NCBI GenBank assembly: GCA_009602735.1
Contig: WELA01003381.1
Coordinates: forward strand, 1-47,172
DNA length: 47,172 bases
Origin: Mesotaenium endlicherianum
Lineage: Eukaryota
Direction: 5' to 3'
A program made the translations under genes and the position numbers. Under the pieces are notes generated by a model. That model worked only from the letters and a program-made list of their open reading frames with translations, was not told where the DNA came from and did no database searches. This document shows, piece by piece, positions 1 through 47,172 of the stretch; positions within the stretch are counted from its first letter, which is position 1; every line of letters starts with the position of its first letter.

Positions 1-77
1 TTGTGTTCAAAGATCCTTGTCTTGAATAGATAAAGTATTCTGTTTTACTAAGTACTTTATCTATCTGTTTCACTTCA
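1..77 (+). repeat. 3' end of an LTR (family L3), truncated by window start
   Basis: 1-70 matches 47103-47172 with one mismatch and is the reverse complement of 17481-17558. Ends CACTTCA (the other copy has CACTACA), a TG...CA LTR-type terminus. Confidence 0.8.
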
Positions 78-170
78 CCTACCATCATAACACAAACTTA
101 CTTCTCTTCCTGCATCTCCTGTGACAAAGATTGAAACCCTATCAACTTGTGCCCCGGTTACATGTGCAGG

Positions 171-467
171 ATGGCTCTTACCACACAAAAAGAAGACAGA
201 AAGCGCAAGGCAGAAGAAGCCAGGAGGACAATGGAGCAATACCAGAAAGAGCTGGCGGCGACGTCCCTCAATAGGAGAGAACAAAAAAGGGTCCGCAAAC
301 AACAAGAGGCGGCAGAAGAAGTACAGAGGAAGAAGGAGCAGGAGGCGGAAAATCTCAGGAAGGCTGAGGAGGAGAGACAAAAGAAAGAAGAAGTGGCGGC
401 GGCAGAGGAGGAGAGAAGGAAGAATGCTGAAGCTGAGAAGCTTGGTGTATACCATGGAGTCTCATGA
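171..467 (+). pseudogene. Truncated charged coiled-coil ORF resembling the N-terminus of the chromovirus extra 3' ORF at 38990
   Basis: RKRKAEEARRTMEQYQKELAATSLNRREQKRVRKQQEA vs KRKRRAEEAHAEYLQFRGDIESSSISARESQRLQQQREA. Both ATGs sit in the context GCAGGATG. Confidence 0.45.
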
Positions 468-580
468 CATCACTTAGGTGTCATCGTGCCTCTTGGTAAC
501 ATAATATATATAATATATGTATATAGATATATATATATATGTTATATAAAACGCGCTATGTATTTATGTATTATAATCGA

Positions 581-2103
581 CGTCGCGACTGCTATCCACT
601 TGACGGTGCCGCACGCGCAGCGCAAGTCACGGTCGCCCAGGTACGGGAAGTCAGCATTGACTCACAGACCAGAGGACCGAGTCAGCGGTCATGTTGAAGT
701 CGTTGTCACTGTCAAAGTGGTCACGACACGTCACACCCACACCCAAAACGGGATGGGGATGTGGACCGAGTGGGCAGCCGAAAGGCTAGGGGCATGGAAC
801 CAGCAATGAGCCAGCCTAGCGAGTGCCAAGAAAGGTACTGATCAATCGGCTATTCAAGCCAAGTACAGCGGGGACGTTGCAAAGGGCGTTGAGTGCCGCC
901 TTGGCTAGGCCCTCAGGTGACTGGTCACGGCCTGAGCGTTCATCCTAAATGTTGCCAGCCAGCCACATAGGCGTGATTGTCAGGTGGAAGGCTAAGTGGT
1001 CACGCGCAACAATCCTAATGCATGCATGCATGTTGAATGACAACTTCTAAGCTGTGTGAGAGCTGCTGGGTAAGGACGGCATGCAAGCTAAGCGCTGTGA
1101 CTAAGCACTGGTATTCTCGAAAGAGGACAGTGTGTGGTGCTTGTGAAAGGCACGAGTCCTGCCATAAGCTGCCTTATCCTTGCTCGCATTGTTGTCAAAG
1201 GAAGCTGAAGAAGCAGAAGGAGTGCAAAGAAGAAGGAGTTCCCAAGGCCATAGAAGGGCCGAGGTGCCACGCTTCTACCGACGCTAAAAGATTTCTTCTT
1301 AAGTGTATCATAGAAAGGTTAGGCCTCAGGAGTTCCCAAGAGAGGATCTCGCTGGTGGAAAGTAGAGAGCTGCAAAATAGAATCTGTTAGGAGATTAGCG
1401 CAGATTGAGGTCAAATGCCGCAAGCGTGCGAGGGTCACTTAAAATGGTGAGTGCTGTGTTAGTCTCCAAGTTCTCAGAAGTCTCCATTGTCGAATTGCTA
1501 ATAGCAAGAGTAGTATTAACAAGTAAAGCTCTCAGTGAAGAACTGAGTGAGCCCAGCCAAGCACTGAAGAACTGTTAAGGCGCGGTGTTGAGCGAAGAGC
1601 TCAGACCAGGCCAGCATAGATGTGCAGTTCAGAGTTTTGTAAGCTGTGACTCGTGGAAGTTAAGCGAAAGTCTTGAAGGGCGATTTTCTCTGAACTTGAC
1701 ATTGCCTGTTAAGCTGCTTAGACGTGATTTCTGCAAACTACAAACTTGTTCATTCTGTAAACCCTCAACTTGGGCGAAAGCCTGTGTGGAAGTAAGACGC
1801 TTCTGTCCTTGTAAGGGAAATTGAAGATAAGCTATCTTTTCGAAAATTTCTTGCTAAGTGTTGAATGAGGAACTGGTTGAACATGGGAAGCACTGAGTGT
1901 GGGATGCCTCACCGCATGATGCAAGTGCAAGAAGACCAGGAATGGGTCAAACCCCAACCAGTCTGTCACTGACACACGTGCAAGGGACGATCAACCCGGT
2001 CGATGCCCACGTGCAGCGACGCACCGACACGTCAACCAAGTCGAAGGCACACGTGCTGAGAAGCCACGCACGCGCCAGGGGTCCGTCGCTGTTAGGCACG
2101 ACA
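581..2103 (+). repeat. Isolated ~1.5 kb unit of LTR family L2 (segments B+A of the DNMT-Gypsy LTR)
   Basis: Reverse-complement homolog of 18284-20600 and 20603-20947. Termini (C/T)GTCGCG...CACGACA. Flanks TCGA/TCAA are a possible 4-bp TSD. Sits in TA-rich DNA. Confidence 0.8.
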
Positions 2104-2490
2104 TCAATAATACAATATATATAGCCTTGACATATACATATGTATACGTATATACATTCCTGTATATGTACAAACAATATCTATACGCAAAATGCAAAGT
2201 ATAGCCCGTATATATACACGTGTATGTACTCTTACGAACTATGCATATATGCGATGCAAAATTGCAAACCGTAGCTCATATATATACACGTATGTATATA
2301 ACCAAATGAGCTTTGCAATGTTGCGAGACATCAAGCCATAATATATATAAATACATATACATATTACTTAATACGCTTGCATGCAATAGTGTGACTCGTT
2401 AACCTTATATGTAATAATACACAAATGTATATTATTACAGATTACACACTAAAGCGAAACATTGAGCTATAATGTGTACGTGCATATACA
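2104..2490. repeat. AT-rich/(TA)n region with degenerate tandem units; continues 497-580; possibly the decayed LTR of the adjacent Gypsy
   Basis: Repeated tatatatacacg and gcaaaatgcaaa motifs; lies directly 3' of the decayed minus-strand integrase/chromodomain. Confidence 0.4.
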
Positions 2491-4284
2491 CTACGCTCTT
2501 TGTCACTTGCCAAATGACAAACCAACAATATAATTTTCAACAAATCGCATTAAGGGTTATACAAAGTTCCCAGAAGAAAATTGTACATATATTTTAGAGT
2601 GCAACGGTGTTCGAGAACACCCTCATTACTCACACGACTTTCTTGTTCGAGTTTCAACTCCGGTGGATGAGGTTGATAACTACCTTCATACCTAAACATT
2701 GAGTACATCGACAGGGAACACAAGTGATCCCGCAAGGCAATAACGTTTGCTTGCTGGCACTGGAGCGGTAAGGTTGTAGTATGAACAGAATATTGTCGCC
2801 TAACGCAAACCTTGGCGCATCATGTGCGTGTCAATAAATTTCTTCGTGTTTATCTTGAGCGGCTACCAAAGCCATTGCCTGTGTGTACATTTCCAAAGAG
2901 AATGAACAGTTGGCGTGCACTGAAACTCTTAGGTTGGCATCCCCAGCTTCACATTGTGAACTAAGTCGGAAAGCGGGGTGTAAGAATGCCTTTCATGACT
3001 TCTTAAGAACAAAAATGACTTAATACCTTCCGTCCAAACATTATTAACTGCAAATCTTGCGAGGGTATCTCAATCATGTTGAAGATCCACATAATGCGTG
3101 GGGAATCACTGCAAAACAGGGTTCAGTTGTTCTGTTTGGCGATGTGTCTGCGAATGAAAACTTATGGACATCTTGAAGTGCGTACCAATCACAAGACACT
3201 TCATGGAAGAAATGACTTGTAAATTTGATACAACGAGCACTTACAATGCCCTTGCGCATCCATGCGACTTGAAGTCACTATCAATAAAAAGACGCGCAGT
3301 CTTTTTGACAACAAGCGGCGGCGTGGTGGGCACAACGTGCATCACTTGGTGAAAGAATAAACTTTTTGTTTAACACCACTTGATGACCCCTTAGTGTAGA
3401 ACGCATGTTCACGATACAATCAAGGCTAATACGCTTTACAGGCCACTGGCAAGCTCTAATGGATGCAACTTTCAAGCTGGCAACGTATTGCCTTGTTTTT
3501 TCGCTGACAAGTTGCACAGTTGATGAAATACTCCTTAACACCAACCTTAAGGGACTGCCACAGGTTACCCTTCATGCAACAAACAAGGCAGTTTTGGCAG
3601 TACCATAACGACCAAGTAAGGAGAGTCATGCGCTGCACATAGTAGCACATACGTTACTTTGGCCTTCTGGGATCACAATGCACCCATTGTGCCACCAAAA
3701 TCCCTTCTTAAACAAAGTTAGAGACTTAATTCCAATTATTCAAATTGCACATCACGACCGCTACACGATTCAAGACAATACCAAGGAGATGTAGGAAAAA
3801 CGGATCCTCAGTGTAGCCATCCTTGATCATTTGATGCAGGTCAAATGAAAAAGAATTAGCTATGCTACCTGAAATGGGTTTGCTCGCGTCACCAGGCTCA
3901 TTTGGTCTAGACGCGTGCGTGGATACAGCAAAATCAAGGGTGGCCACCCCTGAAGCCTGACCGTTTTGTTCTACATGCCCAGCTACGGGTCTCATCAGCA
4001 AGACTACATGATGGAGATTCGACTGAAAGGATCAGCAACATTGTTGCAACCAGGGCGATACGCCCATTGAAAGTGGAATCATTGTAAGAACTCAGAGCAG
4101 CGTGTGTGCCTTCTTGATAATGTTGGTTGCTATTGGAAGAAGGTAACCAGACAGTAGTTCGTAACAACTGCGAGGCCCTTGAGCGTTCCAATCAGCTTCA
4201 CCAGACTCCTTTCAAGCGTTTTAATTGCTTAGAGCTCGCGCTCTATAAGTGAGTGATTATGTTCGGCAGTGTTCAGCTTACAAC

Positions 4285-7200
4285 CAGGGTTACGCCGTAC
4301 TTTTGTACGCTTAGTTCGACTAATACGCTAGTTCGCTTAGTTCGGGGTTCCAAAAAATGGACTAGTTCGCTTAATTCGCCTAGTACGCTAACGTCATGAC
4401 GGAGTCGACGTGAAATAGCTACGACGTCGACGTTCCATGTCGGTCACATGTAAAGAATTACGTCGTGTAAGTCCTTTTTTCTAGTTCAAAATGGCTAGTC
4501 TCTTTTTTTGGAAGCTTCCGGAAGTTTTTGCTGCCCGCTTTGCAGTGAAGGCTCGTGAAAATGTACTGGTCCTCTTTCAGGACATCCGGCGAAAGCTGAC
4601 GGGTTTGAACCACCGCCACCGGTTGCAAAGGATGGAGCCTAACCAAACTGCCATAGATAATGATTTGGGAGTTGGGAGTTCAGGTAATTCTATAAAAATA
4701 ATAATGGTATGGTTGAAGTCGGAAGGCCGCTCAGCAGACCTTCTTTGATGTACTTGTTAACGAACTTATTACTTAACATAATGTGTAAGAAGTTATGAAG
4801 ATCTATTTTGAAATTAATGAGGTCTGCATAAAACATTTGAAGCACTCATAATCATCAAACATGTAAGAATTGCGAAGTACCTATAATTGCCTCTTAGAGA
4901 TAAACTGCGCAGTAGAGCCTCAGCGAAAAACGTGTTGGAGAACACTGAGAGGGCCGCTTAGCAAAGGCTCTTTTTAGTACTTATGTAGACTATCATTTCA
5001 ATGAGAAGGCTTAGAAGTAACTCTGATTCTTAATTGAGTACAATACGCTTCAATGAAGAAGTGTAAAGAGGATTTAACCATTTAACAAGCATACGTTTGC
5101 CCACCTTACTAGAGTTGGTTGTCCACTTTTCACAGTCGGTTGGTTTTACTTGGCCTTTTTTGAGGTGGTTTTTACCTCATAAATAAAGGTGGCAATTTGC
5201 GTGCTTGTCAATTTTGGAGCCTCCATTATAAATCATATGGATAGTATATTGAATATATTAATACAAACATTGATCCAATCTTGAATTAAATTAAAGTCCT
5301 AAAACCTTAATATTGTACCTTCATAGCCACCTATAAAAAATACATTGCGCCAAATCTTTCATAACTCTATTTTACAAGCATGACAAACCAGGTCCAGCCT
5401 ACATGCTATAGTTCATGAGCTAATAGCTTCGCAACAAGTGAAGTAACCAACTTGTGAGAATGCCTTGAGACCTCTCATATACCTCTTTTTGCCTGCATAA
5501 ACAAACACATGCAATTCACATCGAGTTCACATCGTCAATTCAAAGGAAAACAAGAGCTACAAAGCCCGAGAGCACATACAAAGAGGGAGAGAGAAAGAGG
5601 AAAGAGATGTCAAGAGAAGAGAGGAAGAGTAAGAGTGGGAAAGAGGGGAGAGCNNNNNNNNNNNNNNNNNNNNNNNNNNNNNNNNNNNNNNNNNNNNNNN
5701 NNNNNNNNNNNNNNNNNNNNNNNNNNNNNNNNNNNNNNNNNNNNNNNNNNNNNNNNNNNNNNNNNNNNNNNNNNNNNNNNNNNNNNNNNNNNNNNNNNNN
5801 NNNNNNNNNNNNNNNNNNNNNNNNNNNNNNNNNNNNNNNNNNNNNNNNNNNNNNNNNNNNNNNNNNNNNNNNNNNNNNNNNNNNNNNNNNNNNNNNNNNN
5901 NNNNNNNNNNNNNNNNNNNNNNNNNNNNNNNNNNNNNNNNNNNNNNNNNNNNNNNNNNNNNNNNNNNNNTGTTCTCCCCCGCAACAGCCCTTGCACTCTC
6001 ATGCACGCAAAAATAAATGAGGACAGCACACAAACACCCACAACAACTCACGCGCCTACAGGGGGGGCACGCGAACACACGACCCCATGGTTGTTCCCCC
6101 CCTCCACTTCACCAGCAAACAGAAGTGTGCATGCGTGCGCGTGTGCCAGTCGACACACGCGCACACAGCCACGCGCCTTCAGGGATGCAAGCGTGAGTGT
6201 GCGTGCCACCCTTCGCACACCCGGCTAGGGCGGGTGCCGCTGCTCTTGTCGGATCCCCGCGCACAACCTTCACATAGCCAACACCCCCTTGCCCATGGAA
6301 GCAAGAGGCATGACTCCACCCAGCGGGATCCCACAACGCAAGCACACGTGAAGGGATGAGAGAGAGAGAGAGGGCACGGGGTCTCATACCTGGGGATTGA
6401 GGAAGGCGTGCTCTCTNCTCTCTCAGCCTGGCCACTATTGTNTCTCTCAGCCTGGCCACTATCGTGCTAAACTCAATGGCCGTTGTCGTCGTGCACACTA
6501 CATGCACCACCTGATGCAGCCAGCCAACTAGCCAGCCCGCCACGTGCCAGCTGCTCAAGGGATATGTTTGGGAGCAAGATAGCCCATGCAGGCTGTCCAA
6601 GGAGCCCCCCTTCCTTTCTCCTTCCCCTTTTAAGGAGTAGGAGGGGCAGCAAGGGAAGGAGGAGGTGCAGGAGCAGGAGGAGATGTGACCATAGAGGAGG
6701 TACAGGAGCAAAAGCAGGTGCCGGAGGAGGAGGAGGAAGAGGTGCAGCAGGAGGTTCAGAGGTTTAGCAGGACGAAGAGCAGGGAGAGGAGGCGAGAGAT
6801 TAGCAGAAGCAGGGACGAGCTACAACCCAGCCAGTCCAAGGATGAGTCGCCAGCCCGGGGGTAAGGCCCAGGGCAAAGCTACCGCCGGCCCAGCCTTGAT
6901 CTGCAGCCCAACGGCGAGCCACAGCTAGCCAGTCCAGGGCAGTATGGGGTGCTACAGCCTAGCCCGGGGTAAGAACTACGGCCAGTCCAATCGTGAGCTG
7001 CAACCCAGTATGCCCCTGCCAGCAAAACCTAGGCAACCTTGGCTTTCTCTCCTCTCCTCGTCCTTGGCAGCTCCCAAGCAAAACAAGCAAGATAATTCTG
7101 AAACACCAACCCTGACAACACCTCGACACATGGCAACAGCTGCCTGATACATAGCAGCTGTCGCAAGCACACAGAAAGGGAGAGTTTTTTAGATAAGAGA

Positions 7201-7739
7201 GGGAGAGAAGAGGGAGAGGAGAGGGGGAGAATGGGGGAGAAAGCGAGAAAGAGCATAAGTGCACTGAGATGGGGGGATGGGACAAAAAAGAGAGACAGTG
7301 TTGCAAGACAAACTAAACAAACCTAGGACGGACATGGTTGCGGCTGCACATATGTCCATGGTTGCAAAGTTCGAGTTGATGGGGGTTGTGCAGTGAAGAA
7401 ATGTGCGACTGCATTGATGCGAGCAACGTTGCCGCTGCCTTGCCAAAATATTGGCAAAAGCCAAAACATTGGCGATCGAGTTTTGCAAAAATTCACAATA
7501 CCCGTTATTGCTGCAAGAACCTGACACACAGACCTGTACATTTTTGATCCCGTCAATCCACGCGTTTCTTAAACTCACGAGCGAAACAAGTCGACGAGAA
7601 AAGATTCGCCGGCATTGGACTTGATTCGGGCGGCGCGCATGCGTGAAATTTTACTCGTACGCTTAGTACGGGCGAACCGACTCAGTACGCTTAAATAAGC
7701 GTACGAAGCTTGGCCTGTACGGCGTACGACGTAACCCTG
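4285..7739. mobile_element. Non-autonomous hAT-superfamily DNA transposon
   Basis: TIRs CAGGGTTACGCCGTAC (4285) and GTACGACGTAACCCTG (ends 7739). 8-bp TSD CTTACAAC/CTTACGAC. Subterminal TAGT(T/A)CG repeats at both ends. No transposase ORF seen. Confidence 0.85.
5654..5969. other. Assembly gap
   Basis: Run of N flanked by GA-rich sequence. Confidence 1.
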
Positions 7740-9177
7740 CTTACGACTCTCAAAACCAAGAAGATTGTCTGCCTGCAACAAGACAATCCTTGTTCAACAC
7801 TAGGCACATTCACAACAACCTTGTAATGTTGGGTGAGATTGTCCAAAGTGCGAACTAGCGCATGTGTGAGGGCATACGAAATGCGCTCAACGCAAAAAAA
7901 CGTCTATACAGTTTTCAAATAAACGACACGTGCCATCCATTTGCAAAAATTGATGTAATAATTTGCAAACCGAAGGAATGAACACACACTGAGCAGAGAT
8001 TGGAACAGGCCACGTTGCTCCACAAGCAAGTTTGGCCAGGTTTGGACGCACCCATGACCTTACAACATGTTCGAAGTACCACAATGTCGAGTACCACCAC
8101 GTCAAGTACCACCACGAGTCGTTTGCTAAGTGACCGTATCACCGCTGTCGTTTATAATGGAATTTTGAGACAAATGTGATCACAAAGAACGTTATAAACG
8201 AGTGAATGAAGGGCCCACTAGAGTATGTATGATTGTAAGCACATGAAATGCAACTTCATCATAGCCAACCGTATTGGCACTCTTATCCAAAGAACACACC
8301 ACTTGCGCTCAATATATTCAAACCGTGAATATCAAGGGGATACACCACTTTCTGTAACGCATGCGCACATGCGTTAAGAAAACATTAGTTGTCCAAAGTA
8401 TGCCACAGAGTGGTGCCATACAACACGACGACTCCTTGGGCGTTGGATACCTTGAGATCTTATAGATTTGGGCAACGCGCGTTACGTCATACGTAATAGC
8501 AAGGCCAACCTTCTCGAGGATCATCAATGCATATGCAAGCGCGAAACGCGCACAGTGTATGTGATCCCCTTGTACGACATTTGAACGCACTCAATGTCAC
8601 ATGTGGGGGCTACACAATCAAACGCCAACACAACAAGACTGAACGCGAGAGGTCGTGACCTAACGCTCTTGAAGTGCGTAGACTAGCCCAAAACAGTGGA
8701 CTAATGGACAATGCAAAGAAGAAAATTGCAAAAATATGTAGATTCTAGCGATTGTCAAATAATGAAAGAACAAAATGGAACTTTTCAAGTAAAATGGGAT
8801 GCCAACCTTGACATGATTTGAGTGAGCGTTGTGATAAGCGGGGCGGTTTTCCTATCGCTTTCAAGCTCAAATCCATGTGAGAGGGGTGGGTCACAAATTG
8901 ACGAGACAAAGCAGAAGCTAAAGCATCACGCCAAAGAGTGTAGAAAGAGAAGGGGAACGAATTAACAAACTTCAAAGACTCAAAGTCAAAACAAGTTGTC
9001 AAATCTGGTCAAATTGTGACCAAATCGTGACGACTCTGCGGTCAATCTAGAAAATGCCCGACTGAGTCAATTCCTGTAGAATAACGACTAGTGCAACAAT
9101 GTCATGGAAAGACCTCGGGCAAAAAGCCCGTCGGGTGTGTCGAAAGATGCGCGCGGCACGAGCGAATACAACATGGG

Positions 9178-9897
9178 TGAAATGAATCGACTTACCAATA
9201 GGCGAATAACAATTAATGAAGATCTTTATATTAGCCAGTAATCTTTATGTTATTTTTTGTTAACTGATTAAACAGCAAAAAGACAACACACTAGCAGTGG
9301 ACAATACTCACAAGTCAAATGCAAGTAAAGTAGCATCAATAATGCAATCAGTAAACTCGTACATAAGCAAGGCTAGAAGACAGTGTGTGTCAATGGCTTC
9401 TCGCCTTGGATTCAGATATCTCTCAGTAAGCAGTACAAGAGAGTTGGCCTCGTTTCCAAATGCCGAACTCGAGACCAATATCTAGCATATGTATATGGAA
9501 TGAGTTTACAGTTCAACGGCAAGTGCGATGGCACCGCCTACCCGGGAGTTAACCACGTTGGTAGGATCTCGGTTAACCAAATCCACCGCCATCTCCCATC
9601 ATCCCGAATCGCCATCCATCCTAAGGATGTCATGTGGCCATTCATCTAGCACACCACACTTAGATGCATATCTAGGCAGTTTGCTGCTACCGAGTACGGA
9701 AGTCAGCTGGCTGTCAAAGAATGTGTCAGCAAGCTGTCCTAAGTTGACTTCAGCCTGCTGCTCTCGGCTGAGTCATTAAATTGATAAGTATATAAAGTCC
9801 AGCAGAATGAATTTTGATTAAAGTTCAGCAGGTTGAAGTTAATTAACTAATACATACAAATGAATATTATATAATATCAATATACTGATTCATTACA
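9178..9897 (-). repeat. Solo LTR, family L1 (LTR of the chromovirus at 32808-41485)
   Basis: TGAAATGAATCG...GATTCATTACA; reverse complement of 19756-20464. Flanks ATGGG/GTGGA match only imperfectly. Confidence 0.9.
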
Positions 9898-10029
9898 GTG
9901 GATGGGACGGGTGGGAAATATAAATAAAACCCCCGCTGATCCCTCATTTGCAACGGGACAAAAAATGGCTCCTACGGTTGCAAAAATTGACTTGACATGT
10001 GCGAGGGGGACTAATAAATTGTCGCCCTT

Positions 10030-10385
10030 AATCGCAAAAAGTCCACAGATTTTTGTAAAATCCGAACTCCCCTACCTTGGGTTTTACCAAATAAAACCCT
10101 CATATGTGCAACGCGATACAAAGTCCACATACAATCTCAAATCTTGAGTGTAACACGTGGGCGGGTGACTGACACCTTTGATCACAAAAGTCAACCAAGG
10201 GTAGTCCACAGATTTTTGTGAAAACCAAACTTCTTGACCTTGGGATGTACATGTAAATCCCATGCGTCTGCAAAAATCGACCAAACATGTGAAAGGAGGA
10301 CTCACAAAGTCCCCTAATCCATGAAATGTTGACTAGGGGAATGCCACAGATTTTCGTAAAATTTGGGTTTCCCTATGGTGGAATT
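10030..10385. repeat. Three degenerate ~150-bp direct repeats upstream of the transposase (possible subterminal repeats)
   Basis: CCACAGATTTT(T/C)GT(A/G)AAA cores at about 10043, 10206 and 10344. Confidence 0.55.
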
Positions 10386-12328
10386 TAACTAATCAAATAC
10401 CCTCTTTATATGCTGGTGGTATATAACGACCAGCAGGAGCATTGCTGGGGCCAAAATTGGCCTCCAGTAGACCTTCAAAAGGTCACGTGACAGCACAGGT
10501 GGTCCGCCGAGCTTGTCGGCCAGACTGAACGGGAAGAGGGAGCCTCTAATAAAAGAAAGTCCCCCCCCCCAAGCGACTGACCGGAGCGGCCGAGGTCATA
10601 AACGGGCCCACAGCGGACCTTTTTTTTGGCCACCAAGGGGACCCGTAAGGTCCCCCGTCATGAAAGCAATCCTGCCGATCCACCTGGCGAGATCGGGCGG
10701 GCAGGAGGAGCCCGTGAAAGATCCCCCCCACTCTAAAAACTTACTAATATATATGCTGGCGTATGCAGACGCCAGCAGCGACCACAAAAGGCCAAGGCAA
10801 ACATGCCCAGCCGTACATCAAAAAACGTCAAGATGACGCGACACTGCGCCGATATAACGTCACCACATGCAGCCCAAATGCCCATTTTTTGGACACTTAG
10901 GTACTTTATAGCGCCATTTGCGGCGGTTTTATCGGAATGGTATGAAATCTGGACAACTAAGAGATAACCCCCATATAAAGGCCTCTCTAAAGTTTCAAAC
11001 ACAGCTGACATATTTTCCATAAGTTATTACACTTTTAGTAAATTGAAGAATATGTCAACAAAAGTGGAAATTGTCACTTTCTCTCATTCTTGCTGCTTCA
11101 CACAAATGACCATCATTTCTTCAAAAAGTTCCTAATGGACTCCATTTTGAGAGGTTACTAAGGACCCTCATAGGTAGCCATGAAATTAAAAATATATTAA
11201 TTTTCATAGAATCACTTTAAGTTATGGACCTCCAAAGTTTGCCATGTGGCGCTTTTCACACATATGAAGAGTGGCCGTCCGTAAAATGCGGTATTCTTGT
11301 AGTACGGATCTGAAAATTGTTTTTTTGGATTTTTTATGCCCCCATAGAGCTATTGATGAAGTTTTGGGTCATTCCATTCAGTGAGACCCAAGATATGCAC
11401 ACAAACTGAAATCTACAAAAGTAAGCGATAGTTGGAAAAATATTACATGTTGCACTATTCTTTCACTTCATCAGATGGCCATAACTTGTACTCCACTTTT
11501 TTGATTCCCCCCAAATTTTTAGGAGGCATTAAGGATCCAACTGGGTAACCATGGATCAAAAAAAAATCAGTTTGCATCAAACCACACCAGGCTGTGAGCC
11601 TCCAAAATGTGACATATGGAGTTTCTCGCACATGTGAAGCATGCCAGTCCGTACAATGCAGAAACACTTGGAGTACGGATCTGAAAATGGTTCTACTAGA
11701 TTTTGCACCCCCCCATAGTATTACTGGTCAACTTATAGCCCATTCTAAGCACCACAGCCCAAGATAAGGTCCATGAGCTACATATGCAAAAGTAGGCGAT
11801 AAGTCGCCTACTTCTTGAATTGTGACTTTTTTTCATGCATGTGTTAACAACTTGGCATTGTGTTATGCTAGTACTTTGCATGATTTTTCTTCTATGTAAG
11901 AGGATTCCATAACAATTTCAAGTTTGAAAGTTGAAGGTGTTTTCAATCTTGAAGAGTTTTTTGAAGTTTAATGAAAATTACGCGTAAAAAACCTGACATT
12001 GTAGTTTTCACACTCTCATAAGTCTTGCTACATGTGCATTTCAATGTATGCCACATTTTTGGTGTGTAGGCAGATGTGAACTCTACATGTTCGTATAAAT
12101 TTTTTTCCTAAAAAGCAAAAAATGTTTTTTAGAATTAAAATTCAAAAATAAAAAATACCAAAGAATTGCTGAACCAACATTTTACCACCTACCTACCTAC
12201 CAATCCGCCTATAACTCTGTACACATTCATACAAATTTCTTTTTCATCATGAATCTTGTAGAGTCTGTGTCCCAGGTAGAACTGCACCCATTCCTAGAGC
12301 CAAAAAGCATCATGATCAACCCAATCAA

Positions 12329-14608
12329 ATGACATTACCAAGAGTGCAAATTAACCCAAACATGCCTAGAGGAGCAAGTGGCAAATTTCTGAAGAGGAAG
12401 AAAACAGGTGCTGAGAATGCACCTGTAGATACTTCAAAGAGGCTAGAGAGTAAAGTAGAGAGATACAAGTCTGAAATGCTAAAATATGCAGATGAAAACG
12501 GAAGCCTGAAGAAGAAAACAACTGATAGGGAGGTACAGGTTGCTCGGCAGTTCATGGGCATGAAGAAAGACTTGAGAGGAGCTAAGAGAGAGATAAGGTA
12601 CCTGAAGCAGAAGGTGTCTATGGCAGGCCCTCAAATTCCTCCAACAAAGCGTCGTAGAGTAGGTGGAGGATCTGCAAGAACATGGCAAAGAATGAGCAAT
12701 GACCTGAAGCTATTTATGGGGGACAAGTTTGGATGTGAGACAAACATGACCAAGTCATTGACAGCCTTCTTGAACAAGCCAAAGAACAAAGACATGCTGG
12801 AAGCTATTACAACAGAATTGCACCTGAAGCCAATCATAGAGGAGGCTACAGTGAAGCAAATACAGGCGCAGTGGGATGACAGGTTAGGGCTTGCTATCAA
12901 GTACAAGTCGAAGCTTTCTTAAGAGCAATACCAAATGCTTGTCAACATCATGTCAAAGACATACTCTCAAGCAACAGGACTATAGGAGCCCAACACCAAG
13001 ATTCCCCTTCCCAAGCTGCTTTCCAGGAGGAAAGTAAAGAACCTGGCAGCCAAGATCTATGCTCAAGTGGGACCCCAAGAGAGTGCAGATGGGCTGACAG
13101 TGACCTTGTCATTGCAAGAGACTTTAAGACAACGCATACTAGAATTGCAGCTCCAACCAGGCAGAGTAGTAAGCGTGCAGATTATAGGAGACGCAGCAGC
13201 ACTCCACAGGGGAGTGGACCAGACTACAATAGCTGTCAAAATTATAACAAAGGACAGCTTGGGCATGACAAACTCAGCAGCTAATACTTGCACCCTCGTA
13301 TGCTTTGAAGGTCAGGATGACTACAATAGCATACAGGGAGTGGCTTCAAGGCTACTGGAGGAAATGGGCACTGCCATTACAGCAGGCCTGCATGTAGCAA
13401 AGGACCTATTCAGAGTCAAGTTCTATCAAGGTGGCGATTACGAATTCAGTAACAGCTTGTTTGGGCTGACTGGAGCAAGCTCAACATACCCGTGCTTATG
13501 GTGCCTATGCACGTCGAAGGACATCCATGACAGGTGTCACCGCGGTGCCCTTTGCACCTTAGAGGGGATGAAGGCTGCAGCTCATGCCCCTGACTTGGGC
13601 AAGTTGCCAATGACGTGTCCACACAGCTCAAAAGATTTTGAGAGTATGTCAGACCTGGACAATGACATCATAAAGACAACGCGGGGCAAGCCACAGAAGA
13701 AGAGTAGATTGGACTACCAACTCCAGCACCAAGGGCAAAGGCATAAGAAGCCAGCATTGTTTAATATACCTCCCAGTGACTGTGTTGTGTTCATATTGCA
13801 CTTGAACTTGAGAATCTCAGCTACACTGCATGAGAGAACTTTGCATGCATTCTTACCAGCAGGGCAGGACAAGGAGGATGAATTCTATAAGCTCTTGAAA
13901 GAAAAGGTGAAGGCATCAATACCTAAGGAGGCTGTAAAGGCCTTGAAGAAAGGCGAGAAGAGAAACAGGGCAGCCAAGCCAAGCTTCATTGGACGGGAGT
14001 GCCACCGCCTCCTCGAGCACTTTGTAAAGCTGGCAGAGTGTGTCTTTTGTAACCTGCCTGATGATGCAGAACAGCTACAAGCCGTGTTAGAAGCATGGGA
14101 TGCTTATGGAGTGTGCTTGGCTGGTCTTATGGAGCCAATATCTGCACTAGACACGGGCAACGAGAGAGAAGCTAAAGCTTCTCTTGTGGAGGCCCTTGCT
14201 GAAGACTATGAGGACAAGTTTGTAGTTGCTTGCGCAACAGACCACATTACTGAGTACATGCACATTTCGAAGGGCCACATAGGGGATAATATCTGGAGAC
14301 ATGGGGACCTAGATCAATTCAGTGGGGAAGGTATAGAGGCATTGCATCAATGGAGGAAATCAGCCAAGACCAACAAGAGGAAGGTGATGGTGGACGCTAC
14401 AGGACGAGTGTATTGCAAAGGGAGAATAGGCCAAACAACACATCAAGAGAGTGGGAAGAGAGCTCTATCTACCATCATAGAGCTACCATTGAGTAGAAAT
14501 GAAAGACAAAAGAGGAAGAAGGTGGTGTTCAAGCGACGACAGTTGGCACCAGTCGTGACAAGATCTAATCCAGCAGACATGAAAGAAGCAATTGGAGCAG
14601 GAGAGTAG
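12329..14608 (+). pseudogene. RAG1/Transib-like (Transib/Chapaev-type) DDE transposase, ~760 codons, two in-frame stops
   Basis: ORFs 12329-12922 and 13067-14608 are in one frame (stops at 12920, 12983). LAIKYKSKLS*EQYQML ~ RAG1 LAIRVNTFLSCSQYHKM. IIGD (D, 13190). GGDYEF..LFGLTGASSTYPCLWC (D, 13436; CxxC). LHLNLRI. TEYMHISKGH..RHGDLDQFSGEGIEALH (HxxxxH; E, 14336) ~ RAG1 TNYFHKTLAH..RDGSIGAWASEGNESGN. Confidence 0.85.
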
Positions 14609-15790
14609 CTAGAATACATGCTTAGTGTAGGAAGAAAACATTAAATGAAATGTACAATATGTACGTATGCAGCTCACCTGATTAGCTGGAGTCTTTCTTC
14701 TGTTGGCAACTACCTCGCGCGCTCTCTTCATAAGCTCTTTTGATGACAAGTGCTTGCCTTCTCTTACCAAAGCTTGCATTGCTTGAGCATGCTCCTTCTC
14801 TTGTTGCGCAATCAACCTGTCTTCCTCTTCTCTATGTTGAAGCACTTGCCTCACTTCATCTGCAACCTTAGCTATTGCCTCTCTCATAATTTGTATAGCA
14901 GCTTGTTTAGCTAGCTTAGAGGTAGTAGGAGGTTGAGGTGCAAAAGTAGCATGAGAATCTGCTTTTCTTTTAGCAGGTGTGCGCAGATCCTGTGATCTTT
15001 GCATTCTCAACTCACGAGCTGCTAAATCAGCAACTTCTTGCAACTCACAGGCTCTCTTGTAGTTCTCCCTCTCTCTCTCAATCCTCTCTTGTTCCTTCTG
15101 TAGCAAGTTAGCTTTTGCAATTTGTGCTACCTCTATTATGGCATCCATAATTTCAAGCCCATGTGCTTGCATCCTAAGAGGGTAATCTGCAAGTTTATAG
15201 TGTATATGGGTGCTAGTATCAACATGATGATGTGCCTTCCAAACAAGTCTGTCATTACAGTGGTCAGGGGCCATCACAACATGCCCCCCCCTGTTTAAGA
15301 CTGAAAATGAAAACTTTAAAGTGAAAGTTTTCTCTCCAGACTTGTTCATCCTCCATTTCATAAAAAGGGGGGACAATAACTACCACCTCTCCTGATTTTG
15401 GGAGGTAAATTTGGCTGCCCCATAGCCCAAATCAGCATTCACAGATTGAAAGCAAAGAAGAGCATCTAAATCCTCTATAGTCCAACACACTCTTCGAATA
15501 CTTTGAGACACCATGGGCTCGGTTTTGGTAATATAGTGGGACACTTCTTTGCCTACATGTGCAAAAAAAGTCTCAAACAAGTTCTTAGGCACGTTCACAT
15601 CACTAATGCAAACACTTGCTTGAGGAGTAGAGTCTATCCTCTTATAGACACGTCTTCTATAGTTAACAAGCCAGCCCATAGGGTCCACTTCTACAGCCCG
15701 CATGAAAGACTTGTTGCACTTCTGACAGTTGGAAAGTCCCACACCTCTTGATGCACCACAGTTGCTGCAGTAATTGGGAAATGACGCCAT
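14609..15790 (-). pseudogene. Unknown protein (~390 codons, one in-frame stop): N-terminal C4 zinc ribbon, globular middle, coiled-coil C-terminus; convergent partner of the transposase
   Basis: ORFs 15380-15790 and 14609-15376 are in frame across a single TAG. CSNCG...SNCQKC near the start. E/Q/R/A-rich helical C-terminal half. Confidence 0.65.
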
Positions 15791-16462
15791 GCTATAGAGG
15801 GCGGTCTTCCCGACCTGGTTCTAATCGTCCTAGCCCCACCCCAAAAAAGAATGAAGGTAAGAGGTGAATAAGTAGTAATATAGTACTAAAGGTGTATTAC
15901 TATTGCTCTCCAGCTCGATCTTAGGTAAGTAGGAACTTATCGTTGATGTAATAATGAATCCTCAAATATGCTCCCAACCCTAAAGACTGCCCCCCAATCT
16001 GCCTCCAAGGCAAAAGTTAAGTAAATATGATTTTTTCCCTTCTTATGGGGCTTATGTTGATACTCACAATTGACTGTGTTTCCCAGGCTGCTCGTACCCC
16101 TCCTCACAAAATTATCTCTAAATATCTAAAAACGAATTTGTCCAAAAATCTATGGGGCAATTATGATCCAAAGCCGTTTCTGGTTCTTTCAACGCAAAAA
16201 ACAAGCATTAAGTGGCAAACGCGACTTTTCGGCCAAGTCTGTTCGTCGTCAGGGGTCCTATTAACAGACGCGCACGTGCACGGAATGAATATTGAAACAT
16301 TTTTTTTTTTGAAATGGTTTAAATCAAATAAAGCGGAACGAAGCGACTTGGCTCTATCTACTTAATTTATATATCCTCCTATTATTTGAATTTTGCAAAT
16401 ACGGCGAAATACGCCGCGTTATACGCCGCCAAAGGACCAATACGTGTGTATTTCATAACTAG

Positions 16463-17195
16463 GCATACAGTGACCTTTTGTCATGGAGTACTTGTGGCCA
16501 ATTGATTCATTTAAAGTCTCAAAAATTTTGGAAGAAAAAAAGGCAAAACACTCAAGGACCATCAAACTTTGGCTTCTCCTCTTTCCGTCTCACCCATCTC
16601 TCAATATGATTTTGGAGCACCAATCTTTGATGAAAGATCAACAATAGCCTTGTAGGCAGATAACATGTCTTTCCATTTGAAATTACATTGATCCGGTGTT
16701 CTAGCGATCCCATAAAGACCCATTAATTCAAAACTTGCTAGCCACTTCTCAACTGCTAATTGGTGAACCGATTTCCTCTTGGTAGAGAACCCCCCTACCC
16801 CCCACGAATTTACCTTTTGCTAAGGGTTTCATACCGGCTGCACTCTTCTTGCCCTTAGTTCGCTCTCTCATTTTCATACCTGCCCTTGCACAAGCTTCTA
16901 CAAGACAAAGTATGGCTTCCTCCAACCATAGCTCTTCCTTGGTCGGAGGAGACGGTGCCACTAGTGGTGCGACGGGAAGAGCAACTAATGGAGCAGTTGA
17001 AGGACCTTGTCCTCCAATGCCGACATCAGAATCTGATAAACCCACAAAGAGCAGGACTTGTGCCTCTTCACTAGGATGCGCCGAGTTTCAGAGGGCTCCT
17101 ACATTAACCTCTTGGACCACAACGGGTTGCATATCTTGCATCTCGGCCTGACCTTATTCTATATCTAGGGGAGCTGAGCGTGAAGAAGAAGCCAT
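16463..17195 (-). pseudogene. Trihelix-type Myb/SANT-like DNA-binding protein pseudogene
   Basis: ELWLEEAILCLVEA..., then after a frameshift EKWLASFELMGLYGIARTPDQCNFKWKDMLSAYKAIVDLSSKIGAPKSY*EMGETER. Fits the trihelix pattern R..QC..KW..L...YK.I.D....SYW.M...ER. Confidence 0.75.
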
Positions 17196-17480
17196 TTGGG
17201 TGCCGGAAGTGAAAAGTGGAAGCTGGGTAAGCGAGAATGGTGAAATGAGGCTTGCTCTCGCTACATTAATGCAAATTGGGATAAGGGTCGTTTTATTCAT
17301 TCATGAGTAATTCGTGGATTGGAGGATTGGCGCGAGTTTGCAAACACTTAACCAAAGTTCGGGCGAAAGTTGGCACATGCAGGCAAGTGTTTGAAAATGG
17401 CTACAAAGTACGCTAAGCAATACTTTACAACGAGTTGGAGAAGTCGTTTTTGACTGGTACGTCAGGTACTTCACACGACC

Positions 17481-17981
17481 TGTAGTGAAACAGATAGATA
17501 AAGTACTTAGTAAAATAGAATACTTTATCTAGTCAAAACAAGGATCTTTGAACACAAGTGGTAGCTTCTTGAAAGGGAGATGGCTTTTTCAAAGTTGATA
17601 TATTTCTGGAACTTGGCAAGTACAAGAGTGATTTTGGAATCCCTTTCTATGTTCTAGCTCTTGTTTATATACTTGCTACATAAGTTATTTCTAGTAAGGT
17701 GCATATTGATGTGTTGGCACCCAACACATCCAAAACTTGCCACCTCTTTCTAGAATAATGTAAACATGTCATTTTGACCTAAAAATGGCACATTTGACTT
17801 TTGCCACATGGAGTTCTTCTAAGGCCTTCCTCTAACTTTGAAAATGCCTTAGAAGGTTCAAAGGATATGAACCAAGTCACTAGAGTATCTATTCACACTT
17901 GAATACACACAATACTACTCAAAATGTATTTAAAAGCATTGAAGTAAAGCAAACTTCTATAATACAATTAAAATCACCACA
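17481..17981 (-). repeat. Solo LTR, family L3 (~500 bp)
   Basis: TGTAGTG...CACCACA termini; 5-bp TSD CGACC/CGATC; reverse complement of 46691-47172. Confidence 0.85.
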
Positions 17982-18245
17982 CGATCAATGACTCCGAAAT
18001 AGAAAGCGAGCAGGTCTTTGTCGATTCTTGAACACTCAATTGACATCTCAAGGCCAAATCGCGTTTTTACCTTTTCTCTTCACTTTTCGTCAGAATTTAA
18101 TTTTAGACGTCAAATAGTTGAATAAAAAAAAGGCTCGCCAAAGTGCACTATAGACGACGAATGTGGACCATTTTTTGAACTACAGGGTATCGCTAGGCAC
18201 ACGCGGGTACAGTACAATAGAATAGAATCCCTCAATTTGGCCCAG

Positions 18246-20947
18246 TGTTAAGGATGCGAATAGATGGGGGAAGCGAGAAGATTGCCTAACAGCGTCAAAC
18301 CCCTGCCACGTGCGTGGCTTCTCAGCACGTGTGCCTTCAACCTGGTCGACGTGTCAGCGGTCCTTCTCGCGTGCGGGGATTCCCTGGTCGTTTGGTCAGT
18401 GCGTTGTTGCACGTGGGAAATTGACTGGGTTGATCGACCTTTGCACGTGTGTCGATGGCAGGCTAGCTGGGGGTTGACCCATTCCTAGTCTTCCTGCACT
18501 TGCATCATGCGATGAAGCATCCCACACTCAGTGCTTCCCATGCTCAACCAGTTCCTCATTCCACACTACCAACTCTTAGTAGAAATTTTAAAAAAGTTAG
18601 CTTATCCTCAGTTTCCCTTACAAGGACAGAAGCGTCTTACTTCCACACAGGCTTTCGCCCAAGTTGGGGGTTACAGAATGAACAAGTTTGTAGTTTGCAA
18701 AAATCATGTCTAAGCAGCTTAACAGGCAATGCCACATTCAGAGGCAATCGCCCTTCAAGGCTTTCGCTTTACTTTCACAAAGTCACAGCTTACAAAACTC
18801 TGAAACTGCACATTTATGCTGGCCTGGTCTGAGCTCTTCGCTCAACACCGCGCCTTAACAGTTCTTCACTGCTTGGCTGGGCTCACTCAATTCTTCACTG
18901 AGAGCTTTACTTGTTAATACTACTCTTGCTATCAGCAATTCAACAATTGAGACTTCTGAGAACTTGGAAACTAACACAGCACTCACCATTTTAAGTGACT
19001 TTCGCAGGCTTGTGGTGTTTGACCTGAATCTGTGCTAATCTCCTAACAGATTCTATTTTGCAGCTCTCTACTTTCTACCAGCGAGATCCCATCTTGGAAA
19101 CTCCTGAGGTTTAACCTTTCTATGATACACTGAGAAGAAATCTTCCAGCGGCGCCAGAAGCATGGCGTCTCGCCTCTTCTGTGGCCTTGGGAACTCCTTC
19201 TTCTTTGCGCTCCTTCTTCTCCTTTCCTTCTGTACCTGTGCTCCTTCAGCTTCCTTGACAATGATGCGAGCAAGAATGAGGCAGCTTCAGGCAGGACTCG
19301 TGCCTTTCGCAGGCACCACACATTATCCTCTCTTGAGAATGCCTGTGCTTAGTTTCAGCGCCTAGCTTGCAAGCCGTCCTTACCTAGTAGCCCTCAAACA
19401 GCTTTAGAAGTTGTCACTCAGCATGCATGCACGCCTTGTGACTGTCATGCGTGACTGCTTAGCCTTTCAGCTGGCAATCACGCCTATGTGGCTGGCGGCT
19501 GGTAGCGTTTGAGATGAACGCTCAAGCCGTGGCTAGTCACTTGAGGGTCTTGGCCGAGGTGGCACACAATGCCTCTGCAACATCCCTGCTGTACTTGGCT
19601 TAGATGGCCGATTGATCAGTACCTTACTTGGCACTTGTTGGGCTGGCTTATTGCTGGTTCCAGGCCCCCAGCCTTTCGGCTGACTACTCCGTCCAAATCT
19701 CCATCCATCCCTGGGTGTGGGGTTTGACGTGTCGTGACCACTTTGAAGGTGATAATGTAATGAATCAGTATATTGGTAGATATAATATTCATTTAAATAT
19801 AATAGTTAACTAAGTTGAGCAGGCTGAACTTAGTTAGTAATGAGCCTGCTGGACTTTACATAATTACCAGTTTAAAGACTCAGCCGAGAGCAGCAGGCTG
19901 AAGTCTACTAGGTCAGCTTGCTGACACATTCTTTGCCAGCCTGCTGCCTTCCGTACTCGGTAGCAACGAACTGCCTAGATATGCATCTAGGTGTGGTGTG
20001 CTAGAGGAATGGCCAGATGACATCCTTAGGATGGATGGCGATTCGGGATGATGGGAGATGGCGGTGGATTTGGTTAACCGAGGTCCTACCAACGTGGTTA
20101 ACTCCCGGGTAGGCGGTGCCATTGCACTGGCCGTTGAATAGTAAACTCATTCCATGTACATATGCTAGGTATTGCCCTCGACTTTGGCATTCAAAAACGA
20201 GGCCAACTCTCTCGTACAGCTTACTGAGAGGGATCTGAATCCAAGGCGAGAAGCCATTGATATGCACTGTCTCCTAGCCTTGCTTATGTGCGAGTTTACT
20301 GATTGTATTATTGATGCTAGTTTACTTCCATTTGACTTATGAGTATTGTCCACTGCTAGTGTGTTGTCTTTGCTGTTTAATCAATTAACAAAAAATACCA
20401 TACGGATTACTTGCTGATATAAGGATCTTCATTAATTGCCTATTTGGTAAGTCGATTCATTTCAGATAACGAATTTGACATAATCGCTGACTGAGATAAC
20501 TCAGTCCTTTGGTCGATGAGTCAATGCTGACTTTCCGTACCTGGGCGGCCGTGACTTGCGCTGCGCGTGCGGCACCGTCAAGTGGATAGCAGTCGCAACA
20601 GCTGTCGTGCCTAACAGCGTCGGACCCTTGGCACATGCGTGGCTTCTCAGCACGTGTGCCTTCAACCTGGTCGACGTGTCGGCGGTCCTTCTCGCGTGCG
20701 GGGATTCCCTGGTCGTTTGGTCGGTGCGTTGCTGCACGTGGGGAATGGACTGGGTTGATTGACATTTGCACGTGTGTTGGTGGCAGGCTAGCTGGGAGTT
20801 GACCCATTCCTAGTCTTCCTGCACTTGCATCATGCGGTGAAGCAACCTACACTCAGTGCTTCCCATGCTCAACTAGTTCCTCATTCCACACTAACAACAC
20901 TCAGTAGAAATTATTGAAAAGTTAGCTTATCCTCGATTTCCCTTACA
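18246..20947 (-). repeat. 3' LTR (family L2) of DNMT-Gypsy 1, with an internal ~340-bp direct repeat and a nested solo LTR
   Basis: Minus strand starts TGTAAGG right after the PPT and ends CCTTAACA. 18284-18622 repeats 20608-20947. Confidence 0.7.
19756..20464 (+). repeat. Solo LTR, family L1, nested in the L2 LTR
   Basis: TGTAATGAATC...GATTCATTTCA with a perfect 5-bp TSD GATAA; L2 sequence is continuous across it. Confidence 0.95.
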
Positions 20948-20959
20948 CCCCTCCCTTTC
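20948..20959 (-). promoter_or_regulatory. Polypurine tract of DNMT-Gypsy 1
   Basis: GAAAGGGAGGGG immediately before the LTR TG. Confidence 0.8.
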
Positions 20960-21029
20960 AGCTGAGGCGCCCCTGCCTTGCCGCTGAAAGCTTCTATCTC
21001 CTAGCTCTGCGGCTGGGAGTTTTAGGAAG

Positions 21030-21158
21030 GGAGTCAGGACATTCCCACCGTCCTGCCATAATCTCTTCTTCACCAATGCAGAAGGTTTGTCAACGGGCAC
21101 TACACTTATCGCAAGTTACCATTGCTTCTTGATCATCTAGCACTATGCAGTAGGCACA
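21030..21158 (-). pseudogene. PHD finger at the integrase C-terminus
   Basis: CAYC..DDQEAMVTCDKCSAR*QTFCIGEEEIMAGRWECPDS: C4HC3 spacing with the W-x-C-x2 motif; W to stop, H to Q and last C to S decay. Confidence 0.8.
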
Positions 21159-21159
21159 A

Positions 21160-24000
21160 GGCGTAGCTGGCACCAATTCCTTAGGCACAACCTTAATCGT
21201 AGGATTCATATTTGGCAAATGGCACAGCGAGCAGTTGTGCACCTGATCTCTCATGGTCTTACGATCAGAACCTTCCATTTCCAACACACCATTGTCGAAC
21301 GCATGTTTCACGTGTAAGATCACTGCACCTGAACTGGTGTCGATGGTGGTCTTGGTCTGGCGCTTGCGGTAGACAAAGTCTCCTTCCTAGATCTGCGTCA
21401 TTTGCAGGCGGTAGGTCCCATCTCGCGTCCTGCGTAACGCTGCGTGTCTCTTTTCTGCGCATTTCTTAGAATGTCGAGGGCAGCAGGCATCATGCGCTCA
21501 AATAACGCCTTGCGGCGTACCATAACCTTTAGCAGTTCATCAGGGTTGTCCAGGTCTTTCACCTGCTCAATCTCCTACTTGATGCAGCTGGGCACAACTG
21601 GACTTTTGCCAAACAGAATCTGATAAGGCGAGTAATTTGCCAAAGCAGCTTGCTTGCTAAATCTGTAACCCATAACCAGCCATGGCAAGGCCAGATCCCA
21701 ATCACGCTTATCATGCTCAAGGAAAAATTTGCGCAAAGCAGACTTAATGGTTTACACCATCCGTTCTGCTAGACCATCTGCTTGTGGGTGGTCTCTAGAC
21801 GTAGTGCGATGGTCAATGAAGCATCTATCCAAGAGTTTCTGAAAAGATCCTTGGAACTCAGACCCTTGGTCTGTCAGCACTTCTGCTGGAGCTCCATGAC
21901 GTATAATCACACCGTTGACGAACGCTTCCGCGGTCCCCAAGCTCTCCTTAGCAGTTAGAGGCACAAACTCTATTCACTTAGAGAAATGCTCAATCATGAC
22001 CATAATGTACTTGTTACCTCGCTTGGACAGCGGTAGCTTACCTGCGAGATCGCAGCTCTACCGGTAGCCTAGGCCCATGATTGGCAGAGGTTGCAGGTGT
22101 GGATGTTGCAGTGTAAAACCAGCCTTGACGCGATCACAGCTTTGGCAGGCCTTGATCACATCCTCACACTGCTGCTTCATGCCCCTCCACCAGTAAGACA
22201 GCTCCAGAAGATTGTACGTCTTCTTGACACCATAGTGTCCAGTGTTCTTGTGCATTTCCTGCACCAGAGCTCGCCTTTTGGTGGGTTTTGGCACAAACTT
22301 CTCCTGACCAGTTTCTTCAATTTTGAAGAGGTTATTGCATTTCGAGCATAATCTTTTAGCTTGATGGCTCACCTGGTCCTTCTCTTTCACAGATAATCCC
22401 TCCATGTGGACTCTCGTCTTCAGCCAGTGCATAGTGGCTTGATCTTTCCAGATCTCTGTATTGAACAGGGGTAGAGGCTCAGCTTCACCTGACGCTACCA
22501 TTCTAGCCATTTTGGCCAAGCAGGCTGCCAACTCTGCTGGGCTGCTCGGATCTTCGTCTTCTCGAGCTCCTGTTCTGTTGTTTGAGGATGGGTCCGGATT
22601 CCTGCTGAGTCCATTGGCGTTGTTGTTGAGTACACCTGCTCGATGCATCACCATCATTTGGTACTCCTGGAGCTTGAGAGCCCAGCAAGCCAATTTACTA
22701 GTGAGGTCTCCATTCTTCATCAACCAGAGTAACGGCGAGTGATCTGTGATCAGCGTGAAGGGTCTCCCCCATAGAGTCTCTCTAAAATGTGCGACAGCCC
22801 AAACCACTGCCAGCAGCTCTCCTTTGTAGGACAAGTAGTTGCTCTCTGCTCGATTGTTAGAGCGCGAGGCATAGGCAATGACGTACTCCTCTCTAGGACT
22901 TGCGGCCTAAGTGACTACTGTGCCGATTCCCACACGACTCCAGTTAGTGTGTAGATTAAACGGCTTGGAGTAGTCAGGCGTTCGCAAGACTGGGGCCGTT
23001 ACCAGCCGCTTCTTGAGCTTGTTCATGGCCTTCTCCTGGGCTTCCGTCCACACAAAAAGTACATCCTTTTTTGAGAGTTCTGTCAAGGGTTTAGCAATTT
23101 TGCTATAGTCCTTCACAATTTTACGATAGTATCCGCTTAGCCCTAACAGAGCTTTCAGCTTAGACACATTTGTAGGTGCAGTATCTTATAAATGGCCTCA
23201 ATCTTTACAGCCTGAGGGGACATAGCATTGTTCCCAATCTCATGTCCCAAGTAAGGCACATGTGCCTCAAAGAATCTGCACTTTCCAGGATGCAACGTCA
23301 TCTGGAGTTTCTCCAGGTGCTGGAACACTTGTTCCAAGTGCTCGAGGTGCTCCTCAATGGACTTGCTCAACAACACTACGTCATCAACGTATGGTTTTGC
23401 AAAATCCAGCCCCTCCAGCACTTTATCAATAGTCCTCTGAAAGATGGCTGGGGCATTTTTCAGCCCAAACGACATTACCGTCCATTGCCAAAGTTCCCTT
23501 CGAGCCCAGAAAGCGGTCTTACCTCGATCTTCGGTTTTCACAGGGATCTGGTTGAAGCCTTGGCGTAGATTGATGATGCTGAACACCTTCCCGATGGTGG
23601 CAATCGCAAAGATCCGCTCTGGTGTAAGCATCACGTAACTGTCCGGCTCCGTGTGGAGATTCAGTCGCCTGTAGTCTCCACACATACGAGTGGTTGTATA
23701 ATTGCTAGCCTCGTCCTTCTTGGCAACTACTATCGTGGGAGCTTCATGTACTGAGGTTGATTTCTCAATCATGCCGAGCTTGTGCAACTCCTGGCAAGTT
23801 TTCTCCACACAGTCCCATTCAGTCTGACTGAGCTTATGCGGCCCAAGTCTGACTGGGTTAACAATAGTTAGTGTGATCTCACACACATTGGCAGTGGTTC
23901 TACCAATCTCCTCCTTGGTGAAAGCAAATACCTTGCGGTGCTTCTTCAGCAGCCTTTCTACTTGAGCTCTCTGTTGGGCTGAGACCGTTTTTCCAGTGGT
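21160..24000 (-). pseudogene. Gypsy reverse transcriptase, RNase H and integrase (disrupted)
   Basis: RMCGDYRRLN, FGLKNAP, PYVDD (RT). LHTNWS, LITDHSPL (RH). H-x4-H...CQSC, TDQGSEF, HPQADGLAERM (IN). Confidence 0.95.
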
Positions 24001-26329
24001 GAAAACCTCAGTTTCCGGCTGCTTTTCCCCAACACAGGCATCCAGTAGTTGCTACTCTTTGGGTTCTGGTGGGGGCTTTTTGCCCTCATCCTGACCTTCA
24101 GGCTTTTTTGCCCGATTGTTAGGCGGTGGAGTGGCAGGCTTCGCAGCTTGCTCCTTCGCTTAGTTAGGCTCGACGGCCTGCTTCTTAGGCCTTTTACCTT
24201 TTCCGATGGATTGTCGCCTCTCCTGTCGAGTGGAGTATGTCAGACGCCTCCGAATGGGCTGCCTCAAGAACCTTTGTTAATCTGCTGTAGTCCAACTGGT
24301 CCCCGTTCCTCCCTCTTCACGTGGTGGGGGCGGGTTCGACAAAGGCCACTTTGTTGGATCTGCTCTGGGGTCGATTGTCCAACCCCACTTGCGCTCAATG
24401 GTGGCAATGCGCGCAACGGTTGTGCCAAACTCCTCCCTGGCTGGTGGTGTAACCGTCCATGCTTGTATCAAAGTCTGCGGTCTTTGAGCCGCAACTAGTT
24501 GTGCGTATACAACATTCTCTGCTGTCAAGCGGATTATGGTACTTTTCAGCTTTACCAGTTCCCTTTCAGAAACTGCAGGTGTCCTAGGAGTTGAACTATC
24601 CTTCTCCAACGTTCCAGTGGATGAAGGACGCACCATGGGAATGCGAATTCCCAATGCCATGGCTTTGCAAATCAAACCATCCTCTCCCACTCTTTGCAAA
24701 ATCTCCAGGATAGGTTGTGGAGGAGGAGCCATGGTTCCTTTTGGAACCCCTTCTCTCTGAGCTGCTCCCTTATACTTGAGATAACGCATCAGCATCCGCC
24801 TGAAAGGTGCATTCCCTTCCCGAGCCACCTTTCTTGCTCTACTTGCACGACCGTAAGGATCACCTTGTGTTGGTTCCACCTTAGCGGTGCAAGCAGCCAC
24901 TTCTTGCGGCTGTTGTAGCTGATGTGGGGTAGCTTCTGGTGCTGGAAAACTGGCGGTTGGAGTGCTGGATGTAGGCAACCTCAAATTGTTGTATAGATCC
25001 GTCGGGCTGGGCCCCTCCATTATCAATTGGTCGGCCACCCAGTCATCCGTCTTGAGCTCTTGTAGCTCCAACAGGTCTAGCTCTGGGGTAGGGAAACGTG
25101 GAATTTCTTCCCAAATCTCCTCTTCATTGGTGACTGACGGCAGGTCGAACTCAGGAAGGTCGGGCATCTCTGCCTTATCTTCAATTGAATTCTCCACTTC
25201 AGGTGGTGGTGGCTCTCCATCATTATCTGTGTTGAGCTTCGCCAGGTTGACGATGGCTGATTGCAAAGCGCTTGCCGCTTTAGCCACTTCCTCTTCCTTG
25301 TGCCGTCGAGCGTCTGCTTCCAGCAGCTGCTCCATGATCTGCCTTGTATTGAATTCGGCTGTCTGACTCGCTGAACCCTGCTATTGTCCCTCAGCCTTCG
25401 GCTCTGGGCTCATCAAAGAAGGTGTTGTGGACAATTGCTTGCCCGACTCCTCCTTGCGTTCTTTGAATATCACTTCGAGGCATATGGTCTTTGCAAACCC
25501 TCCAGAATCTCCTGAATTTTGGCTACTCTCTTTAGCTCAATCACCAATATTGCACTGGCGTTCTCTGAGTGATGCTCTGTAGGTATCATGGGACTATTCA
25601 GGGGTCCTATTCAGATACTCTTTAGACGCCCATCTTGGCCCTTCACCAATGCTGCGCTGGCGCTCTTGCACTGATGCTTGGTTTAGATAGTATTCAAAGT
25701 CTTCAAGCGTTGGCTCAGGGGTCTTCGTCTCAGACTCCTCTGACATGTCTTGTAACGGCGCTTGCTCTGATGAAGACGATAGACACTTTTGGTTAGCTTC
25801 CCAGCTACTTGAGCTTTCCTGCCAATATTCTCCGCGCCCTGCTGCTCTTGGGCTGAGGTTGGTATCATACCCTGATCTGGCATCTTCTGGAGTCTCCTCA
25901 CGCCTTGATGTCGCGGCTCCGGAAGGTGGTCTTCCAAATATTTGACCGTGAGTGGCGTTTCTCACAGATGATGGGGTATCCTGCGTATCGTCTTCTGCGC
26001 TTGGCAGCGGCGTCGTCTGCTCAGACGTCTGGTCCCCCATGGGTGTATTCTCTCTTTCCAGAAGTGCTTGTAACCCAGCGGTCCGGTTATCGATCCGGTC
26101 CAACAAATCCTGGCATCTCATCAGTTTAGCTACCCCAGCTTCCCTGAATGCTCTGTCTCTGGCAGCTTCCGCTGCGTCTCTTTGCACACCGTATTCTTCT
26201 TGTTGCTGATGTGCCATCCTAATAGCCCTCTGATCAGATGTTGGCACCACATGGACCCCGATTGTCATTGGTCTTAGCCTTGGCATAGGCTTGTCGGTAA
26301 AGGTCAACTGTTGCCACGTCATGATTGTC

Positions 26330-27318
26330 TCCACCAGCCAAGTCATAGAGTGCTGTCCAATCATATTGCCGAAAATCTTCGCAGCTTCATCTGACCCTAC
26401 AACACCGACTATCTGCCGAGCTATGGTGTCGGGTATTCCAAGACACTTTCCCTTCTCCACCGCAGTAGGCTCTCTCCAAACGGCATCTCTTTCATACATG
26501 TCTTTGACCATTCCTGGTCCACCTCCTATGAAGGCTCGGCATCCTGGATACGTTGTGAAGGTAGGCAGTACCACCCTTGGCTGGCCTGGTTTGTTGATGA
26601 CACACTGTGGATAGGAATCCCTCCTGGTCACTGGCCTGATATGTACCGCCAGCGCCTCTTCCACTGTCAATGCCGTCGGTGATCGCCGCGTAAGGTCCTC
26701 CATCTCTCTCAGGACCTCAATAGGCATGCCGTTGGTCCAAAATGTTCTGGCCCTATGGGATAATCCTCCGTGCTTGGCGTCATCGATTAGCACATGATGA
26801 CCCAAGGTGGAGTCGAAAATCAGCTATGGCTCTCCCGGCTTCATCTGCTTGTAATCCATTCTTGGATGCACGTTCTTAATCACAAACACTGGTGGATGAT
26901 AGTGCTGATATTCGCGCAGCATGCTGATGATTTTCACCATCCATCCCCAATGTTGTGCTCGTGGATCATTGAATCCCCTCCTGTTCCCAGCTTGAGAAAA
27001 CGGTTGACAAGGGAATCCAGCAAAGATCCAGACAATCCTGTAGCCATACAGGTCTTCAGGTTTCACATTAATAATGTTGCCTCCAGCGATGCGCTCAACA
27101 TTGGTGTATGCAGACACCAACCCCTGAAAGTGATGCATTTGCTGCATCTGACTCATGACTTCTCTGAATTCTAGAAAAGCGTGGTTATCATTGTCCACAT
27201 ACAGGATTTTGGCCACCTGTATCCCTTGCTGGATCAATGCTATGGTCCCAGACCCAAGTTCGGCGAACAATTCCAACACCACTACTCCCTTTTTACAAAA
27301 AGGATCTCCCATCCTCAC
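26330..27318 (-). pseudogene. C5 cytosine DNA methyltransferase domain within Pol
   Basis: Motif I VLELFAELGSG, IV AGFPCQPFSQAG, VI VIKNV (ENV decayed), VIII HRARTFW, IX REPTAVE..CLG, X IFGNMI. Same reading frame as the upstream protease and downstream RT. Confidence 0.9.
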
Positions 27319-27599
27319 AATGCCTTATGGCAGCAGCTCGGCTCCAGGCATCAGGTTTGCAGCAGAGGTAACTGGGTAGGGTACTGGCAGCAGCTCTTGC
27401 GGCCCGCGCTCCCTGTTACTCACAATTTCTAGTTGCTCCATAATCCAAGGTTGCCATACCAAGGGTGTTGGCATGTGGATGCTCGTATAGCTTTCCTCTT
27501 CGCGCTTCATGATGTTGTCGTAGGATTCTGGGTACCTGTCGTGAACGCAACAGGCTAGCAGCCCGTAGTTTGCTTCTCCTGTGCAAACCATCTTCACAG

Positions 27600-27852
27600 G
27601 ATTTTCTCCTGTCGGCTGCTAATTTGTTGATTGGTAAGTCACCCTCCGCTTCCGCAGATCAATGACCATACCCAAGGGAATCAGCGCTTCTGTTCCCAAG
27701 AGAACATGATAGTTCTCTGCCTCCGTCATTGCGCACTCCATGAGTAGTGACGCCTCTTCAGGTTTCCCTAAATTTACTGTGATTATCACAGGCTTGCGGA
27801 TAATCCCACAAGACTTTGAGACTTGCCCTGAGGCAGTTTTTAATTGGAAAGG
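27600..27852 (-). pseudogene. C-terminal half of retropepsin protease of DNMT-Gypsy 1
   Basis: PFQLKTASGQVSKSCGII...ENYHVLLGTEALIPLGMVIDL; in frame with the DNMT. Confidence 0.7.
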
Positions 27853-28605
27853 TGAAAAGGGTAGAGTGCCCTAGTGGAAGCGTAGTAACTCACAAGGAAA
27901 GGAACTAGTTGCAATCATCCTAAAAAGTGCAGCGGCATATCACTAAGAAAGCTTAGGAAAATTACTCAACATCTTGAGTAGCAAGAAACTGCTCACAAAT
28001 GATGTAGGATGGAAGGCCTTGTCATTACAAACCCGTAGAAATTTACAGAAGTGAAAACTAATAAGAAATGAAGTAGTTATGCATATTTATAGTTTTCTAC
28101 GACGGCCGCTCGCCCCTAGGCGGGAGGGCCGCTTGGCAACGGATTTTCCTAAGTGTTTGTCAAATTGTCCCTTCCAGAATATTCGTGGAAAGCCAGATCG
28201 GTCTCATCTGACGTGTCGGGCCGATTTGACGTCCACATGCATGCATCAAAATATCATAGAATATACTAACTTAGACGCGCTAGGCTAATCCGAAACTTCT
28301 AGGTAAATCGACCTAGTCGACACTCCGCGTCAGCCAAACTCACGTAAAGGTTCGAATTAACTCTAACGGGCCAGATTGCTCGACGCTGTTGGTCAATCCG
28401 ACGGTCGCGCTCACCGCGAATTAAAGACAGTCGTCAATCGACCTCAAAACTAATTAAACTTTGGAAATCCATAACTCTCTCAATACTTAACCAAATTTGA
28501 TGAACTTTATATCAAAATGGCCAAACAAATGCACTCTACACTTCTATGCAACCAAAACATACTTTTAAGGAAATCAAAAGTGCACTTTGTAAACCTATGC
28601 TTACA
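27853..28605 (-). repeat. 3' LTR (family L4) of the minus-strand chromovirus
   Basis: Begins TGTAAGC just after the PPT and ends CTTTTCA where the protease frame of the host element resumes. Confidence 0.7.
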
Positions 28606-31600
28606 TCACCCCCCTCCTCAAGATGCAAAGTCCTCGACGCATTCTGCAAATAACGTCTCAACTTACTCTTACAATGAGTCAAGTTGGCTTCTGGCTCCCA
28701 AGTGTTGTCGTCCGCATGGTAGCCCTCCCACTTGACCAAATACTCTTGAACAAGTCGTTGACCTCGCTTGACTCGTCGATCGCCGACAATCGCCTCCACT
28801 TCATACTCCAATACATCATCAATCTCGACCGGTGGTGGCGGTGTAGGTAGTCGTCCTGGATGTCCTTCATTCGGGTCAACGTATGGCCGCAGACAACTGA
28901 CATGGAACACATCATGGATACGCCAGCCTGAAGAAAGCTCCAACTTGTAGGTCACTGGATTCACTTGCTTGAGCACCACAAAGGGACCTGTAAACCGTGC
29001 CCGTAGTTTCCTTTTGCCCGTGAAAGGTAGGTTCTCTGTTGACTAGAGTACTTTGTCACCCACATGGAATGTCACTTCCCTCCTGTGCTTGTTAGCATGC
29101 TTGACATGCTCCTCCTGTGCCTTCCAAATACACGTCTTTGCCATATCCCAAGTGTTGGCCATTTGCTCCATAAACGCTTGTGTAGTAGGAACCTGCGTCT
29201 CCTTGGCCTTCTCTAACAAAATGTTCCCTGGATAATATACTTCTCTCCCATAAACCATGGTGAATGGTGACTGCTTGGTCGATCCCTGCATGCTGTCGTT
29301 GTAGGCAAACTCCAACCCTGGCAGCTTCTTGTCCCACTCTGAAGGGTCTTCCATAGTGAAACTCCTGAGCACCTCTTGCAGAGTTCTGTTGAGCCTCTCA
29401 CTCTGCCCGTCTGTCTGAGGATGATAGGAAGTGCTCATACTCAGCTTGGTCCCCATGAAAGTAAACAATGACCACCAAAAGTTGCTAGTAAACCTTGGAT
29501 CCCGGACTTAAACAATCACCTTTGACAACCCATGTAGCCTGGAAATATGATCAAAGAATAGCCGAGCCACATCAGCAGCCGTAAAAGTCTCCTTCATGGG
29601 AATGAAGTGAGCCATCTTGCTGAGCCAATCAGACACAACCCAAATTGCATCGTGCCCTTGACCACTCACTGGTAAGGATGTGATGAAGTCCATAGCAATC
29701 TGCTCCCAAGGATACTATGGAGTAGGCAGGGGCTGCAATGTACCTCCCTTCTTTTGATTTGGTGTCTTGTTTCTCTGGCACGCATTGCAACTTCTGATCC
29801 ACTCCTCAATGTCTTTGTCCATATTTTTTCAATACTACTCCCGCTTCAGCACACTTGCCGTCTTCTCGCTTCCAAAGTGTCCAGCATATAGGTTATCATG
29901 ATACTTCGCAAGTAGTAAGTCTCGTAGCTCCTTGATGTCAGGTACCACCACTCTCTTGGAATCACCTAAGTACCATATGCCGTCTTTCTTCTGCATACTC
30001 GAGTTGAACTCAACTGCTTCACCATCAGCAAACTCTGGGTCCTCCTCATAACCTCTCTGAAGCTTCTCCTTGAAGTCCATACTCTCCTTGATGACTGAGA
30101 CAGCTGCAAGGTCACACCTCCTGGCTAAAGCGTCTGCAGGGTTGATCTTCCCAGGTAAGTACTCAATCTTGTGGTCAAACTGTTGCAGAAACTCCATCCA
30201 CCTTGCCTGTCTTGGTGTCAATGTTGGCTGCGTCATAAACTTCTCCAAGCTCTTGTGGTCGGTCTTGATGAACACCTTCAGGCCGTCCACATAACATCGC
30301 CAAATCCTCAAAGCCTGGATAATAGCCAACATCTCCTGCTCGTGTGCTGCATAATTCTGCTCAGCAGGACTCAACTTCCTGCTCTCATATGCCACACGTT
30401 GTAATCCCTTGCCTTGGTCCTGGAGAAGAATGGCTCCCACTGCAAAATTTGATGCGTCCGTGATGATGGTGAAAGGAAGCGCTGGACTTGCAATTGCCAA
30501 TACAGGTGCCTGTGTCAACAGCTCCTTAATCTTCTCGAAAGCTTGTTGTTCCTTGTCACCCCATAGCCACTTCTCCTGCTTCTTCAACATGTCCGTGAGC
30601 GGTGCACACACCTTGGCAAATCCTTCAATGAAACGTCGATAATGATTTGCCATGCCGAGGAAGCTCCTGAGTTGATAAATATCAACAGGTACCGGCCAAT
30701 CTCTGACTGCTTGCACCTTCTTCTGCTCCACCTTGACTCCTTTAGCTCCCACTATGTGCCCATGAGACAGAATTCGCACTTGCTCATCTTCCCATATAGC
30801 TTCTGATCTCTCAAGACCTCCAACACCTCCCTGAGATGCTCCACATGCTCTTCCAAGGTCTTCGAATAGATTAGGATGTCGTCCAAAAATACCACCACAA
30901 ACTGGTCCTAGTAGGGTCTGAAGATACTATTCATGAGTCCCATGAATGTAGCAGGTGCATTAGTCAATCCGAAACACATGACTGTAAACTCGAATAAACC
31001 ATAGCGAGTCCTGAAAGCAGTCTTCTGAACATCTCCTTTCACAATCCATACCTGGTGATAGCCACTCCTCAAATCGATCTTCAAGAAACACTTCGCCCTG
31101 ACAAGCCCGTCAATTAACTCGTCCACTCGTGGAAGTGGGTACCTGTTCTTGATGGTGATCTTGTTGAGTGCCCGGTAGTCGACACACATCCTCATAGTCC
31201 CATCCTTCTTCTTCACAAATAAGATTGGTGCTGCAAATGGAGACTCGCTGGGTTGGATGAATCCCTTCTCCAATAACTCTGTCAGCTGCTTTTTCAACTC
31301 ATCCAACTTCGCAAACGATTGACAATAGGCGGGTCTCACTGGTGGCTTGCTCCTCGATTCCAACTCGATCTTGTGCTCCATAGCTCTCTGTGGAGGGTAA
31401 TCCTGCAGGTAGCTCCTTAGGAAACACGCACTTGAACTCCCCCAACAGCGCCTTAATTTGGGCAGGCATCTCAGCAGGCTTCTTCTCTTGAGCAGTTGGC
31501 TCTGCTCCTTCTGAGCAAGGGGATCAGACACCACTACTTGCTCCTCCGGCAATGTACATTCGCCCAGGCTGTTAAGATTCATGCTTGCTCCATTTAATGA

Positions 31601-32260
31601 CCTGGCCAAGGCCACCGAAACAAGGTACATCTCCTTCACCTGATTCGCCTTGCATAGCTTCTTAACTTGCAGGCTCGACAGAAGACTGTTACTTGTGGTC
31701 GTATCTACCTCCACCTGTTTTGCTGTCTCCATTCAACCATCACGCCCTTGGACCTTCACTTGTCCTGTGCTCTAGTGCACTTGAGGGTTGGCTTTTCTTA
31801 GCCATGGTTGGCCCAATATCACCTCATGGTGACCTAACTCTGCCTGCTCCATAACCTCCTTACTCCGGTGCCCCGCTACTTCCACGTGAATAGCTTCCGT
31901 AGGTGCACCACACTTGAGTCTCTGCCCATTCGCCAAAATTGCCTCCTTAGGCTCATAATTCTTTTGCACAGGGATTCGCCACTTTTTCACTAGCCTCTTG
32001 TGCACAAAGTTTGCACTTGCGCCACTGTCGACCATACACTTCGCCTTGTTGCCGTCGACTACTCCTTCCACAATGATAGGCTTGTCAACATCTCGTCCTT
32101 TGTTTCTCAACAGGCTCCTGGGGATAACCTCCTTGTGAGTTCTTGTCTTCAAGCTAGTAGGCACCCCAGAACGACTTACTGGCGTCCTCCTTTTTCCTGT
32201 TGTTGAGGTTGCTTCGCCTTCACGCGACAGTCTCGAGCCAGGTGCCCAAGCTTGCCACAA
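28536..32260 (-). pseudogene. pol: Pol polyprotein with chromodomain (disrupted)
   Basis: ORF pieces 31772-32260, 30908-31732, 29835-30779, 29508-29693, 29043-29468 and 28536-28979 in PR-RT-RH-IN-CHD order. Confidence 0.95.
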
Positions 32261-32807
32261 TTATAGCAAGGTCCTCTCGGCTTGACATTTTGCTGCATGT
32301 GCTGGTTCTGCACAAGTCCCAACTTCATAGGTACTGGACCTTGTCCACTCGTGCTTGGCGCTTGAGAACCAAACTGTCGATGTCCTCCAGAGTTTCGGCT
32401 GCCCCACTGCCTCCGACCAGCGTCGACCCTTGTTGCCAATGCCATCCTTTCTCCAAGATTGGTAGGGTCCTTGAGCGCCACTTCCTTGGCCACGGTTGGC
32501 TTGAGTCCCCTCTTGAACTTGTCCATCATCTCCGACTCGTGCATAGATGGACATCAAAGCACCAGCTCGTTGAAGCGCAAAACATACTCCTGAACGCTTC
32601 CTCGTTGACGAAGGCGCACCAATAGATCTCGAGCAGTAACCTTGGGTGCAATAGGTTGAAATTGCCTCTTCAAACCTTCAAATAGCTGATCAACAGTAGC
32701 AGGTTCTCCAGACAGCTGCTCCTGTCGCTCATACCAAGCTCCAGCACACTTCTTCAGCAAAGTAATAACAAAGGCGACTTGCCTGTCAGGCCTGAGCGCA
32801 TAATATT
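32176..32807 (-). pseudogene. gag: Gag (5'-truncated by insertion)
   Basis: Retrotrans_gag-like LRQRGSVQEYVLRFNEL, KFKRGLKP, GPVPMKLG, CCHC knuckle. Confidence 0.9.
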
Positions 32808-33383
32808 TGTAATGAATCAGTATATTGGGTGATACAATATTCATTTAAATAATAAAGTTAAATAAGTTCAGCCTGCTGAACTTTAGTTAACATCGAGTCT
32901 GCTGGACTTTATTAAATCATCAGTTTAATGACTCAGCCGGAAGCAGCAGGCTGAAGTCAACTTAGGTCAGCTTGCTGACAAATTCTTTGACAGTCAGCTG
33001 ACTTCCGTAGTCGGTTGCAGCGAACTGCCTAGATATGCATCTAAGTGTGGTGTGCTAGATGAATGGCCAGATGACATCCTTAGGATGGATGGCGATTCGG
33101 GATGATGGGAGATGGCGGTGGATTTGGTTAACCGAGGTCCTACCAACGTGGTTAACTCCCGGGTAGGCGGTGCCATTGCACTGGCCGTTGAACAGTACAC
33201 TCATTCCATGTACATATGCTAGGCATGCTAGTCTACTCGCATTTGACTTACGAGTATTATTCACTGCAAGTGTGTTGTCCTTTGCCGTTTAACCAGTTAA
33301 CGGGAAATACCATAAAGATTACTTGCTGATATAAAGATCTTTATTAATTGTTAATTGCCTATTTGGTAAGTCGATTCATTTCA
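32808..33383 (+). repeat. 5' LTR (L1) with an internal deletion
   Basis: TGTAATG...ATTTCA. Shorter than other L1 copies; deletion lies between ATGCTAG microhomologies near 33220. Confidence 0.9.
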
Positions 33384-33384
33384 G

Positions 33385-33396
33385 TGGTATCGGAGC
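33385..33396 (+). promoter_or_regulatory. Primer binding site, tRNA-iMet type
   Basis: TGGTATCGGAGC one base after the LTR; the plant consensus is TGGTATCAGAGC. Confidence 0.9.
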
Positions 33397-33417
33397 AGTT
33401 ATCACTGTCTTCTTTGT

Positions 33418-34896
33418 ATGGTAAGGACAAGGTCTCAAACTAGCAACTCCCGAGACATGGAGAACCAGGATAACGAGAAGGTCGAAAACCAGGCAGAAAG
33501 CCATGTAGCGGGAACCCGTACCTATTCTGAAGCAGTGGCAGATACTGCAGCTAGAGAGGCTGCAGATGAGGCAGCTGCTATTGCCGCAGTCGCAGCACAG
33601 CAAGCTGAGGAGGAGAGAGCCAGATTAGAAGCTGAACAATTAGCAAAGGCCGTTAAAGATATAGAAAGGAGGGAAAGACAGCCAACTGATGAGCGCACTG
33701 TCGAGGAACTTATGGCATCAAGGGCCAATGTTCTGAACCCACCTTCTGCTGTACAACTCAATGTACCCCTAGGTCAAATACGTGACCGGTTGAATGCGGC
33801 AGGAATTGCTGCTGCAGGAGCGAGAGGGACTGTTGAGGACACTACTCAGCGAGTAGATGCCAATGCTGCTGCTGCATTTGCTAATCTACCACCCCAAAAT
33901 GTAGACTTGGGAGCATTGTTCGTTCAGATGCAGTCGCAAATGGCGACCATGTATCAGTCCCAACAGGAGGACAAAAGAATCATAATGTCTCTACTGCGGG
34001 ACAGAGACCAACTGGGGTCTCAAACCACTAGTGGTGGTGGCCGAGGGCCTAGTAAGCCCAAGCCAAAACCTCCCCAGGAATATGATCTTGAGGGAAACAA
34101 AAAATATTTCCTGATCAAGTTTCTCGCGGATGTTGAGCAGTGGCTGGAGAACTACCCAGAGCTACAGGATTACGAGAAGGTCAGGCACACTGGTGCTCTA
34201 CGGAAAGGCAGTGCAGCAGACTGGTGGTTGTATTGGAAAGGAGAGCGTAAGGCTTAGCAACTCAATGACCCTACTTGGGTAGAGTTTGTCGAGAAGTTGC
34301 ATGAGAAGTTTGATGTCATCAACCAGCAGGAGAAAGCTATCTATGCGATGATCTCCCTGACACTGAAGCAGACCACTTCAGTTGCTGAGTTTGCTCAAAA
34401 GTTCCAAGATAACATGATGAAGCAGCCCGATTTGCCAGAACGATATAGGATAGCATACTTCAGGTAAGGCTTGAAATCCGAGGTCTCTGGTCATTTTGCT
34501 GAAAAAAAGTATGAGAAACTGGCTGACTTGATCCAGGATGCGGATGCCTGGGATCAGCAGCAGTTCAATCACAAGCGCCAGAGTAATGCTTTGGTGTCTA
34601 AGGTTGTCAAAATGCCCCACGGTTCCTACAATGCAACTGAAGGAGACCAGGCTGAGGATGATCAGGGTGATGGATATGAGTATGAATATAACGCTATACA
34701 GTCTAGAGGTAGAGGTGGTTCCTCTCGAGGCGGCTATGGAAGAGGTGGTGGTAGGACTAAGCCGAGACCAGCCTCAGCAAAATTTGTTTGCTTCCATTGT
34801 CAGCAGTTGGGCCACTACAGAGAACAGTGTCCAGTCAAGCACCTTCCTAAGGTCAAGAGAAAAGACCAGCCTTTAAAAGACAGCAAAAGTCAGTAA
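33418..34896 (+). pseudogene. gag: Gag with two in-frame stops
   Basis: Single frame across stops at 34255 and 34465; AADWW capsid-like region, RGG stretch, CFHCQQLGHYREQC knuckle. Confidence 0.9.
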
Positions 34897-37800
34897 TCCA
34901 GTCTACTGACTGTGAGGATGCTAGAGATAGTGAGTCGTCACTAGCTGCCCTCGTAGCAAGTATTATGGGTCCTGCTGAACTGGATTCACTATGCATGCCT
35001 GACAACCAGATAAAGGAGACCATCAGCAATATAGACGTCCAGAGAGTGCACACTCTGGATGCTCTTGTTCCACCTGATGTCCAACATTTCTTTGCTAAGT
35101 CAGGAGAACAATGCAAAAGTCAGGAAAGGACAGTCCCCCGTATCCTACTGCATTGCATGATTGCAAGTAGGAAGGTGAGGGCATTTGTTGACGGAGGGGC
35201 GTCACATACTTTTATCCACAAGGACTTAGTTAAGCGGCTAAGGCTGCCTACTGTCACCCAAGGGAATAGAAAAATATTCCTTGGAGATGCCTCAAGTATC
35301 CCGGGAGGAGTTATAACCAAGCCTATTGAGGTCCAGTTAGGTTCTGGCATTGCAGTTCTAACTGAAACGCTTACATTTGAGGTACTCAACACTGGCTTTT
35401 ATGATCTCGTGCTAGGCAGGTCCTGGCTTAATAGACATCAAGCTGAAGTGTGTTGGAGCAGAGGTACAGTTAAAGTGAGAGGAGCCAGTGATGGGCAGAC
35501 TGACTTGGCACCCACCAGTGCTCTTCCTCTTGTCCTGTGTGGATGGCAAATGAAGGAAAAGAAGAGGCTTCCAGAAGGATGCAAGTTGCTGAATGCAATG
35601 GAGTTCGTCAAAAGCTGGAACCAGAAGGAAGGTAGAATGTTCTGTCTGTTGCTAAGAGAGGTACCTCCTCAACCTAAAGAAGTGGTTGAGAAAAAGATAA
35701 GCCCTCCGGAGCACCCTACTGCTGCGAAAATTGTTGCTCAGTACACGGATGTATTTAATATGCCTCCAGGACTACCCCCTAAGCGGGAAGTAGATCATAG
35801 GTTTGATTTATTACCTGGTAGTCAGCCACCCTGGCAACGCCCTTATGGCTTGTCTTATGTGGAGAGCCAGGAGTTGAAAACACAGATTGCAGAGCTTGAG
35901 GAAAATGGTTATATTTCTCCCAGTAAATCACCTTACGGCGCACCCATCCTATTTGTTAAGAAAAAGGATGGCAGTATGCGGATGTGTGTGGATTACAGAG
36001 CTCTGCACAGAATTACAGTAAAGAACAACTATGCCTTACCCAGAGTCAAGGACTTGCTTGATACCCTGTCTGGCGCTAAGGTGTTCAGTAACATAGATTT
36101 CAAGAGTGGTTATCATCACATCAAAAATTGTTGAAGGGGATGAACACAAGACTGCCTTCCGCACACGCTATGGGCACTATGAGTTCAACGTGATGCCATT
36201 TGGACTGACTAATGCTCCTGCTACCTTCATGGGTGCTATGAATGACATTTTCAGACCTTATTTGGATAAGTTTGTGCAAGTTTTCCTGGATGATATTTTA
36301 ATTTTTTCTAAAGATGAAGCTCAGCACACGGAACACTTAACAACTGTCCTGGACACTCTGAGGAAGAATCACTTATATGCTAAAATGAGCAAGTGTGATT
36401 TCTTTAAGGAAAGTATTGAATTCTTAGGCCACGTTGTCAGTAAAGAGGGCATCAGTGTGGATCCTAAGAAAGTCCAGACCAAAAGGGACTGGCCAGTACC
36501 ACAGTCTGTCTCTGAAGTTAGATCCTTCCTCGGGTTGGCTACCTACTATAGGAGAATTATTCCACAAAGGCCAGTAAACTGACTGACCTTACTAAAAAAG
36601 ACATAGGGTATGTGTGGGGGGAAGAGCAGCAAGCTGCCTTCCAAACCCTTGAAGAGGCCCTTTGTTCTGCCCCAGTGCTAGCCGTGTATGACCCCAGCAA
36701 ACCCGTGCAAGTGGTCACTGATGCCTCTAACTTTGCCATGGGTGCTATTTTGTTGCAGCCTGCTGACAAGACCACAAAGGATGGTAAGGTACGGCAGGAG
36801 TGGCACCCTGTGTTGTACGAGTCTATGAAATCCAGCAGAGATAAATTCCTCAGTGCATGATAAGGAGCTGCTAGCTATCATTCATGTGCTCAAACAGTGG
36901 AGAGCATACTTACATGGTAAAGCCTTTAAGGTGATTACAGATCATCTAGCTCTGACCCACTTTCAGAAGAAGTCCAAGCTGTCGAGGAGGGAGAACCGCT
37001 GGAGCCAGATGCTGGAGCAGTTCCAAGTCCAGATCGACTACAAACCAGGGAAGTTGAATCCTGCTGATGCACTCTCTAGAAGACTTGACTTGCAAGAAAG
37101 GAACTTTAGTCAGCATGCTGTAGATAAAGTCCTGTGTGCACTCACTTCACTAAAGGTGAAAAAGCCCTTCCTTGAACAACTTAGGAAAGCCTACCTTTCT
37201 GACCCAATATTTGAGCCCAACCCCACTACTGGTGTGTGTCGTGCTATTGCACTCCAGTATAAGCTCAAGGGAGGGGTCTGGGTGACTGAAACCACTTCAG
37301 GCAGGCTGAAGCTGGCCATTCCTAATAACTTGGAAATAAGGTCTCTTTTATTGAGTCAAGCACATGATAGTTTACTGGGTGGGCATTTGGGGCAGGCCAA
37401 AACTGTTGGCAAACTGGCAAAACATTATCATTGGAAGGGGTTACCCCGGAGGTCTTGAAATATGTGAAGTCCTTTGATCAGTGTCAAAGAAATAAGTCTA
37501 GGCACACACCACCCGGAGGTCTCTTGCAACCACTGCCCATCCCAGCTGGACGCTGGTAAACTATATCCATGGACTGGGTGGTCTCACTACCAAGAACTGC
37601 CAATGGGCAAGATTCAATACTGGTAGTCGTGGATAAACTGACAAAAATGGTCATTTTATCCCCACAACTGTCAAAGTGACTGCACTCGAAACAGCGAGAC
37701 AGTTCTACAACCATGTAGTATGCCAACATGGGCTTCCTTCTAATATCGTCTCAAACAGAGACTCAAAATTCACCTCTAAGTTCTGGAGAGCTTTAATGGG

Positions 37801-38665
37801 GTTAATGGGAGTCCAACAGCTGCTCAGCACAGCAAACCACCCTCAGACTGATAGCCGGACTGAAAGAACTAACCGAGTTTTGCAGGAGGTGCTGAGAGCA
37901 TATATTAACCAAAAACAAGATAATTGGGATGACCTGTTGCCTCAAATTCAGTTTGCGGTCAACAGTGCGGTGCACGCGTCAACGGGCAAGACTCCTTTTG
38001 AACTCAGCCTGGGTAGAGTCCCTAAGTCTCCTTTAGATGTACTGGGGGAGTCTTTAACTGACCCTGAAGGGATTGACAACCCGGTCTCCCTCCAGTTAAC
38101 TCAGGAGTTTGCTGACACCCTGTCAGAAGTCCAACAAAACCTGCACAAAGCCCAAGAAAACCAATAAAAATACGCTAATCAACACCGTCGGCAGCTGACA
38201 TTTTCTAAGGGCAATTTAGTCAAACTGCATTCTTAGCACCTGTACCTCCCTGGTGTGGTCAAGAAAAAGCTTGGCCCTGTCTGGGTTGGTCCATATTCGG
38301 TGGTGCGTCGTGTCGGTCAGAATGCTTACAAACTGAACATGTCAGCTGACTACAAGGGTCACCCGGTCTTTAATGTCTCCTTCTTGGAACCATACATCAA
38401 AGGTGATACACTGTTCACAGGTCGGTTACCTATTCAACCGGGACCGGTCCCTGCTGTCCGAGACAACGATCCTGAGGAGTATGAGGTCGATGAGATTTTA
38501 GACGCTCGCTTGGTCCGTCGATCGTCTAAATATGTCATGAAGTACCTCATCCAATGGAAGGGTTACGATGCCTCTGGGGACACTTGGGAATTTAAAGACC
38601 AGCTGACCAATGCCAAAGGGGCGTTGAAACGGTTCCACCTTCGGGCGGCTGGGGCACCGCCCTAA
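34872..38665 (+). pseudogene. pol: Pol (PR-RT-RH-IN-chromodomain), disrupted
   Basis: [61 protein letters not shown]. Confidence 0.95.
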
Positions 38666-38989
38666 CTGTCCCTTCAGTAGACATGGGAAGGTGACAGGAG
38701 GTCCTGTCTCCATATAAGTTGGAGGGGGATGTGACAGTTAGTGACAGTTGTGACAGGCAGCCCACCTTTAAATTTAAGTTGGAGGGAGTGGTAGTCTCTG
38801 ATCACCATATTACCCACTCAACCTGCGCTCACACTCACTTGCTCTCTAACTCAAATTTCCCTTATATTCACTCACACCAGGTATTCCACACTAGGAACTC
38901 TCCCGATCGCGTTCCTCTTCATCAAGGGCACTCAGTAGCGGCAAAATATCATGACTTCACTAACTGCATTGTGTTTATGATTGAGCAGG

Positions 38990-40597
38990 ATGACTCAAAA
39001 GTCGGAACTCAAGAGGAAGAGAAGGGCGGAAGAGGCACATGCAGAATACTTGCAATTCCGTGGAGACATCGAATCATCTTCCATCTCCGCTCGGGAATCA
39101 CAACGACTTCAACAACAGCGGGAGGCACAGAAGAAGAAGGAGGAGGAGGAACAGGCCAGACTGAGGCAGGAAGAACTGGACAGAAAAGCTGCAGAGGAGG
39201 CCAAGAAAGCAGAGGAGGAGAGGCAAGCTGAGGAGAAGCGGAAGCAGCAGGCTGAGGAAGAGGAACAGAGGAGAATCAGCAGCTACTGCTACACAGTGCT
39301 GGGCAAGGGCTTTGATCTACTGGAGGAGGCCTACAAGTATGCCCAGAGAAGTCGCAGTGAGTCGCAGAAGGAAATCCTCCAGAAGGAAGGGGAGACATCC
39401 GAAAAGTCTGACAAGTATATAGAGGTCGGCACAGGGCTCCTCCTCTACCACGATTACGCCAGGATGGTAGGATATACAATCGGAGAGGCCAAGGCAATGG
39501 CCCAGGTGAACGAAGCAGGAGCTGTCTTGATTCCTGGTATCTGGGGGGAAGATAGGGTCATCAGGATGATCCCCATGGACGCGGACAGCTTCAAGGACTC
39601 AACACCCCACAACAGGTTCAAGGCCATGTACAACGAGGTGGAGAGGAGGAGCTGGGAATTCTTGGCCAGAGAAACCAGTCAGCTGGACTTTGCAGGGCAC
39701 TGGTACCCTTGTACTCTTAAAAAGACAGACGCTGCCTTCTTCCAAAAGCCCACTGATTGGCGGAGGATGACCACCGACATGAGGGACCAGCAGAATGACA
39801 GGGCGACGGATGAGGATTTCCTGACAGACCTAAAGGGGAACATAGTATTGCCCCCTCACATTGCGGCTTGGGACCCAAGATTGGATGGAGTCAGAGACTG
39901 CATGAGTCAAGAGATGCAGGGGGACAGAAGCAGGGCCCAAGAGTCATTCTCCAAAGGGAAGCACGCTTATGCCAAACGGGCAAGTAAGCAGGGGGAAAAG
40001 GACCTCTATGCGGTCCGAACTCAGCAGCCCCCACCAGCACCCAAAAGGGGAAGGTCAGTAGGATCTTCTTTTTCTCGGGAAGAGCTGGAGCAGCTGACAG
40101 AGGAGACCCCAGAAGTCTCAGAGGAACCCCGGGACGGCGAGGAGGAGGAGTTAGAGGAAGACGAGGAGGAAGGCGAGGAGGAGGACACTAGCCCCGCCGT
40201 GATCCTGACACCTGCCACATCCCCTGTAAGGGAGAAGACGGGGTTGGCCCCGCAGCAACTCGCTCAAGAGGAGGATATCACTTGGCTGGGGACTGCCAGA
40301 GGACAGACCCCATCTCCAGGCAAGGAGACCCAGTCAGACAGGGCAGACAGGAGGGCTGCTCGGGAGATAGTCAGAGGCCTGCCAGCATCTCCCTCGCAGA
40401 GAGGGCATGTACCCTTGGCTCATGTCATGCAACATCCTTCTAGGATGCCGGTATACGTACCTGTCAGTTTGAGGGCTCCAGCAGAAGGCTGCCTCCCTCC
40501 AGACTGTGCAGCAGGAAACAGCCCAGTTACTGCGTTCTCCGCGAGGTCCTTACACGGAACCTCCCTCCGTGACAGGCTTCAGAAGACCCCAAGATAG
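38990..40597 (+). CDS. Extra 3' ORF of the chromovirus, unknown function (coiled coil, globular core, acidic tract, disordered tail)
   Basis: Uninterrupted ~535-codon sense ORF between pol and the PPT/3' LTR. Confidence 0.75.
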   Translation: MTQKSELKRKRRAEEAHAEYLQFRGDIESSSISARESQRLQQQREAQKKKEEEEQARLRQEELDRKAAEEAKKAEEERQAEEKRKQQAEEEEQRRISSYCYTVLGKGFDLLEEAYKYAQRSRSESQKEILQKEGETSEKSDKYIEVGTGLLLYHDYARMVGYTIGEAKAMAQVNEAGAVLIPGIWGEDRVIRMIPMDADSFKDSTPHNRFKAMYNEVERRSWEFLARETSQLDFAGHWYPCTLKKTDAAFFQKPTDWRRMTTDMRDQQNDRATDEDFLTDLKGNIVLPPHIAAWDPRLDGVRDCMSQEMQGDRSRAQESFSKGKHAYAKRASKQGEKDLYAVRTQQPPPAPKRGRSVGSSFSREELEQLTEETPEVSEEPRDGEEEELEEDEEEGEEEDTSPAVILTPATSPVREKTGLAPQQLAQEEDITWLGTARGQTPSPGKETQSDRADRRAAREIVRGLPASPSQRGHVPLAHVMQHPSRMPVYVPVSLRAPAEGCLPPDCAAGNSPVTAFSARSLHGTSLRDRLQKTPR

Positions 40598-40720
40598 GAG
40601 GAGGTCTGGCTCCCCTGAGTATAGAGCCTCAGGGACATCTCCCTCCTAATGGCAGTAGGATGGGGCCGGAAGGGACAGCACGCTGTTATTAGTGTTAGTG
40701 TTGTCGAGGCGACAACATGA

Positions 40721-40734
40721 TAAGTTGGAGGGAT
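40721..40734 (+). promoter_or_regulatory. Polypurine tract preceded by an 8-bp hairpin
   Basis: TAAGTTGGAGGGAT then the LTR TG; hairpin TGTTGTCG-AGG-CGACAACA at 40699-40717. Confidence 0.75.
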
Positions 40735-41485
40735 TGTAATGAATCAGTATAAAAGTTGATATAATGTTCATTTAAATATAATAGTTATATAAGTTCAGCC
40801 TGCTGAACTCAAGTTAATAATCAGTCTGCTGGACTTCATATCTAATATCAGTTTAATGACTCGGCCGAAAGCAGCAGGCTGAAGTCAACTTAAGTCAGCT
40901 TGCTGACACATTCTTTGACAGCCAGCTGACTTCCGTACTCGGTAGCAGCNNNNNNNNNNNNNNNNNNNNNNNNNNNNNNNNNNNNNNNNNNNNNNNNNNN
41001 NNNNNNNNNNNNNNNNNNNNNNNNNNNNNNNNNNNNNNNNNNNNNNNNNNNNNNNNNNNNNNNNNNNNNNNNNNNNNNNNNNNNNNNNNNNNNNNNNNNN
41101 NNNNNNNNNNNNNNNNNNNNNNNNNNNNNNNNNNNNNNNNNNNNNNNNNNNNNNNNNNNNNNNNNNNNNNNNNNNNNNNNNNNNNNNNNNNNNNNNNNNN
41201 NNNTATTCGGAAACGAGGCCAACTCTCNNNNNNNNNNNNNNNNNGATCTGAATCCAAGGCGAGAAGCCATTGATACGCACTGTCTTCTAACCTTGCTTAT
41301 GTATGAGTTTACTGATTTGCATCATTGATGCTAGTTTACTCNCATTTGACTGACGAGCATTATTCACTGCTAGTGTGTTGTCCCTTGCCGTTAAACCAGT
41401 TAACGGAAATACCATAAAGACTACTTGCTGATATAAAGATCTTTATTAATTGTTAATCGCCTATTTGGTAAGTCGATTCATTTCA
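40735..41485 (+). repeat. 3' LTR (L1), containing assembly gap 40950-41203
   Basis: TGTAATGAATC...GATTCATTTCA. Confidence 0.9.
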
Positions 41486-44400
41486 CGCTCTAGACGAGCG
41501 GCCCGGCGGCATCGTCCTCGTCGAGCTCTTCGCCGGCATTGCCACCGGGTTACTCGCGACCTTACAGGCCGGCATCCCGGTGCGCCGCTACGTCTACGTC
41601 GATCCCGATCCTGAGGCCCAGCAAGTGGCCCGTCGGCAGATGGCGTTGGGTCACGAGCGATTCCCTGACCTCCTTCCGCCGCGCTCAGACAGACTGGCCC
41701 ATGGACATCCGCGACATCACCGTTGAGCATGTCCCTTGACTTGGGCCCATTGACCTCGTCATCGCCGGTTGGGAGTGCCAGGGCTTCTCCAGAGCCGAGC
41801 GTGGCAGGGGGCTCAGCGATCCCCGCACGGCCCTCTTCTGGCACTTGCTCCGCGTCCTCAACATTGTTGAGGATCGCGAGCCGCCACACACACTCGCGTG
41901 GGGCCTAGAGAACGTGGCCGCGCGCCACGATCGCCGACCCGAGGTTAGCGCCGACTTCGCTCTTTGCAGCAGCTACGTCGGCCGCGAGGCCGTCATCGAC
42001 GCTGCCCAGATTGGTTCCTTCGCGCACCGCGTCCGCGCCTACTTCACAAACCTGGCGATGCCAGTTACTCTCGAGGCGTTGGCCGCCTCTCATCCACGTC
42101 ACGCACGCACCGTCGACTCCATCCTTGATGCCCCGTGTCTGGCCCAGCGGGTGACTGCACTACCGCACCACTCCATGGCGCAGTATGAGGTCCTGCATGA
42201 CGTCCCTCGCGCGCTGCCAACTTTTGTCAGCCGCTACGACAGCGACGCCTTCGTCGGAGATCAGCGCGGGATGGTCATCGACTTGGAGACTGGCATGTTT
42301 GACAGGCCGCGCCCTGCGGAGATGGAGCGTGCCATGGACTTCCCGCCGCATCTCACACAGGTGGACGGTCTCACTGAGGTGAACCGCATTCGCCTCTTGG
42401 GGCAGGCGATTGACGCAAACGTCCTCACGTGGATTCTGCTGCAGACACAAGCCTTGGCACCTCTCTACGCCGCAGCCTGGCATCCCGAGCTGCCTTGGCC
42501 TGCCGATGATATGGACGATGACTCCACCGACGATGACCACCCGGCCCCGCCTGGCCCGACATGGCATCTTCAGCGCGCAGGTCCTGCACCGACGGCGCGC
42601 GCGCGCGCACCCTTCCCACCACCGCGCAGAGAGGACTCTGGTTCGCTAGGGGGGGGCCGGCGGAGAGAGGAGTCCTCACAGCGACCCAGGGAGTCCCGGT
42701 CACCTTTTGTTTTTCCTCGCTCGCAGGCAGATGGTGCCAACAGGCAGCTGGCCGCGGCTGCCACGGAGCAGGTACCCGCGGCAGGCCGAGCGCCAACCGC
42801 TGCATGGCAGGTGACACCTGCAGTCCCACAGTCTACCCCAGCGGCAAGACAAGAGACTGCAGCTGCAGGTCAGGCAACGCCACCAGCTCCATTGACATGG
42901 AAGCTGGGGGGGACACTCACCAAGGCATAGGCTGCACAGTTGACGTCACTGCTGGACGGGAGGCGCAGCACCAGCTTTGCCAGCGGCATGCACGATCTTG
43001 GGCGCTATGGGGGGACCCCATGCGGATTACTCTCACGTTGCAGGAGCCTATTTTCCTGAAGCGTTATCGCTACAGCCACTTCGAGGATGGCTTGAACAGC
43101 GCGCAGACAGGCAAGTTGGAGGACAGCCGGCTCATTCAGGAGTCCTCCTCTCGCTATGCCGCACCCACGGTCATGCCAGCCAAGAAGGATGCCTCGGGCA
43201 ACTGGTCCGAGAAGAGGATGTGCGGTGACTATCGTAGGCTGAACGAGGTCATCGAGCAGGACAGATATCCGATGCCGACGCCTGACGAGATCTTTGACGA
43301 CATTGGCACGTGCACTTGGTTCTCAGTGCTGGATCTGCGTCAGGGCTTCAACCAGATTCCCATCGCCGAGGAGGACCAGCATAAGACGGCATTCAGGGGA
43401 GCACAGCGGCTCTATGAGTGGGTGGTGATGCCGTTCGGATTGAAGAACGCGCCAGCTACCTTTCAGAGGGTGATGGATAAGGAGCTGGTCGGGCTGTCCT
43501 TTGCCCGATGCTACATCGATGACGTGCTCGTCTTCAGTCAGACGTTTGAGGAGCACGTGGCGCAAATCACTGCTGTCCTCGACCGCTTGGAGGCCGCTGG
43601 GCTCAAGTGCCATCCAGGCAAGTGCACTTTTGGAACCCGCGAGGTGGAGTACCTTGGCCACTTGCTCTCCTCCAGCGGCTTGGCACCCCAGCTGGCGAAG
43701 ATCTCGGCCATCACAGGCATCCCACCTCCTACAAATTTCTCGCAGCTGCGGGCCTTCCTCGGCATTGCCAACTACTACCGCCGCTTCGTGCCAGGGTTCA
43801 GCGAGCTAGCCAAGCCGCTCAACGACTTGCTCCGCAAGGGCGTTGCCTACGTGTGGGGACCAGAGCAGCAGGCGGCATTCGATAAGCTCAAGGAGCTGCT
43901 GGTGAGCGCTCCTGTGCTTTGGCGTCCTGACTACGCGAAGCCCTTCATCCTCCACACCGACTGGTCGCAGGCAGGGCTGGGCGCTGTGCTGGTGCAGGAG
44001 CATGACGGCTTCGAGCATGTGGTGGCCTACGCCAGCCGCAGCAACAACCGCGCGGAAGGCAACTACGGCTCCTACGAGGGGGAGTGCCTGGCAGCGGTCT
44101 GGGTGATCGTGCACTTCAGGCACTATCTCTACGGCACGCACTTCTGCCTGGTCACCGATCATCAGCCACTTAAGTGGCTCATGACGTCGGAGCGCTTGAC
44201 CGGCGAGTACGCACGGTGGGCGCTTATCTTGCAGGAATACACCTTTAACGTGCACCACCGTCCAGGCTCGACCAACCTGGACGATGACGGTCTCAGCCGT
44301 AACCCGCTGCCCTCCTCGAGGGATCTCACTGTGGCCCGCCACGATGAGGATGAGCCGGTGGCCTGGCACGCGGCGGCCTTCCTGGCCTTCACCGTGGACG

Positions 44401-44890
44401 ACGATGTGCGTCCCGCAGGGCTCACTAGCCTGGACATGGTCACCGTCACCACTCGGCGATTGGCCCTGGCAGCGGCAGAGGATCAGGACAGCTGGCAGCG
44501 CGGTCCCGAGGACGTGTGGGACGACGCCCCAGTGCTGCAGTACGTCACGGCCAAGGAGTTGGCACCCGATGTCAGCGCACGCGAGCGCGACCGCATCCTC
44601 AGGCGCAGTTGCGACTTCATTTTCATGGAGGGGCGCGTGCGGCGCGTGATGGCAGACGGCTCTGTCCTGGTGGTCCCCGAGCCTGCCATACGCAGTCAGC
44701 TGGTGCGCCGAGTGCACGAGTCCCTCGGGCACTTTGGTGTGAAGCGCACCCTCAGTCTTCTTCAAGCCAAATACTGGTGGCACGGCATGACTAAGGTCGT
44801 CGCCGCTGTCGTCAGCAGCTGCACTCTCTGCGACCGTGTGCGCTCGAGCTTCACAGCGCGCACCGTTGCCCTCAGCCCCCTTCCCCTATC
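41486..44890 (+). mobile_element. DNMT-carrying Ty3/Gypsy element 2 (fragment: DNMT-linker-RT-RH-IN zinc finger), GC-rich
   Basis: KKDASGNWSEKRMCGDYRRLN, CYIDD, LHTDWS, HESLGH...CTLC. Same RT subtype as element 1. Truncated at both ends. Confidence 0.92.
41487..42450 (+). pseudogene. C5 cytosine DNA methyltransferase domain within Pol of element 2
   Basis: Motif I IVLVELFAGIATG, IV IDLVIAGWECQGFS, VI GLENV, VIII HRVRAYFTN, IX RPRPAEMERAMDFP, X RLLGQAIDANV. One frameshift near 41690 and one stop at 41737. Confidence 0.92.
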
Positions 44891-45560
44891 AGGCGAGAGG
44901 CCAGGCGGTATTTCACTTGGAAACACTGACTTGTACTTTTGCAAAAGAGCAGAAAGTTCAGCTGTAAGTGTGTCTTCATGACCAGTCAAATCGAGTGTAA
45001 GCTCCTCCTTGGAGAGCTTAGTGACTGGGGAATTAGGTCGTAGTAATCCAAAGAAAACAATTTGACCTTTCTTTGCCAAACGTCTAGCTTGCTTTATGGA
45101 CAATAGAAGAGTCTTGAAGGGACTTTCTAATTCCATATCGGGCTTTAGGGATTGAAGAGTGATCTTCCTTGTCCCTTTGCGTACAATGCATGTCTTTTGA
45201 CTGAAGTCAAGCAAATGCACTTGTTTGCGTAAACCAAGTTGTTCCCAAAATTGCATCAATACCCTCGGGCAACTTAGTAACATAGAATTGTTCGTGGCCG
45301 ATGTATGATTGCACTTTGAGCTGCAACTTTATCTTTCCAAGAGTACAAGCTAAGGAACCATCGCCAAGTCGAAAGTCCTCGTTCTTGAGTGTTGGAATCA
45401 AATTCATCCTTTGTGCAAAACGTGCACTAATGAAGCTCACCGACGCGCCTGAATCAATGATGGTGAAGCATGACTTGCCTGAAACTTTCGCGTCAAACGT
45501 CATACTTAGCCCCAAAGAAGCATTATGCATCACTAGCAATGTCCTCGCCTTAAGAGGAAT
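44885..45560 (-). pseudogene. Fragment of another Gypsy pol (protease and pre-RT region)
   Basis: FTIIDSGASVSFIS...LGDGS...DAILGTTW; LLQKYKSVFPSEIPPGLSPDRG. Confidence 0.85.
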
Positions 45561-46690
45561 GTGGGAAATATGGAGGTCCTTTACCAAAATCCCATTTTGC
45601 ATTGCCAATCCCGCGCGAAATTGAGTGAAAGGCTCATCGTACGCGCGTCGTTTTGCGAATGCAGCAATATAAATTGGTGCAAGGCACATGTGCATTCTCC
45701 TTAAATGANCACTAGGTCTCCCAAGGAAAAGACCATATATGGTCCAATAATGCACCCCCTAAGTCACACTATATTGAAATAACCACTGAAGCTATGACTA
45801 TGTGTGATAGACCATTAGAGAGCTTACATCACAAAGTATTGCACTGGCCATGTGGCCCGCAATTTTCGGAAAGGTAAGGTGTACTTTTCGTACAATGTGT
45901 GTACGGTAACAAGAAACGAGCAAATAGGGCCAACTTTACCTTCACACACTATGAATTTGGATTTGAACCAATAGTTGTTGATTTAATCTGGGGTAGGCAT
46001 GTGTCTTACCTATCAAATGAAACAAATTTTACTTCATTCTAATCAGTAGCTTTGTGGAGGCACACTCTGTACTTAATGGACCATATGGGGTCCGGGTATT
46101 TTTCGTACTTTTTAGTGCCTCGTGCACCAAAGCTTCACAGTTAATAATTCATAATTTATTCTTTACACATGCAAATAGTAACCTGTAAAGTGGAGCTTGA
46201 AAGTAAGGTTTTACTATACTTGCAAAAAAATATTTATATACAAAATAATGAATTAAAATGATTAAAAATAAATTATTAGTTGCAGAATATCGCAGAATCG
46301 ACAGCTTTGCACACATGAAGCTGAAATGTTTATGGAGCACAATGTCTTTCATATATGTTTCTGTTGCAGTTCCTTTGCTCTATAGTCCTACTTCTTACTG
46401 CTACTCAGCTTGTAGGGACCACTATCTACATATGCTATGTGCCTGTTGGTATGGTACTCCTCAAAGCAAGGCGCGGGGCAAAGCGCTACTCCACACGTTG
46501 CGCACCAATAGCTAGGCCTCACCTTACTCTTCTCATGGCCTAGGTCATACAACTTGCTCCTGCACACTACACATCCTGGTCTAGAGCCTCCTGGAAGGTG
46601 CTCAAGGAAGTGTCTCCCTAGAAACCTGTCAATCCCAGCCCGCCCCGCACTCCAGCGAAAGCGCCTCCCCTTATGTGGATCATGGAAGTC

Positions 46691-47172
46691 TGTAGTGATT
46701 TGAGTTATTATATATTAGTTTGCATATATTTTATTGTTTTCAAATATATTTGGAGTAGTATTGTGTGGAGTCAAGTGTGAATAGGTACTCTAGTAACTTG
46801 GTTCATGTCCTTTGAACCTTCTAAGGCATTTTCGAAGTTAGAGGAAAGACCTAGAAGAACTCCATGTGGCAAAAGTCAAATGTGCCATTTTTAGGTCAAA
46901 AGGACATGTGTACATTATTCTAGAAAGAGGTGGCAAGTTTTGGGATGTGTTGGGTGCCAACACATCAACATACACTTTCCTAGAACTTACTTATGTAGCA
47001 AGTATATAAACAGGAGCTAGAACATAGAAAGACATTCCAGAATCACTCTTGTACTTGCCAAAATCCAGAAATATATNCATTTTACTTTCAAAAAACTACC
47101 ACTTGTGTTCAAAGATCCTTGTCTTGAATAGATAAACTATTCTGTTTTACTAAGTACTTTATCTATCTGTTT
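46691..47172 (+). repeat. LTR family L3, truncated by window end
   Basis: Starts TGTAGTGATT; homologous to 17481-17981 (reverse) and 1-77. Confidence 0.85.

What the first reader, a model, noticed from the sequence alone, without database searches (positions are those of the whole stretch)
12329..15790. RAG1/Transib-like transposase paired tail-to-tail with an unknown zinc-ribbon gene: ProtoRAG-like architecture in an apparent plant-lineage genome
Seen: a RAG1-core-like ORF on + and a ~390-codon ORF on -, whose stop codons abut with zero spacing (TAG|CTA at 14606-14611). Both carry only 1-2 nonsense changes and no frameshifts, consistent with one element. Known: ProtoRAG and the vertebrate RAG locus have convergent RAG1 and RAG2, while Transib usually encodes only the transposase. 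Inference: this may be a two-gene RAG1-like transposon that recruited a different partner (C4 zinc ribbon plus coiled coil, no visible kelch repeats or PHD). That would be an independent parallel to RAG2 acquisition.
Basis: partly seen in the sequence, partly recalled or inferred. Interest (0 to 1): 0.9.

Follow-up and report, generated by a model that had tools for sequence, protein, structure and literature searches.

The report
RAG1-like transposon with non-RAG2 partner
A repeated, now broken jumping gene in what is likely a green-algal genome encodes a DNA-cutting enzyme predicted to fold like the antibody-gene recombinase RAG1, and faces it with a second gene that is not recognisably RAG2 yet sits in the same place in two distant relatives, so RAG1-type enzymes likely took on a different helper gene in the plant lineage.

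Summary
Largely confirmed, and extended. ORF1 (12329-14608, +) is a RAG1/Transib-type DDE transposase: its family profile hits RAG1 (E 3e-18) and ProtoRAG RAG1L (3e-16), and its model matches RAG1 (Z 24.9). Its closest named relatives are green algal (Pterosperma, Cymbomonas, Mesostigma, about 30% identical). The family carries an extra zinc finger inside ZnB and lacks the CCGHC tail. Both ORFs lie in one multi-copy element: sharp left end CACATG at 10864, right end unresolved near 16.5 kb. Key result: 2 of 4 fetched relative loci carry a convergent ORF overlapping the transposase end, and it is homologous to ORF2 (profile E 5e-13; top 2 of 1154 window segments). The other two contigs end too early to judge. 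ORF2 shows no kelch, PHD or known family. Corrections: the ORF2 'nonsense' stop is likely a pair of compensating frameshifts, and zero spacing is incidental (relatives overlap by 67 and 78 nt). What ORF2 does is untested; an accessory role in transposition is the likeliest. TIR pair and TSD are not shown. New variant of the RAG1/Transib kind; interest 0.74.

The parts
10864..16496 (.). Whole two-gene DNA transposon copy (left end shown; right end is a best guess, somewhere between about 16450 and 16575)
   Evidence: Summed contig depth 460-3860 inside against about 100 just outside; contigs identical to the window at depth 39-64 lie at 9990-10783 and 16404-17506
10864..10900 (+). Left terminus, starting CACATG (CAC as in Transib, RAGL and RSS ends); the 5 bases before it are GTCAC
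   Evidence: 22 contigs of run X2 run into unrelated flanks (agreement 0.38) exactly before 10864; sequence
11185..11766 (+). Subterminal direct repeat, two copies about 370 nt apart, about 70% alike (11185-11395 and 11555-11766)
12329..14608 (+). ORF1: RAG1/Transib-like DDE transposase, 759 codons, broken by stops at codons 198 and 219; N-terminal coiled coil, then RAG1-like core (model residues 177-723)
13190..14338 (+). Catalytic triad D288 (13190), D370 (13436), E670 (14336) and ZnB ligands C389, C392, H645, H650
   Evidence: D288 in 85 of 85, D370 in 92 of 93, E670 in 77 of 80 aligned relatives with a residue at that column; C389 93 of 93, C392 91 of 92, H645 78 of 81, H650 75 of 79; aligned to RAG1 by HMMER
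13583..13729 (+). Family-specific extra zinc finger H419-C430-(C433)-H467 inserted in ZnB; third ligand is Ser in this copy
   Evidence: H419/C430/H467 present in 63 of 78 core sequences, one side of a tree split with SH-aLRT 98; stretch C392 to L490 has median 98 aa against 60 aa in the 15 others
14609..15790 (-). ORF2: partner gene, 393 codons as read here
   Evidence: homologous to the convergent ORFs of L001 and L002
15716..15769 (-). C4 zinc-ribbon-like motif of ORF2
   Evidence: Two C-x2-C pairs in the window and in the L002 partner; the L001 contig ends before this part; Pfam DZR_2 only at E 0.014, below its cut-off
15113..15634 (-). Conserved core of ORF2 (about residues 53-226), no known family
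   Evidence: Two-sequence partner profile, 34 bits, E 4.6e-13; no Pfam, NCBIfam or PDB sequence match
15361..15413 (-). Likely compensating frameshifts of this copy; they create the in-frame TAG at 15382-15380
   Evidence: indel table; frame test
14756..15160 (-). Two long helices of ORF2 (coiled-coil-like); only the first has a counterpart in the relatives
   Evidence: H211-269 and H291-345 in a single-sequence model; alignment
14609..14677 (-). Possible 69-nt AT-rich GT-AG intron; if real, the 'abutting stop' is a splice acceptor and ORF2 ends antisense within ORF1
   Evidence: sequence only (GC 0.33); no spliced read seen; untested
16483..16496 (-). Best candidate right terminus (reads CACAAG inward; 9 of 14 bases match the left end; next 5 bases GCCAA match the left flank GTCAC at 3 of 5)
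   Evidence: weak: one of 7 GTG-ending candidates in 16100-16700

Best explanation
This is a decayed copy of a multi-copy DNA element that carries two tail-to-tail genes: a transposase predicted to fold like the RAG1 core, which likely cut the element out at its CAC-starting ends and pasted it elsewhere, and a conserved non-RAG2 partner that likely served as an accessory factor for that transposition. Shown: one element, RAG1-type sequence profile and catalytic residues, a sharp left end, and the same gene pair at two distant relative loci. Inferred from RAG1, BbRAGL and HzTransib: a transposase dimer binds both ends, cuts by nick and hairpin with D288/D370/E670, and inserts with a short, probably 5-bp, duplication. 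Inferred and untested: ORF2 uses its zinc ribbon and core domain to bind DNA or chromatin and its helices to bind itself or the transposase, helping to assemble or aim the complex. My split for ORF2's role: transposition cofactor about 50%, anti-silencing or chromatin regulator about 30%, other or passenger about 20%.
For: Transposase: 402 relatives at E<=0.001; profile to RAG1 3jbw E 3.4e-18 and BbRAG1L 6b40 E 3.3e-16; model pLDDT 86.7; Z 24.9 (rmsd 3.6, 454 aligned) to RAG1, 21.4 (3.8, 450) to BbRAG1L, 21.2 (4.0, 425) to HzTransib, next family P element 12.3. One element: raised depth across both ORFs and a drop on both sides; 22 contigs break at 10864; a contig of depth 785 that is 82% identical over 13919-14563 goes on to match ORF2 at 14880 (same depth value links the two rows); single contigs join the left subterminal part to the 3' ends of the genes (11192 to 14683; 12233 to 14473), as internal deletion derivatives would. 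Conserved partner: L001 and L002 carry a convergent ORF overlapping the transposase end; ORF2 against L001 partner BLASTP E 4e-7, 23% over 229 columns, against L002 partner E 0.002; a profile of these two alone ranks the two halves of ORF2 first and second among 1154 window segments, and 0 of 1000 shuffles reach the score in any of 4 comparisons. Partner identity tracks transposase identity (window-L001 24/32%, window-L002 20/30%, L001-L002 41/46%), as expected for a gene kept under selection with the transposase. In a 30-nt stretch of a divergent subfamily shown (loose end before 14880), 7 of 10 differences fall on third codon positions of ORF2 (counted by hand).
Against: No function of ORF2 was tested, and it has no known family. 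Only 3 partner sequences are known; L001 and L002 share an accession prefix, so they may come from one assembly, and their host is inferred only from 68% and 47% identity to a Cymbomonas protein. L003 and L004 show no partner match, though they end about 100 and 330 nt after the transposase and belong to more distant subclades (24% and 23% identity to the query). The right end, the TIR pair and the TSD are not shown (the local alignment of the two end regions scored 42 against a shuffled maximum of 52). In three RNA runs of the same species label, read in part, ORF1 and ORF2 had depth 0 in two and at most 1.4 in the third, so the family seems silent there; these are other samples.
Confidence: 0.75

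Rival explanations
1. ORF2 is a true gene of the element but acts on host silencing or on the element's own expression (in the manner of the accessory genes of other DNA transposons), not on the cutting complex.
For: CMCT-clade and other DNA transposons often capture accessory genes, for example TET/JBP in fungal EnSpm, ESTA and Plavaka (PMC12730594, passages). HzTransib works as a single protein (PMC10629977, passages). The host genome is methylation-rich by inference: neighbouring Gypsy elements carry a C-5 methylase domain.
Against: No chromatin-reader, demethylase or nuclease domain is detectable in ORF2. The strict tail-to-tail overlap is kept at all 3 loci where the partner is seen.
Confidence: 0.3
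2. ORF2 is an extremely diverged RAG2, so the element is an early RAGL transposon like AanRAGL.
For: Convergent layout and RAG1 as top structural match; RAGL reaches an alga, Aureococcus (PMC9435367, main text). The L002 partner has a Cys/His-rich start.
Against: No kelch, RAG2 or PHD match in Pfam at E<=1 for any of 3 partners and no RAG2 chain in the PDB profile search at E<=10; no PHD pattern in 3 of 3; the conserved core is about 175 aa with Cys pairs at the N end, against a 350-aa propeller followed by a C-terminal PHD (PMC10629977, passages). The transposase lacks the CCGHC tail of RAG1L.
Confidence: 0.04
3. ORF2 is a passenger or a neighbouring, separate repeat, and the pairing is accidental.
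For: The window is a nest of transposons; ORF2 depth (median 2165) is higher than ORF1 depth (1490) in run X2.
Against: Homologous partners in the same place at L001 and L002; a high-depth divergent contig spans both genes; deletion derivatives that keep the ORF2 end and lose most of ORF1 explain the depth difference.
Confidence: 0.04
4. The element is an already catalogued family of the CMCT clade (for example in Repbase) that the searchable papers do not describe.
For: Repbase could not be searched; Lanisha of moss is named but not described in the passages seen (PMC8245031); Tao et al. list 39 plant Transib-like proteins (PMC9435367).
Against: No Pfam family at cut-off for 15 of 15 members; 0 hits for Chara, Mesostigma, Cymbomonas, Chlorophyta or Klebsormidium in the held supplement of PMC9435367; no matching paper.
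Confidence: 0.15

Closest known systems
RAGL transposons (ProtoRAG/BbRAGL, PDB 6b40; AanRAGL of Aureococcus) and vertebrate RAG1-RAG2
   Same: RAG1 core sequence profile and fold, DDE and ZnB ligands, CAC terminus, two convergent genes (PMC7204232 and PMC10629977, passages)
   Different: Second gene has no kelch or PHD; no CCGHC tail; no Chapa/RING N-terminus; an extra zinc finger in ZnB; only 12-16% identity in the structural alignments
Basal / Subgroup I Transib of Tao et al. 2022 (CthTransib_0091, CthTransib_0066)
   Same: By eye, the same motif series around both Asp residues, CxxC and LH (supplement of PMC9435367); the 15 relatives without the extra finger, 5 of them with the CCGHC tail, look like CthTransib_0091 and form the other side of the tree split
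   Different: Described as single-gene; have CTT1 and a short ZnB loop. The paper's sequences were not aligned or placed in my tree, so this is a by-eye comparison
Canonical Transib (HzTransib, PDB 6pqx, 6pqn)
   Same: Same fold (Z 21.2, rmsd 4.0, 425 aligned); CAC terminus
   Different: [quoted passage not shown]
Other CMCT lineages: EnSpm/CACTA, Chapaev, Mirage, ESTA, Plavaka, Lanisha
   Same: [quoted passage not shown]

Membership tests
RAGL / ProtoRAG | RAG1-like catalytic core (DDE, ZnB) | tested here: met
RAGL / ProtoRAG | Second gene next to RAG1L, usually convergent | tested here: met
RAGL / ProtoRAG | Second gene is RAG2-like: six-bladed kelch core plus C-terminal PHD (by sequence) | tested here: not met
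   No kelch, RAG2 or PHD match for 3 of 3 partners; conserved core about 175 aa
RAGL / ProtoRAG | Second gene is RAG2-like by fold | tested here: inconclusive
   Single-sequence model pLDDT 45, residues 1-225 under 50; no fold search was run on it
RAGL / ProtoRAG and Subgroup I Transib | C-terminal CX2CX3GHX4C (CTT1) tail | tested here: not met
   Absent from ORF1; found in 6 of 150 hits, none with the extra finger
RAGL and Transib | Terminus starts with CAC, heptamer-like | tested here: met
   Left end CACATG at 10864; right end not shown
RAGL and Transib | Paired TIRs and 5-bp TSD | tested here: inconclusive
   Best candidate 16496, 9 of 14 bases, flanks 3 of 5; no other full copy could be fetched
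Canonical Transib | Single gene | tested here: not met
   Conserved second gene
RAGL and Transib | Nick-and-hairpin cleavage | not testable with these tools
   needs biochemistry
Chapaev / Chapaev3 | N-terminal Chapa zinc-finger domain (with or without RING) | tested here: not met
   ORF1 residues 1-197 hold one Cys and give only coiled-coil-type weak Pfam hits; an unseen upstream exon is not excluded
EnSpm/CACTA | CACTA terminus and TnpD-type transposase | tested here: not met
   Terminus CACAT; no CACTA-type Pfam hit in 15 of 15 members
ESTA, Plavaka, Lanisha | Phylogenetic placement and TSD type | not testable with these tools
   Sequences not held; TSD not determined

The most novel reading that the evidence does not exclude
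ORF2 is a working subunit of the transpososome, so this clade is a second, independent two-protein RAG1-type recombinase: the tail-to-tail two-gene layout is old in the RAG1/Transib lineage, the partner slot can be filled by unrelated proteins, and RAG2 is only one of its occupants. The extra zinc finger in ZnB would mark the remodelled surface where RAG2 docks in RAG1.
Probability: 0.3. Interest if true: 0.9.

Novelty: new variant of a known kind. Interest (0 to 1): 0.74.

Why it matters
The current model has single-gene Transib gaining RAG2L once, early in eukaryotes (PMC9435367 main text; PMC10629977 passages). A green-lineage clade of RAG1-like transposases with a different, conserved, convergent partner shows that a second gene in this layout is not unique to RAG2. 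It gives a natural, apparently intact enzyme pair (locus L002, short of a few N-terminal residues) with which to ask what a partner adds to a RAG1-type transposase, a long-standing question about why RAG2 was kept. It also places RAG1-like transposases in prasinophyte and streptophyte algae, where the searches listed found no description.

Tried and rejected
No whole genome was held, so copies could only be seen through read-laying tables. Single-sequence Pfam and PDB searches of ORF1 gave nothing above noise (DUF1280 E 0.16). The word-index protein search was blank for ORF1, ORF2 and even alignment A1, whose members are in that collection, so its blank for ORF2 says nothing. The ESM Atlas gave no answer. 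Scans for relatives were blank in viral contigs (7 of 7), prokaryote genomes (2 of 2) and the first metagenome scan. The ORF2 single-sequence model was unusable, and it was made before the homologues were found. Complex prediction of the natural L002 pair (transposase 15-705, partner 1-280): no verdict, score 0.00, alignments not used, partner fold uncertain. No RNA holder was listed for the stretch. I first read the ORF2 stop as lying in an 83- or 86-nt intron (15386 or 15383 to 15301) and dropped this: the indels of other copies sum to zero and the shifted frame matches the homologues. An internal 10-base inverted match near 16138-16149 was rejected as the right end because depth stays high beyond it. 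The careful tree did not finish; the quick tree has no RAG1, Transib or Chapaev rows and only a midpoint root; 18 of the 96 aligned sequences were left out as shorter than 330 core residues. PMC6872938 (HzTransib structure) was not held; the bioRxiv supplements were not seen.
Full report
OBSERVATION. ORF1 (+, 12329-14608) has 759 codons with stops at codons 198 and 219; ORF2 (-, 15790-14609) has 393 codons with one stop at codon 137; TAG 14606-14608 abuts CTA 14609-14611.

THE TRANSPOSASE. Alone, ORF1 matches nothing in Pfam or the PDB above noise. HMMER over 1.84 billion representatives found 402 relatives at E<=0.001, 9 at E<=1e-30, of which 150 were listed. Of the 27 hits looked up by name, 10 clusters carry an organism name, all green algae: Pterosperma (1), Cymbomonas tetramitiformis (6), Mesostigma viride (2 clusters), the rest unnamed metagenome proteins; best identity is about 30%. 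A profile of 96 sequences hits RAG1 (3jbw, E 3.4e-18) and amphioxus RAG1L (6b40, E 3.3e-16); its first 16 PDB hits are all RAG1 or RAG1L. The AlphaFold model (pLDDT 86.7, pTM 0.79) matches RAG1 at Z 24.9 (rmsd 3.6, 454 aligned), BbRAG1L at 21.4 and HzTransib at 21.2, then P element at 12.3 (Foldseek agrees). D288, D370, E670 and the ZnB ligands C389, C392, H645, H650 are conserved across the family. The family has its own mark: an extra finger H419-C430-C433-H467 between the CxxC and the LH motif, in 63 of 78 core sequences, which form one side of a split with SH-aLRT 98 in a quick, midpoint-rooted tree. The other 15 lack it, 5 of them carry the CCGHC tail, and by eye they resemble CthTransib_0091 of Tao et al.. 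That the insertion lies where RAG1 has its RAG2-binding helices 11-12 is recalled, not tested; PMC9435367 places those helices in ZnB.

ONE ELEMENT. Contigs of public DNA runs of the same organism label (three runs of one sample, plus one other) were laid on the region at 80% likeness. Summed depth is 460-3860 from about 10.8 to 16.5 kb, over both ORFs, and about 100 just outside; contigs identical to the window's flanks have depth 39-64. The ratio suggests some tens of copies (about 25 for ORF1, 36 for ORF2), but the tool warns that summed depth is no copy number. Twenty-two contigs pass into unrelated flanks exactly before 10864, where the sequence starts CACATG. A contig of depth 785 is 82% identical over 13919-14563 and matches ORF2 again at 14880, so a divergent subfamily holds both genes. 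Single contigs join 11192 to 14683 and 12233 to 14473, as internal deletion derivatives would. The right end was not displayed; depth arithmetic puts it between about 16450 and 16575, and 16496 (CACAAG inward, flank 3 of 5 like the left flank) is a weak best guess among 7 candidates.

THE PARTNER IS CONSERVED. A metagenome scan with four Cymbomonas-like transposases returned 4 loci. L001 and L002 each carry a minus-strand ORF (at least 256 and about 297 codons) that overlaps the transposase end by 67 and 78 nt. They are 39-41% identical to each other and homologous to ORF2: BLASTP E 4e-7 and 0.002; a profile built from the two alone ranks the two halves of ORF2 first (E 4e-4) and second (E 0.019) among 1154 six-frame segments of the window, scores the whole ORF2 at E 4.6e-13 in a single comparison, and 0 of 1000 shuffles reach the pair scores, with or without the coiled coil. 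The window and L002 share the N-terminal C4 motif; L001 is cut before it. L003 and L004 show no partner, but end about 100 and 330 nt after the transposase and are distant subclades. L001 and L002 share an accession prefix and may be one assembly; their host is unknown. The partner has no match in Pfam, NCBIfam or PDB sequences, including RAG2, kelch and PHD.

The ORF2 stop is most likely caused by two compensating frameshifts: deep contigs of other copies lack two bases at 15402-15413 and add two at 15361-15363, and the shifted frame fits both homologues best. The zero spacing is incidental; the last 69 nt of ORF2 are AT-rich and bounded by GT and AG, so the 'stop' may even be a splice acceptor (untested). 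The copy is dead: two stops in ORF1, Ser for a conserved Cys, many private changes. RNA reads from three other samples (6-24% of each run read) barely touch either ORF.

HOST. The window is a nest of chromodomain Gypsy elements, two with a C-5 DNA methylase domain, an architecture reported for the charophyte Klebsormidium nitens (PMC5890265, passages). With the green-algal relatives this makes a streptophyte alga likely; a Chara-like host is my recalled impression, not a result.

MECHANISM. Shown: anatomy, homology, co-conservation. By analogy with RAG1, BbRAGL and HzTransib (PMC10629977, passages): end binding at CAC termini, nick-and-hairpin cleavage, insertion with a 5-bp duplication. Inferred: ORF2 is an accessory factor; a role in assembling or aiming the transpososome is my first choice (about 50%), an anti-silencing or regulatory role the second (about 30%).

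NOVELTY. PMC4411706 (passages) states that known Transibs encode one protein; PMC10629977 (passages) that they encode nothing like RAG2; PMC9435367 (whole main text, supplement searches, supplement part 14 of 25) lists plant Transib-like proteins but its held supplement has no hit for Chara, Mesostigma, Cymbomonas, Chlorophyta or Klebsormidium; its full species tables may not be in the held file. Accessory genes are common in the wider CMCT clade (PMC12730594, passages), and TSD and TIR are labile in Transib (10.64898/2026.08.26.747230, passages). PMC7204232, PMC8245031 and 10.1101/2021.09.26.461848 were seen as passages. Paper searches listed no description of this clade or partner; Repbase and most subscription journals were not searchable. 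Earlier notes of this scan report other RAG1-like elements with other partners, none similar by sequence look-up to ORF1, ORF2 or the L002 partner; they are unchecked leads, and they make 'RAG1-like plus some partner' a recurring pattern rather than a one-off. Verdict: a new variant of the RAG1/Transib kind that works, by inference, like a Transib/RAGL transposon but is not a member of RAGL or canonical Transib. Interest 0.74.

Noticed in passing
window 26827-27324 (-) and 41740-42927 (+): C-5 cytosine methylase domains inside Gypsy retrotransposons (Pfam E 8e-14 and 1e-5), as described for Klebsormidium Gypsy-Dnmt3 elements (PMC5890265).
   Followed up: partly
window 16604-16819 (-): Broken Myb/SANT-like (trihelix-type) reading frame just outside the element's right side (Pfam Myb_DNA-bind_4, E 9e-5, below cut-off); low depth, so not part of the element.
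   Followed up: partly
window 9197-9872, 17481-17946, 19755-20471, 32807-33383, 40734-41485, 46727-47172: LTR-like repeats of several nested Gypsy elements; the two laid ones reach summed depth of about 0.5-1.3 million, among the most abundant repeats of this genome.
   Followed up: no
window 10040-10388: Three 48-nt direct repeats 138-163 nt apart in low-copy DNA left of the element; unexplained.
   Followed up: no
window 10863-11130: RNA reads of two other samples (29 and 5 reads) hold the element's left end joined to one and the same foreign flank, so a copy elsewhere lies in a transcribed region.
   Followed up: no
L001:76-105: CACATG, the same six bases as the window's left terminus, about 300 nt upstream of the L001 transposase start; a possible left end.
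   Followed up: no
L002:2050-2240 and L001:2760-2870 (minus strand): Both relatives have a GT donor-like site just after the conserved RRSARL motif of the partner, so their last exon may also lie antisense within the transposase gene (by eye).
   Followed up: no
protein P0179 (Mesostigma gene model, 2844 aa): A transposase of this family is joined in one gene model to a leucine-rich-repeat-like region; probably a gene-model fusion, possibly a domestication.
   Followed up: no
L003:128-1213: A 362-codon ORF without Pfam match overlaps the start of the 980-codon transposase frame on the same strand; a possible different partner or an upstream exon.
   Followed up: partly

Follow-up and report, generated by a model that had tools for sequence, protein, structure and literature searches.

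A decayed two-gene transposon with a RAG1/Transib-like transposase and a putative accessory gene in Mesotaenium endlicherianum

A reading frame in the window (the whole 47,172-nt stretch of contig WELA01003381.1 from Mesotaenium endlicherianum analysed here) resembles the RAG1 recombinase in its catalytic and zinc-binding residues, which raises the question of what kind of transposon it belongs to and how that transposon relates to the RAG systems. An earlier note, made from the sequence by eye, had named the motifs of a RAG1-like transposase; all of them lie where they were read and in one frame (Table 1), with LAIKYKSKLS at 12890, CLWC at 13493, LHLNLR at 13796 and YMHISKGH at 14255. The pseudogene comprises a basic, helical N-terminus, a segment resembling the RAG1 domain for dimerization and DNA binding (DDBD), an RNase H core and a zinc domain. 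The reading of an N-terminus without RING agrees with a pattern search of the first 300 residues, which found a RING in 0 of 153 proteins, many of them fragments. This copy of the element is dead, inactivated by stops and frameshifts, and has no evident host function. All aligned contigs of other copies have a G at 12984 and thus lack the TAG stop. The CpG observed/expected ratio of the transposase gene is 0.28, as expected in a methylating host.

Table 1. Coordinates of the features of the element in the window.
Feature	Position	Strand	Details
RAG1/Transib-like DDE transposase pseudogene	12329..14608	+	one frame, 759 codons
In-frame stops in transposase	12920..12985	+	TAA 12920, TAG 12983
Catalytic D (13190), D (13436), E (14336)	13190..14338	+	conservation among homologues
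Zinc ligands CxxC (13493), HxxxxH (14261, 14276); invariant His (13799)		+	
Family-specific H-CxxC-H zinc-finger-like insert	13583..13729	+	conserved columns; between CxxC and invariant His
Convergent ORF2, ~390 codons	14609..15790	-	starts 15790; indels near 15361-15413, stop 15380
Whole transposon copy, ~5.6 kb	10864..16496 (or 16472)	+	contig depth, flanking single-copy contigs
Left terminus CACATGCAGCCCA	10864..10876	+	18 contigs diverge before 10864, agreement 0.39
Subterminal repeats, two tandem ~370-bp, 66% alike	11086..11801	.	
Preferred right terminus, reverse complement CACAAGTACTCCA	16484..16496	-	9/13 to left end
Alternative right terminus CACTGTATGCCTA	16460..16472	-	7/13 to left end

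A HMMER search of 1.84 billion representatives returned 442 relatives at E ≤ 1e-3 and 87 at 1e-10, the best of them 34% identical to the window transposase. Among the best 150 of the 442, counting at each column the sequences that reach it, the catalytic triad is kept (first D 110/111, second D 132/132, E 102/102), as are the zinc Cys pair (133/134 and 131/133) and His pair (104/106 and 98/105), and the His of LHLNLR is invariant in all 119. The zinc domain also carries an insert that is specific to the family, with its H, C, C and H conserved in 94/101, 93/94, 94/95 and 97/98 of the same best 150 with a residue present. This stretch of the profile matches C2H2 zinc fingers in the PDB, and we infer that it forms a second zinc site, with predicted zinc binding, inside a RAG1-type zinc domain. 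From the second D to the E there are 300 aa in the insert-bearing family, compared to 253 in RAG1 and 206-214 in Transib according to the available text of PMC1131882. The window copy has a Ser in place of the second insert Cys and a Cys in place of the Arg that is conserved in the RT motif.

Kinship with RAG1 was detected at the level of the family. A 540-aa piece of the window protein alone had no match among PDB sequences, and neither this piece nor the 115-row alignment found anything in a word-index protein search; against Pfam, the window protein gave DUF1280 only (E 0.16, 12 bits, cut-off 25). When the window protein was combined with 114 homologues in a 115-sequence profile and compared with the PDB, it matched RAG1 of zebrafish and mouse (best E 1.9e-19) and BbRAG1L of ProtoRAG (1e-16), and a profile of the 75 insert-bearing sequences matched RAG1 at 6e-16, BbRAG1L at 3e-14 and HzTransib at 0.11. 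The printed profile alignment pairs the DDBD-like segment, both D residues, STYxCxxC, YxHxxxxH and the E with their RAG1 counterparts, bearing out the correspondences first drawn by eye. The equation of LHLNLR with LHCDIG of RAG1 held in part: its His is invariant, but the pair is absent from the printed alignment, and the equation also leans on what we take to be the order of the RAG1 motifs. In what is presumably mouse RAG1 numbering, the three catalytic residues correspond to D600, D708 and E962. The available text of PMC1131882 numbers the RAG1 residues 603, 711 and 965.

The AlphaFold model of the transposase (pLDDT 88.5, pTM 0.87) aligned with RAG1 (Foldseek E 2e-12; VIA Z 24.8, rmsd 3.6, 444 aligned), BbRAG1L (VIA Z 20.7, rmsd 4.0, 439 aligned) and HzTransib (Z 20.1, rmsd 4.0, 399 aligned), and at lower scores with the P element (Z 12.9, rmsd 6.9, 366 aligned), ISCth4 (Z 9.5) and Hermes (Z 8.3, rmsd 5.1, 288 aligned). 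RAG1 and DUF1280-named clusters were the top ESM Atlas matches, at 0.93. Since structures of Chapaev, EnSpm, Mirage, Plavaka, ESTA and Lanisha are absent from the fold lists, the fold supports the clan and cannot choose a superfamily. The column of RAG1 R848 has no Arg in 75 sequences and mostly S, T or N, which fits a transposase rather than a tamed recombinase. Profile and predicted fold thus support membership of the transposase in the RAG1/Transib clan, and they place it in the clan only, as the earlier note foresaw in holding Transib and Chapaev inseparable by eye. Its suggestion of a wider distribution of such elements through a streptophyte member is weakened, Transib-like proteins being already in print from 39 plant sequences (PMC9435367).

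The limits of the element were read from depth in Logan contigs (three DNA runs of one sample). Summed contig depth is ~750-4200 from 10.9 to 16.5 kb compared to ~100 outside the element, and exact single-copy contigs at depth 51-63 lie on both flanks. Summed depth is not a copy number; taken at face value, it would correspond to copies in the tens, with left ends far more numerous still. Contigs with unlike upstream sequence fix the left end as CACATGCAGCCC, starting CACATGC. At the other side, flat depth puts the right end at 16494; the 9/13 match with CAC of the preferred right terminus was reached in 123 of 5000 shuffles of 16410-16639, and the alternative end at 16472 is followed by AC, the same 2 bases as before the left end (an exact 2-bp duplication). 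A 5-bp target duplication was not found in one decayed copy, that in the window (3/5 for the end at 16496, or 1/5), and one possibly collapsed assembly, the marine relative L001 (2/5; see below); for duplications of 3 and 4 bp, the window copy reaches no more than 1/3 and 1/4, whichever candidate right end is taken. Neither end has a second copy elsewhere in the window. A 32-bp inverted repeat (10455-10486/16470-16503, 79%, E 0.011) was rejected as the element ends because the contigs fix the left end at 10864; one of its arms lies in the left flank and the other across the right end, where it bears on the choice of right end.

In three RNA runs from three studies, of which 6%, 13% and 24% were read, both genes were without coverage in X5, coverage in X11 did not extend past 12499, and diverged reads in X8 reached a depth of at most 1.4; a search for RNA datasets containing the sequence listed none. 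Stop-free copies and transcripts, to which the earlier note had looked, fared differently: the TAG is absent from other copies and L001 has an open transposase frame, but RNA is near absent. At 10863-11100, RNA reads of three studies match the left end of another copy and have one flank in common, which suggests that a host locus containing a short derivative is transcribed.

The surroundings of the element are themselves repetitive. Three copies of a ~150-bp repeat, 65% alike, occupy 9940-10413 in the left flank and resemble the subterminal array of another DNA transposon. In the right flank, 16610-16770 (- strand) looks by eye like a Myb/SANT (trihelix) segment and is possibly a decayed Harbinger-type element into which the transposon inserted. 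Very high-copy LTR-like repeats (9178-9872, 17480-18000, 19755-20470, 32807-33383 and 40734-41485) surround several decayed Ty3 elements, and the window's opening 70 bases are found again at its end.

The element contains a second gene, ORF2, convergent with the transposase, with an N-terminal CxxC..CxxC, an alpha/beta middle and a coiled-coil tail; its indels are not common to other copies. Database searches gave three matches including itself, no Pfam or PDB-sequence family beyond a weak zinc ribbon, no kelch, RAG2 or PHD signal, and nothing above 0.78 in the Atlas. A fold search on its weak model (pLDDT 45.8) gave coiled coils only (Z ≤ 5.7). The zinc ribbon at the start and the coiled coil at the end speak against a propeller, the model being too weak to decide. 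Residues 70-135 give, by eye, the impression of an RRM-like strand/helix pattern.

A metagenome scan yielded three loci, L001 and L002, both marine, and L003. The transposase ORF of L001 is open (782 aa) and 61% identical to Cymbomonas P0008, and its ORF2 is open too. DNA upstream that L001 and L002 have in common begins exactly at CACAATG / CACATCG, the far end of L001, CACATCGCACC, equals the start of L002 at 11/11, and both loci have a convergent ORF2. A profile of the L001 and L002 ORF2 scored 31.9 bits on the window ORF2 (read through with X) compared to 7.7 for the best of 1000 shuffles, and of 290 ORF pieces in the window the two from ORF2 took the top two ranks. No homology to ORF2 was detected for the convergent ORF of L003 (E 0.53), leaving the pair in two of the three loci. 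Within L001 and L002, a second common block, ACA(T/A)TTCAG..TTT, lies ~28 bases inside both ends (L001 1249-1295 and 5270-5317; L002 88-135), which suggests bipartite ends. A faint echo of it, GACACTTAGG, can be seen by eye at a matching distance from the left end of the window copy. The same short repeat, CGTCCATACGG, flanks both relatives (L001 5330-5578; L002 40-87) and hints at a preferred target or at nesting in another element. L001 also contains a 415-aa ORF at 2-1246 (- strand) whose start lies 2 bases beyond the left end of the element. It has an acidic repeat, an SLPY-type segment that is methyltransferase-like by eye, and no Pfam match.

The L001 and window transposases are only 31% identical and ORF2 has been kept in position and orientation alongside both, which argues for selection and makes ORF2, from comparison of these sequences, a likely accessory factor. 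It is somewhat unlikely, though well worth weighing, that ORF2 is instead passive cargo or a regulator of one sub-lineage and that the transposase acts alone like HzTransib. Its few homologues and the different convergent ORF of L003 would fit such a role, and Transib transposases act without RAG2 (PMC10462144, available text); the retained arrangement across so distant a pair of transposases is what favours an accessory factor.

How the family compares with known systems bears on its place within the clan. With the RAG1 core and the RAG1L of ProtoRAG (PDB 6xny, 4wwx and 6b40; PMC7204232 and PMC10462144, both in part) it shares the DDBD, D/D/E, ZnC2/ZnH2 and the fold, and with ProtoRAG also CAC-starting ends and two convergent genes within inverted ends (window, L001, L002). 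Unlike RAG1 and RAG1L, to which identity is ~14%, the insert-bearing family lacks the RING/C1-C3 N-terminus and the CCGHC tail (CxxCxxxGHxxxxC) and has an H-C-C-H insert and a non-Arg R848 column, and the 5-bp duplication was not seen; its partner gene, unlike that of ProtoRAG, has no kelch or PHD signal. The simple N-terminus, RAG1-type core, short inverted ends, CACAATG start of relatives and multicopy state are shared with Transib (HzTransib, PDB 6pqn/6pqx; Subgroups I and II, PMC9435367). In contrast, HzTransib barely matches the family profile, which matches RAG1 well, and the algal family has a longer zinc domain and a second gene. Of the traits that define Transib, the family therefore shows the RAG1-core motifs, the DDE triad and the CAC ends (ambiguous at the right end of the window copy) but departs from the single-gene layout through ORF2. 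Judging from sequence and model, the element would work like a Transib/RAG-type transposon and appears to lack defining traits of RAGL and of Chapaev.

A different placement, which we consider improbable, would make the family a branch related to Chapaev that lost its Chapa/RING N-terminus, the likeness to RAG1 being that of the whole Transib-Chapaev clan. Chapaev elements have CAC ends, and target duplications of 4 or 3 bp are typical of Chapaev and Chapaev3. They share the RAG1-type core with the algal family, and the window protein has no transposase-type Pfam signal other than DUF1280, which recurs in four of 37 homologues scanned out of the 150 (20-23 bits, cut-off 25), RAG1 appearing in one of the 37, with all of these matches below cut-off. 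Moreover, 15 of 30 Atlas matches are listed in a set with no common family that is headed by a DUF1280-named cluster. In the available text of the sources, DUF1280 is equated with Chapaev, whose known members are animal elements (Majorek 2014, PMC3985635), and the Transib superfamily is taken to include Chapaev and Chapaev3 as clades (Kapitonov and Koonin 2015, PMC4411706). Yet a pattern search for the Chapa motif (CRxCG, HPxxFCxxC; definitions from the available text of PMC1131882 and PMC4411706) found it, like the RING, in the first 300 aa of 0 of 153 proteins, full-length members included, and the second gene sets the family further apart from Chapaev. Of the proteins scanned, a single one matches DUF1280 strongly (P0147, 1.4e-12) and stands near the bottom of the best 150 of 442, and seven members of a sister clade carry the CCGHC tail, a trait tied to RAG1L and Subgroup I Transib (PMC7204232, available text; PMC9435367).

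We think it very unlikely that an existing catalogue lists this family by another CMCT name, for example as the moss superfamily Lanisha or an unnamed algal entry in Repbase or Dfam. A two-gene layout is also found in EnSpm. The available text of PMC12730594 gives the CMCT members EnSpm/CACTA, Mirage, Plavaka, ESTA and Lanisha a C(2)C and H(3-4)H in the stretch separating second D from E, and CA..TG ends; Lanisha itself is a cut-and-paste superfamily of a streptophyte with these zinc motifs (PMC12730594 and PMC8245031, both in part), and the 2-bp duplication would fit the alternative right end at 16472. Against this name, Kojima likens Lanisha to EnSpm, whereas the family profile strongly matches RAG1 directly and no EnSpm, Mirage or Plavaka Pfam came up at E ≤ 1e-3 in the 37 of 150 homologues scanned, and nesting in a known plant or algal CMC family, which the earlier note would have counted against its reading, did not come up. 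Transposase_21, DUF1258 and Plavaka Pfam families were listed for neither the window protein nor these 37 homologues nor 31 further ones, although an unlisted family is not strictly excluded. No moss occurs among the organism-named clusters described below. The available portions of PMC8245031 and of the preprint give no Lanisha features; the comparison literature also included part of 10.1101/2021.09.26.461848.

The preferred reading, a RAG1/Transib-clan element, can be set against the distribution of its relatives. Of 30 clusters looked up, seven carry an organism name; the five named ones among the 20 top-ranked clusters are all green algae (Pterosperma, three from Cymbomonas, and Mesostigma viride), and clusters from Nematostella and Plakobranchus rank far lower. 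A FastTree tree of the 108 of 153 sequences that cover more than 62% of the core, midpoint-rooted and built without RAG1, Transib or Chapaev references, places 30 insert-less proteins, that of Nematostella among them, in a single clade (SH 0.994); the protein from the window falls together with those of Pterosperma, Mesostigma and Cymbomonas (SH only 0.885). The insert-bearing and insert-less groups match each other at a profile-profile E of 6.5e-58. The insert-less clade (30 sequences, P0065-P0152) yields a profile that matches RAG1 (4e-10) and not HzTransib, and all seven of the 153 proteins with the CCGHC tail, which is absent from the window protein, belong to it; it may be Subgroup I Transib-like or an unnamed group. 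Pattern scans of viral contigs, prokaryote genomes, phages and plasmids confirmed no relative, these scans being insensitive and no proof of absence.

Range alone is not new, given the 39 plant sequences in print. Tao 2022, who described them together with a RAGL in a pelagophyte alga, named six angiosperms among the plants, and Chara, Mesostigma, Cymbomonas, Klebsormidium and Chlorophyta are absent from the readable part of the supplement (PMC9435367). A literature search that left Repbase Reports and most subscription papers outside brought up no account of a green-algal family that has both this insert and this partner. The apparent novelty lies in a green-algal lineage that is multicopy and has a zinc insert and a partner gene of its own. 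It is very unlikely that the host is no streptophyte, or that the element came in as contamination from an animal or fungus: the close sister clade does include a Nematostella protein, but a single-copy contig (16404-17506, 0 differences) links the inside of the element to its flank, these runs also contain the element in multiple copies, its nearest named relatives are green algae, and a DNA methyltransferase ORF stands before a Ty3 pol at 41740-44981, as in KnitGypsy-Dnmt3, a methyltransferase-bearing Gypsy of Klebsormidium (PMC5890265, available text). At that position (+ strand), the C5 DNA methyltransferase ORF (PF00145, E 1e-5) directly precedes a Ty3 RT-RNase H-integrase-zinc ORF in another frame, an arrangement that points toward a charophyte host but is no proof of one.

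We consider it likely that the window holds a dead copy of a multicopy two-gene transposon whose RAG1/Transib-clan transposase would have cut and pasted the element from CAC termini, probably with the help of ORF2; the named members of this lineage are green algae. By analogy with the biochemistry of RAG1 and HzTransib, which follow a nick-and-hairpin route (PMC10462144, available text), a transposase dimer would bind both CAC ends, the D/D/E triad would nick and then hairpin the flank, and the cut ends would be inserted into new DNA. Going by co-conservation only, ORF2 may be an accessory subunit in the place that RAG2 takes in ProtoRAG, its zinc ribbon and coiled coil serving for DNA or protein contact, and the insert could add a surface for binding DNA or a partner. 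The element ends, the zinc insert and the second gene all go beyond the earlier note.

A bolder proposal, which we regard as speculative and rather unlikely as a whole, is that this lineage is closer to RAG1 than the insect Transibs are, has been in green plants since before the chlorophyte/streptophyte split, and independently evolved a RAG-style layout with an obligatory non-kelch partner and an extra zinc finger. If this were true, L001 and other intact marine copies would offer a second test case for the recruitment of a partner by a RAG1-type enzyme, and the duplications that the family makes at its targets may differ from 5 bp in length.

The origin of RAG is commonly traced to a Transib that acquired a RAG2-like gene. 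In a green-algal branch of the clan, a conserved partner of another kind stands in this convergent layout, which suggests that partners were captured more than once, and the intact natural L001, with its open transposase and ORF2, makes such capture testable. For the green lineage, the element provides a multicopy, physically anchored record, set against a published plant Transib list that names only angiosperms.

Follow-up and report, generated by a model that had tools for sequence, protein, structure and literature searches.

The closest described element is KnitGypsy-Dnmt3 of Klebsormidium nitens. This Gypsy retrotransposon carries an unpermuted Dnmt3-related domain in its Pol ORF and DIRS-like split direct repeats, and the text of the original study describes it as a gain of the K. 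nitens lineage (PMC5890265). The same text reports that the KnitGypsy domain produced no methylation in yeast, which its authors call inconclusive, and that other retrotransposon DNMT3s carried out de novo CG methylation there (PMC5890265). A search of its text and text supplements found no mention of a PHD finger. Our literature search traced KnitGypsy to de Mendoza et al. (2018) only, the paper that the preliminary description had correctly cited for DNMT-bearing retrotransposons, and PMC12344493, as far as its text goes, only repeats the 2018 result.

Other elements combine Pol with chromatin functions. EpiLTRs of Cymbomonas and Euglena are LTR elements that combine a histone reader with a cytosine methyltransferase, like the element described here, but they carry DAM, a chromodomain and a DNMT4-sister enzyme, and the preprint text sets this enzyme apart from streptophyte Gypsy-DNMT3 (bioRxiv 10.64898/2026.05.21.726589). 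The green-algal Gypsy-7a_cRei of Chlamydomonas has a PHD finger proposed to limit harmful insertions, and its intergenic insertion is 2.6-fold above chance; this PHD lies between RNase H and integrase, and no DNMT is listed in the text (PMC9940879). In chromoviruses and CopiaMBD a chromatin reader is fused into Pol, with an integration bias proposed or shown. The chromovirus chromodomain sits at the integrase C-terminus, as the PHD does in our element, but it is a different reader and comes without a DNMT in that account (PMC6673714). A survey text catalogues 823 TE-chromatin fusions (bioRxiv 10.1101/2021.11.30.470311). Published precedents exist for DNMT capture, for PHDs in Gypsy elements and for EpiLTRs with writer and reader. 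REM1, a PHD-bearing Chlamydomonas Gypsy, reportedly has its PHD in a separate antisense ORF.

We analysed a stretch of 47,172 nucleotides of Mesotaenium endlicherianum DNA (contig WELA01003381.1), called the window below. Its minus strand holds an element (Table 1) whose Pol order, protease-RT-RNase H-integrase with Gypsy-type domains by Pfam and family HMMs, places it in Ty3/Gypsy; Ty3 is also the closest relative of the family with a solved structure. We judge it somewhat more probable than otherwise that the element is a decayed copy, truncated at its 5' end, from a multicopy Gypsy family of KnitGypsy-Dnmt3 type and, jointly with this, that the family's methyltransferase acts on cDNA and its PHD on targeting. 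A Pfam scan found neither a DAM adenine methyltransferase nor a chromodomain in the element.

Table 1. Parts of the DNMT-PHD Gypsy and neighbouring features, in window positions
Feature	Position	Strand	Evidence
Aspartic protease, C-terminal half only	27655..27852	-	family HMM positions 44-110 of 112, E 7e-13
DNMT3-like C5 cytosine methyltransferase domain, unpermuted, dead in this copy	26332..27294	-	Pfam PF00145 E 7.7e-12
In-frame linker, 786 aa, 6 stops	23974..26331	-	Pfam, profile comparison; host contigs in all bins
Reverse transcriptase, frame common with DNMT	23230..23973	-	RVT_1 E 1e-24; family HMM
Tether and RNase H, after frame break near 23190	22631..23179	-	RT_RNaseH E 3.5e-30
Integrase zinc-binding domain and catalytic core	21548..22303	-	Integrase_H2C2 E 4e-16, rve E 1.6e-8
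Integrase C-terminal (SH3-like) domain, after break near 21430	21192..21389	-	family HMM E 7e-21
C-terminal PHD finger, degenerate	21030..21164	-	Pfam E 0.012 (below cut-off); family HMM E 4.8e-6
Polypurine tract, immediately before terminal repeat	20948..20959	-	sequence
Terminal repeat B1 (TG...CA)	20603..20947	-	92% to B2 over 340 nt
Terminal repeat A (starts TG)	18623..20600	-	83% to window 703-2098
Solo LTR, 709 nt, unrelated, inside repeat A; 5-nt target duplication	19756-20464		flanks; one contig skips insert
Terminal repeat B2	18283..18622	-	pairs with B1
Solo A-B unit, same family	581..2103	+	83-93% identity
Chromodomain of inserted element, not of DNMT-PHD Gypsy	28536-29042		
Second DNMT-RT Gypsy, unrelated to first	41486-44890		

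Protease, DNMT, linker and RT share a single minus-strand frame (window 27870-23200), with nine stops and no frameshift. The preliminary description had assigned the ORF starts 27597, 27318, 26805, 25335 and 23886 to one frame broken only by stops, and they do lie in one. Its linker of about 700 aa is likewise in frame but measures 786 aa, and its protease, also in frame, is present only as the C-terminal half. RNase H-integrase occupies a different frame from RT, and the integrase tail and PHD occupy a third; host contigs show a length difference between copies at 21431. An integrase ending in a PHD, as first described, is found in intact single-ORF relatives but not in the window copy, where integrase core and PHD are in different frames. 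The copy has 16 stops in 2301 codons, scattered over all parts, and its sequence indicates that it is itself dead, with DNMT and PHD both inactivated.

Programmed read-through of one special stop seems unlikely; the stops are evenly spread and none stands out as a candidate. A genuine stop where the long linker ends is conceivable, the check in other copies having covered two of the nine stops in the DNMT-RT frame. In many relatives RT-IN-PHD is a separate ORF of constant length.

The 5' edge of the element at 27852 is cut by a chromovirus LTR ending at 27853, where loose ends of reads also fall. Because this LTR truncates the protease, the catalytic Asp motif and gag are absent from the window, and the primer-binding site and 5' terminus of the element are cut off with them. 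In intact relatives the protease is preceded by a zinc knuckle. The window as a whole is a nest of insertions, two chromoviruses included, and the RT of the DNMT-PHD element falls outside the clade of these two.

The methyltransferase domain scores 45.7 bits with Pfam DNA_methylase (cut-off 22), in line with the earlier assignment. Among profiles it ranks DNMT3A best (1e-20), then DRM (2e-13) and HhaI (7e-11). A structure model (pLDDT 87.7) gives DNMT3B/3A first in Foldseek, with DNMT3B at the top (E 8.5e-14). Profiles and model together identify a DNMT3-like, unpermuted domain inside the Pol frame that also encodes RT. In the window copy the catalytic Cys is intact, but the motif-VI Glu and one motif-I Gly are gone and the domain contains a stop. 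Its relatives keep both the Cys and the Glu in 30/30 and 137/137 cases (167/167 in all). In host-contig bins at 80% likeness the DNMT is deeper than the linker, which serves only as a proxy for selection on the DNMT; the listing of host-copy differences covers 40 of about 1110. A HMMER search with the DNMT found 593 proteins; a word-index search among longer proteins found 0/1629, a miss of sensitivity.

The PHD is degenerate in the window copy. It retains 6/8 zinc ligands, has one internal stop and reaches 16 bits in Pfam (cut-off 24), so of the two Pfam scans that the preliminary description had proposed, DNA_methylase succeeded and PHD fell short. The family profile does recover it. Three of its codons are broken, and there 99% of host-contig depth differs from the window copy; these lesions are private to it. 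Across the integrase tail and PHD, 17/23 listed variable sites among host copies are at third codon positions (p 8e-5), against only 6/17 of the window copy's private changes.

In the relatives, the C4HC3 pattern (last ligand C or H) fits 141/145 PHDs, with Pfam E down to 1e-13. An Asp follows Cys3 in 133/141. The residue two before the His is Gly in 132/141 and Trp in 1/141, and we take this to be the H3K4me3 cage position. Lacking the Trp wall, these fingers do not appear to be of the H3K4me3-reading (ING/PHF2) type. The closest solved PHDs are those of CHD4, ATXR5, KDM5A/B PHD1 and PHF21A/BHC80. Most of these PHDs bind unmodified H3. BHC80 reads H3K4me0, and me3 readers use a Trp wall, according to the text of PMC9898751. 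The family's PHD is predicted to read unmarked histone H3 (H3K4me0 type).

The architecture could in principle have arisen by chance in this copy alone, if nested insertion or an assembly error had put a DNMT of host or foreign origin and a fortuitous Cys cluster together with a Gypsy pol. The insertion nest, the 16 stops, the two frame breaks and a linker without relatives would all suit such an origin. It is refuted by the same domain order in one ORF of intact relatives, and we consider it very improbable: protease, DNMT, linker and RT keep one frame across 4.7 kb, every bin is covered by host contigs far above single-copy depth, and the window holds a second, unrelated DNMT-RT Gypsy (41486-44890). 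Family members in the host were examined through host contigs aligned to the window. Over the DNMT, summed contig depth is 14,000-21,000 against 42-54 for contigs over unique flank, a measure of depth and not of copy number. The family is present in many copies in host DNA. The preliminary description had named two observations that would speak against its reading, a DNMT missing from most copies and a PHD out of frame in intact ones. Neither was found: DNMT depth is far above single-copy, and protease-DNMT-RT-RH-IN-PHD is intact in one ORF in P0187, P0188, P0236, P0239 and P0339.

The linker sets the window copy apart. It is largely low-complexity and, at 786 aa, far exceeds the 20-169 aa seen in 29 relatives; it has no Pfam match in the correct frame and no known domain, and found no relative among the proteins collected (best E 0.45).

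The pairing of writer (C5-DNMT) and reader (PHD) first described here is real at the family level. Among the best 120 RNase H-integrase relatives, a set restricted to 1043-2975 aa that favours DNMT-bearing ORFs, 78 have DNMT and PHD in one ORF, 15 have the DNMT only and 27 have a PHD with no DNMT seen. Twenty-five of these 27 start within 139 aa of RT, so their upstream part is uninformative. The DNMT takes two positions. It precedes RT in Klebsormidium, Closterium, Marchantia and the window element, and follows RNase H in chlorophytes; a DNMT before RT together with a PHD occurs in 6/120. DNMT and PHD are not an obligate pair, and each was lost independently: a clade including Closterium has a catalytic DNMT and no PHD (11 rows, SH-aLRT 100), and P0280 and P0284 keep the PHD without a DNMT.

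RT trees (a quick mixture tree, 51/104 rows, and another tree with 35/100 second-arrangement rows) separate the DNMT/PHD elements from the outgroup as a single clade (SH-aLRT 97) and place the window element next to intact DNMT+PHD elements (83-85). P0200, whose PHD lies between RNase H and integrase as in Gypsy-7a_cRei, falls in the outgroup. A DNMT tree with 29 second-arrangement rows, host DNMT3 not among its rows, separates the two arrangements (98). The window element has a long branch there (1.82) and lies on the K. nitens side, sharing this side and the protease-DNMT order with K. nitens GAQ93235.1. It differs from KnitGypsy-Dnmt3 in its 786-aa linker and in a DNMT only about 30% identical to that of any relative. 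The nearest named relatives are from Coleochaete, Marchantia, Closterium and Klebsormidium, and hosts of relatives include Closterium, Marchantia, Coleochaete (RT-IN-PHD part only), Scenedesmus, Tetrabaena and Haematococcus. KnitGypsy-Dnmt3 was described as gained in the K. nitens lineage (PMC5890265, text), whereas its relatives here range from chlorophytes to Marchantia. A known methylase-carrying family is thereby widened to a lineage spread across green plants.

Most likely the two domains act separately, one marking cDNA and the other choosing the target, and not as an ADD-like coupled switch. The protease would release the DNMT from the polyprotein. Because the DNMT flanks the RT-RNase H block in both arrangements, it would be in the particle at cDNA synthesis, where the packaged enzyme probably methylates the cDNA as a new copy is made. 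The PHD, attached to integrase, probably directs insertion into chromatin with unmethylated H3K4, and H3K4me3 promoters would be avoided.

In a coupled scheme, the integrase PHD would bring the DNMT to the target nucleosome, a role that ADD plays in DNMT3A/3L, and site and new copy would be methylated together. One polyprotein does combine a DNMT3-like catalytic domain without ADD or PWWP and an H3K4me0-type PHD, both recur in the 78 relatives, and integrase follows immediately after the DNMT in the second arrangement. We nevertheless think this scheme unlikely, given the Closterium-including clade, P0280 and P0284, in which one domain occurs without the other, and the roughly 1600 aa and probable protease sites between the two domains in the window element. 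To the same unlikely degree, the DNMT might target RNA, or might act in the nucleus on DNA of the host or of the element, limiting itself or countering silencing, with the PHD serving transcription or stability. The K. nitens domain was inactive in yeast, and the text of that study raises RNA methylation and host benefit (PMC5890265); insertion bias may also come from post-insertion selection, as the text of PMC6673714 notes. Against this, all DNA C5-MTase catalytic residues are kept in the family, the closest folds are DNA enzymes and not DNMT2, and the PHD occupies the integrase C-terminal place of targeting chromodomains.

Beyond separate action on cDNA and target site, a wider scenario can be put forward only tentatively, and we rather doubt it. 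A green-plant-wide Gypsy clade, from chlorophytes to liverworts, would long have carried a DNMT3-like writer and an H3K4me0-type PHD, rebuilding the ADD logic of host DNMT3A/3L on the pre-integration complex, so that it inserts and methylates only at unmarked H3K4. The methylase would have moved from before RT to after RNase H. The chlorophyte branch would have acquired two further parts after the PHD, a Tudor-like barrel and a second domain resembling an amino-methyltransferase, to make a four-module epigenetic toolkit missed by Pfam cut-offs. A fold search with the relatives' tail gave integrase matches only, among the matches listed; its profile has no solved relative below E 0.08 and found nothing in the window.

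The literature text covered by our search holds nothing on DNMT3 with PHD in a Gypsy, its breadth or its two DNMT positions. Gypsy-DNMT3 has so far come from one alga, and the family adds scores of natural intact members. They form a comparative set that reaches from chlorophytes to a liverwort and includes both domain orders as well as members that have the PHD and members that lack it. The set allows one to ask whether retrotransposons pre-methylate their cDNA and whether sites are picked by H3K4 state. The family is also relevant to where plant-lineage DNMT3 came from, and it is a source of small DNMT3-like enzymes that lack ADD and PWWP domains.

The CpG ratio of the element is 0.57, against 0.51 in a DNMT-free chromovirus neighbour. 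This depletion matches that of the neighbour and therefore points to host silencing, not self-methylation; self-methylation read from CpG loss was rejected, the element not being distinguishable from its neighbours. RNA is present as a trace: in two runs the depth over the DNMT does not exceed 0.5, and two further runs have 11 reads each across the PHD region.

At the 3' end, B1-A-B2 reads as one half, the 3' one, of a set of split direct repeats. KnitGypsy-Dnmt3 has DIRS-like split direct repeats (PMC5890265, text), and the split 3' repeats of the window element, whose 5' end is missing, may belong to the same arrangement. At 20600, the edge of repeat A, 75 host contigs depart from the window sequence. 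The solo A-B unit is the expected product of recombination between two A repeats; its ends are short and inverted, and a 4-nt duplication with a single mismatch is likely.

The minus-strand element is a real but decayed member of its Gypsy family. As the preliminary description had it, protease, the cytosine methyltransferase (DNMT), linker and RT share one stop-broken frame. The linker, put there at about 700 aa, does lie in frame between DNMT and RT but measures 786 aa. That integrase ends in a PHD finger holds for relatives, where both lie in one ORF, whereas in the studied copy the PHD and the integrase C-terminal domain occupy a third frame. The 5' part is absent, as a chromovirus LTR ends at 27853, within protease. 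At the frame break at 21431, six and eight contigs from host sequencing runs are of different length (~30% of depth). The linker (23974-26331, minus strand), for which no homologue was found, exceeds the linkers of 29 relatives 5 to 40 times in length. Its stretch at about residues 1010-1190 of the frame looks lower in low-complexity content and may fold.

Features of the studied element and neighboring elements
Feature	Position	Strand	Remarks
Protease C-terminal half, C5 cytosine methyltransferase, 786-aa linker, RT	27852-23200	-	single frame, 9 stops
RNase H, integrase	3' of RT	-	second frame, 5 stops
Integrase C-terminal domain, PHD	3' of integrase core	-	third frame, 2 stops
Polypurine tract	between PHD and B1	-	assigned from sequence
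Repeat B1	20947-20603	-	
Repeat A	20600-18623	-	contains inserted unrelated solo LTR
Repeat B2	18622-18283	-	
Solo A-B unit	581-2103		
Chromovirus-type Gypsy	27853-32806	-	
Chromovirus-type Gypsy	32807-41485	+	additional 538-aa ORF at 38981-40597, 5' of its 3' LTR

The repeats B1-A-B2 look like the 3' half of split direct repeats, the end structure that PMC5890265 ascribes to KnitGypsy-Dnmt3 in its Fig. 4c legend. Repeat B lies directly 3' of the polypurine tract, yet element ends apparently start at repeat A (18283-20959, 581-2103).

The DNMT matches Pfam at E 7.7e-12. A 28-sequence profile places DNMT3A on top (1e-20), followed by DNMT3B/C, DRM (2e-13) and bacterial enzymes (7e-11), and the predicted structure (pLDDT 87.7) resembles DNMT3B/3A best (E 8.5e-14). 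The catalytic Cys and motif-VI Glu occur in 167/167 classed relatives (30 with DNMT before RT, 137 after RNase H). In the studied copy the Cys is kept, but the Glu and a motif-I Gly are gone and one stop falls inside the domain. It is, on its sequence, a dead copy from a conserved enzyme family. RNA reads over the element are at trace level. Summed contig depth, which is no copy number and whose DNA runs come from one sample, is 14,000-21,000 over the DNMT; for the linker it is 8,000-15,000 and for the RT and integrase core 38,000-68,000, while contigs over unique flank reach 42-54.

A HMMER search with the DNMT returned 593 proteins, and an RNase H-integrase search 365. Among the best 120 of the latter, 78 hold DNMT and PHD in one ORF, the reverse of the out-of-frame PHD in intact copies that the preliminary description had named as counting against it; 15 have DNMT only, and in 27 a PHD is present but no DNMT was seen (25 of these begin near RT). 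The arrangement is a family trait, not an accident. The top relative at near-full cover is a PHD-bearing Coleochaete scutata transcript (51%).

The studied PHD has 6/8 ligands and scores under the Pfam cut-off; a family profile detects it (E 4.8e-6). At its stop and both lost ligands, 99% of summed host-contig depth differs from the studied copy, agreeing with residues conserved in relatives. Variation among copies in the integrase tail and PHD falls at third codon positions in 17/23 listed sites, versus 6/17 for changes private to the studied copy (Fisher p 0.024; counted among 40 of 44 rows listed, some from RNA reads only). Because host copies differ at the lesions and show this bias, the PHD appears to be under selection and retained by the family. 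The PHD pattern fits 141/145 relatives. Among these 141, the residue two places before the His (His-2), which we take to be the position of the Trp wall of me3 readers, is a Gly 132 times and a Trp once. The closest solved PHDs are CHD4, ATXR5, KDM5A/B PHD1, WSTF and PHF21A/BHC80. BHC80 and the ADD domain recognize H3K4 in its unmethylated form, and the Trp wall is required for reading me3 (PMC9898751). From the near absence of Trp at His-2 and the nearest solved PHDs, H3K4me0 reading is predicted.

Members with DNMT before RT (first order) include K. nitens GAQ93235.1, Closterium, Marchantia Mp_2g26090 and the two DNMT-bearing elements in the window; intact ones with PHD are the relative proteins P0187, P0188, P0236, P0239 and P0339. 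DNMT lies between RNase H and integrase (second order) in Scenedesmus, Tetrabaena, Haematococcus and many others. RT trees unite DNMT/PHD elements in one clade (support 97), in which the second-order clade (99) nests among first-order elements with weak support (81-87) and the studied element adjoins intact DNMT+PHD elements (83-85). A DNMT tree of element sequences separates the two orders (98). The simplest reading is one DNMT capture, then domain relocation; each order may instead stem from its own capture. Two relatives, P0007 (gag-protease-DNMT) and P0360 (RT-IN-PHD), each lie on a 12,472-nt JGI contig, and in some families Pol may be divided into two ORFs 3' of DNMT.

Gypsy Gag-Pol is packaged and then cleaved by protease. 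In this family it would be processed likewise. Since DNMT flanks RT-RNase H in both orders, it would be on hand during cDNA synthesis and could methylate new cDNA, as PMC5890265 proposes; in yeast, related DIRS-borne DNMT3s methylated CG, while the K. nitens domain did not (PMC5890265). The PHD, holding the integrase end as the targeting chromodomain does in chromoviruses, would favor nucleosomes with unmarked H3K4, which would hold insertions away from active promoters. For a Chlamydomonas Gypsy that carries a PHD, intergenic insertion is 2.6-fold over chance (PMC9940879). DNMT and PHD could also form an ADD-like coupled unit, which is unlikely, because a Closterium-containing clade has no PHD and two relatives no DNMT; on these grounds we lean toward separate aids.

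Earlier publications describe Gypsy-DNMT3 (PMC5890265), green-algal Gypsies that carry a PHD (PMC9940879, PMC6673714) and EpiLTRs combining methylase and reader (bioRxiv 10.64898/2026.05.21.726589). We found no literature text on DNMT3 with PHD in Gypsy, on chlorophyte or liverwort Gypsy-DNMT3 members or on two DNMT positions, within a coverage outside which lie Fig. 4c of PMC5890265 and two preprints' supplements that may show the PHD.

Several second-order relatives (P0019, P0086, P0243, P0248, P0264) have a G-patch between DNMT and integrase. In 74 second-order proteins outside the window (P0242, P0243, P0214, P0170, others), a ~330-aa tail follows the PHD. Its first part is a small beta-barrel, Tudor/SH3-like by eye; the second is Rossmann methyltransferase-like and weakly matches two families, the Dam-like PF02086 (E 3e-4) and the phage DNA methyltransferase phrog_799 (E 5e-6, 3/3). 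Since the SAM motif occurs in 20/74 and SPPF/SPWF in 14/74, many of these domains may be dead. Tail-bearing relatives are possibly a third kind of EpiLTR, under Pfam cut-offs.

Elsewhere in the window, the second first-order Gypsy (41486-44890, plus strand), unrelated to the studied element, is truncated at both ends; it has GC 63%, CpG o/e 0.91, few lesions, and the catalytic Cys and ENV motif. The plus-strand chromovirus has flanks without target duplication, two different broken elements being joined, and a Pfam scan of its additional ORF gave no match. At 12215-15820, convergent ORFs of 235 and 540 aa (plus) and 256 and 146 aa (minus), three of which were scanned with no clear Pfam match, show strong CpG loss (0.26); the region may be what decay has left of a DNA transposon or a viral insert.
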